Virus record (IMG/VR): IMGVR_UViG_3300027816_000115 | Coordinates: 1 to 58,437 of that record | DNA length: 58,437 bases | Source: a virus | Taxonomy: Duplodnaviria; Caudoviricetes | Reading direction: 5' to 3' (one strand) | In this document: piece by piece, positions 1-58,437 of the stretch | Numbering within the stretch: position 1 is the first letter of the stretch | Layout: the number at the start of each line of letters is the position of its first letter | Made by a program: the position numbers and the translations under genes | Notes under the pieces: generated by a model | Database searches by the model: none | The model's input: only the letters and a program-made list of their open reading frames with translations | What the model was told of the DNA's origin: nothing

Positions 1-65
1 CTTGATCTGATCACCATGGATAACCAATAACAGTTGCTTGCAACACACCCGCAGGGTGTATAGCA

Positions 66-97
66 CACAGAGCAAACACGGTTTTTTACTGATAATA
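66..97 (+). promoter_or_regulatory. Early promoter-like motif copy 1 (degenerate; no ORF follows)
   Basis: CACA-GAGCA-AACACG-N9-TGATAATA, same spacing as the other 8 copies. Confidence 0.6.
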
Positions 98-193
98 CGT
101 ATGGGCCTGACCTTGAAATAGAGTCGGAAGAGTAGACTCCGTCCTACCCGGTGTTTTCGTAGAGATCACCTAACCTACTAAGATTGGAAAAAG

Positions 194-237
194 GTGACGT
201 TAGCCTACTATTTATTAACTTAAGACCCTAATGTCAC
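194..237. promoter_or_regulatory. Inverted-repeat protein-binding site A (candidate origin/operator)
   Basis: GTGACGTTAG-N24-CTAATGTCAC; near-identical site at 8284-8328. Confidence 0.55.
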
Positions 238-292
238 ACTTTTCTCAAAATCCGTTGGGTCGCCCACGTACTTTACCACATCGTGTATAGCA

Positions 293-333
293 TACAGTCC
301 GAACACGAGATCATTTTGATAATATATATGTAA
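293..333 (+). promoter_or_regulatory. Early promoter-like motif copy 2
   Basis: TACA-GTCCG-AACACG-N9-TGATAATA-TATATGTAA; ATG at 359. Confidence 0.75.
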
Positions 334-463
334 CCAAAAGTAACAAAGTATAAGTAAAATGGTTGAAATGACCATAATTTTAGAGAAATTTAACGTAAGA
401 TGTAGAGAATCAAGGTATTATACCCTCCTTACTATTTTTTCTAACAAATGATTTATCACCTTT

Positions 464-504
464 TACAATCTAGATACGATTGGGTATTGATAATATAAAT
501 GTAA
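464..504 (+). promoter_or_regulatory. Early promoter-like motif copy 3
   Basis: TACA-ATCTA-GATACG-N9-TGATAATA-TAAATGTAA; ATG at 530. Confidence 0.75.
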
Positions 505-529
505 GATTAACAAGCTAATTTAAACGATT

Positions 530-628
530 ATGAAGAATTATTCTAGTGCCTTTAGGGTTGTAGTATTAAAATTGAAATTTGAGTTCTTAGAGGGAGCTAA
601 AAACGCCGCTTGGGCGATGAGAAGATAG
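530..628 (+). CDS. Small early hypothetical protein (32 aa)
   Basis: Hand-read ORF MKNYSSAFRVVVLK... directly behind motif copy 3. Confidence 0.45.
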   Translation: MKNYSSAFRVVVLKLKFEFLEGAKNAAWAMRR

Positions 629-655
629 TGTTTAACCATTAAAATGTAGTTAATT

Positions 656-829
656 ATGAAAAGAATAGATTTTGAGACCGATATGGGTAGTGGTTATATA
701 GAGTATATTCACCGAGATGATACTTTTAAGAATGATACATTTGATGTTATAGTGGAGGAGGTATATTCTTTCTATGATGAAGATGATGTTGTTGCGGATA
801 TTGAGAAAAATATTTATAAATACATTTAA
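656..829 (+). CDS. Small acidic early protein (57 aa)
   Basis: Hand-read ORF MKRIDFETDMGSG...; A/T-rich leader; fills the gap before 842. Confidence 0.55.
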   Translation: MKRIDFETDMGSGYIEYIHRDDTFKNDTFDVIVEEVYSFYDEDDVVADIEKNIYKYI

Positions 830-841
830 AATATAGAAATT

Positions 842-1057
842 ATGACAATGAAAGAATTGTGTGAGTACTCGGAACGTACTCGTAAGTTTAGGAACAATGC
901 CCATTTAGAGTTGGTTCGATCGGAACATGGTGAGATACGTTGTTTCACGGCTAAGGAGAATAAGCAAGTTGTAACTCACGGCAAGAGTGTATTTAGAAAG
1001 GGTAAGACCCATGCTTTTACGAGATTGTGGAACCACTACAATGTACCTATAGTGTAA
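842..1057 (+). CDS. Early hypothetical protein
   Basis: ORF track; packed + strand. Confidence 0.6.
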   Translation: MTMKELCEYSERTRKFRNNAHLELVRSEHGEIRCFTAKENKQVVTHGKSVFRKGKTHAFTRLWNHYNVPIV

Positions 1058-1063
1058 TGTGTT

Positions 1064-1104
1064 TACAAGCCGAATACGATTAAGTGTTGATAATATATAT
1101 GTAA
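1064..1104 (+). promoter_or_regulatory. Early promoter-like motif copy 4
   Basis: TACA-AGCCG-AATACG-N9-TGATAATA-TATATGTAA; ATG at 1122. Confidence 0.75.
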
Positions 1105-1121
1105 CAAAAAAATATAATAAT

Positions 1122-1325
1122 ATGAATTTAGATTTTAGAAAATTGAGTATGAGTGACCAACATTTAGCTATGGCTAATTTAATAAGAATTGAAAACGGTT
1201 CCCCTAATTTCTTGGCTTACTTATTTGCTAATGAAAGTTATGATGTGTACGGTTGGTTTAGTTTCGACAAAACAATTGAAGGTTGGGAATATTGGATTAA
1301 CTTAAAATACGAACAAAATGAATAG
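1122..1325 (+). CDS. Early hypothetical protein
   Basis: ORF track 1059..1325; start moved to the ATG at 1122, downstream of the motif. Confidence 0.6.
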   Translation: MNLDFRKLSMSDQHLAMANLIRIENGSPNFLAYLFANESYDVYGWFSFDKTIEGWEYWINLKYEQNE

Positions 1326-1584
1326 ATTAGTAAAAAGCGAAAGTGTATATTGGTGTAATGATGATGACCGTTATATACGTGTGTTTAAAGTAGGTATGGA
1401 AGTAGTTGGTATAAACTATATGCAAGGTGATGAGTTAGATTTGTTTGAAGAACGTTATAAAGATATTGACGAAGACTTGACTAACTTCTATAATGCCCTT
1501 AGTCCTTACTTAAATGGTGATACCGAAATTGATCGAATCAACCAAGCAACATGGGCACACTTTGATTATAAAAATAACTATTAA
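1318..1584 (+). CDS. Early hypothetical protein
   Basis: ORF track; overlapping start/stop. Confidence 0.65.
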   Translation: MNRLVKSESVYWCNDDDRYIRVFKVGMEVVGINYMQGDELDLFEERYKDIDEDLTNFYNALSPYLNGDTEIDRINQATWAHFDYKNNY

Positions 1585-1593
1585 CCAAATAAT

Positions 1594-1926
1594 ATGGCAA
1601 ATAAAATAACAATGGATTCGGTACATGCTTTTGTAATAGGTAAACCGTTTCGACGTGAAAATATGGATGTTGAAATTGATGGCGATAATGTGTACTTAAA
1701 ATTACACGGTAATATCATTGCCTTACGTTCTAATCTTGATGGTAAAGTTTATATTCGCAATTGCGGTTGGGAAACAAAAACAACTAAGGAGCGGTTGAAT
1801 TGGTTGCTATACACGTACAACTCTCCGTTGAAAATCCGTCAAAAAAATTGGGTGTGGTATCTTGGTGATGAACAATGGGACGGCGATAAAACTTATATAT
1901 ACAAGCCGAGCACGGCCGCTAATTGA
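1594..1926 (+). CDS. Conserved phage early protein (GWxTxTTKERLN type)
   Basis: Motif CGWETKTTKERLN...IRQKNWVWY, which I recall from phage hypotheticals. Confidence 0.65.
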   Translation: MANKITMDSVHAFVIGKPFRRENMDVEIDGDNVYLKLHGNIIALRSNLDGKVYIRNCGWETKTTKERLNWLLYTYNSPLKIRQKNWVWYLGDEQWDGDKTYIYKPSTAAN

Positions 1927-1940
1927 TAATATAAATGTAA
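1900..1940 (+). promoter_or_regulatory. Early promoter-like motif copy 5
   Basis: TACA-AGCCG-AGCACG-N9-TGATAATA-TAAATGTAA; ATG at 1956. Confidence 0.75.
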
Positions 1941-1955
1941 CTAAAAATAAATAAT

Positions 1956-2147
1956 ATGGGAGTATATCCAGTAACAAAAGAATATAGTGTTGAAGTAGTT
2001 GAAACACTTATTAGAATAGTAACCGTTGAAGCAACGAGTGAAGAACAAGCAATAGAGTTTGTAATGTATGACTATAACAATGCGGAATTAGTATTGGATA
2101 GCGATGACTTTTTTGATGTAGAATTTGAAATTGTAAATAGAGATTAA
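1956..2147 (+). CDS. DpnD/PcfM-like small protein
   Basis: YSVEVVETLIRIVTVEATSEEQA...LVLDSDDF pattern. Confidence 0.65.
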   Translation: MGVYPVTKEYSVEVVETLIRIVTVEATSEEQAIEFVMYDYNNAELVLDSDDFFDVEFEIVNRD

Positions 2148-2148
2148 T

Positions 2149-2271
2149 ATGGAAGAATATAGCGGTTGTTGTGGTGCACCAAGACACCATGTATTTAATG
2201 AACTTTGTGCCGACTGTTTAGAGCATTGTTCCTTTGAAGAAGAATTTGACGAAGATGGATTTACAATCTAA
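2149..2271 (+). CDS. Small Cys-rich (Zn-finger-like) protein, 40 aa
   Basis: Hand-read MEEYSGCCGAP...CADCLEHC. Confidence 0.55.
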   Translation: MEEYSGCCGAPRHHVFNELCADCLEHCSFEEEFDEDGFTI

Positions 2272-2302
2272 ACACGATTATAAATTGATAATATAAATGT
2301 AA
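2262..2302 (+). promoter_or_regulatory. Early promoter-like motif copy 6
   Basis: TACA-ATCTA-AACACG-N9-TGATAATA-TAAATGTAA; ATG at 2316. Confidence 0.75.
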
Positions 2303-2315
2303 CAAATAATAAATT

Positions 2316-2483
2316 ATGAGACCACCATGCCCGCCTTTCAGTCCTTGTTGGTGTGAACAAAATCCAACAAACCCAAGATGCTCTGAAACATTACCACTAT
2401 CAAGTGAAGTATTCTCAGCAATAGTGTCTTTGTTAATAATATATGTAGCTCATAGATTTCTTAAAAATAAATTAAAACAATAA
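2316..2483 (+). CDS. Small Cys/Pro-rich membrane-anchored peptide
   Basis: Hand-read MRPPCPPFSPCWCEQNPTNPRC..., then a hydrophobic helix and basic tail. Confidence 0.5.
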   Translation: MRPPCPPFSPCWCEQNPTNPRCSETLPLSSEVFSAIVSLLIIYVAHRFLKNKLKQ

Positions 2484-2495
2484 ATAAAAATTAAT

Positions 2496-2705
2496 ATGGT
2501 AAAATTAAAATATCGTTTTGAAGAAATATTAGTTGCTTATAAAACTTATGGCAATTATAGAATGGCTACTCGTGAAGACCCCGAAGAATATCCTGAAGTA
2601 GTAATTTATGAGGTTTATTTTAACAATGTAAATATATTACCAATACTCAGTGAAACCGATCAAGATGAAATTTATGAACTATTAAATGAACACTTATATG
2701 GATAA
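2496..2705 (+). CDS. Early hypothetical protein
   Basis: ORF track. Confidence 0.6.
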   Translation: MVKLKYRFEEILVAYKTYGNYRMATREDPEEYPEVVIYEVYFNNVNILPILSETDQDEIYELLNEHLYG

Positions 2706-2806
2706 TGCAGAAAACTTTAATGAATGGATGCGAGACGTAGTAAAAAGTTATTACTATTCTGATAACGAAAAAATGCTCGCTGCTTTTAACACAATGACAG
2801 ATAAAA

Positions 2807-3013
2807 ATGGAAGAAACTATCAACCACCGCGCGTACCTAAAAGCATTAGCTAAGGTTACTACACTTGCTTTTGATATTAAAAAATGCAAAGAAGATTTAA
2901 GATGGGATACCGGTAACGGTCCTTTATCAACAGAACAATTAGAATGTTGTCTACGTTCTGCTCAACGTGAATATGATATTTGGAATTATATACTTAAAAT
3001 TACAGAAAAATGA
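2807..3013 (+). CDS. Early hypothetical protein
   Basis: ORF track. Confidence 0.55.
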   Translation: MEETINHRAYLKALAKVTTLAFDIKKCKEDLRWDTGNGPLSTEQLECCLRSAQREYDIWNYILKITEK

Positions 3014-3189
3014 AAAAAATTAAATTTTTAAAGAACAACTTAATCCGTATCAACGGCGTGCTATACACACCATATTGTGTTGGCGATTTACCACAAACTT
3101 TCGGCTTTATAACAAACGAAGAAAAAGATCAAGTAGGTGTGTACAACTGGTTTAACTATAAAGGTTTTACCTATATTATAAAACCATAA
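3010..3189 (+). CDS. Early hypothetical protein (59 aa)
   Basis: Hand-read MKKIKFLKNN...; ATGA overlap with the previous ORF. Confidence 0.5.
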   Translation: MKKIKFLKNNLIRINGVLYTPYCVGDLPQTFGFITNEEKDQVGVYNWFNYKGFTYIIKP

Positions 3190-3198
3190 AATAACTAT

Positions 3199-3423
3199 AT
3201 GGATAAATTAGTAAAATTAACTGATATTAAAGATGGCGTAGTATATTATACTGACACTGTCAAAGACTGTGAAGTAATACTAAACAAAATATTAAATAAA
3301 ACTATATATTTTGATATAGTCTCCGAAAGTGATGGTGATTATATACTTGAACCCGACGGCACTATAGCCTTTCCACTTCAAGAAGATTTAGAATTTATTG
3401 AAAAAAATACCGATACAGTCTAA
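3199..3423 (+). CDS. Early hypothetical protein
   Basis: ORF track. Confidence 0.6.
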   Translation: MDKLVKLTDIKDGVVYYTDTVKDCEVILNKILNKTIYFDIVSESDGDYILEPDGTIAFPLQEDLEFIEKNTDTV

Positions 3424-3454
3424 ACACGATAACAAATTGATAATATTAATGTAA
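3414..3454 (+). promoter_or_regulatory. Early promoter-like motif copy 7
   Basis: TACA-GTCTA-AACACG-N9-TGATAATA-TTAATGTAA; ATG at 3471. Confidence 0.75.
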
Positions 3455-3470
3455 TTAAAAAATAAACAAA

Positions 3471-3800
3471 ATGAGTGAAGAAAAAACAACTATTTCATTA
3501 GAGCAAGCGGTTAGTCGCTTTAATGATTTTCAAAAAAACGGATTGAACACTGTAACAATCGAGGATGTATTAACTATATTAAACCAAGTACAAAATGGAT
3601 ATAGTGAAGATGTAATATCTAAAACATTAGAAGCTGTACTTTCAAATTTTGAATATGATGAATTTGTAAGTTGTGAACCCGAATTGCACGGCAGCTATGG
3701 CGATAGTTATTCACTTGAAATGAATACTAGCTTTGATGATAGAGAATTTAAAAGATGCTTTACCATGGATTTTATGGGACATTTAGAAACAGAAGAATAA
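3471..3800 (+). CDS. Acidic early hypothetical protein
   Basis: ORF track. Confidence 0.65.
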   Translation: MSEEKTTISLEQAVSRFNDFQKNGLNTVTIEDVLTILNQVQNGYSEDVISKTLEAVLSNFEYDEFVSCEPELHGSYGDSYSLEMNTSFDDREFKRCFTMDFMGHLETEE

Positions 3801-4051
3801 TGAAAGCAAAACAAATTAAAGATTATATAGAAGAATGTTTACAGCAAACGCCAAGGCATGATTGTGTTGCTTTGGCGAAGGCCATAACAAAAGCAAGTAA
3901 ACAATTTGATCAAAATGAATTTGATATGATGCACCTATTATTAGAAAATCAACCAATAGGCAATTACACACATAGCTATGGTTTTCATACCGCATACGGC
4001 AGAGAACTTATAAACACCATGCAAGATTATTATTATAAATTTAACAAATAA
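3800..4051 (+). CDS. Early hypothetical protein
   Basis: ORF track; start moved to the TAATG overlap at 3800. Confidence 0.6.
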   Translation: MKAKQIKDYIEECLQQTPRHDCVALAKAITKASKQFDQNEFDMMHLLLENQPIGNYTHSYGFHTAYGRELINTMQDYYYKFNK

Positions 4052-4063
4052 AAAAATTAGAAT

Positions 4064-4339
4064 ATGAATACAATTAAAACAGTAGAAGACTTTAAAAAGT
4101 TTGTAGGCAATGAAGGCAAATTATTTAGTGTAACATTCACTAAACTTGACGGATCTAAACGTAAAATGGTCGCAAGACTAGACGTAAGAAAGTTCCTTAA
4201 AGGAGGGCAGTTATTATATAATCCTAGATCACGTAACAATATTATAGTATTTTCAATGCAAGAAGGTGATTACCGTACAATTAACATTGATAGATTATTA
4301 AAAGTAAAAGCATATAATACTACCATTCAAGTAGGGTAG
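4064..4339 (+). CDS. WYL_2/SH3 (Sm-like) beta-barrel protein
   Basis: FSVTFTKLDGSKRKM...VFSMQEGDYRTINIDRL pattern. Confidence 0.6.
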   Translation: MNTIKTVEDFKKFVGNEGKLFSVTFTKLDGSKRKMVARLDVRKFLKGGQLLYNPRSRNNIIVFSMQEGDYRTINIDRLLKVKAYNTTIQVG

Positions 4340-4340
4340 T

Positions 4341-4372
4341 TACAAACATAACACGAATATTAACTGATAATA
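4341..4372 (+). promoter_or_regulatory. Early promoter-like motif copy 8
   Basis: TACA-AACAT-AACACG-N9-TGATAATA; ATG at 4389. Confidence 0.7.
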
Positions 4373-4388
4373 AATTAAACTAAACAAA

Positions 4389-4994
4389 ATGAATTTACTA
4401 ACTCAAAACTCTAAGCTTCGTAAAACTAGTAAGCTACTTGGTGTAAAAGTTTTTAACTTTGGTATACCAGCATATAAGTCAGCAAGCGGTAAATTAACTT
4501 GCCCATTTGCTGATGAATGTGTTAAATTCTGTTATGCACAGAAAGGCGCATATATTTGGTCTAATGTTAAACCTGCATTTGAAAAGCGATATGAGCTAAC
4601 TCGAAGTGACGAGTTTGTTAGCAAAATGTCAGACGAGTTATTTAAGAAGCGCCCTGACTATGTAAGAATACATGACTCCGGTGATTACTACAGCAAAGCA
4701 TACCTACAAAAATGGATTGATATTGCTAATCTATTCCCAGAGATTAAGTTCTATAGTTATACTAACTCTGTAGCAATGTTAAAAGAAGCTAATTTACCAT
4801 CTAACTTTGATGTAATCTTTAGTGACTCTGGTAAACAAAAAAATATGATTGATGTAATCAATGATCGTCACACTAAAATCTTTTCTTCTAAGCAAGCTCT
4901 TGAAGATGCTGGCTATGTTAATGCTAGCGAATTAGATTTGTATGCAACTAAATGGTTTAGTAATAACAATAAAGTTGGTTTGGTATTTCATTGA
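4389..4994 (+). CDS. GP88-family (radical-SAM-like Fe-S) protein
   Basis: NSKL, TCPFADECVKFCYA, RIHDSGDYY and YSYT motifs. Confidence 0.7.
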   Translation: MNLLTQNSKLRKTSKLLGVKVFNFGIPAYKSASGKLTCPFADECVKFCYAQKGAYIWSNVKPAFEKRYELTRSDEFVSKMSDELFKKRPDYVRIHDSGDYYSKAYLQKWIDIANLFPEIKFYSYTNSVAMLKEANLPSNFDVIFSDSGKQKNMIDVINDRHTKIFSSKQALEDAGYVNASELDLYATKWFSNNNKVGLVFH

Positions 4995-5020
4995 TATATG
5001 GCACTGTAAGTGCTATACAC

Positions 5021-5195
5021 TGTTGATCTCTGGGACTATGTAAATTTACTCCGCTAAGTTCGGTTGTAGTCGAATTGCAAATAAAGAATTTAACCGGTTT
5101 GCAGATCAACATATCGTCAACACTGGCAAGACGTAAAATTTGCCATAGCTAGCTAAGCTGTGAAAAGCGCCGGAACTTATAATCCGCTAGAAGCT
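5021..5195 (+). ncRNA. Putative structured ncRNA(s): multi-stem element, H-type pseudoknot and three-way junction
   Basis: TGTTGATCT/AGATCAACA closing stem; CGTC/GACG with TGGCAA/TTGCCA pseudoknot; CTAGC/GCTAG junction; no ORF. Confidence 0.45.
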
Positions 5196-5196
5196 A

Positions 5197-5299
5197 AGTC
5201 AGGTGGCGGAATTGGTAGACGCAACCCCGAACTGCTTGTAAAAGTGGGTAATTAGATAATCGTAAGCTAATTATACAGGTTCGAATCCTGTCCTGACTA
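5197..5299 (+). ncRNA. tRNA-like RNA 1 (non-canonical anticodon arm)
   Basis: AGTCAGG/CCTGACT acceptor, TGGCGGAATTGGTAGACGC D arm, ACAGG-TTCGAAT-CCTGT T arm; expanded anticodon region. Confidence 0.75.
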
Positions 5300-5318
5300 C
5301 AATAAAAGAGTAAATAGT

Positions 5319-5417
5319 ATGAAATTAGAAGAACAAATCGGTGTTTTTATAGTTATAGGTTTTGTGATGATTCTATTTATTATAGGTGTTGCAATTTTTG
5401 ATAAAGATAAACATTAA
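5319..5417 (+). CDS. Small single-pass membrane peptide (32 aa)
   Basis: MKLEEQIGVFIVIGFVMILFIIGVAIFDKDKH, between the two tRNA-like RNAs. Confidence 0.5.
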   Translation: MKLEEQIGVFIVIGFVMILFIIGVAIFDKDKH

Positions 5418-5425
5418 CGAAACAT

Positions 5426-5524
5426 AGTCAGGTGGCGGAGAGGAAACGCTAACTATGAATAGTCTGAGGAATGGAACATAGTCCTATACTCCAATGACCG
5501 CAGGTTCGAATCCTGTCCTGACTA
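5426..5524 (+). ncRNA. tRNA-like RNA 2 (no recognisable anticodon loop)
   Basis: Same acceptor stem and near-identical T arm as RNA 1; different central region. Confidence 0.7.
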
Positions 5525-5552
5525 CAAATTATAATAAAAAATAATATTCGTT

Positions 5553-5593
5553 TACAGTCTGAACACGAATAACAATAGATAATAATAATGTAA
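5553..5593 (+). promoter_or_regulatory. Early promoter-like motif copy 9
   Basis: TACA-GTCTG-AACACG-N9-AGATAATA-ATAATGTAA; ATG at 5610. Confidence 0.7.
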
Positions 5594-5609
5594 CAAAAAT
5601 CAATTAATT

Positions 5610-6047
5610 ATGAATATATTTTATTTAGATAGAGACCCTTATAAAGCGGCTGAGATGCATTACGGAAAACACGTAGTCAAAATGGTATTAGAAGCTGCTC
5701 AATTATTATGCACAGCTCATCATATTGCTGGTGACGGTAATGTACCATACAAAAAAACACACATGAATCATCCATCGGCAGTATGGGTACGATCATCAAA
5801 AGCAAATTACATGTGGTGTTATGAATATATGTTAGCACTTGGTAAAGAATATACAAAGCGATATGGCAAATCACATTTAACAATTGAAAAATGCCGTGAC
5901 GTTTTATATAATATACCAAATAATATTACTATTGAAGATTTTTGTGATCCACCTCAATGTATGCCAGACGAATATAAAATGGCGGATGCTATACAAGGTT
6001 ATCAAAAATATTACGAATTTGGAAAAGCACACTTAAAAGATAAATAA
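5610..6047 (+). CDS. Pyrimidine dimer DNA glycosylase/endonuclease V-like protein
   Basis: MNIFYLD...KHVVKMVLEAAQLL...HMNHPSAVWVR signature. Confidence 0.75.
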   Translation: MNIFYLDRDPYKAAEMHYGKHVVKMVLEAAQLLCTAHHIAGDGNVPYKKTHMNHPSAVWVRSSKANYMWCYEYMLALGKEYTKRYGKSHLTIEKCRDVLYNIPNNITIEDFCDPPQCMPDEYKMADAIQGYQKYYEFGKAHLKDK

Positions 6048-6048
6048 T

Positions 6049-6312
6049 ATGAAATACTACGATTACGACAAAGCAAAAGACCTAATTAGAAAATACAAAA
6101 AAGATAGAGGTTTAATACGAGCTTGCCTTGGCATGAAAGAAGATTGGTATTGGACAGCAGAAGATGTATGGTTAAATGGAAAGTATGTAACAAGACTTAA
6201 TGAAAAAACAGAAATAGGTGGAATTAATAAAAGTTATTGGGCAACACCTGTATTAGAATTAGAAACAGATGACAATTTAGTAATCACAATAGACTGTTAT
6301 AAATATGAATAA
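6049..6312 (+). CDS. Hypothetical protein
   Basis: ORF track; LGMKEDWYWTA...SYWATPVL. Confidence 0.65.
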   Translation: MKYYDYDKAKDLIRKYKKDRGLIRACLGMKEDWYWTAEDVWLNGKYVTRLNEKTEIGGINKSYWATPVLELETDDNLVITIDCYKYE

Positions 6313-6490
6313 GCCACAAATAATTGAAGAATTAGAATTAAGTATATATATGCTTGATCTATCCGATAATACATTGATAGCTAATAAGCTTAGAAGAATC
6401 AAAGAATCATTAAAAAATGAATGGGATCTTAGCGATTTTTATATGGAATTAATGAAAAAAGAACTTTATTATTATGAAAAACAGTTATAA
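6305..6490 (+). CDS. Hypothetical protein
   Basis: ORF track. Confidence 0.55.
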   Translation: MNKPQIIEELELSIYMLDLSDNTLIANKLRRIKESLKNEWDLSDFYMELMKKELYYYEKQL

Positions 6491-6493
6491 CTT

Positions 6494-6904
6494 ATGAAAA
6501 ACACTTATAAAAATAGATATGGTGATATTTTCGCTTTCGAGTTACAAGAAGATGGTAACATCTTATGGTCTGGTAATTTTAAATATTGTAGATTTGGAAT
6601 GCCAAATGACTATACGAGAGCTTATAAAGAATATGTAGACGACAATTGCAATAGCGACCACTGTATGTCATTAAAACAATTTAAAGAAGAGGTGCATAGA
6701 TATGACGATGAAACTCATCAGTATATTTATGACAAGTATGTTAGAATGGTTGATTGCTTAAGAGATAAAATAGATATGATAGATCCTTCAGGTGGTCCAT
6801 ATATAACTGTTGGTATGAATATGAAACGTTTTGGTTTTGAAAATTCAATAGTAAAAGATTTTGAAGTGCATAAAGATGGATATTTAATTATAACTGAAAA
6901 ATAA
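6494..6904 (+). CDS. Hypothetical protein
   Basis: ORF track; YKNRYGD...IDPSGGPYI. Confidence 0.65.
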   Translation: MKNTYKNRYGDIFAFELQEDGNILWSGNFKYCRFGMPNDYTRAYKEYVDDNCNSDHCMSLKQFKEEVHRYDDETHQYIYDKYVRMVDCLRDKIDMIDPSGGPYITVGMNMKRFGFENSIVKDFEVHKDGYLIITEK

Positions 6905-6907
6905 ACT

Positions 6908-7120
6908 ATGACACCAAAAGAAAAAGCGAAAGAGTTAATGTTAAAGTATTATGACTTAATTGAAATGAGCACTGTTAGTTTTTCAAAACAATGCGCATTA
7001 ATAGCAGTTGATGAGATACTGAAAATTATTCCAAAATTTGAATATGGTCAAGGCGAAAAAACCACAACTAAAGAATATGATTACTGGGAAGAAGTTAAAC
7101 AAGAAATAGAAAAATTATGA
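6908..7120 (+). CDS. MTPKEKA...EVKQEIEKL family small protein, copy 1
   Basis: Paralog of 19223..19414. Confidence 0.65.
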   Translation: MTPKEKAKELMLKYYDLIEMSTVSFSKQCALIAVDEILKIIPKFEYGQGEKTTTKEYDYWEEVKQEIEKL

Positions 7121-7368
7121 GTACAGTATTCGGAATATTACAAGTTAAAGTTGAACACGAAAAGTTAGTAGACCAAGATGGTGATCTGTTAAATTATATA
7201 TCTCACGAAATTTTTGAACCTGTATTTTTTAGAGGAGCAAATAGTAGATGGTTAAAGAATTGGGCAGAGCTTTTAGATAATGACACAAAAGTTTATGCCA
7301 TAGATAATACACAGCAAGGTATTTTTACCATAAAAGATTGTAAAGAATTTTTAAAAAATAAATTATGA
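7117..7368 (+). CDS. Hypothetical protein
   Basis: ORF track; ATGA overlap. Confidence 0.6.
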   Translation: MSTVFGILQVKVEHEKLVDQDGDLLNYISHEIFEPVFFRGANSRWLKNWAELLDNDTKVYAIDNTQQGIFTIKDCKEFLKNKL

Positions 7369-7547
7369 AATTACAGCTTACTACATACGGAAAAACAATG
7401 ACTATTGAAACAGAACACAGCGATGTTTCTTTAGAAGATTACTTTGAAGCATTTGAAGGCTTGCTTGTTCAAGCTACATTTGAGCAAAGAAGTATTAGAG
7501 AATTTATAATAGAATTAGGCGAACACTATAAACATTTATACTTATGA
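7365..7547 (+). CDS. Hypothetical protein
   Basis: ORF track; ATGA overlap. Confidence 0.6.
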   Translation: MKLQLTTYGKTMTIETEHSDVSLEDYFEAFEGLLVQATFEQRSIREFIIELGEHYKHLYL

Positions 7548-7705
7548 AACCAACGAAAGAACAATTAGAAGAAATTAAAGAAAAGTATATTGATGTACAA
7601 GAAGATATATTATTAGACTCAAATAATAGACCATATGTACAAACAAAAAATGGCAAAATGTATTTGTCAGCTAAAAATAAATATCATTATACTATAAAAA
7701 ATTAA
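7544..7705 (+). CDS. Hypothetical protein (53 aa)
   Basis: Hand-read MKPTKEQLEE...; ATGA overlap. Confidence 0.5.
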   Translation: MKPTKEQLEEIKEKYIDVQEDILLDSNNRPYVQTKNGKMYLSAKNKYHYTIKN

Positions 7706-7707
7706 TT

Positions 7708-8013
7708 ATGACTTACGAAAAATTTGAAAAAATTATGTTAGCTTTAAATAAGTCTAGACAAAATACAGATCTTTTATATAGGCATGGCGTAGATATAACT
7801 GAAATAACAGATCATTTACAAACTATAATAGAAGATTTATTAGGATTTATTTTTACTAAAGAAGGCAAAGATTGGATAGAATGGTTTATATATGAAAAAG
7901 ATTTTGGAGAACGTGAAGATATAAAAGCTTGGGATGCAGATAAAAATGAAATAGCATACGATATAAAAAGTTTATATGAATTATTAATTAACGAATACTA
8001 TAACAAAAAATAA
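7708..8013 (+). CDS. Hypothetical protein
   Basis: ORF track; DWIEWFIYEKDFG. Confidence 0.65.
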   Translation: MTYEKFEKIMLALNKSRQNTDLLYRHGVDITEITDHLQTIIEDLLGFIFTKEGKDWIEWFIYEKDFGEREDIKAWDADKNEIAYDIKSLYELLINEYYNKK

Positions 8014-8015
8014 TT

Positions 8016-8273
8016 ATGACAGACGAACAAATCGAAAAATTAGCAGAATTAGTTTTCCAAAAATTATTAGCTAAACAAAAAGAATGGGACGAGCAATATA
8101 ATACTGATATTTATACTGAGATAGAAATTCCAGACTCAGTAGCTATAGCAACACAGTTAGCAGTAGCAGAAATGTTATTAAAACAATATGTTGAAGAAGA
8201 AAATTATCGGCTTGCTAGTGAAATGCAAAAAACAATAGAATTATTAAATAACAAATTAAATGAAATGAAATAG
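8016..8273 (+). CDS. Small protein with C-terminal UVR-like coiled coil
   Basis: LKQYVEEENYRLASEMQKTI resembles the UvrB/UvrC motif. Confidence 0.55.
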   Translation: MTDEQIEKLAELVFQKLLAKQKEWDEQYNTDIYTEIEIPDSVAIATQLAVAEMLLKQYVEEENYRLASEMQKTIELLNNKLNEMK

Positions 8274-8283
8274 TTGACAAATA

Positions 8284-8328
8284 GTGACGTCAGCTAATTA
8301 AGTTATTAAAATAGCAAGCTAATGTCAT
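8284..8328. promoter_or_regulatory. Inverted-repeat site B, overlapping the start codon of the HTH protein
   Basis: GTGACGTCAG-N25-CTAATGTCAT; matches the site at 194-237. Confidence 0.55.
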
Positions 8329-8942
8329 ACGATAGAAATTTAGAATACTTAAATAAAAAAAGAGTGATATATAGACGCGGACCAATAAATGATAAGCCAA
8401 CAGAAGAATTTAGTTGGGGTAGTTATTATGAAGAAGGTACAAAAGAATGTTATGAACTATTTCGTAGTAGTGCAAAGATAACTACGTATAAATCATTACG
8501 CTGGCATTTATACGTTCTTTGGTATCTAAATAATAATCTAGATCAAAATGCTTTTGAAGATATTGTTAGGTATGTATGTGATAAAAAAAATGGGTTTATA
8601 ACTTTTACAGTTAGCGAACAATTATTACAGAACATGATGTATGATATATCTCTTAAAGACCTTGAAGAACCACCATATAATAAAACAAGAAAGATAATCT
8701 TTAAAGACAACAGTGGGCTTACATTAAACGAGAAGCTAAGCATAGTTGGTAAAATGATTGGTAAAACTAAAAAGGTTAATGAGTCTGATATATACGATGT
8801 TATGCTATACATGCACGATGTCGGACAAAAAATAACAATTAAAAAAATTGCAGAGCATTTTGGTTGTGCAATTAGAACAATACATAGAAACATGAGTAAT
8901 GAATTAAAAAAAGAAAAAGAAATCCTTAATCAAGAATTATGA
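8322..8942 (+). CDS. DNA-binding protein with C-terminal HTH (Rep/initiator-like)
   Basis: ITIKKIAEHFGCAIRTIHRNM helix-turn-helix. Confidence 0.65.
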   Translation: MSYDRNLEYLNKKRVIYRRGPINDKPTEEFSWGSYYEEGTKECYELFRSSAKITTYKSLRWHLYVLWYLNNNLDQNAFEDIVRYVCDKKNGFITFTVSEQLLQNMMYDISLKDLEEPPYNKTRKIIFKDNSGLTLNEKLSIVGKMIGKTKKVNESDIYDVMLYMHDVGQKITIKKIAEHFGCAIRTIHRNMSNELKKEKEILNQEL

Positions 8943-9139
8943 AACAGTTTATAATATTTTTTATAACTTGGGTAGCAAGTAATCTATCTGTCCCGTTTTG
9001 GGTTATTGGACATGTACATTTAACATTAAACGTTTATCATGACATACATGAAATAATAACCTCATTTGGAATGAATATATTAGTTGCCATAGGATTTTGG
9101 ATCGAATGGAAAAATAACATAAAACAAAACAGAAATTAA
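8939..9139 (+). CDS. Small membrane protein
   Basis: Two hydrophobic segments. Confidence 0.5.
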   Translation: MKQFIIFFITWVASNLSVPFWVIGHVHLTLNVYHDIHEIITSFGMNILVAIGFWIEWKNNIKQNRN

Positions 9140-9141
9140 TT

Positions 9142-9906
9142 ATGAAAAGCTACAACATACCAAATTATATAAGGTACAAAGAAGATATAGCTCGTGTTAA
9201 TAAGGATAATAACGAAATAGATTTTAAATCATATTCTAGAGATCAGCTTATAAGTAAGTTTTTACCATTAGTAGAAAATATAGCTAAAAAGTTTTCAACA
9301 ACAACGCAAGCTTCTGGTATATTAGATATTACAGATCTTATTCAATATGGTTCAATTGGATTAGTATTAGCTGTTGACAAAATAGAATGGAGCACAATAA
9401 GCTCTTCTGTTGATCAAGAAAAAACAATTAAGTCGTTTCTATCAAAAAGAATTAAAGGCTCGATTAGAAGGGCTATAGATATTAATAGAGGCGCTATTAA
9501 AATTCCAGAGCATAAGCTAAATGAAATTAGAAAAGATAATGGTCAAGATCATCAAATGGCTGCATTGTTTTTTAATTCTATATTTCTTAGTATTGATGAA
9601 CAAATGAGCGATGAAGACGATGAGAATATGTTATACCAAATACCGGATAGAGCAGAGCCGTATAACATTGATAAAATGAATAGGTTCCTTAAAGAGTTAT
9701 TAGAAAAACATTTAACATATACGGAATATCATGTATTAAGTTTAAGTTATGGATTAGATGGCGATAAATATCCAGCTAATGCAATAGCAGATTTTTTAGG
9801 TATTGAAGGAGCAAGCGCTTATATTAGAATTTCAGAAATTAAGAAGCAAGCAATCGCTAAATTAATTGCTAACGTTGATTCCTCACAAGTCATTGATTAC
9901 CTATAA
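9142..9906 (+). CDS. Phage-encoded sigma70-family RNA polymerase sigma factor
   Basis: Region 2 LPLVENIAKKF..DLIQYGSIGLVLAVDK..IRRAID..IKIP; region 4 VLSLSYGLDG..IADFLG..RISEIKKQAIAKL. Confidence 0.85.
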   Translation: MKSYNIPNYIRYKEDIARVNKDNNEIDFKSYSRDQLISKFLPLVENIAKKFSTTTQASGILDITDLIQYGSIGLVLAVDKIEWSTISSSVDQEKTIKSFLSKRIKGSIRRAIDINRGAIKIPEHKLNEIRKDNGQDHQMAALFFNSIFLSIDEQMSDEDDENMLYQIPDRAEPYNIDKMNRFLKELLEKHLTYTEYHVLSLSYGLDGDKYPANAIADFLGIEGASAYIRISEIKKQAIAKLIANVDSSQVIDYL

Positions 9907-9998
9907 GTTAAATTAAAATTCGTCACAAAAATATACTAAATATGGGACAAAATACGTAATTATTATAATATAAAAACTAAACAATTAAATTTTATTAT

Positions 9999-10571
9999 AT
10001 GGCAAAAAAAGAAGAGCAAACATTATCTTTACATGAAAAGTTGTCAAAGATTCAAGTTGAATTTAAAGCTAATAAAAGTAAGTACAATTCATTTGGAAAA
10101 TATAACTTTAGATCAGCAGAAGATATATTAGAAGCGTTAAAACCTTTTAATGAAAAGTATGGGGTTTATTTTGTAGTTAAAGAGCATGTAACATACAATG
10201 GATCATTACCTATTATGTTATCAAATGCTACAATTTATGATATTAATGGATCAGATTCTATTGAGGCAACAGCTGTTGTAGGTGTTGATTTAGTTCAAAA
10301 AGGTATGCAGACACCGCAAGCATTTGGATCAGCATCATCTTATGGTAAAAAATATGCTTTAGGAAATCTGTTATTAATTGATGATACTCAAGATGCCGAT
10401 GCAACTAATACACACGGCAAAACAACTGCTCCTGTTACAAAGAGTAAATTAGATGTAGGAGATGCGGCATTTGAAAAAGCAAAAGCATTTATTGCTAATG
10501 GTGGATCGTTAGATGCAATCAAAACAAAATACGATTTAACGGCGGCTGCATTAAAAGAATTAACACCATAA
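9999..10571 (+). CDS. ERF-family ssDNA annealing protein
   Basis: KSKYNSFGKYNFRSAEDILEALKP...QAFGSASSYGKKYALGNLLLIDD. Confidence 0.85.
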   Translation: MAKKEEQTLSLHEKLSKIQVEFKANKSKYNSFGKYNFRSAEDILEALKPFNEKYGVYFVVKEHVTYNGSLPIMLSNATIYDINGSDSIEATAVVGVDLVQKGMQTPQAFGSASSYGKKYALGNLLLIDDTQDADATNTHGKTTAPVTKSKLDVGDAAFEKAKAFIANGGSLDAIKTKYDLTAAALKELTP

Positions 10572-10575
10572 ATAT

Positions 10576-11316
10576 ATGACAGAAGAACAAATTAAAAATG
10601 TATTAAAACAACTAGAAAACGATGAGCATTATTATGGAGACCTGGGAAAAAAGTTTTTATCTAACTCCGACATCAGGTCATTATTAAAAGATCCATTAAC
10701 ATTCAAGCAACCAATAGTAGGTAATCCAAATTTAATTAAAGGCGCTTATTTTCACACATTAATATTAGAACCTGATAAACTAGAAAAGATTAAGATCATT
10801 GATACAACGACACGTAATACTACAAAGTATAAAGAACTTTCAATGGGTGAAATGTGTTTATTACAACATGAAGCAGACTCAATAGAATTATTAAGAGATG
10901 CAGTGTTAGAAAATTCAATGACACGTGATCTAATTAGAGATATAGATGTTGAGTATGAAGTACCTGGATTAATAGAATTAGAAGGCGAATGGTGGAAATT
11001 AAAAGCAGATATTAAGAATAATACGCAAGGTTTAATAGTAGATTTAAAAACAACATCTGACATAGATAAGTTCAGATACTCCGCAAAGGAATATAACTAC
11101 GACAGCCAAGCGTATATATATTCTAAGTATTTTAATTTAGATATGGTATTTATTGCTATAGATAAAACGTCAAAGAAAATTGGATTATATGATTGCTCAC
11201 CACAATTTTTAGAAAGCGGTAAATATAAAGTAGAAAAAGCAGTTGAAACATATCGACTGTTTTTTAAAGATGAAAATTTTAACTTAAAAGATTATTGTAT
11301 AACAGAAACACTTTAA
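10576..11316 (+). CDS. PD-(D/E)XK exonuclease (RecE/ExoVIII-like, DUF3799)
   Basis: LSNSDI, GAYFHTLILEP, KADI...VDLKTT, YDSQAYIY. Confidence 0.8.
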   Translation: MTEEQIKNVLKQLENDEHYYGDLGKKFLSNSDIRSLLKDPLTFKQPIVGNPNLIKGAYFHTLILEPDKLEKIKIIDTTTRNTTKYKELSMGEMCLLQHEADSIELLRDAVLENSMTRDLIRDIDVEYEVPGLIELEGEWWKLKADIKNNTQGLIVDLKTTSDIDKFRYSAKEYNYDSQAYIYSKYFNLDMVFIAIDKTSKKIGLYDCSPQFLESGKYKVEKAVETYRLFFKDENFNLKDYCITETL

Positions 11317-11321
11317 ACATT

Positions 11322-11492
11322 ATGAAACAATTAACATTAGTATTAGCAATTTTAGGAATTATTATGGTATCTTGTAGAGAATCAGCAACTGTAGAAGAAA
11401 CACCAGTAGTAGATTCAGTTGAAATAAAACAAACACCAGCTGATACATTAAAAACAGATACGGTAGTAGTAGATTCAGTAACTAATAAATAA
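11322..11492 (+). CDS. Small lipoprotein
   Basis: MKQLTLVLAILGIIMVSC lipobox; internal VVDSV repeat. Confidence 0.55.
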   Translation: MKQLTLVLAILGIIMVSCRESATVEETPVVDSVEIKQTPADTLKTDTVVVDSVTNK

Positions 11493-11498
11493 TTATAT

Positions 11499-11819
11499 AT
11501 GGCGAGTATTATTAAATGTTCAATTAACTTAAATGAAATTCCAAAACACAAAATCATCGATGGAAAAAAAGGAAAGTATCTCCCTATCACCATTACATTA
11601 AATGATGAAGTTGATCAGTTTGGTAACCAAGGACCAGTAATGGTTGAACAATCAAAAGAAGAGCGTGAATCAAAAGCTGCTAAAGTTTATTTAGGCAATG
11701 TAAAAGTTGTATGGACAAATGGCCAAAATGTTAATGCATCAACAAATGATCAACAAAAACCAGGAGCTAGACAACCGGCACAATCTTTTGCACCACAAGC
11801 AGATGATTTGCCATTTTAA
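11499..11819 (+). CDS. Putative single-stranded DNA-binding protein
   Basis: GKKGKYL OB-like core, C-terminal DDLPF, next to primase-helicase. Confidence 0.7.
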   Translation: MASIIKCSINLNEIPKHKIIDGKKGKYLPITITLNDEVDQFGNQGPVMVEQSKEERESKAAKVYLGNVKVVWTNGQNVNASTNDQQKPGARQPAQSFAPQADDLPF

Positions 11820-11894
11820 ACTTATAGATTTAAATTAAAAAATAAACTTTAAGCTTATAAATTTAAAAATAATTAAACAATCTAATTAAATACA

Positions 11895-13628
11895 ATGCAA
11901 GTAAACAGAACCGAAATAAATGGATTCCAAATAGATACTTTTAATCAGCATGGATTAGAAGAGAAAACCCAAGGCATTTGTCCATTATGTTCACACAATA
12001 GAAAAGGTGAACACAAAAAAGCAAAATGTGCATCTTATGATTGGGAAACAGGAATTGGTACTTGCCACAATTGTAATAAGTCATTTCAATTACATACTTA
12101 TAAGAGAAAAGGCGAAACGCAAAAAGTATATGTAAAGCCAGATAGAGACGCTGTTCTCGACTCTGGCTTAACTTATCCTTTATCAGATAAGGTTGTAGAA
12201 TGGTTTGCAACAAGAGGCATATCAAAAAACACATTAGAAGAATTAAAAGTTACAGACGGTACAGAGTTCATGCCGCAGACAAGCAAGATTGAAAACGTAA
12301 TAAAGTTTAATTACTTTATTGGCGATGATCTTGTTAATATAAAGTATAGAGATGGTCGTAAACATTTTAAACTTTATAAAGGAGCAGAAAAAGTATTTTA
12401 CAACATCAACAGTATAGTCGGTTGGGATTATTGTATATTAGTTGAGGGTGAGATGGATGTCTTAGCTCTTGCTGAAGCAGGAATAACAAACGCTATTTCA
12501 GTACCTAATGGTGCGACACTACATACAAATAACTTAGAATACCTAGATAATTGTATAGATTATTTTGAAGACAAAAACAGAATAATCATTGCAGTAGATT
12601 CAGATGAAGCTGGTCAAGCGTTACAATCTGAATTGATTAGAAGGTTAGGATCTGAAATTTGTTATATAGCAACGTTTGAAGATTGTAAAGATGCAAACGA
12701 ATATTTATTAAAGTATGGTAAAGAAGCTTTAGCTCAAAGAATTGGTAAAGCTAAACCTGTTCCATTAGAAAATGTTACAACATTTAAAGATATAGAAGAT
12801 GAGATTACGGACTTTGTTAGGAATGGTTTCAAGCCTGGTTTCCAAGTTGGGTTACCTAATTTCGATGATATATTCAGCACTTATACTGGCCAGTTTATTA
12901 CTGTTACTGGTGTGCCTAGTTCGGGCAAGTCTGATTTCGTTGATCAAATGGTTGTAGGTTATAATAAAAACTATGGCTGGAAAACAGCTTATGCTTCGCC
13001 AGAAAATACACCAACTTATTTACATGCTCATAAGTTAATGCGTAAAGTCTGGGAAGGTATGCCTACAGAAGCAGATATTTATTCAGAAAAATGGAATCAA
13101 GTAGCAGATCATGTTAATGATAACTTTTTCTTTATTGATATGGAACGATATACATTAGACGCTGTTCTTAAAAAAGCAGGAGAGCTTGTAAAAAGAAAAG
13201 GTATTAAATGCTTAGTTATAGATCCATTTAATAAAGTTAGAGACACAAATGCTGAGTCTGCTGATGTCAATGCTTATACATTAGAATATCTAACTAAGAT
13301 TGAAATATTTGCTAAAAAATACGATGTGCTTGTTATGATCGTTGCTCATCCTACTAAAATGTACAAAGATAAAGATGGCAAAATTGAAGAACCAACTATG
13401 TACAATATTAAAGGCGGTGGTGAATGGTATGACGCATCATATCATGGATTATTAGTTCATAGAGATTATGAAAACAAAACTGTTAAAGTAAAAGTATTAA
13501 AAGTTAAGTTTCAAAATCTTGGTGAGAATGGTGCTGAATGTCATTTTGTTTGGGAACCTAAATCTGGTTGCTTTATACCACATATACCAATAGATGCTTC
13601 CAACGATAAATTACCTTGGGAAATATAA
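11895..13628 (+). CDS. T7 gp4/Twinkle-like DNA primase-helicase
   Basis: Zn finger CPLC..CHNC, TOPRIM VEGEMD/DSDEAG/KDANE, Walker A GVPSSGKS, VAHPTK. Confidence 0.92.
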   Translation: MQVNRTEINGFQIDTFNQHGLEEKTQGICPLCSHNRKGEHKKAKCASYDWETGIGTCHNCNKSFQLHTYKRKGETQKVYVKPDRDAVLDSGLTYPLSDKVVEWFATRGISKNTLEELKVTDGTEFMPQTSKIENVIKFNYFIGDDLVNIKYRDGRKHFKLYKGAEKVFYNINSIVGWDYCILVEGEMDVLALAEAGITNAISVPNGATLHTNNLEYLDNCIDYFEDKNRIIIAVDSDEAGQALQSELIRRLGSEICYIATFEDCKDANEYLLKYGKEALAQRIGKAKPVPLENVTTFKDIEDEITDFVRNGFKPGFQVGLPNFDDIFSTYTGQFITVTGVPSSGKSDFVDQMVVGYNKNYGWKTAYASPENTPTYLHAHKLMRKVWEGMPTEADIYSEKWNQVADHVNDNFFFIDMERYTLDAVLKKAGELVKRKGIKCLVIDPFNKVRDTNAESADVNAYTLEYLTKIEIFAKKYDVLVMIVAHPTKMYKDKDGKIEEPTMYNIKGGGEWYDASYHGLLVHRDYENKTVKVKVLKVKFQNLGENGAECHFVWEPKSGCFIPHIPIDASNDKLPWEI

Positions 13629-13978
13629 TGGGTAGTGGATTTAAAAAAGGAAAAGCAATAGACATGGGTAATTATGTAGCTAAAAGTAGAGAACAAGATG
13701 CTTATGTGTGGTGTATACACAACAATATATTAATTGCCCCAAAAGCTAAAAGTAATACTGAATGGTATATATGTATTACTTTAAATGGTAAAACAACACA
13801 AAGTCCATTAGCTTATGAGAAGATTGAAATATGGAAAGAGATTTACAAGTTTTATACATATTATTATGATAAGCACAGCGGTGTGAAAGTTATAAAAGAA
13901 GTTCAACCTAAGAAATATATAAAAGAAGAACCAATAAAACCTAAACCAAAACAAATAATAAATGAACAACTATTTTAA
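13628..13978 (+). CDS. Hypothetical protein
   Basis: ORF track; start at the TAATG overlap. Confidence 0.6.
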   Translation: MGSGFKKGKAIDMGNYVAKSREQDAYVWCIHNNILIAPKAKSNTEWYICITLNGKTTQSPLAYEKIEIWKEIYKFYTYYYDKHSGVKVIKEVQPKKYIKEEPIKPKPKQIINEQLF

Positions 13979-14747
13979 TACAGAGACATACGAAGACCAA
14001 TACAAAAAAATACTATGGAAGTGTCTTAACAATGGTGTAAATCGCGAGGATCGAACCGGTGTTGGCTGCAAATCTATATTCAATGCAAGTTTAAGTATTG
14101 ATCTTAATAATGGCTTTCCGTTAATAACAGGTAGAAAAATGTTTCAAAAAACTTTTGATACAGAGTTTGAATGGTTTATGAATGGTGAAACTAATATACA
14201 AAGATTTAGAGATGCTGGTGTAAAAATATGGGATGCTTGGGCAGATGAGAATGGCGATCTTGGTCCAGTATATGGACATCAAATGCGTAATTTTAACGAT
14301 CAAAATATAGATCAGATGCAAATGCTTATTAAAGGATTAATTGACAATCCGGATAGCCGTAGACACATTATAAGTTTATGGAATCCTGCACAATTAGATC
14401 AAATGCAATTACCTCCTTGTTATTTGTATTTTCAATTCTTTGTAGAACGTGATAGACTTAATATGTTTGTTGTTCAAAGATCTGGAGATATATTTTTAGG
14501 TATACCGTATGATGTAGCATTGTTTTCAAAAATACTTTTGTATGTTGCAGAAAAAACGAACTTAAAAGCGAATTGTATTGACATTCAAATTGTGGACGCC
14601 CATGTGTACAACAATCAACATGATGCTATACACAAATATCTTTGTCAAGAAACTTTTCGAGCTCCTGGCTATATTTACAAAAACGGAGCATTATCCTTAA
14701 TAAATTATAAACACGGCCCAGTAATTACAGCAAAAGTGGCCATTTAA
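13962..14747 (+). CDS. thyA: Thymidylate synthase
   Basis: DRTGVG, DLGPVYG, PDSRRH, LPPC, QRSGD.FLG.PY, DAHVY. Confidence 0.92.
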   Translation: MNNYFNTETYEDQYKKILWKCLNNGVNREDRTGVGCKSIFNASLSIDLNNGFPLITGRKMFQKTFDTEFEWFMNGETNIQRFRDAGVKIWDAWADENGDLGPVYGHQMRNFNDQNIDQMQMLIKGLIDNPDSRRHIISLWNPAQLDQMQLPPCYLYFQFFVERDRLNMFVVQRSGDIFLGIPYDVALFSKILLYVAEKTNLKANCIDIQIVDAHVYNNQHDAIHKYLCQETFRAPGYIYKNGALSLINYKHGPVITAKVAI

Positions 14748-14759
14748 TCTAAATTATGT

Positions 14760-15011
14760 ATGGAACAAGAAACACTTGAAGAAGCTGGTGTTGCTTATGC
14801 GAAAACAGTAAATCAAAACCACACTTCTCATATGTTAGGATTTTACAATGGTGCTAAATGGCAACAAGAAAGAATGTATAGTGAGGAAGATATGAAATTT
14901 GCTTATGAACAAGGCGTAAGATTGGCTTTAATTAGCCAATCTACTTTAGCGCTACATAAAGGAGAGTTTCCAACACCTAAAGAATGGTTTGAACAATTTA
15001 AAAACAAATAA
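14760..15011 (+). CDS. Hypothetical protein (ETLEEA...GAKWQQERMYSEED family)
   Basis: ORF track. Confidence 0.6.
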   Translation: MEQETLEEAGVAYAKTVNQNHTSHMLGFYNGAKWQQERMYSEEDMKFAYEQGVRLALISQSTLALHKGEFPTPKEWFEQFKNK

Positions 15012-15015
15012 GATT

Positions 15016-15357
15016 ATGAAAAAAGATTTTACTAAATGTAATTGGGATAATTGTAATAACGATAGAGTTTATAAAACTAGCATCTATTGCAAAGAGCATA
15101 ATAATCTTTATAGTTTATCTAGGAAATTTGGCATTAGTAAAGATGAAGTAATAATGTTAAGAAATAAAAAATATTGTGATATTTGCGAAAATCCATTTTT
15201 AGATAGTAAAATTTATATTGATCATTGCCATACAAATGGAAATGTTAGAGGAGTATTGTGTATACACTGTAATATTTTATTAGGCCATTCATTTGATAAT
15301 ACTGATATTTTAAACAAAGCAATAACTTATTTAAACAAAAATGAAAGAAAATACTGA
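15016..15357 (+). CDS. Recombination endonuclease VII-like (His-Me) nuclease
   Basis: CDIC...IDHCHTNGNVRGVLCIHCNILLG. Confidence 0.8.
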   Translation: MKKDFTKCNWDNCNNDRVYKTSIYCKEHNNLYSLSRKFGISKDEVIMLRNKKYCDICENPFLDSKIYIDHCHTNGNVRGVLCIHCNILLGHSFDNTDILNKAITYLNKNERKY

Positions 15358-16264
15358 AATTTCACCTCCTGCCTATTATATTTATCACATTCCTGGCAAA
15401 AAAATTGGAGTTACACGTAATCTTAATAAGAGAGTAGAGTTTGCTCAAGGATATACTCCTAGTGAATATGAAGTGCTTGAAACTAGTAATAACATACATT
15501 ATGTTTCAAGTAGAGAACGAGAGTTACAAAGATTATACGGTTACAAAGTTGATCGAGATTCCTATAAACAAGTAGTAGAAAATAATAATAAACTAAAAAA
15601 CCGACAAAAAATGAAATTAAATATCACTGAACAAACAGTTACATTCCCATGCCCGTCAAATAAACTTAAGGGACAGCTTTTAGACGCATTAGGGCTTGAA
15701 TTTGAAACACAATTTGGCAGATATGTACTAACCAATGAATTAATAGATTGGATTGATCAGAACGCTTCAGTTTCAATGTTTAATAATAATAGAAGTTTCG
15801 TATATAATAAGGCATTACATAATGCTTTTAATACTTCTAAGCCAAACAAAAAAGAAGAATCATTTAATACTGATATACGTAGACAATTAAATGAGATGAT
15901 TACTGAAGCTTTATCATCAAATATGATTGCACAAGAAAGAGCGTCTAATAAAAATAGTAATGAAGTTACAAATGTATACGACTTAATTAGAAGTTGGGCA
16001 AATGATAAAGGTATTTATAAATCAGGTGATTCTAAAACACAATATGTTAAACTTATGGAAGAATCTGGTGAATTAGCAAGAGCAATCTTAAAGCAAGACA
16101 AACCAGAAATCAAAGATGCAATTGGCGATATGATTGTTGTATTAACTAATCTTGCATATTTAGAAGGTTTTGATGTTGAGGATTGTGTTACATCTGCTTA
16201 CGATGTTATTAAGAATAGAAAAGGTAAAATGGAAAACGGAACTTTTATGAAATCTACATTATAA
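15341..16264 (+). CDS. GIY-YIG-like N-terminus fused to MazG-like NTP pyrophosphohydrolase
   Basis: YYIYHIPGKKIGVTRNLNKR; C-terminal KLMEESGELARA...DAIGDMIVVL. Confidence 0.7.
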   Translation: MKENTEISPPAYYIYHIPGKKIGVTRNLNKRVEFAQGYTPSEYEVLETSNNIHYVSSRERELQRLYGYKVDRDSYKQVVENNNKLKNRQKMKLNITEQTVTFPCPSNKLKGQLLDALGLEFETQFGRYVLTNELIDWIDQNASVSMFNNNRSFVYNKALHNAFNTSKPNKKEESFNTDIRRQLNEMITEALSSNMIAQERASNKNSNEVTNVYDLIRSWANDKGIYKSGDSKTQYVKLMEESGELARAILKQDKPEIKDAIGDMIVVLTNLAYLEGFDVEDCVTSAYDVIKNRKGKMENGTFMKSTL

Positions 16265-16265
16265 T

Positions 16266-16712
16266 ATGAACAAACAAGAAATTGAATTTAGAGACCCAGT
16301 TGTACAACAAGTTGTAAATAAGTTTGTATCAAGATCTGATGTTGGCTTTGCTAAATATGGTAAAACTATGATTGATGACAAATCTGATATTAAAGCTTGG
16401 CTTAATCATGTCCAAGAAGAGTTAATGGATGCAACGTTATATATTCAAAGGCTAAAAATTGAAATTGAAGATGTATTAGAAGATTTATGGATTGAGCGTT
16501 CTAAAGCAAATTTTATTGATGTTGTAGATCCTGAAATTGTTTCTACATTTAAAGGATTTGAAATTCTTGCTGAGCCTAAAAAAAAGAAAAAGAAAAAAAA
16601 GAAAAAAGAAGCTTATCAAGTAGGTAGAGGCGATACATATTCTTTTACTATAGATGACGATATTGAATGGAATCGCTGTTGTACTAATTGTTGTATGAAT
16701 GAAAAAATCTAG
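16266..16712 (+). CDS. Hypothetical helical protein (MazG/dNTPase-like motif) with poly-Lys tract
   Basis: GFAKYG...WLNHVQEELMDATLY; K10 run. Confidence 0.55.
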   Translation: MNKQEIEFRDPVVQQVVNKFVSRSDVGFAKYGKTMIDDKSDIKAWLNHVQEELMDATLYIQRLKIEIEDVLEDLWIERSKANFIDVVDPEIVSTFKGFEILAEPKKKKKKKKKKEAYQVGRGDTYSFTIDDDIEWNRCCTNCCMNEKI

Positions 16713-17151
16713 AAAAAAAGGTCCAGTAAAATCAAAAAAAATAATATATGATGGTATCACTTTTGCTTCTGGACTTGAAAAGTATATGTACAAAGCTTTA
16801 AAAGAAGCTGGTATAGATTTTGAATACGAGGGGGTAACGTTTGAATTGTTGCCCTCTTTTATCTTTGAAAATGTTTGTATGGAACGGCAATCAAATGGTA
16901 AAGGAGATTTCATGAATAGAGGGTTAAAAAAGATATTGAATCTTAAATATACACCAGATTTTGTTGGTGATAACTTTATAATTGAAACTAAAGGTAGAGC
17001 TAATGAATCTTTTCCATTGCGATGGAAACTATTTAAAAAATGGATGATGGATAATAAAGATTATCGGCCATTATATAAACCACAAAATCAATCGGAATGT
17101 GATACTACTGTAAAATTAATATTAAATAACACCAAACAAAAAAAGAAATGA
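16699..17151 (+). CDS. T7 endonuclease I-like Holliday junction resolvase
   Basis: FASGLE, YTPDF, IIETKG. Confidence 0.8.
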   Translation: MKKSRKKGPVKSKKIIYDGITFASGLEKYMYKALKEAGIDFEYEGVTFELLPSFIFENVCMERQSNGKGDFMNRGLKKILNLKYTPDFVGDNFIIETKGRANESFPLRWKLFKKWMMDNKDYRPLYKPQNQSECDTTVKLILNNTKQKKK

Positions 17152-17297
17152 ATAAATTTAGTGAAAAAAGTTGGTCAATATCAGTTGGCATATACACAGG
17201 CATTTTATTAGGATTTAGAAGTTACGTTGAAAAAAGTTACACTACATACGTAATATATTTACCATTTATAGACATTGCATTAGAAATTGATAATTAA
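17148..17297 (+). CDS. Small hypothetical protein (49 aa)
   Basis: Hand-read; ATGA overlap; fills the gap. Confidence 0.5.
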   Translation: MNKFSEKSWSISVGIYTGILLGFRSYVEKSYTTYVIYLPFIDIALEIDN

Positions 17298-17305
17298 AAA
17301 TAAAT

Positions 17306-19174
17306 ATGAGCCTTAGTTTAGATAAACAAATCTTAAGTTCTATAACCGTATATACAAAATACGCAAAATATGTTCCGTCAAAAGAACGAAGAGAAACGTG
17401 GGAAGAATTAGTAACAAGGAATATGGATATGCACAAATCCAAATTTCCACAAATGAAAGAACAAATTGAGCAAATATACAAAGACTTTGTATTTACTAAA
17501 AAGGTTTTACCTTCGATGCGAAGCTTACAGTTTGGTGGTAAAGCTATTGAGCTTAATAATGCTCGTATTTATAACTGTGCTTTTTTACCTGTTGATAATA
17601 TTCGTAGCTTTTCCGAGACTATGTTTTTATTACTTGGCGGAACTGGTGTTGGATATTCGGTACAGAATCATCATATTGATAAATTACCTGAAATAAGAAA
17701 ACCTAATTATGATCGTAAAAAACGTTATGTCGTTCAAGACAGTATTATTGGCTGGGCCGATGCGGTTAAAACATTATTCAAGTCATATACGGGAGAGTTA
17801 ACTTCACATATTGAATTTGATCTTTCTGATATACGTCAAAAAGGAGCATTACTAGTTACAGCAGGTGGTAAAGCGCCAGGACCGGAGCCATTAAGATTAG
17901 CATTGGTTAAAATTGAAGCTATCTTAAGAGAAAAAGAAGATAGATCAAAACTAACAGATATTGAGTGCCATGATATTCAATGCTATATTGCTGATGCGGT
18001 TTTAGCTGGAGGTATTCGTAGAGCAGCAATGATTTCATTATTTGATCTTGATAGCACAGCAATGTTAAATTGTAAAGCTGGTAATTGGTGGGAAGAAAAT
18101 CCACAAAGAGGTAGAGCTAATAATTCTGTTGTTTTATTACGTCATAAGATTGACAAGAAAACATTTGATAAAGTATGGGAAAGAATTGAAGCATCAGGAT
18201 CTGGTGAACCTGGTATTTATCTTACCAACGACAAAGATTGGGGAACTAATCCTTGTTGTGAAATTGCTTTAAGACCATATCAGTTTTGTAATTTAACAGA
18301 AATTAATATGGCGGATATTGATAGTCAAGAAGAATTTAATGCAAGAGCATCTGCTGCGGCATTCTTGGGAACACTACAAGCATCGTATTCAGACTTTCAT
18401 TACTTACGTGATATATGGAGAAAGAATACAGAAAAAGACGCATTATTAGGAGTGTCCATGACTGGCATTGCCTCTAAATCAAACTTAGAATTAAATTATG
18501 AAGAAGCAGCAAAAGTTGTTAAAACTACTAATAATGAAATTGCTAGTCGCCTTGGTATTAATCCTGCTGCTCGTACTACAGCCGTCAAACCAGCAGGAAC
18601 TACTAGTCTTGTTCTTGGCACTTCTAGCGGTATTCACGCTTGGCACAATGATTATTACATTAGAAGAATGCGATTAGGTAAGAATGAAGCAATCTATTCT
18701 TATCTTGCAATAAATCATCCAGAATTGCTTGAAGATGAATATTTTAATCCAACATTACAATCAGTTATTTCAGTTCCTCAGAAGGCTCCAGATGGCGCTA
18801 TAACGCGTCATGAATCCACGTTAGATCTATTAGAAAGGGTAAAACTTATTTCTAAAGATTGGGTTAAAACAGGACATGATAAAGGTAATAATACTCATAA
18901 TGTATCTTGTACTGTATCAGTAAGGGATGATGAATGGAAAATTATTGGTGAATGGATGTGGGCAAACAAAGAATATTACAACGGATTATCTGTCTTGCCT
19001 TATAATGGCGGTACATACAAGCAAACTCCGTTTGAAGATTGTACAAAAGAGGTATATGAGCAAATGATGTCTACTTTAAAAAACGTTGATTTATCAAAAG
19101 TGATTGAAATACAAGATGATACTAACTTTGTTGATTCAGCAGCCTGTGGAGGAGGGAATTGTGAGATTGTATAG
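17306..19174 (+). CDS. nrdJ: Class II (adenosylcobalamin) ribonucleotide reductase
   Basis: YNCAF, GGIRRAA, TNPCCEI, FCNLTEI, VKPAGT, C-terminal ACGGGNCEI; no NrdB partner. Confidence 0.88.
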   Translation: MSLSLDKQILSSITVYTKYAKYVPSKERRETWEELVTRNMDMHKSKFPQMKEQIEQIYKDFVFTKKVLPSMRSLQFGGKAIELNNARIYNCAFLPVDNIRSFSETMFLLLGGTGVGYSVQNHHIDKLPEIRKPNYDRKKRYVVQDSIIGWADAVKTLFKSYTGELTSHIEFDLSDIRQKGALLVTAGGKAPGPEPLRLALVKIEAILREKEDRSKLTDIECHDIQCYIADAVLAGGIRRAAMISLFDLDSTAMLNCKAGNWWEENPQRGRANNSVVLLRHKIDKKTFDKVWERIEASGSGEPGIYLTNDKDWGTNPCCEIALRPYQFCNLTEINMADIDSQEEFNARASAAAFLGTLQASYSDFHYLRDIWRKNTEKDALLGVSMTGIASKSNLELNYEEAAKVVKTTNNEIASRLGINPAARTTAVKPAGTTSLVLGTSSGIHAWHNDYYIRRMRLGKNEAIYSYLAINHPELLEDEYFNPTLQSVISVPQKAPDGAITRHESTLDLLERVKLISKDWVKTGHDKGNNTHNVSCTVSVRDDEWKIIGEWMWANKEYYNGLSVLPYNGGTYKQTPFEDCTKEVYEQMMSTLKNVDLSKVIEIQDDTNFVDSAACGGGNCEIV

Positions 19175-19222
19175 TTACCTTGGAACAAGATGTTGGATTT
19201 ACACTTTATACTTAAATAAATT

Positions 19223-19414
19223 ATGACGCCAAAAGAAAAAGCATTGTATCTACTAAATTTATCAACTTTAACAAATTTTGAAGAAGCAAAAAAAATAGCA
19301 TTAATGATAGTTAATGAGATATTAAATGAATTTCCAAATGGATTTAATAATAATTTTGAAATGAAAAGAAAACTTTATTGGCAAGAAGTAAAACAAGAAA
19401 CAGAAAAACTATGA
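19223..19414 (+). CDS. MTPKEKA...EVKQETEKL family small protein, copy 2
   Basis: Paralog of 6908..7120. Confidence 0.65.
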   Translation: MTPKEKALYLLNLSTLTNFEEAKKIALMIVNEILNEFPNGFNNNFEMKRKLYWQEVKQETEKL

Positions 19415-19623
19415 AAGAGCAAACATTAGTTGAAATGAAAAATAAGGTTGACGCAATCACAAGAGTGCTTCAACAAATGATTTACGAACAAGATAATTTG
19501 CGAACATTATCTATAGGCATGATGGAAACAATAAAACTAATGCCTGGTTATGATGATGCTATTAAGCAGATTACCGAAAAAACAAAGGAGCAAGTAGAAG
19601 ATGCTCCAAGGTTAGAAGTTTAG
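19411..19623 (+). CDS. Hypothetical protein
   Basis: ORF track; start at the ATGA overlap. Confidence 0.6.
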   Translation: MKEQTLVEMKNKVDAITRVLQQMIYEQDNLRTLSIGMMETIKLMPGYDDAIKQITEKTKEQVEDAPRLEV

Positions 19624-19640
19624 TTTATTTTATTAATCAG

Positions 19641-19677
19641 AAAAGGGGACCGCGAATTATCACGAGTCCCCTTTTTT
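19641..19677. terminator. Bidirectional intrinsic terminator between the two arms
   Basis: AAAAGGGGAC...GTCCCCTTTTTT at the convergence point. Confidence 0.85.
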
Positions 19678-19723
19678 CGGTTAAGGAATATTTAGGTATG
19701 GTGCCTATTTCTATTCATTCCTT

Positions 19724-22700
19724 TTAATCACCGCCAATTTTTCTTTTCTTTTTCTTAGGAAAAACACCTGTTTCATAATAAATTCCTCTCTCCTCCGGCG
19801 TCATAGCGTCTAAAATTTTATCCTTAGCACTTCCTTTTTTTGATTTTCTTTCAGCCTCTTCCATGTAAAAAATTTCTCGTTCTTCTGGTGTCATTTTATC
19901 TAAAGCATCCTCCCTTTCTTTTTTGTTTTTAGCTTTAGTTTCTATTGATTTTATAATACCTTCTTCTTTTCTTTTTACTTTAGCAGCGGCTTTAATTAAT
20001 TCATTTTCTTCATTCTTAACATTTAATTCCCATTCTTTCCATCCTAGCATTAAAGCAGCTCTTTGTAATTTTGTATTACGAGAATCCAAAGCTTCTGAAA
20101 CATTATCTATTTTTTCAACAAGACGATCTAATGGTACATTTGTAGTTGCTACAGCAATGTTACCAACTATTGAATAATTAGGACTAAGATTAAGTCTACC
20201 ATCTCTTGTAATTTCCCATCCTCTTTCCTCTATTACATCTTTCTCAAACTTTTTAATTCTATGTACACCATATAATTTTCTAGCTTTTGAACTTATAGGA
20301 GGAGATATGCCGGCAACAGCTAATATTGTATAAGCATGATCGGCAAACATTTCTCTTTGCTCTTGTTTATTATATTCCATTACGGCATTTTTAATAGTAG
20401 ATATTAATGCACCTGTTATACCAGACCCTCTTAATACTGTATCAGCCATTCCGTTTAGAATATTAATAGTTTTATCTTCTTGCTTTTTCTTTAACTTGTC
20501 ATACTCAGCTCTTTGTTCCTTTGACATTTTAGCTAAAACTTCTTCTTCCTCATCTTCAAAAGGTAAAAACAATGCCGATTGCAAAGCCGAGAATATAAAG
20601 TTTTGTAATGCTCCATAATATAATATTTTTGACATATTAGTTTTCCAGTCTCCACGCTTATTAACTAAGTCTAAAGTAGCTTTCTTTATCAATCTATTAT
20701 ATTGTAAAGGAGTATTAGCAAAAGCTAATACAAGACGTCCTAATGAGGTTGTTTGCTGTTTTGATATATACAATGGATCAGCGGACTGCATGGATTGATC
20801 AGAGATCATTGAAAAATCTAACCAAGCTTTATCTTCTGCTTCTTTTTTTGTATTTATCAAATTGCCATCTTCATCTGCTTGTTTTAAATAAGTATTAACT
20901 CTATTTCTATAAAATGCAGCACCACCAATTGCAATAGAAAAACTATCTGCAGCTTGTGTAGGTGTAAACCCTATTTTTTGTAGATATGAAAGAATACCTC
21001 TAGCTTTATTTTTAGCACTATTAGCAGCATTAGCAATCTCAGCTTGTGTAACATCTGCTTTTAATCCAGCTCTTCGTTCTCTCATTTTATCTGAGTTAAT
21101 AATCATAGCGAAATCTGTCCAATATTGCTTTTGATTTGCAAATGCTTTTGCCGCCATTAAAGGATTATTATCATTCCAGTTTAAATAGTTGATTGAAGAT
21201 ATTGTTTGCAATATAGCGGAACGAACATTAAAGAACATGATTGCAGCAGTAGATCCGTTTATCCAGTTCATCCAACGATTAGTTAGAGCGTCAGTGCCTT
21301 CAGGTCTATTCTTACCATTCTTCATTCTATATAAAGCATCCTCAAGAGCTATCCTTACATTCGTTCCATATATAGCTTGTATCTTGTTTAAATTTTCAGT
21401 CGAGAAAATAGCATTGGCATTTTCTATAAATTCAGCCAACCATTGTTTTCTACCATCACCTTCTGTAATATTATGTAGATCAGAAATAATAGTTTCGCTA
21501 TCCCATGTATCAGAAGGTTCCATCCAGCCACCGTCTTGTCTACCTGCTATAGATAAGGCTTCGGCAAAAGAAAGTAAATTGGGATCGGTTTTAACAAGAT
21601 ATACTAATTTATTTTTATCTTTCCTGTTTAATCCCGGTATTTCTATATTATTCTTATTCCATAAATATACCCTTATAGCTTGATCATAAGTAAACTGCTT
21701 ATCAGGAGTAAGTTTTTCTAATTTAGATTTAATATCCGGAAATTCAGATAACAATGCTTTGTATTCTTTTTTTATAGATTGCCTAACAGAATCTAAGGCA
21801 TTTATTCCTTTTACATAAGGTATAACTAAATTTTTATCAAAAAATTGCTGGTCTAATTCTCCTTGTTTGCCTTTGCCTGAAAACATGTAGGTTGTTAATC
21901 CCCTAAAGTCATCTGCAGATGGCGGTACGAAAAATGATAAGTTTCTTACTTTTGCTCCTTTTCTTTTTGCAACAACATCAGAAAATTTCTCATAAGAAGG
22001 TATGGCTTTATTGCGTTCAAGCATATCATTAAATTCGTAGTCTAAAGACTTACTAAATTTAGGTCTTGCTTTCCATTTAGTATCATTATTAATCCATTCA
22101 TTTAATTGTTTTTCTGCAGATTTAATAGTCTCTAAATTAAGAGCATTATTTACCGCTGCCATTAAAGGTCCACCTTCGTTTTCACGATCCTCAATTATAT
22201 CAAAAGCATAATCAACAGAACTAACCATTCCGTCTATTGTTTTATCTTCAAGAATACCCCACCATTCCTCTATAGATTTATTAAGATCATTTAATACATC
22301 AAAAGAAGTTTCCGCATCTATTCTTCTAATATTATTTGCAGTAATATAGTCAGATACTACCGTAATACCTTTGTTATCTTTGTTAAAGGAGTTTAAATTA
22401 TTTTCTAAAGACTTAGAGTGCATGCTGTTTCTTTTTCTTTGCATAACAGCATTGACCTTGTCGTTTATATCCTTTAAACTTAATTTAGAAGCTATTTTAT
22501 CAATATCCTTAGCTGCTTTTTTATTTATATAAAAATAAATTCTAGGTCTTAAATAACCATTCTTTTCTATTTTTAATTCAACTTGCGCAGTAATAATATC
22601 GGTATCAGTTATTTCATATTTTTCTAAAAAATCAGCTCCAAAATAATCTGTTAAAGAAGTTCCAATTACTAATAAATCGTTACTAAAAGCTTTATTATTA

Positions 22701-25700
22701 TTGATATCTTTTATACTATCAATAGATAAATCTATTTTAAATATAGTTTTTTTACCTTTTAATAAAGATTTCAACCCCTCAACATCTTTTATTTTATATC
22801 CACCGCTTTCTGTCTCATTTGTTAAATAATCTCCAATTTGTTTAAATAAATTTGTTTCTTTAAAATCATTATATTCTTCTATTATTTTTTTACCCCAATC
22901 GGTTCCAGAATATTTAGTTTTTACAACATTAAGCGTAGCGGATGTCATTCTTGCAAATATATCTTTTTTTATTTCAACGATAACTTTTAAAGCGTTATCT
23001 GTTTTAATATTTTTTAAACTTTTGCCTTCGCTTATTAAAACGTCTGGAACATAATTATTGTTACCACCAAATAGTTTATAAATATAATTTTTTGATAAAC
23101 GACTTTTTATTATTCCGCCTATAAATTTTTCATGTTTATAATGAGCTATTTTATCTAATACGTCATTATATTTTGTAAATAGCTCTTCTAAGTCGTCGTC
23201 TGTAAATCCATTTGTGATTAATTTATTATATAAAGCTTTAAATGGATTATATTCTCCTTTTCTTTCTATCATTGCTGCATTAAAACTGCTTTTTTCTATA
23301 AGATAACTTATTCCATCTGTAAGTTCTTTTTCTGTTAAAGAAAATTTAATATTGCCGCGCTCCGCTAGTCTATTAAATTCTTCTACTATTATTCTTTCAG
23401 TAATAGCACCTTTTAACTCTTGATTTCTGTTTAATGCTTCAGCTATAATACCATCATTAGCAATATCGTCAGATATAATATCAAATGAAACCTCTTCCGC
23501 TAATACTTTAGCCAAAGCTTCTTTTCTTCCTCTAATTATATTACCCGTCTCTAAGTCTATAATAGATGATAAAAATTCTGTAGTTGACACATTCTTATTA
23601 ACTTCAGGCAATCTTCTAACCATTTCATGGCCAGCTGTTCTACCTGCTAAATCAACGTCTACAGATTCTCTGTCTATTTTTTTACCAACCCATTCTGGAT
23701 AATTAAGCCAACGGCCATTTACTCTTTTTTGTATTGCAAAAGGCATACCTCCTAATACTTTATTCCCTTGATCTTTACCCATTAACCAAGTAGTCGTCAT
23801 ATTTTCAAGAATGGTTTTTTTGTTAACAATTAACCAATTTTGTAACTCTTGATTTTCTTTACCGCCCATTGCTTTCTTAATATCAATGTCAGCCTGCTTA
23901 CCCATTTCATCTCTTATTTCTGCAATTAGAGGAACAACAGTTTTATTCAAAGATGTTTTTTCATTAATCTTTGATTTCAATGTTCTTACAACAGGTAATA
24001 TTTTAGTCTGAATATTTTCAATAACATCGGGACTAAATACGCCTGACTCCAATATGTTCTGGAAACGTTTTCTTTCAGGCAATGACGGTTTAGTTACTTC
24101 AACATCCTCGTTAGCTAACTTGGTCATTTCAGTAATATCCTCAGTAAACACAACGTTCGCAACTTCGCCACTTTTTAAAGCAGCTCTCATACGGTTTATA
24201 TATTGTGCATTTATATATCCATATAAACTGTTGTTTCTAGATGGATCAAACTTAGCAATATACGGTATCATCGATGTTCTAACATAACTAGTCATCTCGT
24301 CCATATCAAAACCGTCTAATCCCCCTTTATCTTTATTTGTAAAATCTATAACTGTCCCTTTATTGGTTCTCCAGTTTCTTGATTTTACTTTAACCATTTT
24401 ATCAAGTTCACTATATATAGTTGGATTACCAGGATCAAAACCTTTTGGGTCATTACCAATAGCATCAAGTTTAGCTTTAGCTTTAGCCGCTACTTCACTT
24501 ATTTCTATATCTTCTTTTGATTTTGGCTCTTTAGGTTTTGCTTCTTTTTTCTCTGCTTTTTTAACCTCTGGCTCTTTACTTAAACCAGTTTTTTGTTCTT
24601 CATATTCCTTACGTTTTAATTCGGCTTCCTCTTTTTCAAGAGCAATCATTTTTCTTTCGTAAGTATCATAATCAATTTCACCGTCATTAAGTTGTTCATC
24701 TAAAGCATCCATTCTTTCTTCAATAGACTTAGAATATTTTACAGTTGTTGATATCGGTCTTCCGTCTAATAATTCTTTAGCGCGAGTGCTTATTCTCCCT
24801 TTACTAGCATTTGATTGGTAATCTTTTAGAAAATCATAAAAATCTCTACCTTCACTAAACTTAGCATTAGAAAACCCTAGTTTTCTTAAAACTTTTAGAA
24901 TTGGTCTAGAAGCTCTTCTTAGTACATCTTTAACTTGATTTTTACCACCAATTTGCCCATAAGCAATAGCATCAATAAAAGCAGTAAAATACTCCTCTAA
25001 ATTATCATCACTTAATTTACCAGTATCTTTGTCTAAATAATTTTCATCAATACGTTTTTGAATTATAGCTCTTTCCTTTGCAGTTAATACAGATAAAAAT
25101 CCATTAACTACTTTTTTTCTTTCCATAGGGTCACTAAGAGCTTTAGCTAATACCTTATGTAAAAATTCATGCTGAGCAACATTGATTGCTCCTTTTGCAG
25201 AAGCCATACTAAGATTGATAACAGATTGGCCATTTGATAATTCAAATCCATCTGATTTTGCTCCTTCTTCTACTTCGGCATTTATTTGATCATCAGATTT
25301 TATATATAAATCCGGGTCTACAGCCGTATCTGCAGGTAATTCGCCGGATGATATTTTTTTATTAATATCATCTATTTGTTGCTTAATAATATTATTTTCT
25401 GCAACTAACCATTCTTTGTAAGCCTTCTTAAGTCCCTCAATAGTTTCAAATACGGCAATAGAACCTTGATTACCTATTTTATTAGATATTTCCTCTTCGC
25501 CTAATGTAGATATAATTTTTTTAATATTATCAACACTGGTATTAATTATAGCTTTGTTGCTTATTATTTTATTTATTTGAGCATATTGACCAGTTAATAA
25601 ATATTCTCTCTTTTCTTCTAATTTATTAAATTCATTTTTTAATTCAGCAGCTTTATCTTTTTTTATTTCTGGCGAAAAGTTAGATTGAGATAATTCTATA

Positions 25701-27865
25701 TATGAATTTCTTAAATCTTGTTGTTTTCTATTTATATCTAAAACAGCGGTCATGTCTTCCGTTGACATATCATAGACTCTATCCTCCGAATTTTCAATAA
25801 CTTTTATTGACTCATTCGATAATGTTTTTATTTCAGATATTATTTCTTCACTTTCCTTAACAGACAGTTTTGCATTTGTTTGCAATTCTGTTTGCAAAAA
25901 ATCTATACGATCCATTATACTCTTACTAGCAGTCATTTCTTGAGCTGTAGCATAATTTTTTAATTCTTTTGCTACAAGAAGAGAAACTCCTCCACCCATT
26001 TGGGTTCCACCCCCCATAAACGCTCCTCCCGCATAAGCTTCTTTAAACCTTTTAGATCTTTCTGATGGAGCTACAGTTTTTCCAAGTAAATGCTCGTCTA
26101 ACAGCATATTTAATCCCTCTGTCAATACTTCAGTACCACCCTCAATTTGACTTTCAATACCAACTGTTCCAATGGTTTTTAAACTTGATTTAATAAAGTT
26201 TTCTTTAAATATTTGTCTGGACTGAGTATCAACAGAAGACATGACTTTTTTCATATTGTCAAACATTCTTAATGTACCTAGTTTTTCAGGTATAAATTCT
26301 GAAAGTGCAAATCCATAACCAGCTAATAATTTAGTACCTAAGTCGTAGTTAGACCCAAGTTCATCTTCCATTTCTTGGATTTTTTGTCCCCCTGATCCTA
26401 ATGACACAGCAGCGGCTCCGTAGGATCCTCCGAAATACATTGCAGCATATACTGGAATTTGTTCAAATAATAAACCTGAAAAATATTTACCAAAGTCAGC
26501 GAAGGAGTTAACATCATCAAAAGATGTGGTTTTTACATTTTCTTTAAATTTATTACCAACTCTTATATTAGCTTCACCAACTTCACTTAATAAATTGCCT
26601 ATACCATCTGTTATTCCTAAAAATGACTCTCCGTAATCAATAGTATCACCTATTATCTTTGCTGATCCGCCAAGAATATTAATACTAGTACCAACAAACC
26701 TAGAAATACTAGATTCAATATCATTATAGTTGTATTTAAAATATTCTAATTTTTCCTCATCACTTTTTATTTTATCAATATAATTTGGAAAATTTTCATA
26801 TATTCCTTCTAAACTAGTTTTTGCTTTGTTAGCTGAATTTCTAAGGTTCTCGTATGTAGCTATTTCATCATTAGTAACTTTTCCCTCATTATAGAAGGTT
26901 TTAAATTTTTTAGCATATTCTTCAAATCCGGCTAATTCATTACTATAGGTTTTAGCCAATATGGTTTGTTGACGGGCTAAATCAGATGATACTAATACGT
27001 CTTGTATTGCTCTAATTTTAAGTTTTTCTTTTTGAATAGCAACTTCAGGCATCCATGTGGGTTGACTGTCCCAGTACTCTTCAGCGGCTTTGCCTTCTTG
27101 TATTAATATTTTTTCTTTATAAAATATTTCTTTAGCAAGAGCGTCAACATCTTCAGCACTTATTTTCTGACCTTTTTTCTTTCTTTTTGATAATATGCCT
27201 ATAGCTTGCTTTTTTTCTTTCTCTAATGGCTTAAATGGGGATATAGTCAAATCTATTTCAGCACCAAGAGCTTGACCTACCATAGAAACTGGTCCTAATA
27301 CAATATCATTAAGCCAATTTTTACTGCCTTCTCTTATATAATCTATAGCCTGTGAATCGTTTATTTCGTCATTATATAATTTATCAATTAAACCATAATC
27401 AATTGGTTTACTTTTTATATAATTAATTACTTCAGATTCTTTACTTTCTAGTTCTTCCCATTCCTGTTTAGCAGGCGTTTTAGGAAGATTAGCTAGCGTT
27501 TTATTAAACTCTTCTGCTGGATTTAAAATAGATTGCAATTGATCTTTTTGTCCAAAAGGAAAATTTGCATTTTGTTGATCTATAAAATTTGAAACTTCCT
27601 CAGTGCTTTTCTTTATATTAGCTGCTTGAACTTTTTTAGCTTGTTTAAATTTGCCAAGAAAATCACCTTTAGGCTCTTTTTCCTCTTGATTACTCCAAGG
27701 ATATGTTTTTTTAGTTTGTTTTGTAACTGTTGAAGTTGTAGAAGATTTTCTTTTTAAACCTTTACTTTTTATAATGGCACTAGCCGAGGTTTTTTGCTCG
27801 GCTGCCATTTTATTTATTTGATCTTCTGTATATATTTGCCCAGAGGCATCAGTGTATTCAAACAT
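19724..27865 (-). CDS. Giant (2713 aa) internal virion/ejection polyvalent protein: zincin peptidase, sigma-region-2-like and PD-(D/E)XK-like modules
   Basis: Last gene of the structural operon; Gly-rich hydrophobic helices; HEFLH at aa 899; KFDPSR at aa 1205; PD..EIK at aa 1607-1633. Confidence 0.75.
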   Translation of the reverse strand: MFEYTDASGQIYTEDQINKMAAEQKTSASAIIKSKGLKRKSSTTSTVTKQTKKTYPWSNQEEKEPKGDFLGKFKQAKKVQAANIKKSTEEVSNFIDQQNANFPFGQKDQLQSILNPAEEFNKTLANLPKTPAKQEWEELESKESEVINYIKSKPIDYGLIDKLYNDEINDSQAIDYIREGSKNWLNDIVLGPVSMVGQALGAEIDLTISPFKPLEKEKKQAIGILSKRKKKGQKISAEDVDALAKEIFYKEKILIQEGKAAEEYWDSQPTWMPEVAIQKEKLKIRAIQDVLVSSDLARQQTILAKTYSNELAGFEEYAKKFKTFYNEGKVTNDEIATYENLRNSANKAKTSLEGIYENFPNYIDKIKSDEEKLEYFKYNYNDIESSISRFVGTSINILGGSAKIIGDTIDYGESFLGITDGIGNLLSEVGEANIRVGNKFKENVKTTSFDDVNSFADFGKYFSGLLFEQIPVYAAMYFGGSYGAAAVSLGSGGQKIQEMEDELGSNYDLGTKLLAGYGFALSEFIPEKLGTLRMFDNMKKVMSSVDTQSRQIFKENFIKSSLKTIGTVGIESQIEGGTEVLTEGLNMLLDEHLLGKTVAPSERSKRFKEAYAGGAFMGGGTQMGGGVSLLVAKELKNYATAQEMTASKSIMDRIDFLQTELQTNAKLSVKESEEIISEIKTLSNESIKVIENSEDRVYDMSTEDMTAVLDINRKQQDLRNSYIELSQSNFSPEIKKDKAAELKNEFNKLEEKREYLLTGQYAQINKIISNKAIINTSVDNIKKIISTLGEEEISNKIGNQGSIAVFETIEGLKKAYKEWLVAENNIIKQQIDDINKKISSGELPADTAVDPDLYIKSDDQINAEVEEGAKSDGFELSNGQSVINLSMASAKGAINVAQHEFLHKVLAKALSDPMERKKVVNGFLSVLTAKERAIIQKRIDENYLDKDTGKLSDDNLEEYFTAFIDAIAYGQIGGKNQVKDVLRRASRPILKVLRKLGFSNAKFSEGRDFYDFLKDYQSNASKGRISTRAKELLDGRPISTTVKYSKSIEERMDALDEQLNDGEIDYDTYERKMIALEKEEAELKRKEYEEQKTGLSKEPEVKKAEKKEAKPKEPKSKEDIEISEVAAKAKAKLDAIGNDPKGFDPGNPTIYSELDKMVKVKSRNWRTNKGTVIDFTNKDKGGLDGFDMDEMTSYVRTSMIPYIAKFDPSRNNSLYGYINAQYINRMRAALKSGEVANVVFTEDITEMTKLANEDVEVTKPSLPERKRFQNILESGVFSPDVIENIQTKILPVVRTLKSKINEKTSLNKTVVPLIAEIRDEMGKQADIDIKKAMGGKENQELQNWLIVNKKTILENMTTTWLMGKDQGNKVLGGMPFAIQKRVNGRWLNYPEWVGKKIDRESVDVDLAGRTAGHEMVRRLPEVNKNVSTTEFLSSIIDLETGNIIRGRKEALAKVLAEEVSFDIISDDIANDGIIAEALNRNQELKGAITERIIVEEFNRLAERGNIKFSLTEKELTDGISYLIEKSSFNAAMIERKGEYNPFKALYNKLITNGFTDDDLEELFTKYNDVLDKIAHYKHEKFIGGIIKSRLSKNYIYKLFGGNNNYVPDVLISEGKSLKNIKTDNALKVIVEIKKDIFARMTSATLNVVKTKYSGTDWGKKIIEEYNDFKETNLFKQIGDYLTNETESGGYKIKDVEGLKSLLKGKKTIFKIDLSIDSIKDINNNKAFSNDLLVIGTSLTDYFGADFLEKYEITDTDIITAQVELKIEKNGYLRPRIYFYINKKAAKDIDKIASKLSLKDINDKVNAVMQRKRNSMHSKSLENNLNSFNKDNKGITVVSDYITANNIRRIDAETSFDVLNDLNKSIEEWWGILEDKTIDGMVSSVDYAFDIIEDRENEGGPLMAAVNNALNLETIKSAEKQLNEWINNDTKWKARPKFSKSLDYEFNDMLERNKAIPSYEKFSDVVAKRKGAKVRNLSFFVPPSADDFRGLTTYMFSGKGKQGELDQQFFDKNLVIPYVKGINALDSVRQSIKKEYKALLSEFPDIKSKLEKLTPDKQFTYDQAIRVYLWNKNNIEIPGLNRKDKNKLVYLVKTDPNLLSFAEALSIAGRQDGGWMEPSDTWDSETIISDLHNITEGDGRKQWLAEFIENANAIFSTENLNKIQAIYGTNVRIALEDALYRMKNGKNRPEGTDALTNRWMNWINGSTAAIMFFNVRSAILQTISSINYLNWNDNNPLMAAKAFANQKQYWTDFAMIINSDKMRERRAGLKADVTQAEIANAANSAKNKARGILSYLQKIGFTPTQAADSFSIAIGGAAFYRNRVNTYLKQADEDGNLINTKKEAEDKAWLDFSMISDQSMQSADPLYISKQQTTSLGRLVLAFANTPLQYNRLIKKATLDLVNKRGDWKTNMSKILYYGALQNFIFSALQSALFLPFEDEEEEVLAKMSKEQRAEYDKLKKKQEDKTINILNGMADTVLRGSGITGALISTIKNAVMEYNKQEQREMFADHAYTILAVAGISPPISSKARKLYGVHRIKKFEKDVIEERGWEITRDGRLNLSPNYSIVGNIAVATTNVPLDRLVEKIDNVSEALDSRNTKLQRAALMLGWKEWELNVKNEENELIKAAAKVKRKEEGIIKSIETKAKNKKEREDALDKMTPEEREIFYMEEAERKSKKGSAKDKILDAMTPEERGIYYETGVFPKKKKRKIGGD

Positions 27866-27884
27866 AAATACTTAATTTAATTTA

Positions 27885-29336
27885 TTACTTTTTCTTATAA
27901 CCAATTCGGCTTTTTATACCTTCTTCGCTAATTTCATTACCTACTGCTCTGCCGTCTTTGAATTTATACCACTTTTTATTGTTATATATAAATGTCTCGC
28001 CAGCGGGACTATTTACTCGCACTCCTTCACCAACGCCTTTTTCCTCTCTATCAGCAGCAGGGGTCTCAAATATGTTTTCTAAAGCTTGTTGTGTTTGAGA
28101 TTTTGTAGCTGGTTTTTTCTCTTTAGATGGTTTAGCTGTTTTAGGTTTAGTCGGTTTTGGATCTTCTTGTAATAATACATTAGAATCTTCTCTAAGTATA
28201 TCTTGTTCTTTAGCTATTTGTGTGTTTATAAAGTGATCCTTATAAGCCGCAATAGCTTGTTCTTTTTCGATGTTATCTAATAACCCGTCTGAATCAAAGT
28301 ATATAGGTTTTAATCCAGCCGCTTCTCTATATTTATTAACAGTATTATTTGTATGCAACATTAATTCTTCATCTGTCAATCCAGCAATTTGTGCATCTAA
28401 TTGCGTAGCTATAGCAGCCTCTATTTTTTTATAATCAGGTTTGGCTACTAATTTATACACGTTTGATCCTTTACCACCAATATATTTTTTTTCTGTTTTA
28501 ATATTACCATCAGTGTCTTTTTCTAAAAAGTTGTCAGTGATTCTGCCGGTGGCTTGAGATCCAGCTTCGGGATCTTTTGGATTTACAGGAACAGTTTCAA
28601 ATACAGTATTATTATTTACTTTTATACTTTCATTATTAGCTGTTTGGTCTGGCACAAGTTTTATATACTCATTACCTAAATCCCCTATTTTCTTTAATTT
28701 AGAAGCAGAATATTCTTTTACTAGTTCTCCTGTATCATCGTAGATTTCCCAAACAAGATTATTTGGATTACCATCTTTATAAACTGCTTTTTTGGTACCT
28801 CCTAATTTACCTTGCATTATACGTAATGCTCTAACATCTTCGGCAGCCATATCTATAGCTAATCCTCCAGGGCTACCTAATGGTTTTCGTAATGCTTCAT
28901 CAACATCTTCAGCATAGGAAGATATATCGCCTAAACTTACTGAAAAGTTACCAGATATAGTTGAATTTATATCTGCCAACTTTTGCATAGCTTTTTGTCT
29001 ATCTTGACCAGTTATAGTATTATTTAGCAAACCTGATTTTAGCTTTACAGCTTCTTGGATCAATGGTTCAAAAGTTCCAGCCACATCTAATTTGCTATCA
29101 GTAGTTTCTATTTTGTTTACAGCTGTTCTAAGAGCAAAAGAATATTCATCGGTCTCTTTATTAACTTCCTCTATCTTTTTTTGATTTTCTTCTAATTTTT
29201 TTTGAATTTCTTTTTGCTTAGCAGAGTAACTTTGTGCAAAGTTTGCAAAAGATCCCGCTATTGATTCTTGTAGATTTCTAAAATGCTGACCTGTTTGAGT
29301 ATCAACTATTATTTGTGGATTACTGTATGCTCCCAT
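27885..29336 (-). CDS. Putative internal virion/ejection protein
   Basis: Position in the ejection gene triplet; coiled-coil N-terminus. Confidence 0.6.
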   Translation of the reverse strand: MGAYSNPQIIVDTQTGQHFRNLQESIAGSFANFAQSYSAKQKEIQKKLEENQKKIEEVNKETDEYSFALRTAVNKIETTDSKLDVAGTFEPLIQEAVKLKSGLLNNTITGQDRQKAMQKLADINSTISGNFSVSLGDISSYAEDVDEALRKPLGSPGGLAIDMAAEDVRALRIMQGKLGGTKKAVYKDGNPNNLVWEIYDDTGELVKEYSASKLKKIGDLGNEYIKLVPDQTANNESIKVNNNTVFETVPVNPKDPEAGSQATGRITDNFLEKDTDGNIKTEKKYIGGKGSNVYKLVAKPDYKKIEAAIATQLDAQIAGLTDEELMLHTNNTVNKYREAAGLKPIYFDSDGLLDNIEKEQAIAAYKDHFINTQIAKEQDILREDSNVLLQEDPKPTKPKTAKPSKEKKPATKSQTQQALENIFETPAADREEKGVGEGVRVNSPAGETFIYNNKKWYKFKDGRAVGNEISEEGIKSRIGYKKK

Positions 29337-29339
29337 ATA

Positions 29340-30353
29340 TTATATTTGTTTAAATTCCACATCAATTAAAGAATAATCAACTTGATAATAGCCATCATTA
29401 GTTTTAGACACAGCAAAAGAAGGAACTTCATCAGCCATAACTCCCTGCCATAACCCTTTGCCAAATTTATCATCCTTATATTTAAAAGAATATATATTTA
29501 ATCCACTTGGCGATATACCAATATTTTCAATATTCGTCTTTAATATTCTGTCAGACGGAGCAAATGCGCTAGCTAATCCACCAGCAAGAGATCTAACCTG
29601 AGAATTAGTTGGCGAGTTGCTTCCACTGCCGGTGTTGCTTGCGGCCATAGAAGAAGCAATAGAACCTAAACCACCAATCATACCTGTTAATGCCCCCATT
29701 TGATCTGCTCTAGCTTGCGCCGCTTGTGCTTGTGCTTGTTGCATTTGTCCAGCAACCCTATCCATTTGAGCTACTTCCCTTCCTTCTCTTACGCTAAACA
29801 TAAATTGTTTACCTGCAACATCCGCTTCTTGCACTCTTTGAGCTTCTGACATTTGAATGCCTTGTAGTCTTTGAGCTTCAGACATTTTTAATTGCTGCAA
29901 GTTTTGTTCTCCTTGAGCTCGTAGTTTTTGATTTTCACTCTCTTGTTGTTCAATATTAGCAGAAATTTCTTTTTTACTTTGTAAAGCAGCTTGAGCTAAT
30001 GCTGTAGCTCCTCCAGCGCTAGCTCCTGTTTGTTGTAAAGTATCTAATGTATTTGCTAATGACATATCTGCTTGTTCAGCTTGAAATTCTGCCGCTTTTG
30101 TAGCAACACCTAAACTAGCATAAGGATTTGATACCATTCCTGTTAGATCAGAAGCTAAAGAACTAATATCTCGTACACCTGAATAAGGATTTATAATTGC
30201 TTGTCGTGATCTTTCTAATCTAGCCAATTCAGCAGCTTTAGCCCGAGCTTCTCTTTCTGCTCTCTTTCTGGCTTTTCTGGCACTACCCATGCCTATAATT
30301 CCTGATACTATTGTGGCTCCGCCTCCAATAGCACCTGCTACTACCATAGTCAT
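29340..30353 (-). CDS. Pilot/ejection-like protein with C-terminal peptidase S74-like domain
   Basis: Gly/Ala hydrophobic ends, Q/A coiled coil, SDRILKTNI...IYSFKY...GVMADEV. Confidence 0.65.
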   Translation of the reverse strand: MTMVVAGAIGGGATIVSGIIGMGSARKARKRAEREARAKAAELARLERSRQAIINPYSGVRDISSLASDLTGMVSNPYASLGVATKAAEFQAEQADMSLANTLDTLQQTGASAGGATALAQAALQSKKEISANIEQQESENQKLRAQGEQNLQQLKMSEAQRLQGIQMSEAQRVQEADVAGKQFMFSVREGREVAQMDRVAGQMQQAQAQAAQARADQMGALTGMIGGLGSIASSMAASNTGSGSNSPTNSQVRSLAGGLASAFAPSDRILKTNIENIGISPSGLNIYSFKYKDDKFGKGLWQGVMADEVPSFAVSKTNDGYYQVDYSLIDVEFKQI

Positions 30354-30356
30354 ACT

Positions 30357-30830
30357 CTATTCGTTTAAAAGTTTATATTCTTTATATTCTTCATAAGACT
30401 TGCATGTCAACATATTTTCTAATGTTTCAATGTCTGTTATATTATCTGGGTTTGGATATACATTCACAAATATAGAATTTTCAACTGCATGGATTACTCT
30501 TTTTGTTCCTTCTGGTGCATGTACATAACAAGGCGCTATATAATGATTAATCCCTTCGTCTGTTGCTACTGTAATTTCTCCTTTTAATAAAAACCAAGTG
30601 TGTGATATTTTATATAGTTTTCCGATAACAAATCCGTTTTTTTCCATGAACATCTCTCTAATGTAAATGCCTTCTGAAAATGAATGTTTTAGCGGGAACA
30701 TATCAGAATTTCCCTTTGCTATTAAAGGAGTATCCATTGCTAGCATTGTTGATTCTAATTGTTCCACTTTATTTATGAACTCAGTATTTATTAACCGATG
30801 TTCTTGATTTGATTTAATTTTATTTTCCAT
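30357..30830 (-). CDS. Cupin-fold protein
   Basis: HSFSEGIYIRE...GEITV...GTKRVIHA. Confidence 0.6.
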   Translation of the reverse strand: MENKIKSNQEHRLINTEFINKVEQLESTMLAMDTPLIAKGNSDMFPLKHSFSEGIYIREMFMEKNGFVIGKLYKISHTWFLLKGEITVATDEGINHYIAPCYVHAPEGTKRVIHAVENSIFVNVYPNPDNITDIETLENMLTCKSYEEYKEYKLLNE

Positions 30831-30836
30831 TTATAT

Positions 30837-32300
30837 TTAATAACTTGACAATGAAAATACAGAACCCACACTAAAAAGTTCTTTTATCCCACCCGGATTT
30901 GTAACGTTATCAGTTGACAATGTAACTGTAGCATATCTGCCTTTTATCCCTGTCATTTGAGAACCATAGATTACTTCTCCGTCAGTAGGTACACTATTAT
31001 TGTTTAAGTTTGCGTAGTATTTATTTTCCTTTCTATCAAAACCATAACGATAAATTGGCTGAGTCAATGGTGAAGGATATGCATTGCCTAATCCGTCATA
31101 AGCTCCTTTTATGTAACTTGGTACTTGAGCAACAGTATCTGATGTTGAAATCCAAGATCCAGGAGTTGATCCTGCATCAAACTTTTGGGCATCGGATATA
31201 AAACTATCAACTTGCCAACCATTGTCTCCTTCGTAATTTACAGTTTTAAAGTTTTTACTTACGGAAGGATTTTCATTAATTACTAAAGTTATAGACGATG
31301 CGTTTGTTACCCCGTAAAAAGATCCTACTGGAGAGCTATTACTATAATGTGACCAAAGCTTACCGTCTTTTAATGAATATACTTTACTTCTTACACTAAA
31401 CAATTGTGTTGGTTTAAAAGTAAAAAATCCAGTAAAACCCGTTACTAATTCATCAAAATTAGTAGTAGCATAATATTCATTTGGATTAGCAGGACTTGTT
31501 TGTAAAGATAAAACATATTGTTTATTATACATGTCCCATCCTCCTATTATATTGCCAGTTCCATATTCAGGAATTGGTGAATTTATATTATTGAATGCAT
31601 CTCTAAAAAAGTCGGTCATTCCATATTCTGATATTTCTGTTATACCGTCTTGAGACAATCTAAGTACAGCGTTTCTAAATCTATCAGTAAAATATTTTCT
31701 ATATCCATATACAGCAAAACTTGTTGGGTCTTTACTAATACCATAATTACCCGCGTAAGCTTGAATATCACCAATTACAGCAAAAGCAGATGTTACTGTT
31801 CCGCCTCCTTCAGCTGAATAAATAGCATCTTTATCAACTAAAGCTCTACTTACTTTATCTTCTTGGAATATAATTAAGTTAGTATCTTCCGCATATAACT
31901 TTTGTATAGATCCATTTGCAGGGTTTAAACTTTTTGTTATTTCTTCACCTACTGAAAACTGATTGGTATTATTTGTGCCTGTCCTAGAATTATAAATTCC
32001 AGAATATATCAAAGAACTAGAACGTATAGACGCCCCATTATCTTCATCCACTATATATGCTTTTGGTCCAAAATCAACAGTTGTATTATTAAATCCTCCT
32101 TGTATTCTAGATTCTTCAATAACCCATTCACCATAATTATCACCTAAAGCATTTAATAAGTTAGGAGAAGGGTATCCTCCAATTTGCTCAGGGATACCAA
32201 AAGATCCTCCATATATAGGATTATAATCCGATGTTTCATCACTTAATACTTTTTTTAACAAAAATGTATTAAAATATTTAATTTCTATTGCAGCTGCCAT
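30837..32300 (-). CDS. Tail stabilisation/nozzle protein (C-terminal part, crAss-like/P22 gp10-like)
   Basis: IEESRI.GGFN, GSIQKL, YGISKDPTSFA, YFTD, VLRLSQDGITEIS.YGM. Confidence 0.65.
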   Translation of the reverse strand: MAAAIEIKYFNTFLLKKVLSDETSDYNPIYGGSFGIPEQIGGYPSPNLLNALGDNYGEWVIEESRIQGGFNNTTVDFGPKAYIVDEDNGASIRSSSLIYSGIYNSRTGTNNTNQFSVGEEITKSLNPANGSIQKLYAEDTNLIIFQEDKVSRALVDKDAIYSAEGGGTVTSAFAVIGDIQAYAGNYGISKDPTSFAVYGYRKYFTDRFRNAVLRLSQDGITEISEYGMTDFFRDAFNNINSPIPEYGTGNIIGGWDMYNKQYVLSLQTSPANPNEYYATTNFDELVTGFTGFFTFKPTQLFSVRSKVYSLKDGKLWSHYSNSSPVGSFYGVTNASSITLVINENPSVSKNFKTVNYEGDNGWQVDSFISDAQKFDAGSTPGSWISTSDTVAQVPSYIKGAYDGLGNAYPSPLTQPIYRYGFDRKENKYYANLNNNSVPTDGEVIYGSQMTGIKGRYATVTLSTDNVTNPGGIKELFSVGSVFSLSSY

Positions 32301-32332
32301 ATAATTATTATCACTTATTTATTGTATTAATT

Positions 32333-32364
32333 ACGGTAGAACAATATAAAAATCATTCTACCGT
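32333..32364. other. Intergenic hairpin
   Basis: ACGGTAGAA/TTCTACCGT 9-bp stem. Confidence 0.5.
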
Positions 32365-32369
32365 TATTA

Positions 32370-35300
32370 TTATATAGGTTCTATAAACATTCCCCCTACT
32401 CCGCCTTCTGTAAAGAAATAATTTACTTCTATACTAAAAGTGTAAGTACCTTCTGTTAGTTCAAAATCATCATCTGAAAACCCGCTTTCGCCACTACCAT
32501 TAGCAGACTTAATCAATGTCCCCTCCCCAGTAATAGTAACATCGGATACAACAATGGCATCAACAGTAGACGGAAATGATCCAGCTCTAATTCTAGCGGT
32601 AATACCCTCCTCAACAATTATTGTACCAGAAGAAAAGAAATATCCTGCTGGTTCACTGCCTGTTGATATTATTCCAGGTCCACCAGAGGTTACTTGCCAT
32701 GTTATACCTGTTTCAGATGTATATCGAACAACAAAAGTAAAGTCGTCATAAAGCCCGCCTGCATCAGTTAATCTTATTGTTAGACTATATGATCCAGGAT
32801 ATATATCACCAGAAGGTTGTGTTAACTCTCCTGTAGTTGGGTTTATAGAAAATTCGTCACTTCCACCAACTATTGACCAAGTAAGATCATCTTGATCCTT
32901 GCCTCCGAGTGAATTAGATCCATTGTTACCTTCAAATTGAAAAACAAAAGTTTCGTTTAAATCTTTGAACAATGGATTGCTAGGGAAAGTTGTTATAGTA
33001 GGAGTCACGTTACTTAATGCTCCTAACTTTTCAAATTCTGTTGTTGTAGGTGGTGAAAATGTATCTACAGTAATATAGAATGTATATGAATCTAAAGTGT
33101 TCGCATTGAATCCATAATAAAAATAATCAGTAGTCTCTATATTAAATAGTCCGGGTCCTGCTCCTGCTGTTAAATTAAATAAAGCTGTTTTATCGTCGTT
33201 ATTTTCATTTTGCACTGTAAAACTTATATCACCAATAGGAATAATTAATGGAGCACCTATTAAATCTGAAAAATAAAAATCTTCTACTGCTTTATAACCT
33301 ATTTCTGCCGATTCCGGTAAATTAAACAACCAATCTTGTATTGCTGCCGGAGCATCAGACCCCTCTAAAATTGCTTCATTTAATTCGCTTATTATTCCAG
33401 CTGTTGATGTTTCCCAATATAAATCTAATCTTGAGTCAAATGGATCAGTTTCACAAACGGCTAATCTTATAGTTTTAAGAGGTTCAGCCGTGCCTGCTTC
33501 TAATGTTGTAATACCTAATTTTGTAGCAGTAGATAATCTAGCTATCAAAGGATTAGATATATTTTGATAAAATTGATCATATTCAGGAGGAGGCGGTGGT
33601 GTAATAGGATTTGCTCCAGGGAACAATGAATTTAATGTTGCTATTGTATTAACAAAAGAGAAAGTATTGCTTGGATAAAACTGTTCATTATAAAAATCAG
33701 GTAATAAAGTATCATATATATTATTAACCCTAGAGTATAACTTTACACTACTTCTATATTGTTCTTGTGTACCGCTAACATCATTTAAGTCTCTAGGTAC
33801 TTTATTTATATTGTCGCCGATTAAAACAAAATGTGATGTTTTATCAAGTTCTTTTGTTGGATCTTCAGGATATGAAGCCATCATTCCAGGTAAATAAACA
33901 TTATAATAATCTTGTTCTGTTTGTTTTACAACAACCTTATAAGAATACCATCCAAGAGGATTATAATCTTCAGATTCAGAATCTCCATTATATACGCCAG
34001 GCCAATCAGTTATGCCATTGGCACCTATCTGTTCATTAAACAACATTTTAAATGATAATCCAGGCCATTGATTAACTATGCCATCTGCGGGTATTCCGCT
34101 ATCAGTGGACGTTTCTGCCTTATATGGCACATATAGAGATGCTGCTTTAAAATTAGGATTAAATGAAGAAATAGCGTTAGATAGTATAACACCTGATTGT
34201 CTTCCAAATTTGTCACTTAAAACAATTCCTATCTCATAATTCCTATTTTGTTTTACAGAATGATTTGGATATTCAATTATACTAGTTGTATTTGCATCAA
34301 TATCAAACCCTGCTTTTTCATTACAAACTACATTGTAATTTAAAAATTTTGGATACCCTTGTTTGTCTTGATAATTACTATAAACAACTCTATTACTTAT
34401 AATTTCTTGACCTAAAGCTTTTACTGGAGTTTTATCATATACTCTAATTAAATCTCTCTCAGGTAAAGTTTTAAATGGTTTCTTAGACTGATAGTTATAT
34501 ATATATACATCTGAAGTACCTGCTTGAGCTGCTATTTCGGAAACCGGTATAACATCTACAACTTGTACGGCTAACCCGTCAGACTCCTTATATAATATAT
34601 CTATTTCAGATATTTTACAAGTCGATTGTAATTCATTTGCTGGACAAGGTAATTTTATTTGTAAAAATATATTATTTACCTTATTAATCATAAAAGAAAC
34701 TATCGTACTTCTATATGCAGCTGTTTCATCGTCTACAGGAGCTTCTGGTAAACTATCTGGATTATCATATAAAAAATACCCATCTTGCTTTGGTATATAT
34801 GCTATTTGTGTAAATGGAGCAAATATAGAATATTCATTATCATCAAATCTATATCTATAACTAAATCTAATAAATTTGTCTTCTAAATATGAAGGATCCC
34901 CAATAAAGTCTGGATTATAATATGGATTAGCATTAAACTTTATCTCTTGATTGTTTGCCAATGTTATATTTTCAGAAACAACCACCGTAAAAGATATTGG
35001 ATTATACGTTACTACTCTTACTCCTAAGGGTATACCTGCTCCGGATACTATTTGTCCTGGCTCAGGATAAGGTATTGTAATTGGATCATCTATTATAAAA
35101 GTATCTGTTGCTGTAATTGCACCATCTACTGTTGCGGTTAAACCATAAGGAGGAAGAAACTCACTGGTAACATCATACATTGTGGTCTCATATTCATCTT
35201 CAACCAACGCACTTTCCGTATACAAATCTATTGCATATACAGGACTTAATTTAGCAACTGATATTTGATCTTCTGTTACATAATATGTACTTGAATTTAA

Positions 35301-35777
35301 AGCTCTATTTACGTTTATTTTCCTTGGTTGATTTCTATTATCGGTCCAGAATAATAAATCTTCTAAAAGATTAACTCCTATTACCGGAGCATTTTTTGAG
35401 AAATTTAAGAAAGCGCCTTCAACTAATTTAATTGAAGTATTCTGTAATATGTTATATACATATATATAATTTTTTGCACTAACTGAATATTGCGGTGTAG
35501 CGTTAGTATCTGTATAATTAGTTAAAAATAAAAATACTCTATTATTTGCAGTATCAACAAAATAACCAATGCAATCAAGTCCTTCACTTTCTGTTAAATT
35601 ATTAAAATCAATAACTAATTGATTACCTAGTATTGTTTGTAAAGTTCCAACATCAGAGTTTTCAGACTTGCTTATTTGTAAATTTATGGCATTACGATAT
35701 TCATTTTCAGGAATAAGCCTGTCATCAATATCTTTGTTCATTCTGCCACCTGTAAAATTATTTTTAGTTTCTGCCAT
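32370..35777 (-). CDS. Tail stabilisation/nozzle protein (N-terminal part) with C-terminal Ig/cadherin-like domains
   Basis: GRMNKDIDDRL..EYRNAIN, LFWTDNRNQPRKIN, RFSYRY, FSINPTTGEL...LTDAGGL. Confidence 0.7.
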   Translation of the reverse strand: MAETKNNFTGGRMNKDIDDRLIPENEYRNAINLQISKSENSDVGTLQTILGNQLVIDFNNLTESEGLDCIGYFVDTANNRVFLFLTNYTDTNATPQYSVSAKNYIYVYNILQNTSIKLVEGAFLNFSKNAPVIGVNLLEDLLFWTDNRNQPRKINVNRALNSSTYYVTEDQISVAKLSPVYAIDLYTESALVEDEYETTMYDVTSEFLPPYGLTATVDGAITATDTFIIDDPITIPYPEPGQIVSGAGIPLGVRVVTYNPISFTVVVSENITLANNQEIKFNANPYYNPDFIGDPSYLEDKFIRFSYRYRFDDNEYSIFAPFTQIAYIPKQDGYFLYDNPDSLPEAPVDDETAAYRSTIVSFMINKVNNIFLQIKLPCPANELQSTCKISEIDILYKESDGLAVQVVDVIPVSEIAAQAGTSDVYIYNYQSKKPFKTLPERDLIRVYDKTPVKALGQEIISNRVVYSNYQDKQGYPKFLNYNVVCNEKAGFDIDANTTSIIEYPNHSVKQNRNYEIGIVLSDKFGRQSGVILSNAISSFNPNFKAASLYVPYKAETSTDSGIPADGIVNQWPGLSFKMLFNEQIGANGITDWPGVYNGDSESEDYNPLGWYSYKVVVKQTEQDYYNVYLPGMMASYPEDPTKELDKTSHFVLIGDNINKVPRDLNDVSGTQEQYRSSVKLYSRVNNIYDTLLPDFYNEQFYPSNTFSFVNTIATLNSLFPGANPITPPPPPEYDQFYQNISNPLIARLSTATKLGITTLEAGTAEPLKTIRLAVCETDPFDSRLDLYWETSTAGIISELNEAILEGSDAPAAIQDWLFNLPESAEIGYKAVEDFYFSDLIGAPLIIPIGDISFTVQNENNDDKTALFNLTAGAGPGLFNIETTDYFYYGFNANTLDSYTFYITVDTFSPPTTTEFEKLGALSNVTPTITTFPSNPLFKDLNETFVFQFEGNNGSNSLGGKDQDDLTWSIVGGSDEFSINPTTGELTQPSGDIYPGSYSLTIRLTDAGGLYDDFTFVVRYTSETGITWQVTSGGPGIISTGSEPAGYFFSSGTIIVEEGITARIRAGSFPSTVDAIVVSDVTITGEGTLIKSANGSGESGFSDDDFELTEGTYTFSIEVNYFFTEGGVGGMFIEPI

Positions 35778-35783
35778 TATATT

Positions 35784-37019
35784 TTAGTGTTTAATCCATT
35801 TAGATTTGCCTCGCATTACCTGTACAATCTCATGTAGCTTAATATTAGATAAGCGTATTTTAGCATTTCTTAATTTAGCAAATTTTTCTTTATTAAATCT
35901 TTGCACAAGGTATTCAGGTGAATCTCTTCTTGTAGCAATTACAGCATGTAAAATATAAGCATACATTGCGTCTTCCGCCATTTTAGGCATTCTTGAATCC
36001 AAATCATACGCTAGTCCATCTGAAATATAATCTAGGGTAATTATCATGTTTATTAAATTGCTAGAAAAAGAAATTTTACCTTCTCTATCATTTATTGTAA
36101 ACCAACCATTACCTTGTGAATATTGAGGATCCAATCCGTATCTTCTACCTACAGGTCCCCAATTATCACTGTCATAATTGTCATAATTTACACCTGAATT
36201 AATTCCGTCCCAACTGGCCAAATACATACCATCAATTAAGTTAGTATTAGCTCTTCTCCATCTGTCTTCTATTATAGGACTTGTCTCTATGTTGTCATTA
36301 AATGCGTCTTGTATTTCAACTCCAAAATCGTCCTGTAAAGGAGCTTCTGATGGATTTGAGGTTAAGTTATTAGCTGGATAAATTGGATGCTTTACGCCAA
36401 GCCTATCGACCCAATACATACCCACATAATTAACATAATCCTGTGGTAATACAACACTTAATGAATGGGGGATAGTTAACTCTTGAGATTTAATACTTTT
36501 AAGAGTATCATAGCTAAATTCTTGCATTGCACGTTTGGCATGAAATATAACATCAGTTCTTTTAACATCTGATATTATTTTACCAGGACCAACGTATGCT
36601 ACCATAAAATTATTTACTACATCAACTAATTTTATATATTGGTAACCTCCATAGTTTTGCTCAACAATATTGCCATAAGCATTATTGTCTCCATAATTAC
36701 CACCATCTAATTTTTTTAATTGTACAACTATATATTCACCATTATTGGGTATATACGATGTAAATACTATATTATTATCACTTACCGTATAATTTCCAAT
36801 AAACTCCGTAAAAGTACCTGGTAATCCTGTTGGACTTGTATATAGTTTAAAATTATTTAAAGGGTAATTAAAATCATTTGGATCGCTTGAATAAAAAACT
36901 AAATCAGTATTAAAAGTAGTTTTAAAACCTTGTTCGATTCCATCTCCTACAAAACTTTGTACACCTTCGTAGTATTGTCTATTTGTCTCGGTAATTAAAC
37001 CGCCATTAGGCATTGGCAT
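35784..37019 (-). CDS. Tail tubular/ring protein
   Basis: LPQDYVNYV, LDYISDGL, AKLRNAKIRLS; position after capsid. Confidence 0.65.
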   Translation of the reverse strand: MPMPNGGLITETNRQYYEGVQSFVGDGIEQGFKTTFNTDLVFYSSDPNDFNYPLNNFKLYTSPTGLPGTFTEFIGNYTVSDNNIVFTSYIPNNGEYIVVQLKKLDGGNYGDNNAYGNIVEQNYGGYQYIKLVDVVNNFMVAYVGPGKIISDVKRTDVIFHAKRAMQEFSYDTLKSIKSQELTIPHSLSVVLPQDYVNYVGMYWVDRLGVKHPIYPANNLTSNPSEAPLQDDFGVEIQDAFNDNIETSPIIEDRWRRANTNLIDGMYLASWDGINSGVNYDNYDSDNWGPVGRRYGLDPQYSQGNGWFTINDREGKISFSSNLINMIITLDYISDGLAYDLDSRMPKMAEDAMYAYILHAVIATRRDSPEYLVQRFNKEKFAKLRNAKIRLSNIKLHEIVQVMRGKSKWIKH

Positions 37020-37024
37020 ATTAT

Positions 37025-37771
37025 TTATGATTTAGAGTTAATTTCTTCTTGTTGAGATTTTTGTGCTGCAACTTGTACAACTTCAGGGTCACGTATTATA
37101 ACTCCAGCATATAATAATATTTTTGTTATAACATTAGTTTGTTCAGAGGCATCTAATTCAAATTGAACAGATGTCGATGGAGAATAAATATAAGGACCAC
37201 TTATCCATGGCACACCACCTATCCCAGTGTAGTTCCAGACAACATTATTTGGCTTTCTAATATATGAAACGCTTATATCGCTTTTAATATCTTTAGGCCA
37301 TACATATATTTTGGGATTTAAAGTGCTACCACCCCCAGTTCCTACAGTAGAATTTTCATATACATATACCGGAAATTGTTTTGTAGGTTTTGAAATTGGC
37401 GATAAATTAAGATATAATAGATAGTCTTTTTGAACACGTTCAACTTCTATTTCATCTTTATATATTACTGTACCAATCTTATGTAGATCTGCTGGCACAA
37501 TAAAATATTCTTGGCTTAATGGAAGAGTACAATTGCCAAATGTTTTGAATATAGATATTTGGTTATCTATATTTTTTTGTCTATCGGCATATTCCGTATT
37601 AGATTGTGGAACTCTTAGTTGTTGGTTTAAATCATCAAAATAAGATTCAAATATTTCTAATTGAACCTGTGTTGCTACTTTGTTAAACTCATCAGGAGTC
37701 ATGTACCCTCTTTGTTCTTTATTAAGAATAGAAAGTACCGTTTTGTAAACTGTATCTACGTTTATTGCCAT
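37025..37771 (-). CDS. Head-tail ring/adaptor protein
   Basis: LNKEQRGYMTPDEFN, YIRKP..VVW; position. Confidence 0.6.
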   Translation of the reverse strand: MAINVDTVYKTVLSILNKEQRGYMTPDEFNKVATQVQLEIFESYFDDLNQQLRVPQSNTEYADRQKNIDNQISIFKTFGNCTLPLSQEYFIVPADLHKIGTVIYKDEIEVERVQKDYLLYLNLSPISKPTKQFPVYVYENSTVGTGGGSTLNPKIYVWPKDIKSDISVSYIRKPNNVVWNYTGIGGVPWISGPYIYSPSTSVQFELDASEQTNVITKILLYAGVIIRDPEVVQVAAQKSQQEEINSKS

Positions 37772-37796
37772 TTTTCTGTTTTTATTATAATATTTA

Positions 37797-37830
37797 GGCA
37801 GCTACCGCGTTTATTTACGCAATAGCCGCC
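37797..37830 (-). other. GC-rich leader hairpin
   Basis: GGCGGCTATTGCG/CGCGGTAGCTGCC on the - strand; no U tract. Confidence 0.5.
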
Positions 37831-37849
37831 CATATATTAGTATTACGTA

Positions 37850-38635
37850 TTATTGAAGTTTTTTCTCAATAGATTGGAAGATTTCAATACCTTCATCTGT
37901 TTTGAAAAATGCAGCCATAGCCGAATACGGGTTTTCATCAAAAGGTACAGTCATTAATTTTTTACCATTAGCTGCCCATTTGAAATCACGTTGGTCTGGT
38001 GATAGCTTTATAATGTTAGCTTCGCATGCTTTGATAGCAAAATTACGTAGCTGAATATTTTCATCATTAACCAAATCTAAAAATAGACCCGGGTTCCTTT
38101 TAGCAAAAATTAATAAATCTCTTTTAATTTCTTTAGAAGTCATCTTAGATACTTTTGAACCTAATTCAACACGCAAAATTGCTTCTGCTTGATCGATGTC
38201 CATTGATGATGCCGCCGTCATAGCTTCTAATTCTTTTTCTAAATCATCTAATTCATTAACAGCAATTTTAATTGCATCAAATTCTTTATATTTTTTATTA
38301 AGTAAAGGATGATAAAGAGATAATAATTTTTGTAAGTTTTGTTTTTCTTTTGGTACTGTTAGCACTCCTTCTTTAAACACAATATGACCTAGAGTAGCTT
38401 CTCCTTTTTGTTCATCCACAAATGGTGAATTTTGATTTGTAGCATACCTTAGTTCTCTTTGTTCTTGTGCAGCCACATCAAACCATAATAAAGGAAATCT
38501 TCTTGAGTGTCTTGATGATATTGTATAAGTTAATGGACTATATGGTCCTAATAATAGATATGTTCTATCTTTAATCTCCCAAGTATCCTTGGTAGTTTGT
38601 TTCTCTTTTTGTGAGTTTGTATTTTCTTTTGACAT
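37850..38635 (-). CDS. Conserved morphogenesis protein downstream of capsid
   Basis: ORF track; RELRYATNQNSPFVDEQ. Confidence 0.65.
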   Translation of the reverse strand: MSKENTNSQKEKQTTKDTWEIKDRTYLLLGPYSPLTYTISSRHSRRFPLLWFDVAAQEQRELRYATNQNSPFVDEQKGEATLGHIVFKEGVLTVPKEKQNLQKLLSLYHPLLNKKYKEFDAIKIAVNELDDLEKELEAMTAASSMDIDQAEAILRVELGSKVSKMTSKEIKRDLLIFAKRNPGLFLDLVNDENIQLRNFAIKACEANIIKLSPDQRDFKWAANGKKLMTVPFDENPYSAMAAFFKTDEGIEIFQSIEKKLQ

Positions 38636-38672
38636 GATATAATATAATTAATTAATCTTTTGTTTAAAGAGT

Positions 38673-38702
38673 AAAAATCACCCCCGCAAATTCAACGGGG
38701 GC
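38673..38702 (-). terminator. Putative terminator after the capsid gene
   Basis: GCCCCCG/CGGGGGT stem followed by GATTTTT on the - strand. Confidence 0.6.
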
Positions 38703-38726
38703 AAAATTTACACTATTATTTTAGCA

Positions 38727-40187
38727 CTATGCTAATACAGCGCTAGAAGTGAATAACACAAAGTTATTAGCACCTTGAACACATAAACATCTTTCAGACA
38801 AGAAGTTTACCTCCATTGCATCTAAGTCAGAAGTATATGCTCCACCAACAGAACCTAATACCCAAGATTTCATTCTTCTATCGTCAGCTTGAGAAGCTCT
38901 ATAACGAACATGTAAGAATGGTCTACGGATATTTGTTCCTAAAATTTGGTCATAAACAGTTGAAGTTCCTGCAGGTACAAGTACACCATCAATAGCAGAC
39001 TCAGCAACAGCTCCACGAGTTGAAGCATCATTTAAGTATTTCCAATCTGTTTTATAGAAATCGTAAGAACCTCTACGGAAACCAGAGAAACCTAAGTTTA
39101 ATGCCATTTCAGAAGAGTTTTCAAATAAACCATAAGCAACCCCTCCATTAACTCCAGAAGATAAGTTAGCAAGCATATCATCAAAGTCTAATGAAGTCTG
39201 ACGGTTTAAGAATAACATGTTCTCTTCAATAGCTCCTTGAGTATCTAAGTTTCTTAAGATTGAATCAAATTCTGATAAACCACCACCAGCAGTAAAGTTG
39301 TTTAATACATTACCTCTTTCTTGGATAGCAGCGAATAAACCTTGAGTACCTTTTTTACCAGCAGCTAAAGCAGCAGATCCAGCAGCAGCTAATTCTCCTT
39401 CTACTACAGCCATTTCTAAGTAATCTTCAAAACGTAATCTTGTTTCAGACTCTGCTTTTAAATACCACATAAATCCACCAGCTCCATCTTCAGTAGCAAT
39501 TTCTACCCATCCGATTTGAGCTGTGTCAGATCCATTAACAACATATTTGTTACGGATAATGATAGGAGAGTTAGAGAATTGAGTAAAGCTTGGCTCAATA
39601 CTTACATAGTCATCATTTACTAAAGTAGATCCTTTTTTATACTCAGAACCATAAACAAAGATTTTTAAGTCTTCTTGTCCGTCTGTAAATCCAGCAGCAG
39701 CTAATGTAGCAGCAGTATAAGGAGCAACAGTTAAGTCACCAGTGATAGGATCACTTGCAGTAACAATAGCTTTAACCTCTAATCCTGTAGCAGGATCTAA
39801 AATAACAATAGTTTGGTTAATAGAGATAACGTTTTGTACGAAATCATTAGGATTAGCTGGAGTTAAGTCAACTGGGATAACTAATGTATTTCCAGCAGCA
39901 CTATCTACTTCAACTCCTGTGTAAGCAATGTGTAATCTGTTTTGTTCTGACCAAATAACTTGATCTGATGCCATTGGCATTTCAGCACCAACCATACGTA
40001 AGAATCCGGAAAGAGTTCTATTCCCATAACGCTCTACTTCTTGTTCGTAGATTTCTGGTAAATATTGTTGTGCAAAAGATACGAAATCCGCATTATTAGG
40101 ATCCGTAAAGTTTAAATAGTTAGTTTCTAAAGCTTGTTGTTTTTGAGACGGTTTAATGGTCCCAAACGAAGGCGTTACATCTGCCAT
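38727..40187 (-). CDS. Major capsid protein
   Basis: 486 aa after scaffold and portal; strong codon bias; QQYLP..YEQEVERYGNR, GTQGLFAAI. Confidence 0.8.
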   Translation of the reverse strand: MADVTPSFGTIKPSQKQQALETNYLNFTDPNNADFVSFAQQYLPEIYEQEVERYGNRTLSGFLRMVGAEMPMASDQVIWSEQNRLHIAYTGVEVDSAAGNTLVIPVDLTPANPNDFVQNVISINQTIVILDPATGLEVKAIVTASDPITGDLTVAPYTAATLAAAGFTDGQEDLKIFVYGSEYKKGSTLVNDDYVSIEPSFTQFSNSPIIIRNKYVVNGSDTAQIGWVEIATEDGAGGFMWYLKAESETRLRFEDYLEMAVVEGELAAAGSAALAAGKKGTQGLFAAIQERGNVLNNFTAGGGLSEFDSILRNLDTQGAIEENMLFLNRQTSLDFDDMLANLSSGVNGGVAYGLFENSSEMALNLGFSGFRRGSYDFYKTDWKYLNDASTRGAVAESAIDGVLVPAGTSTVYDQILGTNIRRPFLHVRYRASQADDRRMKSWVLGSVGGAYTSDLDAMEVNFLSERCLCVQGANNFVLFTSSAVLA

Positions 40188-40199
40188 AATCTTTTAATT

Positions 40200-41402
40200 T
40201 TAATTGTTAAATTTGTTTTTTATTCTCAATTTTGTAGAATCAACACCATTAACTGCTTTTATCTTAAAACCATTTACAAATATTTCACCGCTTGATGTTT
40301 GTCTCGGAGCGGTTGATACATTGTTTGATTTAGCGGTAATTTCTTTAATTGCGTCGGCTTTACCTTGCTCGTAAAAATGATGAGCTAAAGTATCTACATT
40401 TTCAGCAGCATACATTGCTTTGTGATAACCTTTCAAATCTGTTACTTCACCCTTATCATTCAAGAACTTCTTGACTAGGTTAGTAATGTTTGATTGTTTT
40501 TCAGCTACCGTCTCAGCGTTTTGAACTCCATATCTAAAATTTTTATCACCTAATTTAAAATCAAAACCTTTGAAATCTTGAGTGAAAAAACTTTTTGTGT
40601 CGCTCTTAAACCTTGAGTGTTGGCTTTCAACAACTTCCTGCTCTTGTTGGTATCGGTTAAAAAAGTCAATTGCTTTTTGTTGATCTTTATTAATACTTGG
40701 TCGTAACTTTACTTCCTCATAATATTTAGATTTAAGATCTTCTAAAAAACCTTTTGCTTTTGCAACCTCTTCCTTAAACGCTAATTTCTTTTTACGGATT
40801 TCACGTTCATCGTCCTCGTCTTCATCGTATGCAAAACGATCGTCCATTAGGAAATCAATTTCGTCATCATTCAGATGAGGTCTAGTTTTTTTATAATATT
40901 CTTTTAATAATAATTCGTTATTAACACTTGAGTAATCAGCATTCAATCTAACATAATCTTCTACTGTTCCTCCAGTCTCTTCCATAAATGAAATCAACTT
41001 TTCAATGTTTTCTGGTAATTGTTTACCTGTAGTCTCCGCTGTATTCACAGCCTCTATAGCTTCTTCTTCTAATTCTCTAGTGCTAATAGCTACTTCTTCT
41101 TCAGATATTTCTTGTATTACAGTAACCGGCGTTACGTTAAGTTCAGTTACTTCTTTTTCGGGGACAACTTTTTCGGTAACGATTTGATCGATTTGGTTTC
41201 CTTGCTCCACTTCTTGCAATCCCACTTCGGGCTGTTTTGGCTGTAACAAGCTTTCATTTGTGCTTTGCTCTTGAATGGCATTATCTTCTGTTTTAGTTTG
41301 TAAATCTACTTTTGTAACTGTCGCAGGCTTATTTAATTTTCTAGCCGCAGGTTTTGGTTTTTGTAATTTAAAACTACCTTCTTGTTTTACTTCTTGTGAC
41401 AT
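40200..41402 (-). CDS. Putative scaffolding protein
   Basis: Acidic, low-complexity N-terminus; lies between portal and capsid. Confidence 0.65.
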   Translation of the reverse strand: MSQEVKQEGSFKLQKPKPAARKLNKPATVTKVDLQTKTEDNAIQEQSTNESLLQPKQPEVGLQEVEQGNQIDQIVTEKVVPEKEVTELNVTPVTVIQEISEEEVAISTRELEEEAIEAVNTAETTGKQLPENIEKLISFMEETGGTVEDYVRLNADYSSVNNELLLKEYYKKTRPHLNDDEIDFLMDDRFAYDEDEDDEREIRKKKLAFKEEVAKAKGFLEDLKSKYYEEVKLRPSINKDQQKAIDFFNRYQQEQEVVESQHSRFKSDTKSFFTQDFKGFDFKLGDKNFRYGVQNAETVAEKQSNITNLVKKFLNDKGEVTDLKGYHKAMYAAENVDTLAHHFYEQGKADAIKEITAKSNNVSTAPRQTSSGEIFVNGFKIKAVNGVDSTKLRIKNKFNN

Positions 41403-41433
41403 GATATAATAATATAAAATTAGTTAATATTTT

Positions 41434-43836
41434 TTACATAAGACCTAAGTCAAATTCTGCAGCACCGGTATTTTCAAAATCTTTTGGCATAGTATTGTTT
41501 TTTCTTTGCTCAATTAATTCTGATTGTTGTGTTGCTTGTATTTTTGTTCTTTGATCTTTTCTATCTTCCATTTGATTTAATTTAGTATTGGCAATATCCA
41601 TTTGCATTTTTGCTAACTCTAAATCATATTGGAATTGTTCTGCTAAAAGTTGTTTTTTAATTTCTAACTCTTGCATCATTCTTTGTATCTCAAATTGAGA
41701 TTTTGATTGTAGCACTTGTATTTCAGTTTGAGCTATAGCTTCTCTCTTTTGAACTTCAGCCATTGCTGCTGCTTCAGAAGCTTGAGCTTGAGCTTCACCT
41801 TGTGCTCTGATCATTTCTTGTTGATTAGCTTGATCTCTTTCTTGTTTCTTCTTCTTTTTAAATTTCAATGCTTGATTTGCTAATCCAATATTATTTATTT
41901 GGTTTAAATCAATAACATCTTCTAAGTCGATATTGCCTGATTGTAGTGCTATTTGAACATTTCTTTCAAAAGCTGCTTTTTCTTCTTCTTCAGGTTCTAA
42001 TTCAAGGAATATACCAAAGTCATGCAGATTTAGATTTTCAATTTCTTTTAAAGTCTCTACATTAAATAAAGATATACTTTCTATTAATGATTGTTTTGTT
42101 AACGGAAAATTAAGTGAATCTCCAATTCTTAAAGAAACATTCTCACAAGTTCTTAATGTTAAATATAAACTTGCGTCTTTTATATGTCTTGTTGCTGTAT
42201 TTGAATTTGCAGCAGCCATTTTTTGTAATCCAACTAAAGCATCTTTGTCTGGCGTACTACCATCTCTAGCTTCATTTAATCCGGTAACATCGCGGATCAT
42301 TTGTAAATAGTATTGGTATGTGCCTATAAGTGCTTGTATCTTAGCATTACCATTCGATGTTTGTAATTCTTGAATTGGTACTTTACCTTGATTAAAACCT
42401 CCGTCTTGAGACATAGATCTACCTACAATACTACCTGTTTGGAAATACATATTAAGAGCTTCTGCTGGATTATAATTGGTACCATTACCTAAATCAACTT
42501 CGGCTAAACCATCTACATCTACGAATACACCATCTGGTACCATTCTAGATAATACTTGTTGTAATTTAAGGTGAGTTAATTGGATCATATCTGCAAATGT
42601 AGTAGTTCTACTTACTAATGATTCAATTCTACCTTTATACATTCTAGGAGCACAGACAGTATAATTCATCTGTACTTTTGTTGTATCAGCAAATGGGCGA
42701 GTCATATTTTCTGACAACTTCCATTCTAACATTTTTTCATATCCAAGAATTTTGGCTCCTGTATATAATACTTCAATGCTTCTTGATACCCTTTTAAAAT
42801 TATCATTTTCTGGCGGATCAAAACTATCGTCTTTTTCAATAGCTTTCTCCAGCCCTTGTTCTGTTTGTTTTATTTTAAATACTTGATTTGAATATGTTTT
42901 GTATTCAAAATATAATACTTGAACAGTTGTATTATCATTACTTTGTCCAGGATAGTTACGAATATAATTCATGTCTCCTGGGAACTTTTCAATTTCTTTT
43001 AAGTCTTCTTCTGACAGATGAGGAAATTGCTTTTTTAATTCTTCTAAACTTATAGCTTTTACTTCTCCAACATAATATATATCTTCAAAGTTTGGATCTT
43101 CTGTATAAGAATATACTAAATTAGCTGGATCAACATAGTCGATAACTATCCCATTAGCGGGATTCCATGATGTTTTAGCACATGCAATACCAATAACTGC
43201 TAAATCATAATTAAGTCTTTTAGCGATTAAATCGTATTTATTTGTAGCTAAAACCTGATTAATAACTTCTTCTTCAGCAATCTCAATTGCAGGCTTATAA
43301 TCAAGCTGCAATCTCATTTCTAATTCTTCTGTTGATTCTGGTAAGTTTTCAGGATCTGTTGTATTATATAGATTAACCCCTAATTTACTTTGTATTTCAT
43401 CAAGTAATTCACGAGCCATCATATCTCGCATTATACCTGACGCATATTCTGTTTTGGCTTTTGTAGCTGCAGGGTCTTGAGCATAAGCTCTTATACTATA
43501 ACTTTTATTAGAAATACCATTAACAACAATATCTACAAATTTAGGTAAAATAGGAATAGGTTTCCAATCTAAGTTTAAATAAGATAAGTCACCATTAACA
43601 GCTAACTCATCTTTATATTTTTGTATAGGCTGTTCACCTCTTGCATAAAGTCTTAGTCTATGAAAGTTTTGCCAGTTTGATCCAAATCTATCATTTCCAG
43701 CTCCACCAACACGATCTCCTCTAAACCATTCATTTTCGATAGCCCTACCTACAAGTGTTCCATATTCTAATGTTTGCTTCACTTGATCAGGTACTACCTG
43801 ACTAGGGAAAGAACTATTGCTATTAGTATAAATCAT
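41434..43836 (-). CDS. Portal protein
   Basis: 800 aa after TerL; PILPKFVDIVVNG, DVTGLNEARDG, C-terminal coiled coil. Confidence 0.8.
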   Translation of the reverse strand: MIYTNSNSSFPSQVVPDQVKQTLEYGTLVGRAIENEWFRGDRVGGAGNDRFGSNWQNFHRLRLYARGEQPIQKYKDELAVNGDLSYLNLDWKPIPILPKFVDIVVNGISNKSYSIRAYAQDPAATKAKTEYASGIMRDMMARELLDEIQSKLGVNLYNTTDPENLPESTEELEMRLQLDYKPAIEIAEEEVINQVLATNKYDLIAKRLNYDLAVIGIACAKTSWNPANGIVIDYVDPANLVYSYTEDPNFEDIYYVGEVKAISLEELKKQFPHLSEEDLKEIEKFPGDMNYIRNYPGQSNDNTTVQVLYFEYKTYSNQVFKIKQTEQGLEKAIEKDDSFDPPENDNFKRVSRSIEVLYTGAKILGYEKMLEWKLSENMTRPFADTTKVQMNYTVCAPRMYKGRIESLVSRTTTFADMIQLTHLKLQQVLSRMVPDGVFVDVDGLAEVDLGNGTNYNPAEALNMYFQTGSIVGRSMSQDGGFNQGKVPIQELQTSNGNAKIQALIGTYQYYLQMIRDVTGLNEARDGSTPDKDALVGLQKMAAANSNTATRHIKDASLYLTLRTCENVSLRIGDSLNFPLTKQSLIESISLFNVETLKEIENLNLHDFGIFLELEPEEEEKAAFERNVQIALQSGNIDLEDVIDLNQINNIGLANQALKFKKKKKQERDQANQQEMIRAQGEAQAQASEAAAMAEVQKREAIAQTEIQVLQSKSQFEIQRMMQELEIKKQLLAEQFQYDLELAKMQMDIANTKLNQMEDRKDQRTKIQATQQSELIEQRKNNTMPKDFENTGAAEFDLGLM

Positions 43837-43839
43837 TTA

Positions 43840-46059
43840 TTATATTATTTTTGAAGTATTGCCACTATTATTATATTTCTTAAAATTTAAAGGCACAGAC
43901 CTTTTATCTGTTTCGTAAATAGGGGAGTACATGTGCCTATTGCATGCCATTATAGCTAAACCGGAACTAATAGAAGCATCGTGTTTTGTTCTATCATTAA
44001 TATTAAATCTTGCCCAGTCATTCAATGTCCTTTGAAAATACATATCCCCGTGATTGTCTCCTTGAACACCTACATAGTTTTCTATATAAGTTTCAATTGC
44101 AGCCGCATGAGCTTGTATAATATCTTGACCAGAGTTTGGTATACCGCCAATTTCTTTTTCAGTAGGGGATAATTTATTCCAAGTCTTATCCGGTCTATTC
44201 ATAGAAAAACCTCTATATCCTCTGCGCTTAAAATAATACAGCAATCGAGCTTTATTATTCTCTGCTAATATAGGCATTCCATAAAACACACAAGCCATTA
44301 AAACTTCTTCAAAAAATATTTCGGCTGTTTGAGGCCTAGCTATATATTCTAAAAAGAAATGGTTTGCAGGAATATTTTCCATTGAAAATTTTGTTAATCC
44401 ATGCAAGGATCCATTAGATCCCCTTGTATCAACAGTTCCTGATATATCATAACTATCACACCCAAAAGCGCCACAATGTTCATTACCAGGATATTTAAAC
44501 CCATCTTTTATTATTACGCGGTTTTGTAAGTATTTATCCGGAACCCAACTAACTAAAAATCTGCCATCAGGATTTGGGTAAAATAATACTTTAGAATCTT
44601 GTATTCCATTCTCCCATTGAAAACTTCCTCTTGTTATAACATTTGTATTTCGTAAATCATCATTATAATCAATCTGCTCATATATCTTTGTCAGATTAAA
44701 TAATGCTTGTTTTGCCTCATCTCTAAATGCGTGTTGTTCTGTTCTTGGAAATTGTCGATAATATTCATTTAAAGCATCTGAGTTTCCTTTTAAACCTTCA
44801 ACTTCATTTTGCCAATGCTCAATAACTCCTATCTCAATCCAATTACCGTCAACGCCCTTTATAGGTTTTTCCGGAGTGTCGAAGACAGGTAAGCCATAAG
44901 TATCAATGAATCCCTCGTACGACCATTCCATAGGTATGAACAAACTATATAATCCTGAAGCAGTCTGTCCATTGCGGTTTCTTTTCGTAATGTCGGATTC
45001 ATAATAAAGCTTTTTAAAATTTTCGCCTCCCTTATCTAAAGCATTTGATGTTGAACCCATCATACACTTACCAATAATTCTTGCTCCTAATCGTAAACAA
45101 GTTTTAGTAACTCGCCAGTTGTTTAATATATTATCTGGACGTTCCCATTTACCACTTTCGTCATGTACTAATAACTTTAACTTTTCACCATCATAAGAGT
45201 TGTCTCCAGTGTTTTTCCAGTCAATAGTTGTATCTAGTCCATCTAATTCTTCTAACTTTTCATTAGCATCAAGTTTCTTACGAGTAAGCTTTGATGCTGG
45301 TATTCTATATGCTAATTCTGTTTTTGGTCTATCCATACCATCCTGGATAGGTTTAAAAAAGAATGGGTAATTTATAGATATTGGTACAACTTTGTCTGTA
45401 AACATTTTTTTAGCGTCTGCTCCCGACTTAGAAAGTATACCATATCTTGAATCACTTGATATGGTCGCTTGATTAACTAATTCTGCAGATGACATAAATG
45501 AAAATCCTGAACGTCTATTTTTTAAATAGGCCATACCATAACATCTATTGTCTGCTTTACAAGCTTCCCAAAATATAAAGAATAATCTATTAGATTCTCT
45601 AAAATCTGGCGCACCAATATCTATCTTGCTCCATTGCAAGTACATATAATGAGTACCCGTTATATAAGTTGGTTTTCCGTTATTATAAAATGAAAAACCC
45701 TCTTCTCTATTTTTAAATTCTTGATCAATATAATCATACCAATTTTCTTTAAAAGTATCTGGATATTTGTTCCAGTCAAAAACACTTTTTATTTTTGACA
45801 ATTCTTTTGGTAATTCTATTTGTTCCCAATATTGATCTTGTGGTTTATTAGACCTTTTATATGCATCCTCTATTAAAGGTAAAGCAATTTTAAGGTTTTG
45901 AATTTCATATATTTCACCAATCTTGCCTGTCTTACTTATAACAACAACATCATGCTCGCGGTTATAACCGTACTCCCATTTGTTATGTCTGTTCTTTTGT
46001 TTTATTATATTTGGCTTAATATGATCAGTGACTTCTCTATATAAAGTTTGTTCGTACAT
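43840..46059 (-). CDS. terL: Terminase large subunit
   Basis: KNRRSGFS Walker A, LLVHDESGKW Walker B, GCDSYD nuclease, HDASISSG. Confidence 0.88.
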   Translation of the reverse strand: MYEQTLYREVTDHIKPNIIKQKNRHNKWEYGYNREHDVVVISKTGKIGEIYEIQNLKIALPLIEDAYKRSNKPQDQYWEQIELPKELSKIKSVFDWNKYPDTFKENWYDYIDQEFKNREEGFSFYNNGKPTYITGTHYMYLQWSKIDIGAPDFRESNRLFFIFWEACKADNRCYGMAYLKNRRSGFSFMSSAELVNQATISSDSRYGILSKSGADAKKMFTDKVVPISINYPFFFKPIQDGMDRPKTELAYRIPASKLTRKKLDANEKLEELDGLDTTIDWKNTGDNSYDGEKLKLLVHDESGKWERPDNILNNWRVTKTCLRLGARIIGKCMMGSTSNALDKGGENFKKLYYESDITKRNRNGQTASGLYSLFIPMEWSYEGFIDTYGLPVFDTPEKPIKGVDGNWIEIGVIEHWQNEVEGLKGNSDALNEYYRQFPRTEQHAFRDEAKQALFNLTKIYEQIDYNDDLRNTNVITRGSFQWENGIQDSKVLFYPNPDGRFLVSWVPDKYLQNRVIIKDGFKYPGNEHCGAFGCDSYDISGTVDTRGSNGSLHGLTKFSMENIPANHFFLEYIARPQTAEIFFEEVLMACVFYGMPILAENNKARLLYYFKRRGYRGFSMNRPDKTWNKLSPTEKEIGGIPNSGQDIIQAHAAAIETYIENYVGVQGDNHGDMYFQRTLNDWARFNINDRTKHDASISSGLAIMACNRHMYSPIYETDKRSVPLNFKKYNNSGNTSKII

Positions 46060-46331
46060 TATTTAGACCTCCCTTCTGCAAATCCTTTAAAAACTTTTAC
46101 TTCTGTAGTTTTTTCAGACTCCTCTATCATTCGCTCTTCTTCTTGTATTCTATTAAGGATTTCAAGGGCATCAAAAATAGCTAGCTTTTTTGTAGCTGCT
46201 GCGTTCTTTAATCTATCAGCAGATATATCATCTCCACTATCTACAATTTTTTCTTCAGCTACTTTTATTAATTCCTCAACTGCTTTTTGCCCAGCTCGGA
46301 TTATATTCAGCTTCGTTTCCTTTATATTCAT
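46059..46331 (-). CDS. Putative terminase small subunit
   Basis: Small helical ORF coupled directly upstream of TerL. Confidence 0.5.
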   Translation of the reverse strand: MNIKETKLNIIRAGQKAVEELIKVAEEKIVDSGDDISADRLKNAAATKKLAIFDALEILNRIQEEERMIEESEKTTEVKVFKGFAEGRSK

Positions 46332-46887
46332 ATTTAATTACAATATCATTAGATTTCATACAATATAATCTCTGGCCATCTATAATAAACTCAAATTCAC
46401 CATAAGGTTTATATCCAACTAGGTCACCAGGAGTGATTTTAAGCTTGTTTAAGGAATCATTTCCATATTTTAATATTCCAATATGTTTACGTTCTTTATC
46501 TAGCTTAAATTGATCAGTATTCTTTATAGGTTTTACAAAACAACGATCCCCATAAGATTTCCATTCACCATCTCTATTATATAAATAGATTTGATCCGAT
46601 GAACAAAAATATAAATCTTCTTTAAAATATGATCGACTATTCTTTTGTTTACCTTTAATATCATAAAAGCGTCTAAATACATTATGATGTATTACAACAA
46701 TATCACCAGGTTTTATATCCGTTTCAAAAGCTAAAGGCACAGAAACAACTTCTGCTAATTTATTAACTGATTTAAAACTTTCTATTCTGGTATTCAATAT
46801 TAATTGATTCCCATCAATATCAATGCTGTTATTGTATCTAGATCCTACCGGTTTAATTATAAAATCAAATACAGCTGTCATATTCAT
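46276..46887 (-). CDS. Tandem GroES-like (co-chaperonin fold) protein
   Basis: Two repeats: IIKPV..IKPGDIVV and FVKPI..ITPGDLV.Y..FIIDGQRLYCMKSNDI. Confidence 0.55.
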   Translation of the reverse strand: MNMTAVFDFIIKPVGSRYNNSIDIDGNQLILNTRIESFKSVNKLAEVVSVPLAFETDIKPGDIVVIHHNVFRRFYDIKGKQKNSRSYFKEDLYFCSSDQIYLYNRDGEWKSYGDRCFVKPIKNTDQFKLDKERKHIGILKYGNDSLNKLKITPGDLVGYKPYGEFEFIIDGQRLYCMKSNDIVIKYEYKGNEAEYNPSWAKSS

Positions 46888-47111
46888 TAGTATTCTAAAT
46901 CATATTCAACAGATATTGCCATATTTGAATTAAATTTTTTCCATGGCATTACTTCATCTTCTTTCTTAATATATATATTGTAGGAGTTGTCCTTTTCATC
47001 AAATAGTATATAGGAGATTTTATGCCCCCCGTATACTTCTTGGTTTATTGAATAGTGCATAGCGTTTTCTTTATAATCTGGTCCAATGCTTATTTTTCTT
47101 ATAGAATTCAT
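46887..47111 (-). CDS. Hypothetical protein
   Basis: ORF track; IRKISIGPDYKENAMHY. Confidence 0.65.
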   Translation of the reverse strand: MNSIRKISIGPDYKENAMHYSINQEVYGGHKISYILFDEKDNSYNIYIKKEDEVMPWKKFNSNMAISVEYDLEY

Positions 47112-47440
47112 TTTTTTAAATATTTAATTGCATTTATAAACATTTCTATGTTATCATTAAAATGAGCCAGCCCTAAATTACATTTTCTGCATAAAATACC
47201 CCTAATATTGCCGGATAAATGGCAATGATCAATAACTTTATCTTTTCCAAAGCATTTTGATTTACATATTTCGCAAGTATCTTCTAATAATAAGTCTAAG
47301 ACTTGTTCTTCCGTAATTTTATATCTCAAAGCTCTACACTTTAAATTTCTACAAGACCTACAATATCTGCTATTATCAACTAATTCGGATTCTATCAAAC
47401 ACAATTTACATGAACCAGTTTTTCTAACTATTGAATCCAT
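47108..47440 (-). CDS. Endonuclease VII-like (His-Me) nuclease, copy 2
   Basis: CEIC...IDHCHLSGNIRGILCRKCNLGL. Confidence 0.8.
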   Translation of the reverse strand: MDSIVRKTGSCKLCLIESELVDNSRYCRSCRNLKCRALRYKITEEQVLDLLLEDTCEICKSKCFGKDKVIDHCHLSGNIRGILCRKCNLGLAHFNDNIEMFINAIKYLKK

Positions 47441-47694
47441 TATTGCTCTTGATTTGGTGTTTGCTCAATCTCAGTATATGATCCATCAGATAGATCGATA
47501 TTGATTGCTCCGTATTCTTTTTCCAATTCAAGTTTGAATTCTTCTGAGTTTCTATTTACTTCAGCAACTTGATGTAATAACGCATGTTTTTGTGTTTCTA
47601 ATAAACCAATATTAGATAGTAATGTCGCTAAGTCTTTTTGATGCTTAGTAATAGTTTCTAATTGTTCTTTTGTAATTTGTCTTACTACTTCCAT
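47440..47694 (-). CDS. Small coiled-coil protein
   Basis: ORF track; start moved to MEVVRQ so it does not overlap the tRNA. Confidence 0.6.
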   Translation of the reverse strand: MEVVRQITKEQLETITKHQKDLATLLSNIGLLETQKHALLHQVAEVNRNSEEFKLELEKEYGAINIDLSDGSYTEIEQTPNQEQ

Positions 47695-47720
47695 TTTATT
47701 TAATTTAATTGTTAATATAG

Positions 47721-47793
47721 TAGCAACGTCATGGAATCGAACCAAGTTATGCGGGCTTATGAGACCCGTGAGATACCTTACCTCCCACCTGCT
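47721..47793 (-). tRNA. tRNA-Met(CAT)-like, imperfect acceptor and T stems
   Basis: CGGGT-CTCATAA-GCCCG anticodon arm; GGTTCGATTCC T loop; AGCAGGT/ACGTTGCT acceptor with a bulge. Confidence 0.65.
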
Positions 47794-48029
47794 ATTTTTT
47801 TAAATATTCTGTTATATAAACTTTCTTTTTTTAATGACACTTCTAAAACAATGTCACCAGGAAAAGTATAATCTCTCCCTGGCTTCATTACTTTTTTATT
47901 ACCTAAATTATCTATACCTAAAACATCAAACTCAACATCTTTCATTGTTATGTTACCACTAGGTATTACATTATATGGTTTGTTTTTGTCTTTGCTATTT
48001 TTTTTATAGCCTGTTTTAGATATATTCAT
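47778..48029 (-). CDS. Small putative virion protein
   Basis: IPSGNITMKDV..VLGIDNLG..MKPG.DYTFPG. Confidence 0.6.
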   Translation of the reverse strand: MNISKTGYKKNSKDKNKPYNVIPSGNITMKDVEFDVLGIDNLGNKKVMKPGRDYTFPGDIVLEVSLKKESLYNRIFKKIAGGR

Positions 48030-48031
48030 AA

Positions 48032-48541
48032 TTATCTAGTTGTAATTCTTCCTCTGTTTTTCATAGATTGAATTTGTTCCGGAGTGCTAGGGGCTGTTCT
48101 TCCAGATCCTAAATTTGCAAATCCTGCATTTTTACTAGCTTGAGACGTTTTAATCTTATTTGCTCTTTCAACATCTTTTACTAATTTTTCAGCTTCTGCA
48201 CCTCCTGTTGGAGAAGTTGGATTCCATTGAACACTTTTCACAAGTCCTCCTTTAGTGTCTCGTTCTTCAAGAAACCCACCTACTTTTTTTGTAGTGTGAA
48301 TTGCAGGATTACTTTTTGCAACACCAGATTGTGGGTCTAAAGAAATTTGTTGACCTTTTTCAATATTTTCTTTACCTTTATTAGACTCAATAGCTTTATT
48401 AAATTTATCAACAGCTGTTGTGTGCTTTTTTGTATATTCAAAATCAAGTTGCTTCATTGGAGAACAACTCATTAACGTTGGAGGAAGACCTCTTCCTGTT
48501 TTAGGCATAGATCCTCTGCCTGGTGTTTGTTTGTAAGCCAT
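48032..48541 (-). CDS. Basic low-complexity putative virion protein
   Basis: MAYKQTPGR...SPMKQ. Confidence 0.6.
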   Translation of the reverse strand: MAYKQTPGRGSMPKTGRGLPPTLMSCSPMKQLDFEYTKKHTTAVDKFNKAIESNKGKENIEKGQQISLDPQSGVAKSNPAIHTTKKVGGFLEERDTKGGLVKSVQWNPTSPTGGAEAEKLVKDVERANKIKTSQASKNAGFANLGSGRTAPSTPEQIQSMKNRGRITTR

Positions 48542-48551
48542 TTTTTTTGTT

Positions 48552-48908
48552 TTAATTGTTTAGTTTTCTTTTATATATTAACGTGCCAGAATGTTTTGAT
48601 ACAACATCTTCTACCATAGTATCATTATTTAAAAAAACAACTTTACCAACCGCTGCCCAATTATTAGGAGCATAATATGTTTCCATATAAAGAGCTCCTT
48701 CGTGAATTTTATATGACAGAACATCAATTGGTTCATTGATTTCTTTTAATATAATAGTTATTTTTAATTCTTTTTTATTCACAATCTTAAATTCAACATT
48801 GTGAAATTCTGTTTCCCAATTACCTTCTAAAAATTTAGGTGTTAATTTTTGAGCATTAACAAATGAAAAAGCCAATAATAATACTAATGTTAATAATAAA
48901 TTTTTCAT
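48552..48908 (-). CDS. Secreted protein (lipocalin-like beta-barrel?)
   Basis: Signal peptide MKNLLLTLVLLLAFSFVNA; FLEGNW. Confidence 0.55.
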   Translation of the reverse strand: MKNLLLTLVLLLAFSFVNAQKLTPKFLEGNWETEFHNVEFKIVNKKELKITIILKEINEPIDVLSYKIHEGALYMETYYAPNNWAAVGKVVFLNNDTMVEDVVSKHSGTLIYKRKLNN

Positions 48909-48949
48909 AATAAATTAAATTAAAGTTATAATATTATTATTACGCAAAT

Positions 48950-49264
48950 TTATTGTTTTTTATAAGCTTCCATCTCCCATGGTAGGTTTTTGGCACCCTC
49001 ATTCATATTAGAGCGAGAGTACCTTTTTCCTTTCCAATAAACATTGTTTTCATCGTATCCTAAATCGCCTCTTTTTATTTGATCTACATGTACCATCTCA
49101 TGTTCAACCGTTTTATTCTTTTTTAGCTCAATAGGAGATACATTCTTATTTATTAGTATTGTACCATTTGATTGCGCCATTCCGAGAATATTGTCATCCA
49201 TGTCCTTACTATATATTGGCGTATTATGCATATTATAAGGAGGACCTGACATTTTAAATGCCAT
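48950..49264 (-). CDS. Small zincin metallopeptidase
   Basis: GTILIN...HEMVH...PWEMEAY. Confidence 0.7.
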   Translation of the reverse strand: MAFKMSGPPYNMHNTPIYSKDMDDNILGMAQSNGTILINKNVSPIELKKNKTVEHEMVHVDQIKRGDLGYDENNVYWKGKRYSRSNMNEGAKNLPWEMEAYKKQ

Positions 49265-49270
49265 GCTTAT

Positions 49271-49540
49271 TTAGCATTTTTTCATTTTAGCAACAGGTAA
49301 CTTTTTTTTAGCCATACCTTTTTTCTGCATAACCGGAGTCGTTGATGTTTTTGTTTTAACAGCTACATTTTTGCCTCCTGGCTTTGGCTCAGGCGTTGTT
49401 GTTTTTGTTGCAGTAGTTGCTGCTGTAGAAGCAGGTGATGCTTTTTTTGCTTTAGCTGCTGCTCTTCTTCCTTGAGCTTTAGACCCAGATTGCACTTTTG
49501 ACCTAACTTCACTTATTACTTCTTGTGCTACGTTTCTCAT
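49271..49540 (-). CDS. Lys/Ala/Thr-rich basic protein
   Basis: ORF track. Confidence 0.55.
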   Translation of the reverse strand: MRNVAQEVISEVRSKVQSGSKAQGRRAAAKAKKASPASTAATTATKTTTPEPKPGGKNVAVKTKTSTTPVMQKKGMAKKKLPVAKMKKC

Positions 49541-49560
49541 CTTATTTATATTTTTAATAT

Positions 49561-49728
49561 TTATTTTTTATTTTTTATCTTGTTTTCAAAATGACTATGT
49601 ATTTTAATAATAGTATAACCAATAGAAAGCATAAGTAAAATTATTTTTAATATTGGCTCAATGGCTGTTAATGATAAAGAAAAAGCTATTATATTTAAGC
49701 CATATAGTCTAATGTCTTCTACTCCCAT
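49561..49728 (-). CDS. Small membrane protein (holin-like), 55 aa
   Basis: Hand-read MGVEDIRLYGLNIIAFSLS...; two hydrophobic helices and a basic tail; TAATG overlap. Confidence 0.5.
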   Translation of the reverse strand: MGVEDIRLYGLNIIAFSLSLTAIEPILKIILLMLSIGYTIIKIHSHFENKIKNKK

Positions 49729-49943
49729 TACATTCTACATTTTGCTCGTTGTGTAATAGGCGAAGAGTCATATTTGCATCCAGCAAGTTTTATTTTCATT
49801 CCGTTCTTACCACTACTAGATCCTTCTCCTTTAGGGTAATTAGTCATATCTAATGGTCCATCCCACAAATGATTTAATCCAGAAACACCTGGTTTTTCCA
49901 TTTTAATTAAGTGAGGTTCTTTTTCGTTATTAATGAATTTCAT
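49728..49943 (-). CDS. Hypothetical protein
   Basis: ORF track. Confidence 0.55.
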   Translation of the reverse strand: MKFINNEKEPHLIKMEKPGVSGLNHLWDGPLDMTNYPKGEGSSSGKNGMKIKLAGCKYDSSPITQRAKCRM

Positions 49944-49960
49944 AATTTTTTAATTTATAA

Positions 49961-50248
49961 TTAGTAGGTTAGTTTATTCATTTGTGTAGGACTAATAGCT
50001 CTATCATAAGTTCCTTCCATTGGTACACCAAAAGCACCAGTCATTGTAGCTTGAGCATTTGGATTAAATGTTACAGGAGCACCACTTGGTTTTATACCTG
50101 GATTAAATGACTTAGGCGTTGGTGGTGTAATAGGAGTAATAGGAGAACTCATATCTGTAACAGTCGGAGTGCTTGGCGTTATTGTTGGATTATTTATAGC
50201 CGCACTAGGGTTACTCACAGGATTCATTAATTTACTACTGTATCTCAT
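49961..50248 (-). CDS. Pro/Thr-rich hypothetical protein
   Basis: ORF track. Confidence 0.55.
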   Translation of the reverse strand: MRYSSKLMNPVSNPSAAINNPTITPSTPTVTDMSSPITPITPPTPKSFNPGIKPSGAPVTFNPNAQATMTGAFGVPMEGTYDRAISPTQMNKLTY

Positions 50249-50691
50249 CTTGTTTTATCTTTGTTTAAATTATTTATTGCTGTTCGTAATACAATATCAG
50301 TATATGTATTATTTTTCATTATTTTATTACTTCTTGCTGTTGTTGGAATATCCTCTTCTCCAAGCATAATTCGGTACATTCTATTTATTAGTTGTTTGCA
50401 CTTGAAAGAAACTTTATATATGTTATATTTCTGGGTTGTATGGTTTCTATTTCTCCATACTACTATCCATCCTTCTTTTAACAAATTGTTCCAGCGCCTA
50501 TTATCCCAACTATATGCGTATGTACCTATCTTATAATCTTGCTTGGTAAAATATTCCATGCAATCAAAATATACTAATAATTCTAAATCAGCATCTGTAA
50601 GATCATAATTTCTACAAGCCCATTTACGTATTACTCTATAATGCTTTAATATCCCAAGATCCTTTATATCTTTTGCTTCTAGTTTTCTCAT
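50245..50691 (-). CDS. Winged-helix-like DNA-binding protein
   Basis: YDLTDADLELLVY...LLKEGWIV...YKVSFKCK. Confidence 0.55.
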   Translation of the reverse strand: MRKLEAKDIKDLGILKHYRVIRKWACRNYDLTDADLELLVYFDCMEYFTKQDYKIGTYAYSWDNRRWNNLLKEGWIVVWRNRNHTTQKYNIYKVSFKCKQLINRMYRIMLGEEDIPTTARSNKIMKNNTYTDIVLRTAINNLNKDKTR

Positions 50692-50948
50692 AGAACTATT
50701 ACAACATCCTGCAATCTTATAACCTGGTAATCGTTTCCTTCGAACTCTATTCCATGACCCGCAGCCTTATCATAGTAAATAACATCTGCTTGCTTTATAC
50801 ATTTAATATCATCACTTACTGAAACTACAATAGCTTCTTTATATCGGATGTTTTCTTTATCTTTTTCTTTTAATAATAATCCGTTTTCTGTTTTTGATAA
50901 TCCTACCTTCTTAGGTAAAATTATAATGTTATTACCTATTGCCTTCAT
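50688..50948 (-). CDS. groES: Co-chaperonin GroES
   Basis: MKAIGNNIIILP..TENGLLL..VVSV..YQVIRLQDV; adjacent to groEL. Confidence 0.8.
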   Translation of the reverse strand: MKAIGNNIIILPKKVGLSKTENGLLLKEKDKENIRYKEAIVVSVSDDIKCIKQADVIYYDKAAGHGIEFEGNDYQVIRLQDVVIVL

Positions 50949-52494
50949 TGATTCTTAAATTATTAATTACACAATCAGTTGACAATATTGTAATAGCTAC
51001 AGATGCTGCATTTTGTAATGCGCTTTTTGTAACAGATAAAGGATCTATAATTCCTGCTTCAATCATATTAACTACTTCTCCTGTTATTGCATTTAATCCG
51101 GATCCTTCTAAGCGATTATCTTTATAATCTGGTATATCAATACCTGCGTTAGTTAATATTGTCTTAAACGGAGCCTTAATAGCTTCTAACAACACATCTC
51201 CTCCATTTTTAATAACTTCAATTTTATTAGAAGCATCTAAAAGAGCAATTCCTCCTCCAGGAACAATACCCTCTTTGATTGCGGCTTTAGTTGCGCAAAT
51301 CGCGTCTTCAACTCTATCTGCTTTTTCTTTTAATTCAATATCAGAACCAGCGCCAACTTTCACTACTGCTACTTTGGCAGATAATCTAGCAAGTCTTCTT
51401 TCTAATCTGATTACTTCTCCTGGTTGTAGGTTGCCTTCTAACTGTGATTTTAATTCATTAATTAAAGTTTGAACTTCATCCGTAGTTTCTCCTACATGTA
51501 ATATGGTTTCTGTATCGTTAGTTATTGACTTTAAACAACTACCTAAACAGCTTATATCTATAAGATCCATATCATCACCAAGATCTTCATTTATAATAGT
51601 AGCGCCTGTTAACAATGCCAAATCAGATAATGTATCTTTTTTGCTTACGCCATAAGTTGGTGCATTGATAACATTTACTTTTATATTTCCTTTCACTTTA
51701 TTCATTGCCAGAGCAGTTAAAACAGTTTGCTCCATATCTGCAATTATAAGCAAAGGTTTATTTGCTTTTATAACGTATTCTAAAACCGATTGTATTTGCC
51801 TTATTGTTTCAACTGGAGATTCAACAAGTAATACTAATGGATTTTCTAATTCAGCAACTCTCTTGTTTGGATTAGTAATAAAATGTGAATTTACTAAGCC
51901 TTTATCATATTGAACACCATCAATAACTTCTATTTCAGTTTCTGCATTTGGTGATGTTTCCATCATAACTATTCCCGTTTCACCAACAGCTCTAAAAGCA
52001 TCCGCAATAATTTTACCTAAGTTAGCATCATTGTTTGCTGATATAGTAGCAATGTTATCTATCATATCTCCAGTCACTGGTACTTTAATAGATTCTAAAT
52101 ATGCAACAACTTGTTCTACTGTTGATTCAATACCTTCTTTTAATTCTCTTTGACTTAATGAATCCTGAGCTGCATAAGCTTTTTCTAAAATTGCATGAGC
52201 TAATACCGTAGCGGTTGTTGTTCCATCTCCTGCTTCCTTAACCGTTTTTCTAGCAGCTTCTTTCAAAAGTCTTGCTCCCATATTTTCTACGGGATCTAAT
52301 AATGTAATACTATCCGCAACTGTAACACCATCTTTTGTGATTAGTGGTCTACCCTTACTATCTTCTAGCATTACACATTTTCCACCAGCACCTAACGTTG
52401 AACTAACAGCTTTTGTAAGTTTCTCGATACCAGCAAAAACATTATTCCTAGCTTCTTTGCCAAAGCTAAGATTCTTTACTATTTCATCACTCAT
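50932..52494 (-). CDS. groEL: Chaperonin GroEL
   Basis: ITKDGVTVA, AGDGTTTATVLA, EGIVPGGG. Confidence 0.95.
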   Translation of the reverse strand: MSDEIVKNLSFGKEARNNVFAGIEKLTKAVSSTLGAGGKCVMLEDSKGRPLITKDGVTVADSITLLDPVENMGARLLKEAARKTVKEAGDGTTTATVLAHAILEKAYAAQDSLSQRELKEGIESTVEQVVAYLESIKVPVTGDMIDNIATISANNDANLGKIIADAFRAVGETGIVMMETSPNAETEIEVIDGVQYDKGLVNSHFITNPNKRVAELENPLVLLVESPVETIRQIQSVLEYVIKANKPLLIIADMEQTVLTALAMNKVKGNIKVNVINAPTYGVSKKDTLSDLALLTGATIINEDLGDDMDLIDISCLGSCLKSITNDTETILHVGETTDEVQTLINELKSQLEGNLQPGEVIRLERRLARLSAKVAVVKVGAGSDIELKEKADRVEDAICATKAAIKEGIVPGGGIALLDASNKIEVIKNGGDVLLEAIKAPFKTILTNAGIDIPDYKDNRLEGSGLNAITGEVVNMIEAGIIDPLSVTKSALQNAASVAITILSTDCVINNLRINEGNR

Positions 52495-52551
52495 AATTTA
52501 ATTGAATTTAATTTAATATATATATTACCTGTTTTAAGCGAAATTTACATA

Positions 52552-52980
52552 TTATATACTTCTTAATTGAAAGTGCATCCCATCTTTCCTAGTCCATACT
52601 CCACCCCATTCAAAACCACAATCCGTAAAGCACTTTACTAATCTAGGTGACATAGTAGGTTCTTTACCTAAACCATTCCAAGCAGCATTTATATCTATGG
52701 CTATTCCCCAAGAATGCAAAGACATTGACTTCAATCCTCTTTTTCTTCTAACGTTAAAACAACCGTCCCATGTTTTTAGTTCCTCTATTAAGCCTCTATC
52801 TTTTATGTTAGAGAAAGCTTGCATTAACGGCCCTATCATTAACTTATTACAATACAGTCTTTTTGGAATAACACCTAATTCTAAATGTGTAGGTACATCC
52901 CATAAAGTCATATACTTTAATTCATTAGTTGGAATCGTTGGATCTCCCCATTTTTTTAAACATTCTGCACTTGTTACCAT
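52552..52980 (-). CDS. Endolysin, peptidase M15 family
   Basis: SLHSWGIAIDIN...WGG.W..KDGMHFQ. Confidence 0.85.
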   Translation of the reverse strand: MVTSAECLKKWGDPTIPTNELKYMTLWDVPTHLELGVIPKRLYCNKLMIGPLMQAFSNIKDRGLIEELKTWDGCFNVRRKRGLKSMSLHSWGIAIDINAAWNGLGKEPTMSPRLVKCFTDCGFEWGGVWTRKDGMHFQLRSI

Positions 52981-52986
52981 TACTTA

Positions 52987-53607
52987 TTATTTTTTATTTA
53001 ATTTAATTTTCCAATATGTTCCTACACCAAAAGTAAAACTTCCATCAAAATTTATCCCCACGTTTGCTTGATATATTCGATCTTTTTTATCCTTATATAC
53101 TAATCCTGGAGTTATTGCTTGCAAAGCAGTTGTATTACCGAATACATTTCCTCCTACATAAAGTTGACGCCTTGGCTTTTCTTTTTCTACTGTAGTAATT
53201 GTTTTTGTTATATAAGGTATTTTATAATCTTTTACGTAAGTTCTTTTACCATATAACTTATTAATCCAAACCGTATCTTTAACTACTATTGATCCAAGAC
53301 TATCTAGTTTCAATGTATCAACATAAACTCTTTTAGTTAAATGTTCTTTTAAAAGATCTTGAAATCTTGCTTTACAGGTATCTAAAGTTTCTCCTGGCGT
53401 ATATTCAGGTTTATCAATAGGCACATATTCTGTATGTATTACTTTTACATCTTTTGTAATAGTATCATGAATATGCTTATAAACGGTATCTGTTTTGATT
53501 GTCGTTTGCTCTTCCGCTGAACCAAAAATACCATCACATGATCTCTGTAATAATATAATTGCAACCAATGCAACAATAACTAAATATAACAATCTATTCT
53601 TAACCAT
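52987..53607 (-). CDS. Membrane-anchored lysis accessory (spanin-like) protein
   Basis: N-terminal TM segment with LLQRSC; C-terminal beta strands; between holin and lysin. Confidence 0.5.
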   Translation of the reverse strand: MVKNRLLYLVIVALVAIILLQRSCDGIFGSAEEQTTIKTDTVYKHIHDTITKDVKVIHTEYVPIDKPEYTPGETLDTCKARFQDLLKEHLTKRVYVDTLKLDSLGSIVVKDTVWINKLYGKRTYVKDYKIPYITKTITTVEKEKPRRQLYVGGNVFGNTTALQAITPGLVYKDKKDRIYQANVGINFDGSFTFGVGTYWKIKLNKK

Positions 53608-53800
53608 TTGATTTAGCTTTAAATAAACGTTCAACAATATTAGTAACACCTTCAATCGTAATATAAGATGTACCAATTATAACCCAATCAGTTGAAGTTA
53701 TAACTCCAGAGAATAATCCAACGGAAGCTACAACAAAAACCGTTAACTTACGACTCACCCATTTATTTAGGAATAAATCTATTTTTTCTTTTCTACTCAT
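53600..53800 (-). CDS. Putative holin
   Basis: KWVSRKLTVFVVA; two TM segments; in the lysis cluster. Confidence 0.6.
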   Translation of the reverse strand: MSRKEKIDLFLNKWVSRKLTVFVVASVGLFSGVITSTDWVIIGTSYITIEGVTNIVERLFKAKSNG

Positions 53801-54786
53801 TAGTATATTTTGTTTAATATAAATATATCACTATAGATACTGTTTGACGCATTTGTACTACCCCATTGAACTGTAACATCTAAAGTATTACTAACAGTTG
53901 TGTCAAATGTAGTATTGTTTATATTATTGAAAGCAAATCCTTCAACTGTTGCATTGTTTGTTTTTGTATAATGGAATGTTGCTAATGTAACTATTGAAGC
54001 AACTCCTGCTGCTCCTAATTGTCTTATTGTAAAATCCACATTCAAACTCCAAATATCACTTATTATTGAGTTTGTTAATGTTTGAACTCCACTATCTAAA
54101 AGTACAACGGAACCTGCTTTAACTCTTATTCTAATAGTTTGATTATTTGCTGCATTCATAACACCGCCAAAAACAGCTTTAAAGCTATCTCCAACATTAA
54201 AACTATTTGCGGGGATGATTAATGACCCTTCTCCACCATTTATTAATGTGCTTTCAGCAGTTGTCCCTGTTATAATAGTAGAGTTTCCTGTTTGCGCAAA
54301 TAAACCATAATTAATTGTTTCTGGTATATCTGATAAATATGCTACTGTTCCTGAAGCGTCTTGAAAAGTTGCTGTTCTATTATTTGTTAATACCGAAGGT
54401 TTTTTAATTTGAAAACTAAACGCTGTAGATAAATCATCTAAACGTAACGTATCTTGAGCTATATACCCTAAATCAACTCCTTCGTTGTCAAAAAAGTTAA
54501 TTCTATTTTTATCCCCTGTAATAGAAACATATCCATTTCCTGATGGTGCATGAGGGTTGTACAAATATAAACTACCAATAGAAGCGTCTAGTAAAGATAC
54601 ATTGCCTGCTGTTAATACTTGATTTAATGTAGGAGCATAATTAGAAGACACATAGTCTAAAAGCGCATCAGCCGTGAAAGTTATATTTCTAGCGGTGCCG
54701 TTATCTTCGTTTTCAAATCTGGTAGCTATTAATAGATCTGAATTGTTTAATGTTGTAACCCTTGGGTAACTGTAAATTATTGCCAT
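53800..54786 (-). CDS. Tail fibre/spike-like protein
   Basis: MAIIYSYP N-terminus; PTLNQVLTAGN; beta-rich C-terminus. Confidence 0.6.
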   Translation of the reverse strand: MAIIYSYPRVTTLNNSDLLIATRFENEDNGTARNITFTADALLDYVSSNYAPTLNQVLTAGNVSLLDASIGSLYLYNPHAPSGNGYVSITGDKNRINFFDNEGVDLGYIAQDTLRLDDLSTAFSFQIKKPSVLTNNRTATFQDASGTVAYLSDIPETINYGLFAQTGNSTIITGTTAESTLINGGEGSLIIPANSFNVGDSFKAVFGGVMNAANNQTIRIRVKAGSVVLLDSGVQTLTNSIISDIWSLNVDFTIRQLGAAGVASIVTLATFHYTKTNNATVEGFAFNNINNTTFDTTVSNTLDVTVQWGSTNASNSIYSDIFILNKIY

Positions 54787-54800
54787 TTTTTAAATTTTTT

Positions 54801-56720
54801 TTATATGTTATAACTTGCTACAATAGCTCCTACAGATTCTACACTTGCAGGATTATTTGGTATTAAATCTGTTTTTGTTTTAATTGCTAAAGAAGTTGTT
54901 TCTGTTGCAACATCCGTTAATGTATCTGTAACAGCTTTAATAGCTGCAATATCAGCATTGTCTGGAGCAACATAAGATGCTGTTGCAAGTCTTGAACTTA
55001 CTTGAGCGTCTAAATTATCTTTTACTAATTTACCAAAACTTCCTGATGTATTAAAATCAGTTGAAGATAATAGTTTAGTAAATATTTCAGTAGCTATTAA
55101 AGCAGGAGTTGTTGAGTATGTACCAGTTGTATTATCTGTAGGAACCCCAAAAAGTACATTACTTGGATTTGGTACTATTAATGTTCCTGTTAATTCTAAA
55201 GAGGGACCATAAGTAACACCGCTTCTTACATTAGTTGTAGCAGGATTTCCTAAAGCTACTCCAGCAGTATATAAAGTTCTTGTAACTGTGTTTGTAGAAT
55301 CTTTAAATTGCCACGAAGTAACGTTGTTATCTATTACTACTCTACCTGCATAAATAGCTGCGTATGTATCTGTGTGAATTACATTACCTCTAACCTTTAC
55401 AAAAGTTGTTAAAAGTCCTTGCACCGCAGGAGAGCCACTTCCTGAAGTTGTTACTCCTAATAAATCAATAGTTGCAGGAGCAGTTGTGTTTAAAATAGCA
55501 GGAGCACTTGCACTTCCATTTGTGTTTCCAACTACATTGATATTAGTTGTTACAGTTGAACTTATAGCAGCATTAGTACCCGCAATTGTATTACCTGTTA
55601 AATTATAAGTCGATAATGTTGAAATTCTTAAAGCAACTCCATTTGTAGTTAGTGTAGCAACAGCACTTCCAGTAATTGTGCCCGTGTGGTTTATTATACA
55701 ATTTGAATTTACATCTATTGTATTAACTGTATTTGTTTGATTACTTGCGCAATCTATATTTCCTATTATATTTATAATTCCATTTGAATTTATTGAAAGT
55801 GTTCTTCTTGTTCCAACTGAACCACCTACAAAAGAAATATCCAAATTTCCTAAAATGTTAAACGTTCCTGTTCCATTAAAATTTATAAGTGTACTACTCG
55901 TTACTGCAAAATTATGATTACAATTACCATTAAATGTAGCACTATTTCCGCTTGCTAAATCAAACAATAAAGTTGGTGTTGTATTACCTACCGCAATAGC
56001 GTTTGAAGCAGCACAAGTTAAATTACCACCATTTGCAAATTTGAATTGACCACCTGCAACTATACCACCATATAGGTTAGTTACTTCTGACATTTCAAGT
56101 TCTGCTATTGCAACTGTTGAACCGCCTTGTGTTGCAGTTACATTTATTCTGTAATAAGTATAGGAAGTAGTATTTGCAGAAATATCAAAAGAATAAAATG
56201 TAGAAACTCCTGTGATAAAGTTTGTTTGTGTATCTATTGTTACCCACGTTGAACCATTATTACTACCTTCAAAAGTCCAAGTTCTTGGATTTTTTGCATT
56301 ATTTGAATCACTAAAAAAACCATATCTTTTTATTATTTTTCCTGTTGGGAATTGATATGATAACCAACCCGTATTAGTACCTGATGGAGTATTCCAAATT
56401 GTTCCTGTATTTCTATCAAAAGCATTCCAAGCAGCAGTTCCGCCTGCAGCACTACTCGCAGCAGCAGCACCACTTGGTGTAGTATTTGAACTCATCTGCG
56501 GAATAGACATTAACGCTAAATTCGTAGGTGGTGTAAATGCAGTATTTCTTATAGTATTTGCATTTCTTGTTCCGTCTATTGTAACAGTGAAGTTATTTGA
56601 ATATACATCATCAGCACTTGTAGGTAATACAGAAGAATTAGCAAAATATCCAAGACTATCATCTTGCCACGTTGCTAAACTACTCCAATTCCCGTTTGCG
56701 ACTGCTCTATAATTAGCCAT
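54801..56720 (-). CDS. Tail fibre/receptor-binding protein with discoidin (F5/8 type C) domain
   Basis: AWNAFDRN..GWLSYQF..PRTWTFEGSNNGSTW..YYRINV..AELE; Gly/Thr/Asn beta-helix-like repeats. Confidence 0.65.
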   Translation of the reverse strand: MANYRAVANGNWSSLATWQDDSLGYFANSSVLPTSADDVYSNNFTVTIDGTRNANTIRNTAFTPPTNLALMSIPQMSSNTTPSGAAAASSAAGGTAAWNAFDRNTGTIWNTPSGTNTGWLSYQFPTGKIIKRYGFFSDSNNAKNPRTWTFEGSNNGSTWVTIDTQTNFITGVSTFYSFDISANTTSYTYYRINVTATQGGSTVAIAELEMSEVTNLYGGIVAGGQFKFANGGNLTCAASNAIAVGNTTPTLLFDLASGNSATFNGNCNHNFAVTSSTLINFNGTGTFNILGNLDISFVGGSVGTRRTLSINSNGIINIIGNIDCASNQTNTVNTIDVNSNCIINHTGTITGSAVATLTTNGVALRISTLSTYNLTGNTIAGTNAAISSTVTTNINVVGNTNGSASAPAILNTTAPATIDLLGVTTSGSGSPAVQGLLTTFVKVRGNVIHTDTYAAIYAGRVVIDNNVTSWQFKDSTNTVTRTLYTAGVALGNPATTNVRSGVTYGPSLELTGTLIVPNPSNVLFGVPTDNTTGTYSTTPALIATEIFTKLLSSTDFNTSGSFGKLVKDNLDAQVSSRLATASYVAPDNADIAAIKAVTDTLTDVATETTSLAIKTKTDLIPNNPASVESVGAIVASYNI

Positions 56721-56723
56721 AAA

Positions 56724-57014
56724 TTATAAACCTTTTGCGTTAATAAATCCTTGTAAAGCATACATGATTGCTCCGGCTGCTTGAATGGCATCATCATCAC
56801 CACTTTCGAACACGTCTAGGTAGTTTATAGATGTAGAATAATCAGGTAAGCTTTCTGAACTTCCATCCTCTAAAACTCTGTAAGGTGTTAGTTTCATAGC
56901 TACACTACCCCCTACATCATTTGGCTTAATCAATGGTGATACAGCTAAATTTACTAAAAAGTATGGATAAACATTTCCTTCTACTTCGATTGGATTTGTA
57001 CTTACTATTGGCAT
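56724..57014 (-). CDS. Hypothetical (tail fibre-associated) protein
   Basis: ORF track. Confidence 0.6.
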   Translation of the reverse strand: MPIVSTNPIEVEGNVYPYFLVNLAVSPLIKPNDVGGSVAMKLTPYRVLEDGSSESLPDYSTSINYLDVFESGDDDAIQAAGAIMYALQGFINAKGL

Positions 57015-57025
57015 ATTATTTTATT

Positions 57026-57829
57026 TTAGAATGGAACCGAAGTCCATGTTACGTTATTACTTACTGTCGTTGTTACACTGCCATTTAAGGCAACTGTTAT
57101 TTTTGTTATTGTCCAAACTGCTTCACTCTCTAAACTTCCAAATGGAGCATATCCGCAATAATTTATATTACCATCTTGAAGATTCCTTCTTATTGGCAAG
57201 TTTGAATATATAGGTATATTAAGAGTACCACTAATAAATGTTGCTGGTCCTGATGATCCTGTAGTAGTTAAATTAATATCACTACCAGGATTTATATTCG
57301 GATTAACGAATCCAGGATAAATAGCAAATCCATAAAACTTATCTTCTTGTATAGAGCCATTAGCATTGACCGCTTCTATTACGATGTCATAGAAATTAGG
57401 CTCTCCTATAGATTGTGTAATACTAATAAACTTATAAATACCAAAGTTATTCAAATCATCCGCCTGAGCTATAATTATAGCTTGATCTATAAATGTATTT
57501 ATATAATCTATCATTAGATTACCAGAAGTAGCAAATTTACTAATTCTAATAGTTGTTATACTATTAAAGTTAGTACCCGTTCCTCCTCCTGCTACAAAAC
57601 TTAATGATCCTGGTTTTCTACCAAGTGCAATGTTGTTTTGAAAAAAGAAATTGTTTTGACCGGTTATAGCTATAGAACTAGTTTCGTTATAAAACTCAGC
57701 AATAGAGCTAACCTCAAAGTTCTTTGTTACATTCCTCCTTTTACCATTAACTACTCTTGTTGAAGTACCAACTATAACATCAGTAGATAATATATCTGTA
57801 TTTTTTGGGTAACTATATATTATCGCCAT
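57026..57829 (-). CDS. Tail fibre-associated protein
   Basis: MAIIYSYP N-terminus shared with 53800..54786; LTTTGSSGPATF.SGTLNIP. Confidence 0.6.
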   Translation of the reverse strand: MAIIYSYPKNTDILSTDVIVGTSTRVVNGKRRNVTKNFEVSSIAEFYNETSSIAITGQNNFFFQNNIALGRKPGSLSFVAGGGTGTNFNSITTIRISKFATSGNLMIDYINTFIDQAIIIAQADDLNNFGIYKFISITQSIGEPNFYDIVIEAVNANGSIQEDKFYGFAIYPGFVNPNINPGSDINLTTTGSSGPATFISGTLNIPIYSNLPIRRNLQDGNINYCGYAPFGSLESEAVWTITKITVALNGSVTTTVSNNVTWTSVPF

Positions 57830-57857
57830 TGATTTGTTTTTTTTATTATATTAATGA

Positions 57858-58157
57858 TTAATAGAGCTCAGAACTTACCGATTCGCATTTAACATTAGGT
57901 GGGAATACAACTGTAGTAACATTATCACCAGGAGCTAATTCAAGAGTGTTAAGTATGGCTTGAAAAGCTTTCTTTGTGGTGTTAATATCCTCATCGTCAA
58001 ATTCATCTCGTATTTCTACTAGAGTCTTTCTGTTTTCTAAGTATATTGTTATCGTTCCGACACCTGTTATATACATGGCTAGCACCGTATTATAATTTAT
58101 CGTACCTGGCAATATGTTCCCTTCTTCTGGATATAATATTGTTATTAAATCTACCAT
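57858..58157 (-). CDS. Small structural protein
   Basis: ORF track; paralog upstream. Confidence 0.6.
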   Translation of the reverse strand: MVDLITILYPEEGNILPGTINYNTVLAMYITGVGTITIYLENRKTLVEIRDEFDDEDINTTKKAFQAILNTLELAPGDNVTTVVFPPNVKCESVSSELY

Positions 58158-58175
58158 AATTTATTTTTTTTATTA

Positions 58176-58437
58176 TTATACTACAACATTAAAACCTACA
58201 CACTGTATATTTTTAGGAAAATTAACCTGTACAATTTTCCCCCCAGGTTGTGTTTGAATTGCATTAAATATAGATTGCAATCCGATCTTTGTAGTATTTA
58301 CATCCGTGCCGCTTATTGTATTTGTTATTGCTAATTGTATAAATATATTGTTATAAAGTATCTCAATAGTTTCTTTCCCTTTTAATCGAATATTATTTAT
58401 TGCATCATAATTTAATATAAGCGGTAATGGGATCTCT
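58176..58437 (-). CDS. Paralog of 57858..58157, truncated by the window edge
   Basis: Hand-read ...DVNTTKIGLQSIFNAIQTQPGGKIVQVNFPKNIQC vs DINTTKKAFQAILNTLELAPGDNVTTVVFPPNVKC. Confidence 0.55.
   Translation of the reverse strand, partial: EIPLPLILNYDAINNIRLKGKETIEILYNNIFIQLAITNTISGTDVNTTKIGLQSIFNAIQTQPGGKIVQVNFPKNIQCVGFNVVV

Follow-up and report, generated by a model that had tools for sequence, protein, structure and literature searches.

A giant protein encoded in a phage record of 58,437 bases (the window, meaning the whole stretch of DNA that was analysed) carries four copies of a short conserved motif at positions that divide it into five parts. Our reading, to which we give a probability of about one half, is that this protein is a polyprotein which its own zincin cuts at these motifs. 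All four motifs are kept in relatives, they are placed in linkers of the predicted structures, the modules that they delimit are shuffled, and the catalytic signatures of the enzymatic modules are kept. Cleavage itself, the zincin as the enzyme responsible, delivery into the host and a sigma function of the giant protein are what we infer from these features.

The protein would be a virion-carried "polyvalent" protein, as suggested by its position as the last gene of a structural operon and by an N-terminal domain shared with a structural protein. Its first part (aa 1 to ~1044) would consist of the N-terminal virion domain fused to a zincin-type metallopeptidase, and its second (aa ~1045-1508) of a conserved core with a sigma-factor-like stretch. 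These would be followed by a PD-(D/E)xK nuclease cassette (aa ~1509-1817), a small helical cassette (aa ~1818-1937) and a conserved helical C-terminal domain (aa ~1938-2713). The short flexible linkers that join the five parts and bear the motifs would be the cleavage sites for the protein's own zincin. Cutting, in the capsid or after ejection, may then yield about five separately acting products from one gene, and the cassettes lying between the motifs may be exchanged among phages.

The idea of such processing is not new. Zincin peptidases have been proposed to process polyvalent proteins (Iyer, Burroughs, Anand, de Souza, Aravind, 2017; PMC5512222), so that zincin processing of giant phage proteins has been a hypothesis since 2017, one that comes without sites in the parts of the literature available to us. 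The likeness is that a giant phage protein has one HExxH peptidase alongside enzymatic domains unrelated to each other, and that the peptidase has been proposed to process it. In contrast to the polyvalent proteins, for which the accessible portions of that paper describe no such element, a defined junction motif is found here at module borders. A further difference is that the Pfam HMMs for MPTase-PolyVal (PF18818) and LPD23 (PF18838) have no match here (0 of 5 genomes at E ≤ 10). What is new here, on a known theme, is the detail of how the cassettes are arranged and of the motif at their junctions. A test of processing could draw on four sites that are defined as candidates in this family, on one catalytic residue that can be mutated and on fragments whose predicted sizes are clear.

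The giant gene and its relatives

The phage record is 91% complete (CheckV), and no HK97-type prohead protease (S78) is found in it. The giant ORF lies at 19724..27865 on the minus strand, is open throughout its 2,713 codons for amino acids and is the final gene of a virion-structure operon, preceded on that strand by tail, virion, portal and terminase genes. The source is an uncultured, marine-type and podovirus-like phage, probably of Flavobacteriia. Searched as a whole, the giant protein has no Pfam or PHROGs match, and sequence searches of the PDB return nothing with either the protein itself or an alignment as the query.

Relatives are plentiful. A word-indexed search in which 7,999 candidates were scored yielded 787 of them, and an exhaustive phmmer search with aa 860-1520 as the query (E ≤ 1e-3) gave 498 cluster representatives at 50% identity, nearly all of them 2,000-3,300 aa long. 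A coverage map of 118 relatives has two blocks that are kept, aa ~880-1510 and aa ~1930-2650, and two regions that are variable, the N-terminus and aa ~1510-1900. Isolated phages are another matter. When the whole giant protein was compared by tblastn with 50,697 phage records, the core and C-terminal domains were found in none, and only aa 116-738 were matched, in Flavobacterium Elemovirus and two Tenacibaculum phages.

The N-terminal domain (25529..27403, minus strand; aa 155-779) is held in common with a 3,694-aa "structural protein" of Elemovirus, at 26-27% identity and with E values of 1e-34 to 1e-52 (tblastn and BLASTP). It is present in about half of the 118 relatives. The giant protein of Elemovirus also has an HExxH, but K[FY]S-type junction motifs are absent from it. 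Several unrelated effector-type domains occur in one polypeptide in this family, namely a zincin signature and a PD-(D/E)xK module, with a P-loop kinase cassette in relatives.

The two remaining domains are helical. The small helical-bundle cassette (22061..22405, minus strand; aa 1821-1935) has generic helical-bundle matches only, and when model 2 (see below) was submitted to the VIA wide search the bundle at aa 1831-1935 filled the match list. The C-terminal domain (19727..22045, minus strand; aa 1941-2713) is conserved and all-helical, with a K/E-rich tail. The earlier note had called it an ejection domain. Since fold and HMM searches with it return no informative match, including none to the C2 domain of phage N4 gp50, we do not retain that label.

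Junction motifs and the linkers that carry them

All four motifs lie on the minus strand. The first is KYSKS (24725..24739; aa 1043-1047), in which S1045 is invariant. The second, KFSLT (23333..23347; aa 1507-1511), stands at the end of the conserved string ERGN[IV]K[FY]S, and its K1507 is invariant. The third is HSKSL (22406..22420; aa 1816-1820), conserved as [FYH]SKSLENN, and the fourth is KFSKS (22046..22060; aa 1936-1940), also conserved. Every coordinate that the earlier note had given for these motifs, and for the HExxH and EEYF of the zincin, agrees with ours.

Could such a recurrence arise by chance? The pattern [FYH]SK[ST][LI] occurs three times in the giant protein with 0.03 occurrences expected, and K[FY]S[KL][ST] three times with 0.04 expected; for each of the two patterns, none of 2,000 shuffled sequences reaches three. 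The window has 87 ORFs that are 60 aa or longer (19,306 aa); outside the giant ORF, the only one of these with the motif is an antisense ORF at 16485-16913, which has a single copy. On its own, the tripeptide K[FY]S is less specific, with six copies in the giant protein. The copy at aa 1651 was rejected as a junction and is regarded as a chance copy because it lies inside the confidently folded nuclease domain. An "ASKSI" at aa 646 was considered as a fifth site and likewise rejected; it falls in a confidently predicted helix. The strings KFSKS, KYSKS and KFSKT were also looked for in the literature. Among the matches listed none is phage-related and several are tRNA synthetases, but a link to the latter was rejected because the motifs of the giant protein sit in linkers joining unrelated domains.

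The motifs have the family consensus [VI]-K-[FY]-S-[KL]-[ST]-[LIM], and all four are kept in relatives, including distant ones from 74 viral loci. Across 264 relatives site 2 has the strict motif in 194 and a loose form in 253, and the corresponding counts for site 4 are 181 and 232. Site 1 is alignable in 170 of the 264, with 74 strict motifs, 77 loose ones and 19 sequences without a motif. The earlier note had proposed that homologues be aligned, and in the alignment the motifs are indeed kept while the modules between them vary.

The next clue comes from AlphaFold. Model 1 covers aa 640-1520 (881 residues; 44 sequences, mean pLDDT 76) and model 2 has 1,200 residues. Segments with pLDDT below 50 are rare, accounting for 96 of 881 residues in model 1 and 102 of 1,200 in model 2, and each of the four sites overlaps one of them. 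Site 1 is at model-1 residues 404-408, in coil, and overlaps the low-confidence segment 400-407; the surrounding block (residues 401-410) has a mean pLDDT of 45. Site 2 is seen in both models. In model 1 it is coil at residues 868-872, within the low-confidence segment 864-881, and in model 2 it is coil at residues 8-12, overlapping the segment 1-9. Site 4 (model-2 residues 437-441) overlaps a low-confidence coil at 433-440. Site 3 (model-2 residues 317-321) overlaps the segment 318-332, although DSSP still draws the end of a helix there. The earlier note had held that motifs inside folded domains would count against cleavage; in the models, the four sites fall in low-confidence linkers instead.

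What if these linkers are never cut? In this scenario the motifs would be inter-module connectors (a hinge, a helix-capping linker or an unfolding/threading signal for passage through the tail) that travel with the cassettes, and the protein would act as one chain. We consider this unlikely, but it has to be taken seriously. A helix begins one to three residues past the motif at sites 1, 2 and 4. Serine and threonine are frequent helix caps, and this preference would suit a connector. Natural gene fission at the motifs would have been a sign of separable products, but none of 30 shorter relatives starts at a motif, the short matches starting instead at internal Met residues within conserved regions. 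In addition, ArdC and TraC1 carry peptidases of the polyvalent kind yet, according to the accessible parts of the source, are transferred full length (PMC5512222). Therefore, the HExxH domain may do something other than process its own chain. However, a plain linker needs no conserved lysine, aromatic residue and invariant serine across ~30-90% identity. Moreover, other low-confidence linkers of the giant protein, at aa 1094-1121 and 1244-1266, do not have the motif.

Putative zincin and sigma-like modules

The reading that the giant protein is a self-cleaving polyprotein needs a protease, and the candidate is a putative zincin (gluzincin-like) metallopeptidase domain at 24746..25468 on the minus strand (aa ~800-1040). 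It contains HEFLH (25157..25171, minus strand; aa 899-903), the sole HExxH of the giant protein, and E958 (24992..24994, minus strand), a candidate third zinc ligand within EEYF (aa 957-960). Conservation is strict. Of the 118 relatives, 112 align at the HExxH and all 112 have it, E958 likewise being present in all aligned sequences. In a 55-sequence alignment H899, E900, H903 and E958 are invariant. Exactly one HExxH is found in 286 of 287 non-redundant giants, the remaining one having more than one.

Model 1 places strands first, then the HExxH helix (residues 257-270) and then a later helix with E958 (residues 319-329). Known proteins align with this region weakly but in register. An hhalign comparison with the C1 domain of phage N4 gp50 brings the HExxH stretches into register (E 0.041), and one with gp65 of phage phi14:2 does so for both the HExxH stretch and the Glu helix (E 0.034). 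In the ESM Atlas the clusters nearest to aa 795-1040 carry LPD23, LPD1/5, ART-PolyVal and MuF_C (score 0.94), which we treat as a lead only. A search of BFVD gave one real match, to an uncharacterised protein of an uncultured virus (E 4.7e-8). The same search also listed a "PolyVal ADP-ribosyltransferase" (E 1.1e-3).

Fold searches with the 881-residue model (Foldseek against the PDB, the VIA wide search and a second look) did not confirm a zincin fold, the lists being swamped by helical and coiled-coil matches to model residues 1-131. Pfam found nothing in the giant protein or in 44 relatives. A predicted complex between aa 795-1040 and a site-4 peptide (aa 1920-1960) scored 0.14 against a mark of 0.32 and is counted neither way. 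The HEFLH and EEYF of the earlier note are where they were said to be, and the HExxH and E958 are invariant, whereas fold and HMM searches have not confirmed the zincin assignment.

The two phage proteins that align here are instructive. According to the accessible text, gp65 of phi14:2 carries a zincin, and fused virion polyproteins are described as "likely cleaved" (bioRxiv 10.1101/2020.03.07.982082). As far as that source goes, the crAss-like gp65-gp67 of Cellulophaga phage phi14:2 are also giant virion-packaged proteins of Bacteroidota phages, and the weak alignment of the HExxH and Glu helices adds to the likeness. In contrast to the crAss-like proteins, the giant protein has no DFDxD RNA-polymerase motif. 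The phage also differs from crAss-like phages in genome size, ~60 kb rather than 100 kb, and in that its tblastn similarity to isolated phages is limited to the N-terminal domain (Elemovirus and the Tenacibaculum phages). For N4 gp50, the available part of the description (PMC13434306) is of a giant virion protein that is ejected and in which an HExxH domain, C1, precedes a large helical one, an arrangement much like the present one and in keeping with the weak in-register alignment. However, N4 gp50 has an RNA-polymerase module, which the giant protein lacks. No cutting of gp50 is reported in the portions of that paper available to us.

Perhaps the motifs are cut, but by a different protease that belongs to the host or has gone unrecognised in the phage, while the HExxH domain is directed at the host, for example at its peptidoglycan or its proteins. 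A precedent is phi24B gp47, a 2,811-aa podophage virion protein with LPD domains and a MuF-C metallopeptidase. In the accessible sections of its description it is a proposed ejection protein, and a wall-degrading role is proposed for the metallopeptidase (bioRxiv 10.64898/2026.04.10.717836). The same option is listed for gp65, again in the accessible text (bioRxiv 10.1101/2020.03.07.982082). The giant protein resembles gp47 in being a probable giant virion protein of a podovirus-like phage, with a putative metallopeptidase and a proposed ejection role. It differs in its domain families and in the junction motif, neither processing nor such a motif being described for gp47 in those sections. 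A different protease nevertheless strikes us as improbable. No prohead protease was recognised in the phage (the S77 part of the search lacked a working control), the giant ORF is the one real ORF of the window with the motif, and the zincin signature is kept in 286 of the 287 giants.

If the giant protein is cut by its own zincin, the first product beyond the peptidase would be the conserved core module (23348..24724, minus strand; aa 1048-1506). This consists of a coiled coil and a K/E-rich linker followed by the most conserved domain of the family. Four weak signals in the same register point to a stretch like region 2 of sigma-70 at 24185..24328 on the minus strand (aa ~1180-1227). The stretch is near Sigma70_r2 clusters in the ESM Atlas (score 0.88), it is matched weakly by the PDB sigma factor 8b3z_A (E 0.027), and residues 41-81 of E. 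coli RpoE fall in register with it, again weakly (E 0.36). The fourth signal is that the Pfam Sigma70_r2 HMM hits the homologous place in the giant ORFs of two of ten relatives, at sub-threshold E values of 0.008 and 0.001. For the helix-turn-helix of region 4 there is a single weak hhalign match, of aa 1277-1314 to RpoE residues 154-189 (E 0.2). A sigma gene distinct from the giant ORF is present in the phage as well, at 9142-9906. The earlier note had called aa 1043-1507 sigma-like. The four signals do converge on aa ~1180-1227, but each is weak and the Pfam HMM has no match within this giant ORF.

A more ambitious version of the polyprotein reading can be built on this. The giant would be a self-processing effector polyprotein with [VI]K[FY]S[KL][ST] as its cleavage code. 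The piece common to the whole family would be a sigma-like factor which, once injected, turns the host's RNA polymerase towards the phage DNA as it enters, and the cassettes would be interchangeable weapons. Taken as a whole this is doubtful. If it were true, the delivery of a sigma-like module with the virion would count as a new strategy of takeover, and early transcription would have a third route in addition to virion RNA polymerases and the sigma-70 promoters of the host. The giant protein would also be a phage counterpart of MARTX-type toxins. MARTX toxins are giant bacterial chains in which an internal cysteine protease cuts between exchangeable effector domains after delivery. The parallel is one of mechanism alone and no homology is claimed, the MARTX protease being a cysteine protease and the toxins bacterial.

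Cassette exchange at the motifs

Module exchange was mapped from the ends of BLAST HSPs in 285 relatives. Of 906 internal endpoints, 230 (25%) lie within 8 aa of a motif, versus 2.5% if they were spread uniformly. They are almost entirely at sites 2 and 4, where 101 HSP ends and 108 HSP starts, respectively, lie within 8 aa. Homology does not break at sites 1 and 3, which have 6 and 2 endpoints nearby. Conversely, no motif marks aa ~860-880, where the variable N-terminus meets the zincin and 80 HSPs start. Family-wide, 10.8% of breakpoints are at internal motifs against a null of 4.8%, an enrichment that is about twofold and modest and comes from relatives that are not independent.

When the variable region of relatives is cut at its motifs it resolves into 59 module families in many orders (the splitting also cut at aa 1651, so that the modules labelled 1 and 5 are one module here). 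A given module family always begins directly after K|[FY]S, whether behind unrelated upstream modules or at site 2. The cassettes are swappable, as had been suggested in the earlier note, in the sense that intervening modules recombine in many orders and start after K|[FY]S. Should the motif prove to be a cleavage code, one could read directly from metagenomes where unknown effector cassettes begin and end.

The codons bear on the level at which the motif is kept. At 39 sites the conserved serine is encoded by TCN in 21 cases and by AGY in 18; therefore, selection acts on the protein and not on a DNA word. The notion that the motif arises as a side effect of a recombination signal in the DNA, used for cassette exchange, which the clustering of breakpoints at sites 2 and 4 and the common AAA TTT at the K-F codons might suggest, is hardly credible, given the TCN/AGY split of Ser, the AAA/AAG split of Lys, the alternation of Phe with Tyr, the keeping of the amino acids at ~30% identity and the lack of any frame-independent conserved nucleotide word at the junctions.

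What do the cassettes encode? In the window, the one between sites 2 and 3 is a putative PD-(D/E)xK nuclease-fold cassette (22421..23332, minus strand; aa 1512-1815). Its E1579, D1608, E1631 and K1633 (E..D..ExK) are at least 97% conserved in 47 modules, down to 26% identity, and the module has a likeness to the HhaI endonuclease. The kept signature and this resemblance are in keeping with the nuclease-like character that had been proposed for it. Some relatives have a cassette with an "FDFDDT" string, for which a HAD-like reading by motif was set aside, Pfam giving no match. Pfam was also run on six relatives with other cassettes and found nothing beyond a kinase. This is a Zeta_toxin/AAA_33 P-loop kinase cassette (Pfam E 1.9e-13), and its limits coincide with motifs: it starts at K|FS[RKS][ST], ~12 residues before the Walker A motif, and ends at site 4.

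Cassettes in relatives and the Elemovirus protein

One cassette is found in three relatives of the giant protein (P0210, P0216, and P0219). It is a Zeta_toxin/AAA_33 P-loop kinase of about 201 aa, flanked by two junction motifs and immediately preceding the C-terminal domain. Among the matches listed, the same kinase cassette also occurs in 8 of 120 short matches. Module family 4, found in relatives such as P0091, P0097, and P0144, is a cassette of about 176 aa that starts with '...GISVFDFDDT...'. A Pfam search of this cassette returned no match, but its FDFDDT stretch is reminiscent of the DxDxT motif of HAD phosphatases.

The 3,694-aa structural protein of an Elemovirus (MT497017, 9386-20470) has only its N-terminal domain in common with the giant protein. 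It has a single HExxH, at aa 1543, and a search of this protein for K[FY]SK motifs found none. It may use a different junction signal, or none at all.

Sigma-factor gene, a possible second sigma-type element and gene neighbourhood

The phage has a sigma-factor gene distinct from the giant gene (9142-9906 (+), PHROG 351), within which Pfam Sigma70_r2 matches at 9247-9396 (E 7.2e-6). Together with the sigma-like core of the giant protein, this phage would thus have two elements of sigma type. Convergent with the giant gene is a replication and nucleotide-metabolism block (11895-19174 (+)) encoding a primase-helicase, a thymidylate synthase, a MazG-like pyrophosphatase, and a ribonucleotide reductase. 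Two antisense ORFs, each opposite a real gene, are probably not genes themselves: 21189-21683 (+) and 16485-16913 (-), the latter carrying a single chance copy of the junction motif.

Chaperonin gene, its possible partner and low-complexity stretches

A GroEL-like chaperonin is encoded by the phage (50932-52494 (-); PHROG 5725, E 8.8e-134). Judging from a sub-threshold Pfam Cpn10 match (E 0.0022), the candidate gene at 46276-46887 (-) may encode its Cpn10-like partner. Such a pair might aid folding of the giant protein.

The giant protein itself has two low-complexity stretches rich in Lys and Glu. The first (aa 1094-1121) is an internal linker, disordered in the structure model (pLDDT 30-37), and the second (aa 2650-2713) is the C-terminal tail, which ends in KKKKRKIGGD.

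What the first reader, a model, noticed from the sequence alone, without database searches (positions are those of the whole stretch)
23348..24724. Sigma70 region-2-like domain inside the virion protein: a possible injected sigma factor for the early promoters
Seen: MIPYIAKFDPSRNNSLYGYINAQYINRMRAAL (aa ~1199-1230, nt ~24175-24270). It resembles the sigma70 region 2.2-2.4 pattern (AxxKFDPxRGxxFxxYAxxWIRxxI) that binds core RNAP and melts the -10 element. No phage RNA polymerase is evident in the window. The stand-alone sigma (9142-9906) appears to be transcribed from the early promoters, so it cannot start them. Inference: a virion-delivered sigma-like fragment reprograms host RNAP to the nine TACA/AAYACG/TGATAAT promoters, and the encoded sigma then drives middle/late genes. 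This would be a two-sigma cascade in place of the virion RNAP used by crAss-like phi14:2.
Basis: partly seen in the sequence, partly recalled or inferred. Interest (0 to 1): 0.85.

Follow-up and report, generated by a model that had tools for sequence, protein, structure and literature searches.

The report
Sigma-like module inside giant phage protein
A giant protein of an uncultured marine-type phage carries a short module that looks like the part of a bacterial sigma factor that grips RNA polymerase, so the phage may bring its own promoter-recognition factor into the cell, but binding and function are untested.

Summary
The motif is real. It lies on the minus strand at aa 1199-1230 of a 2713-aa ORF (19724-27865).

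Several methods that differ in approach each rank sigma factors first, though each only weakly. Pfam finds nothing, and profile-profile P ranges from 1.3e-5 to 0.0095. Foldseek lists on the AF2 model are dominated by sigma chains, all with E>0.1. The only PDB sequence hit is a sigma factor (E 0.46). The top three ESM-atlas clusters are sigma. A complex prediction with Flavobacterium beta-prime gave weak support only.

The likeness is confined to aa ~1146-1237 (sigma region 2). The adjoining, most conserved domain (aa 1265-1509) has no sigma3/sigma4 likeness and no PDB match.

No phage RNA polymerase was found: there is no DFDxD motif and no T7-like family match.

The tripartite early promoter is real. 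The window has nine copies, and the motif occurs in all 22 relatives' records whose whole record was searched.

The module is embedded in a giant ORF in 79 of 80 related loci.

My reading is a gp55-like sigma2 module inside a virion polyvalent protein that engages host RNA polymerase. An injected early sigma is plausible (about 0.3-0.45) but unproven.

The parts
19724..27865 (-). Giant ORF of 2713 aa (P0001). It is the last gene of the minus-strand structural operon and is a presumed virion/ejection 'polyvalent' protein.
   Evidence: ORF listing and translation. Its aa 155-738 match, at 26-27% identity, the 3694-aa protein annotated 'structural protein' in Flavobacterium phage elemoA. It lies downstream of crAss-type muzzle homologues. 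991 homologues had E<=1e-3 among 8000 scored candidates; the 120 listed are 1507-3196 aa.
24155..24430 (-). Sigma-region-2-like module, aa ~1146-1237. It has helices equivalent to regions 2.1, 2.2 and 2.3/2.4.
   Evidence: hhalign aligns it to RpoD ~375-451 in one constant register, with P from 1.3e-5 to 0.0095. Foldseek on the AF2 model returns 41 sigma entries among the 46 PDB rows shown, all with E>=0.18; the best domain-level match is 8b3z_C, TMt 0.67, rmsd 2.8. The only PDB hmmsearch hit is sigma factor 8b3z_A, E 0.46. The top three ESM-atlas clusters are sigma, score 0.86.
24176..24271 (-).
   Evidence: In 20 homologues at >=95% conservation: P1201, I1203, K1205, F1206, D1207, P1208, N1211, S1213, L1214, G1216, Y1217, A1220, Q1221, N1224, M1226, A1229, L1230.
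24074..24154 (-). Acidic linker predicted with low confidence, between the sigma2-like module and the conserved domain.
   Evidence: AF2 model residues 149-165 have pLDDT <50.
23339..24073 (-). The most conserved domain of the protein, aa 1265-1509. It is a compact alpha+beta fold without a PDB match and carries many invariant polar and basic residues. Its function is unknown; it is a candidate DNA-binding or RNAP-binding partner of the sigma2-like module.
   Evidence: Conservation profile and invariant columns. AF2 gives pLDDT 87.3 and pTM 0.84. Foldseek pdb shows no sigma, and every listed row has probability <=0.06. hhalign against the sigma profile gives P 0.2-0.3.
23339..23347 (-). Conserved ERGN(I/V)K(F/Y)S boundary motif that closes the sigma-like segment. 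It is a candidate processing site.
24731..24739 (-). KYS motif at aa 1043-1045, upstream of the segment. It is a candidate processing site and is less well conserved.
25157..25171 (-). Zincin motif HEFLH, aa 899-903, with conserved E958. It is a candidate self-processing metallopeptidase of the polyvalent protein.
   Evidence: H899, E900, H903 and E958 are conserved at >=95% in 20 homologues. The concept of MPTase processing comes from passages read in PMC5512222.
19916..22078 (-). C-terminal conserved block, aa 1930-2650. It has no RNA polymerase motif. By protein-language features, its nearest clusters are viral proteins, some carrying the polyvalent-protein domains LPD38/LPD39.
   Evidence: Conservation. 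No DxDxD motif. ESM atlas scores 0.94-0.97, with LPD38 on 92% of one cluster and LPD39 on 28% of another. Pfam HMMs themselves do not hit.
66..5583 (+). Array of nine tripartite early promoters, TACA-N5-RAYACG-N9-TGATAAT. They lie at 66-96, 293-323, 464-494, 1064-1094, 1900-1930, 2262-2292, 3414-3444, 4341-4371 and 5553-5583.
   Evidence: The same motif, on one strand only apart from a single opposite-strand match in G017, is present in 4 of 4 and then 18 of 18 related records searched, with 0 reversed-pattern control matches.
9142..9906 (+). Stand-alone phage sigma-70-family gene (254 aa), downstream of the early promoter array.
   Evidence: PF04542 E 2.5e-4 and PF04545 E 0.2. Six-frame search E 7.2e-6. 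All 8000 scored candidates had E<=1e-3 (the cap), and many are named sigma-70 family by their sources. It is present in 5 of 5 records tested.

Best explanation
The 2713-aa ORF is a polyvalent, multi-cassette protein of a crAss-related, roughly 60-kb podovirus of Flavobacteriia-type hosts. It is probably packaged in the virion and ejected into the cell. One cassette, between conserved K(F/Y)S boundary motifs at about aa 1046-1509, starts with a diverged sigma-70 region-2 module (aa ~1146-1237). After an acidic linker comes a very conserved domain of unknown fold (aa 1265-1509).

Proposed mechanism:
1. The cassette enters the cell with the DNA, either still in the giant protein or after cleavage.
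2. Its sigma2-like helices dock on the beta-prime clamp helices of host core RNA polymerase, as sigma region 2 and T4 gp55 do.
3. Together with the adjoining domain, it directs or assists initiation at the tripartite early promoters that cluster at the genome end.
4. This gives the phage early transcription without a phage RNA polymerase.
5. The stand-alone sigma, encoded downstream of those promoters, then serves later genes.

Shown: the sequence motif, its family-wide presence, the sigma-first ranking in several searches, the absence of recognisable RNAP motifs, and the conserved promoter array.

Inferred: virion location, ejection, cleavage, RNAP binding and promoter recognition.
For: 1. 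Likeness to sigma region 2, from searches that differ in kind:
- AF2 model of aa 1100-1520: pLDDT 81.5.
- Foldseek pdb: 41 of the 46 rows shown are sigma-factor entries. The SigE N-terminal domain 8b3z_C gives TMt 0.67 and rmsd 2.8 over 83 columns.
- Foldseek BFVD: 12 of 50 rows are named sigma factors, including rank 1.
- When the sigma2-like part is left out, 0 sigma rows remain.
- hmmsearch of a 42-sequence profile of the module against 177,635 PDB sequences returns one hit, a sigma factor, in the region 2.2-2.3 register.
- The ESM-atlas top three named clusters are all sigma / Sigma70_r2.
- hhalign gives P 1.3e-5 and Prob 81% in the best setting, far above the shuffles, and these are the top 2 of 121 windows in the protein.

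2. Five sequence subfamilies keep the same pattern, an acidic helix followed by K(F/Y)xP..G..L..(Y/F)I, despite 8-27% identity.

3. Complex prediction with RPOC_FLAJ1 150-420:
- Verdict: weak support, with median score 0.37 (runs 0.43, 0.36, 0.37) against a best control of 0.02.
- The mark was reached by 58 of 80 solved complexes and 2 of 110 mismatched pairs. At 0.60 or under it was reached by only 7 of those 80 and by both mismatches that passed.
- The runs agree in >=90% of contacts, and the partner pLDDT is >=77.
- Sigma/beta-prime complexes are solved, so the pass may reflect likeness only.

4. There is a precedent for a sigma2-only factor. T4 gp55 contacts the clamp helices through acidic residues and reads a -10-like element (passages of PMC7892883).

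5. No RNA polymerase was found:
- No DxDxD in the giant ORF.
- No D[FYWLIVM]DxD in any long ORF in six frames.
- PF00940 hit 0 of 5 records, including one 100% complete.
- 30 ORFs scanned with PHROGs without an RNAP.

6. The promoter array is conserved, with 9 copies here and presence in 22 of 22 relatives.

7. Context as a virion polyvalent protein.
Against: - No single test is significant by its own standard. Every Foldseek E-value is >=0.13. The PDB hmmsearch E is 0.46. The ESM score of 0.86 is below the tool's 0.9 'lead only' line.
- The tool's own hhalign gives Prob 4.3% and P 0.0095. My script variants give P 0.002-0.03. Subfamilies C, D and E alone give nothing.
- Pfam Sigma70_r2 does not hit the window's protein or any of 10 subfamily representatives. 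phmmer against 1.84 billion representatives found 236 hits at E<=1e-3; the 150 listed are mostly giant proteins and short fragments, with no sign of the huge sigma family.
- There is no similarity to the phage's own sigma family.
- There is no sigma3/sigma4 equivalent.
- In the hhalign register, the melting tryptophans W433/W434 of RpoD align with A1220/Q1221 (my mapping of the alignment; the RpoD residue numbers are recalled).
- The module sits more than 1000 aa inside a giant ORF in 79 of 80 loci, and cleavage is unproven.
- The complex score falls in the band that the tool calls 'more often wrong than right unless the guess was likely beforehand'. A stand-in host protein was used.
- Virion location rests on a GenBank annotation of a 27%-identical N-terminal region and on gene position.
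Confidence: 0.45

Rival explanations
1. The sigma2-like module does bind host RNA polymerase at the beta-prime clamp helices, but it is not an initiation factor. It could act as a competitor that displaces host sigmaA (host shut-off). Alternatively, it could be a tether that holds host RNAP at the cytoplasmic end of the ejection complex, so that transcription from the promoter array pulls the genome in, as RNAP does for T7 (that comparison is recalled). The tripartite promoters would then be read by the stand-alone sigma or by host sigmaA with a phage factor.
For: The evidence for a sigma2 fold and for beta-prime docking is the same as in the main reading. No sigma4-like or other recognisable DNA-reading domain was found next to the module. 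In my mapping of the alignment, the melting tryptophans of group-1 sigmas are not conserved. The stand-alone sigma is present in 5 of 5 records tested.
Against: The stand-alone sigma lies downstream of the promoter array with no separate promoter seen, so something else must start transcription. The early promoters do not match the Bacteroidota TAnnTTTG element (the consensus itself is recalled). The adjoining domain is the most conserved part of the protein and is rich in invariant basic and polar residues, which would suit DNA contact.
Confidence: 0.25
2. The likeness to sigma is a remote or convergent helical resemblance with no transcription role. The segment would be a structural or otherwise functional part of an ejection or polyvalent protein. 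Early promoters would be served by host RNAP with the stand-alone sigma, or by an unrecognised factor.
For: Every individual statistic is weak: Foldseek E>=0.13, hmmsearch E 0.46, tool hhalign P 0.0095, and Pfam 0 of 11 sequences. Short helical bundles match easily. The review of polyvalent proteins does not mention sigma anywhere in its main text (0 occurrences). The complex verdict is only weak.
Against: Searches by profile HMM, by predicted fold and by language-model features all put the same family first, always in the same register. The sigma hits vanish when the module is removed. The module is the best sigma-like window out of 121 in the protein. The pattern persists across five divergent subfamilies.
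Confidence: 0.25
3. The giant protein is itself an unrecognised virion RNA polymerase, functionally like crAss gp66 or N4 vRNAP. The sigma-like module would be its built-in promoter-specificity element.
For: The position of the gene after the muzzle and tail genes mirrors crAss-like phages (that gene order is recalled). The long conserved promoters at the genome end resemble those used by virion RNAPs. Two large conserved blocks have unknown folds.
Against: There is no DFDxD or DxDxD motif in the ORF or in any long ORF. That motif is stated to be in all crAss-like virion RNAPs (abstract of bioRxiv 10.1101/2020.03.07.982082, seen in the listing). PF00940 found nothing (though its control genomes were silent). 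There are no PDB hits for the whole-protein profile. The C-terminal block resembles LPD38/39 clusters rather than polymerases. I did not fold the C-terminal block.
Confidence: 0.05

Closest known systems
Bacteriophage T4 gp55 (late promoter specificity factor, a diverged sigma-70 family member)
   Same: It contains only a sigma-region-2 homology domain. It contacts the beta-prime clamp helices through acidic residues of one helix, reads a -10-like element, and has no sigma4 (passages of PMC7892883). The module here is likewise sigma2-only. It has 2-4 acidic residues in the equivalent helix in all five subfamilies. The promoter's last box, TGATAATATAAATG, contains a T4-late-like TATAAAT (the T4 consensus is recalled).
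   Different: gp55 is a free 185-aa protein (size recalled), made in the infected cell for late genes, and works with gp33 and the sliding clamp. Here the module is buried in a 2713-aa presumed virion protein, is followed by an unrelated conserved 245-aa domain, and would act first rather than last. No sequence comparison with gp55 was run.
Phage-encoded free sigma factors (for example the stand-alone sigma of this same phage, 9142-9906)
   Same: They belong to the same protein superfamily (region 2) and carry out the same task of redirecting host core RNAP.
   Different: Free sigmas have sigma2 plus sigma4 (and often sigma3) and match Pfam models. The module here matches no Pfam model, lacks sigma4, shows no similarity to the phage's own sigma, and is not a separate gene.
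Virion RNA polymerases of crAss-like phages (phi14:2 gp66) and N4-like phages
   Same: Each is a giant protein encoded with the structural genes and delivered with the DNA to start early transcription from special promoters at the genome end. This phage also shares the crAss-type muzzle protein.
   Different: Those proteins are polymerases. The crAss type carries DFDxD (abstract in the listing) and the N4 type is T7-like. Neither signature is present here. The present protein would borrow the host polymerase.
Polyvalent proteins of phages and conjugative elements (Iyer et al. 2017, PMC5512222); T4 Alt as an injected RNAP modifier
   Same: They are very large multi-cassette proteins delivered with the DNA. 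They contain a zincin-like peptidase proposed to cut them into units, and their cassettes act on host machinery early in infection (passages). The present protein has HExxH...E, variable cassettes between conserved boundary motifs, and LPD38/39-like features.
   Different: The main text of that survey mentions no sigma-like cassette (0 occurrences of 'sigma'; its supplements were not seen). Pfam LPD and MPTase models do not hit this protein.

Membership tests
Sigma-70 family (Pfam Sigma70_r2 / Sigma70_r4) | Region 2 recognised by the family model PF04542 | tested here: not met
   There was no hit for the whole protein at E<=1 or for aa 1048-1506 at E<=10. The six-frame search of the window found only the stand-alone sigma. 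0 of 10 subfamily representatives hit.
Sigma-70 family (Pfam Sigma70_r2 / Sigma70_r4) | Sigma2 fold (helices of regions 2.1-2.4) | tested here: inconclusive
   Of the 46 Foldseek pdb rows shown, 41 are sigma entries, but all have E>=0.18. The best domain-level match is 8b3z_C with TMt 0.67 and rmsd 2.8. The sigma rows vanish without the module. hhalign P ranges from 1.3e-5 to 0.0095. The VIA-align libraries were unavailable.
Sigma-70 family (Pfam Sigma70_r2 / Sigma70_r4) | Region 4 helix-turn-helix (-35 reading, beta-flap binding) | tested here: not met
   aa 1264-1509 against the sigma profile gives P 0.2-0.3. Foldseek on the aa 1265-1520 model shows no sigma row.
Sigma-70 family (Pfam Sigma70_r2 / Sigma70_r4) | Binding of region 2 to the beta-prime clamp helices | tested here: inconclusive
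   Complex prediction gave weak support: score 0.37 against a best control of 0.02. The mark was reached by 58 of 80 solved complexes and 2 of 110 mismatches; at <=0.60 it was reached by only 7 of those 80 and by both mismatches. The result may stem from likeness to solved complexes.
Sigma-70 family (Pfam Sigma70_r2 / Sigma70_r4) | Conserved aromatic and polar residues of regions 2.3/2.4 that melt and read the -10 element | tested here: inconclusive
   In the hhalign register, Y1217 aligns with RpoD Y430 and N1224 with Q437. Both are >=95% conserved in 20 homologues. However, W433/W434 align with A1220/Q1221. The RpoD numbering is recalled.
T4 gp55-like sigma2-only factors | A sigma-region-2 homology domain without sigma4, with an acidic helix facing the clamp helices | tested here: inconclusive
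   The architecture fits. Acidic residues are present in the equivalent helix in all five subfamilies. No direct comparison with gp55 was run. The helix-loop-helix and clamp-binding motifs of gp55 were not looked for.
crAss-like virion RNA polymerase (gp66 type) | DFDxD catalytic motif in a large virion-packaged protein | tested here: not met
   No D.D.D occurs in the ORF. The only D[FYWLIVM]DxD in six frames lies in a 92-aa ORF. The motif definition comes from the abstract shown.
T7/N4-type single-subunit RNA polymerase | Match to PF00940 | tested here: not met
   0 of 5 related records matched, including a 100% complete one. The tool's control genomes also gave no match, so sensitivity is unproven. 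The whole-protein Pfam scan was also negative.
Polyvalent proteins (Iyer et al. 2017) | A giant multi-domain protein with a zincin-like processing peptidase and LPD domains, delivered with the DNA | tested here: inconclusive
   The HExxH...E motif is conserved. Variable cassettes lie between conserved boundary motifs. The ESM atlas shows LPD38/LPD39-bearing clusters at 0.94-0.95. The Pfam LPD and MPTase models do not hit. Delivery with the DNA is not testable here.

The most novel reading that the evidence does not exclude
A large family of uncultured Flavobacteriia-type podoviruses has replaced the virion RNA polymerase of its crAss-like and N4-like counterparts with an injected sigma. This is a sigma2-only module plus a new conserved domain, carried as one cassette of a self-processing virion polyprotein. 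At the cell-side end of the ejection complex it captures host core RNA polymerase and aims it at an array of 9-16 tripartite promoters on the entering genome end. This starts early transcription without new protein synthesis and possibly also powers genome entry.
Probability: 0.3. Interest if true: 0.9.

Novelty: new variant of a known kind. Interest (0 to 1): 0.72.

Why it matters
Phages are known to start early transcription in three ways. They use host holoenzyme promoters, inject their own RNA polymerase (N4, crAss-like and some jumbo phages), or inject an enzyme that modifies host RNAP (T4 Alt).

A virion-delivered sigma-like factor would be a fourth way. It would explain how an abundant metagenomic phage group manages early transcription: 991 protein clusters had E<=1e-3 among the 8000 candidates scored. 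These phages have crAss-type tails but no polymerase, and their promoters are unlike the host consensus.

It would also add a transcription cassette to the repertoire of polyvalent proteins, and a second natural example, after T4 gp55, of a sigma2-only specificity factor.

My literature searches for virion-packaged sigma factors returned no such case. One search gave 2 papers, on jumbo-phage RNAPs, and one search gave 1 paper, on restriction-modification; I saw listings only.

The prediction can be tested directly with a ~460-aa recombinant fragment, Flavobacterium core RNAP and a 45-bp promoter.

Tried and rejected
- Sequence searches gave no sigma. Pfam and PHROGs on the whole protein and on aa 1048-1506 gave no sigma. 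phmmer and a whole-protein profile against PDB gave nothing meaningful.
- hhalign against the phage's own sigma family gave no similarity: Prob 0.1, with template Neff 1.6.
- My first hhalign cut included misaligned columns (1372 match columns) and gave P 0.11. I replaced it with cleaner cuts.
- hhalign on the longer 165-column, 81-sequence alignment gave only P 0.02. Subfamilies C, D and E alone gave P 0.07-0.6. By eye I thought subfamily C looked ECF-like, but no test supports that.
- I looked for a sigma3/sigma4 in aa 1265-1520 and found none.
- A crAss-type or T7-type RNA polymerase was not found. I did not fold the C-terminal block or the N-terminal 1040 aa, so an unrecognisable polymerase is not strictly excluded.
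- A candidate second promoter motif (CGTAATA...TAT) upstream of later genes is not enriched: 26 matches against 18.9 expected, and 8 of 100 shuffles reach 26.
- A co-variation test was confounded. The subfamily C and E records use CGATAAT instead of TGATAAT (G017 9 of 9, G021 9 of 9, G020 4 of 4). These are also the most distant lineages overall, so nothing can be concluded. Four further fragments lacked the early region.
- No cultured phage carries the domain: tblastn against 50,697 phage records at E<=0.01 gave no match. A search for papers on the elemo phages found nothing relevant.
- Supplementary files of PMC5512222, which list all polyvalent-protein domains, were not seen. They could bear on whether this cassette was catalogued.

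Full report
**The object.** The finding's coordinates fall inside one ORF on the minus strand, 19724..27865, 2713 aa. The plus-strand frame is full of stops. The quoted peptide is aa 1199-1230, nt 24271..24176, and the finding's range equals aa 1048-1506.

The window is a virus record of 58,437 bases, estimated 91% complete, with 31.5% G+C. Its genes are as follows.
- Structural and replication genes: portal, large terminase, primase/helicase and ribonucleotide reductase.
- Recombination and nucleotide metabolism: Erf, exonuclease, thymidylate synthase and MazG.
- Chaperonins: GroEL-like and GroES-like proteins.
- Two ORFs match the crAss-virus muzzle protein families PF25731 and PF25729.

The terminase's nearest cultured relatives are phages of Flavobacterium, Cellulophaga, Tenacibaculum and Maribacter. 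Of 87 matching records, 86 are cultured and one is an uncultured Caudoviricetes record. A Flavobacteriia host is therefore likely but not shown.

**The giant protein and its family.** aa 155-738 resemble, at 26-27% identity, the N-terminal part of a 3694-aa protein annotated 'structural protein' in Flavobacterium phage elemoA.

The region aa 1100-1520 retrieved 991 proteins with E<=1e-3 among 8000 scored candidates. The 120 listed are 1507-3196 aa. An exhaustive phmmer search of 1.84 billion representatives gave 236 hits at E<=1e-3. The 150 listed are mostly giant proteins plus short fragments, and there was no flood of ordinary sigma factors.

In an alignment of 20 homologues, two blocks stand out as conserved: aa ~1100-1510 and aa ~1900-2650. 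The zincin signature H899-E900-x-x-H903 with E958 is conserved at >=95%. Short K(F/Y)S motifs sit at cassette boundaries. ERGN(I/V)K(F/Y)S closes the segment of interest, and (I/V/P)K(F/Y)S(K/R) precedes the C-terminal block. Some homologues carry extra cassettes between these motifs.

The C-terminal block's nearest clusters by language-model features are viral proteins. Some carry the polyvalent-protein domains LPD38 (92% of one cluster) or LPD39 (28% of another). In the survey that defined polyvalent proteins, a zincin-like peptidase is proposed to cut them into functional units, and LPD38 is found only in phages (passages of PMC5512222). That paper's main text never mentions sigma (0 occurrences). 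I could not see its supplements.

**Is the module sigma-like? Negative results.**
- Pfam finds no sigma model in the whole protein, in aa 1048-1506 at E<=10, in a six-frame search of the window other than the stand-alone sigma, or in 10 representatives of the other subfamilies.
- PDB sequence searches with the single sequence or a whole-protein profile give nothing.
- The profile of the phage's own sigma family shows no similarity.

**Is the module sigma-like? Positive results.**
- An AF2 model of aa 1100-1520, built on 36 sequences, has mean pLDDT 81.5.
- Foldseek against the PDB gave no match at E<=1e-3. Even so, 41 of the 46 rows shown are sigma-factor entries: sigmaS, sigma32, sigmaA, FliA, WhiG, and the B. 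subtilis sigma-H and sigma-D models. Their E-values run from 0.18 upward. The isolated SigE N-terminal domain 8b3z_C superposes with TMt 0.67 and rmsd 2.8 over 83 columns.
- Against predicted viral structures, rank 1 and 12 of 50 rows are named sigma factors.
- A second model without the N-terminal part (aa 1265-1520; pLDDT 87.3, pTM 0.84) gave no sigma row at all. It gave only scattered helical proteins at probability <=0.06. The sigma signal therefore comes from aa ~1120-1245.
- A profile of that module from 42 sequences of five subfamilies, searched against 177,635 distinct PDB sequences, returned a single hit. It is a sigma factor (8b3z_A, E 0.46), aligned across regions 2.2-2.3.
- The ESM atlas gave three sigma / Sigma70_r2 clusters as its best named clusters, at 0.86. 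The tool calls that a lead only.

**Profile-profile comparison.** I compared the module with a small sigma profile made of six E. coli sigmas plus the phage sigma. The result depends on settings.
- The best case is P 1.3e-5, Prob 81%, score 35.0 for aa 1179-1244. Column shuffles (n=60) gave mean 9.0, sd 1.7, max 16.0, and the reversed query gave 9.9.
- Other cuts gave P 0.002-0.03.
- The tool's own run gave Prob 4.3% and P 0.0095.
- Subfamilies C, D and E alone gave nothing.
- Whenever there was an alignment for the whole family or for subfamilies A and B, its register was the same: RpoD regions 2.1-2.4.
- In a scan of 121 windows over the whole protein, the two best lie on this module.

In that register, K1205-F1206 match K418-F419, R1210 matches R423, L1214 matches F427, Y1217 matches Y430 and N1224 matches Q437. 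W433/W434 face A1220/Q1221. This is my mapping; the RpoD numbers are recalled.

All five subfamilies keep an acidic helix followed by a K(F/Y)xP..G..L..(Y/F)I pattern, at only 8-27% identity to the window's sequence.

I judge a true sigma2-type fold and ancestry at about 0.75-0.8.

**Binding to RNA polymerase.** One complex prediction paired aa 1119-1244 with residues 150-420 of Flavobacterium johnsoniae beta-prime. The verdict was 'weak support'.
- The median score was 0.37 (runs 0.43, 0.36, 0.37), against a best of three controls of 0.02.
- The mark was reached by 58 of 80 solved complexes and 2 of 110 mismatched pairs.
- At 0.60 or under, it was reached by only 7 of those 80 solved complexes and by both mismatches that passed.
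- The runs agree in at least 90% of contacts, and the partner's pLDDT is at least 77.
- No interface was reported.

Because sigma/beta-prime complexes are solved, the pass may reflect likeness rather than binding. A stand-in host protein was also used. It raises my odds a little.

**Is there a polymerase?**
- There is no D.D.D in the giant ORF.
- In six frames, the only D[FYWLIVM]DxD lies in a 92-aa ORF. All crAss-like virion RNAPs are said to carry DFDxD (abstract of bioRxiv 10.1101/2020.03.07.982082, seen in the listing).
- PF00940 hit none of five related records, one of them 100% complete with terminal repeats. The tool's control genomes were also silent, so that test's sensitivity is unproven.
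- PHROG scans of 30 ORFs named no RNA polymerase.
- I did not fold the C-terminal block or the first 1040 aa.

**The promoters.** TACA-N5-RAYACG-N9-TGATAAT, allowing up to 2 mismatches, occurs 9 times in the window. All copies are on the plus strand between 66 and 5583, and the reversed-pattern control gives 0.

The same motif occurs in 4 of 4 close relatives, with 8, 16, 3 and 10 copies. It also occurs in 18 of 18 further relatives that share the conserved domain at 48-69% identity, with 2-14 copies. It is on one strand except for a single opposite-strand match in G017, and the control is 0 everywhere. The complete relative has 16 copies, so the window probably lacks a few kb of the early end.

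Three distant records use CGATAAT throughout. That co-variation is confounded with overall distance.

The motif does not fit the Bacteroidota TAnnTTTG element (consensus recalled; scan). The stand-alone sigma gene (9142-9906) lies downstream of the array. The 199 bases before it contain no such element and appear to encode a small ORF.

**Architecture.** In 79 of 80 IMG/VR loci there is no in-frame stop within 1000 aa upstream of the conserved domain. In 77 of 80 there is none downstream within the locus. The module is thus a fixed internal cassette, not a gene of its own. No cultured phage carries the cassette.

**Comparison and verdict.** The closest working model is T4 gp55. It is a diverged sigma-family protein with only a region-2 homology domain. 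It binds the clamp helices through acidic residues and reads a -10-like box (passages of PMC7892883).

The closest functional analogues are the virion RNA polymerases of N4-like and crAss-like phages and the injected modifier T4 Alt.

The cassette fails two defining tests of a canonical sigma, the Pfam region-2 model and region 4. I therefore do not file it as a sigma-70 family member in the ordinary sense. It may still work like one.

Two literature searches for virion-packaged sigma factors found no such case; I saw listings only.

My odds are:
- 0.45: a virion-delivered cassette that docks on host RNAP and directs or assists early initiation.
- 0.25: RNAP binding without promoter specificity.
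- 0.25: no transcription role.
- 0.05: a hidden polymerase.

Noticed in passing
window 23339-24073 (-), aa 1265-1509: This is the most conserved domain of the giant protein. The model is confident (pLDDT 87.3, pTM 0.84), with a compact alpha+beta fold and many invariant N/T/K/R/E residues. It has no PDB fold match above probability 0.06 and no Pfam family.
   Followed up: partly
records G017, G020, G021 (reached via L091, L093, L094): In these distant relatives every promoter copy reads CGATAAT instead of TGATAAT (9 of 9, 4 of 4 and 9 of 9). Their sigma2-like regions belong to the divergent subfamilies C and E. This is a possible handle for a co-variation test, but it is confounded by phylogeny.
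   Followed up: partly
window 32370-35777 (-) and 30837-32300 (-): These ORFs are homologues of the crAss-virus muzzle protein (PF25731 E 4.9e-11; PF25729 E 1.2e-9). They sit in a ~60-kb phage that lacks the DFDxD virion RNA polymerase of crAss-like phages.
   Followed up: partly
window 50932-52494 (-) and 46276-46887 (-): The phage encodes a GroEL-like chaperonin (phrog_5725, E 8.8e-134) and a GroES-like co-chaperonin (phrog_13932, E 1.7e-24).
   Followed up: no
window 19724-27865 (-): aa 1043, 1507, 1936: Conserved K(F/Y)S motifs sit at cassette boundaries. In some homologues extra cassettes are inserted between them, for example a ~100-aa insert ending in GYNDFYFADD. A conserved HExxH...E zincin motif lies at aa 899-958. 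Together these suggest a self-processing polyprotein.
   Followed up: partly
window 66-5600 (+): The promoter consensus continues past TGATAAT as TGATAATATAWATGTAAC in most copies. A conserved ATG-TAA (start-stop) therefore follows each promoter. Its meaning is unknown.
   Followed up: no
window ~25900-26500 (-), aa ~455-650 of the giant protein: Glycine-rich hydrophobic stretches occur here, for example runs of G/A/V/L around aa 470-500 and 610-640. They look like membrane-inserting segments, as expected of an ejection protein. This was seen in the translation only.
   Followed up: no
whole window: None of the 30 ORFs scanned with PHROGs was named a DNA polymerase, although primase/helicase, Erf, exonuclease, RNR and thymidylate synthase are present. 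Not all ORFs were scanned.
   Followed up: no
L001 (NC_055852.1) 11386-22470: The 3694-aa 'structural protein' of Flavobacterium phage elemoA shares only the N-terminal ~650 aa with this protein. It has its own HExxH at aa 1543. tblastn with the cassette found no match in any of the phage records.
   Followed up: partly
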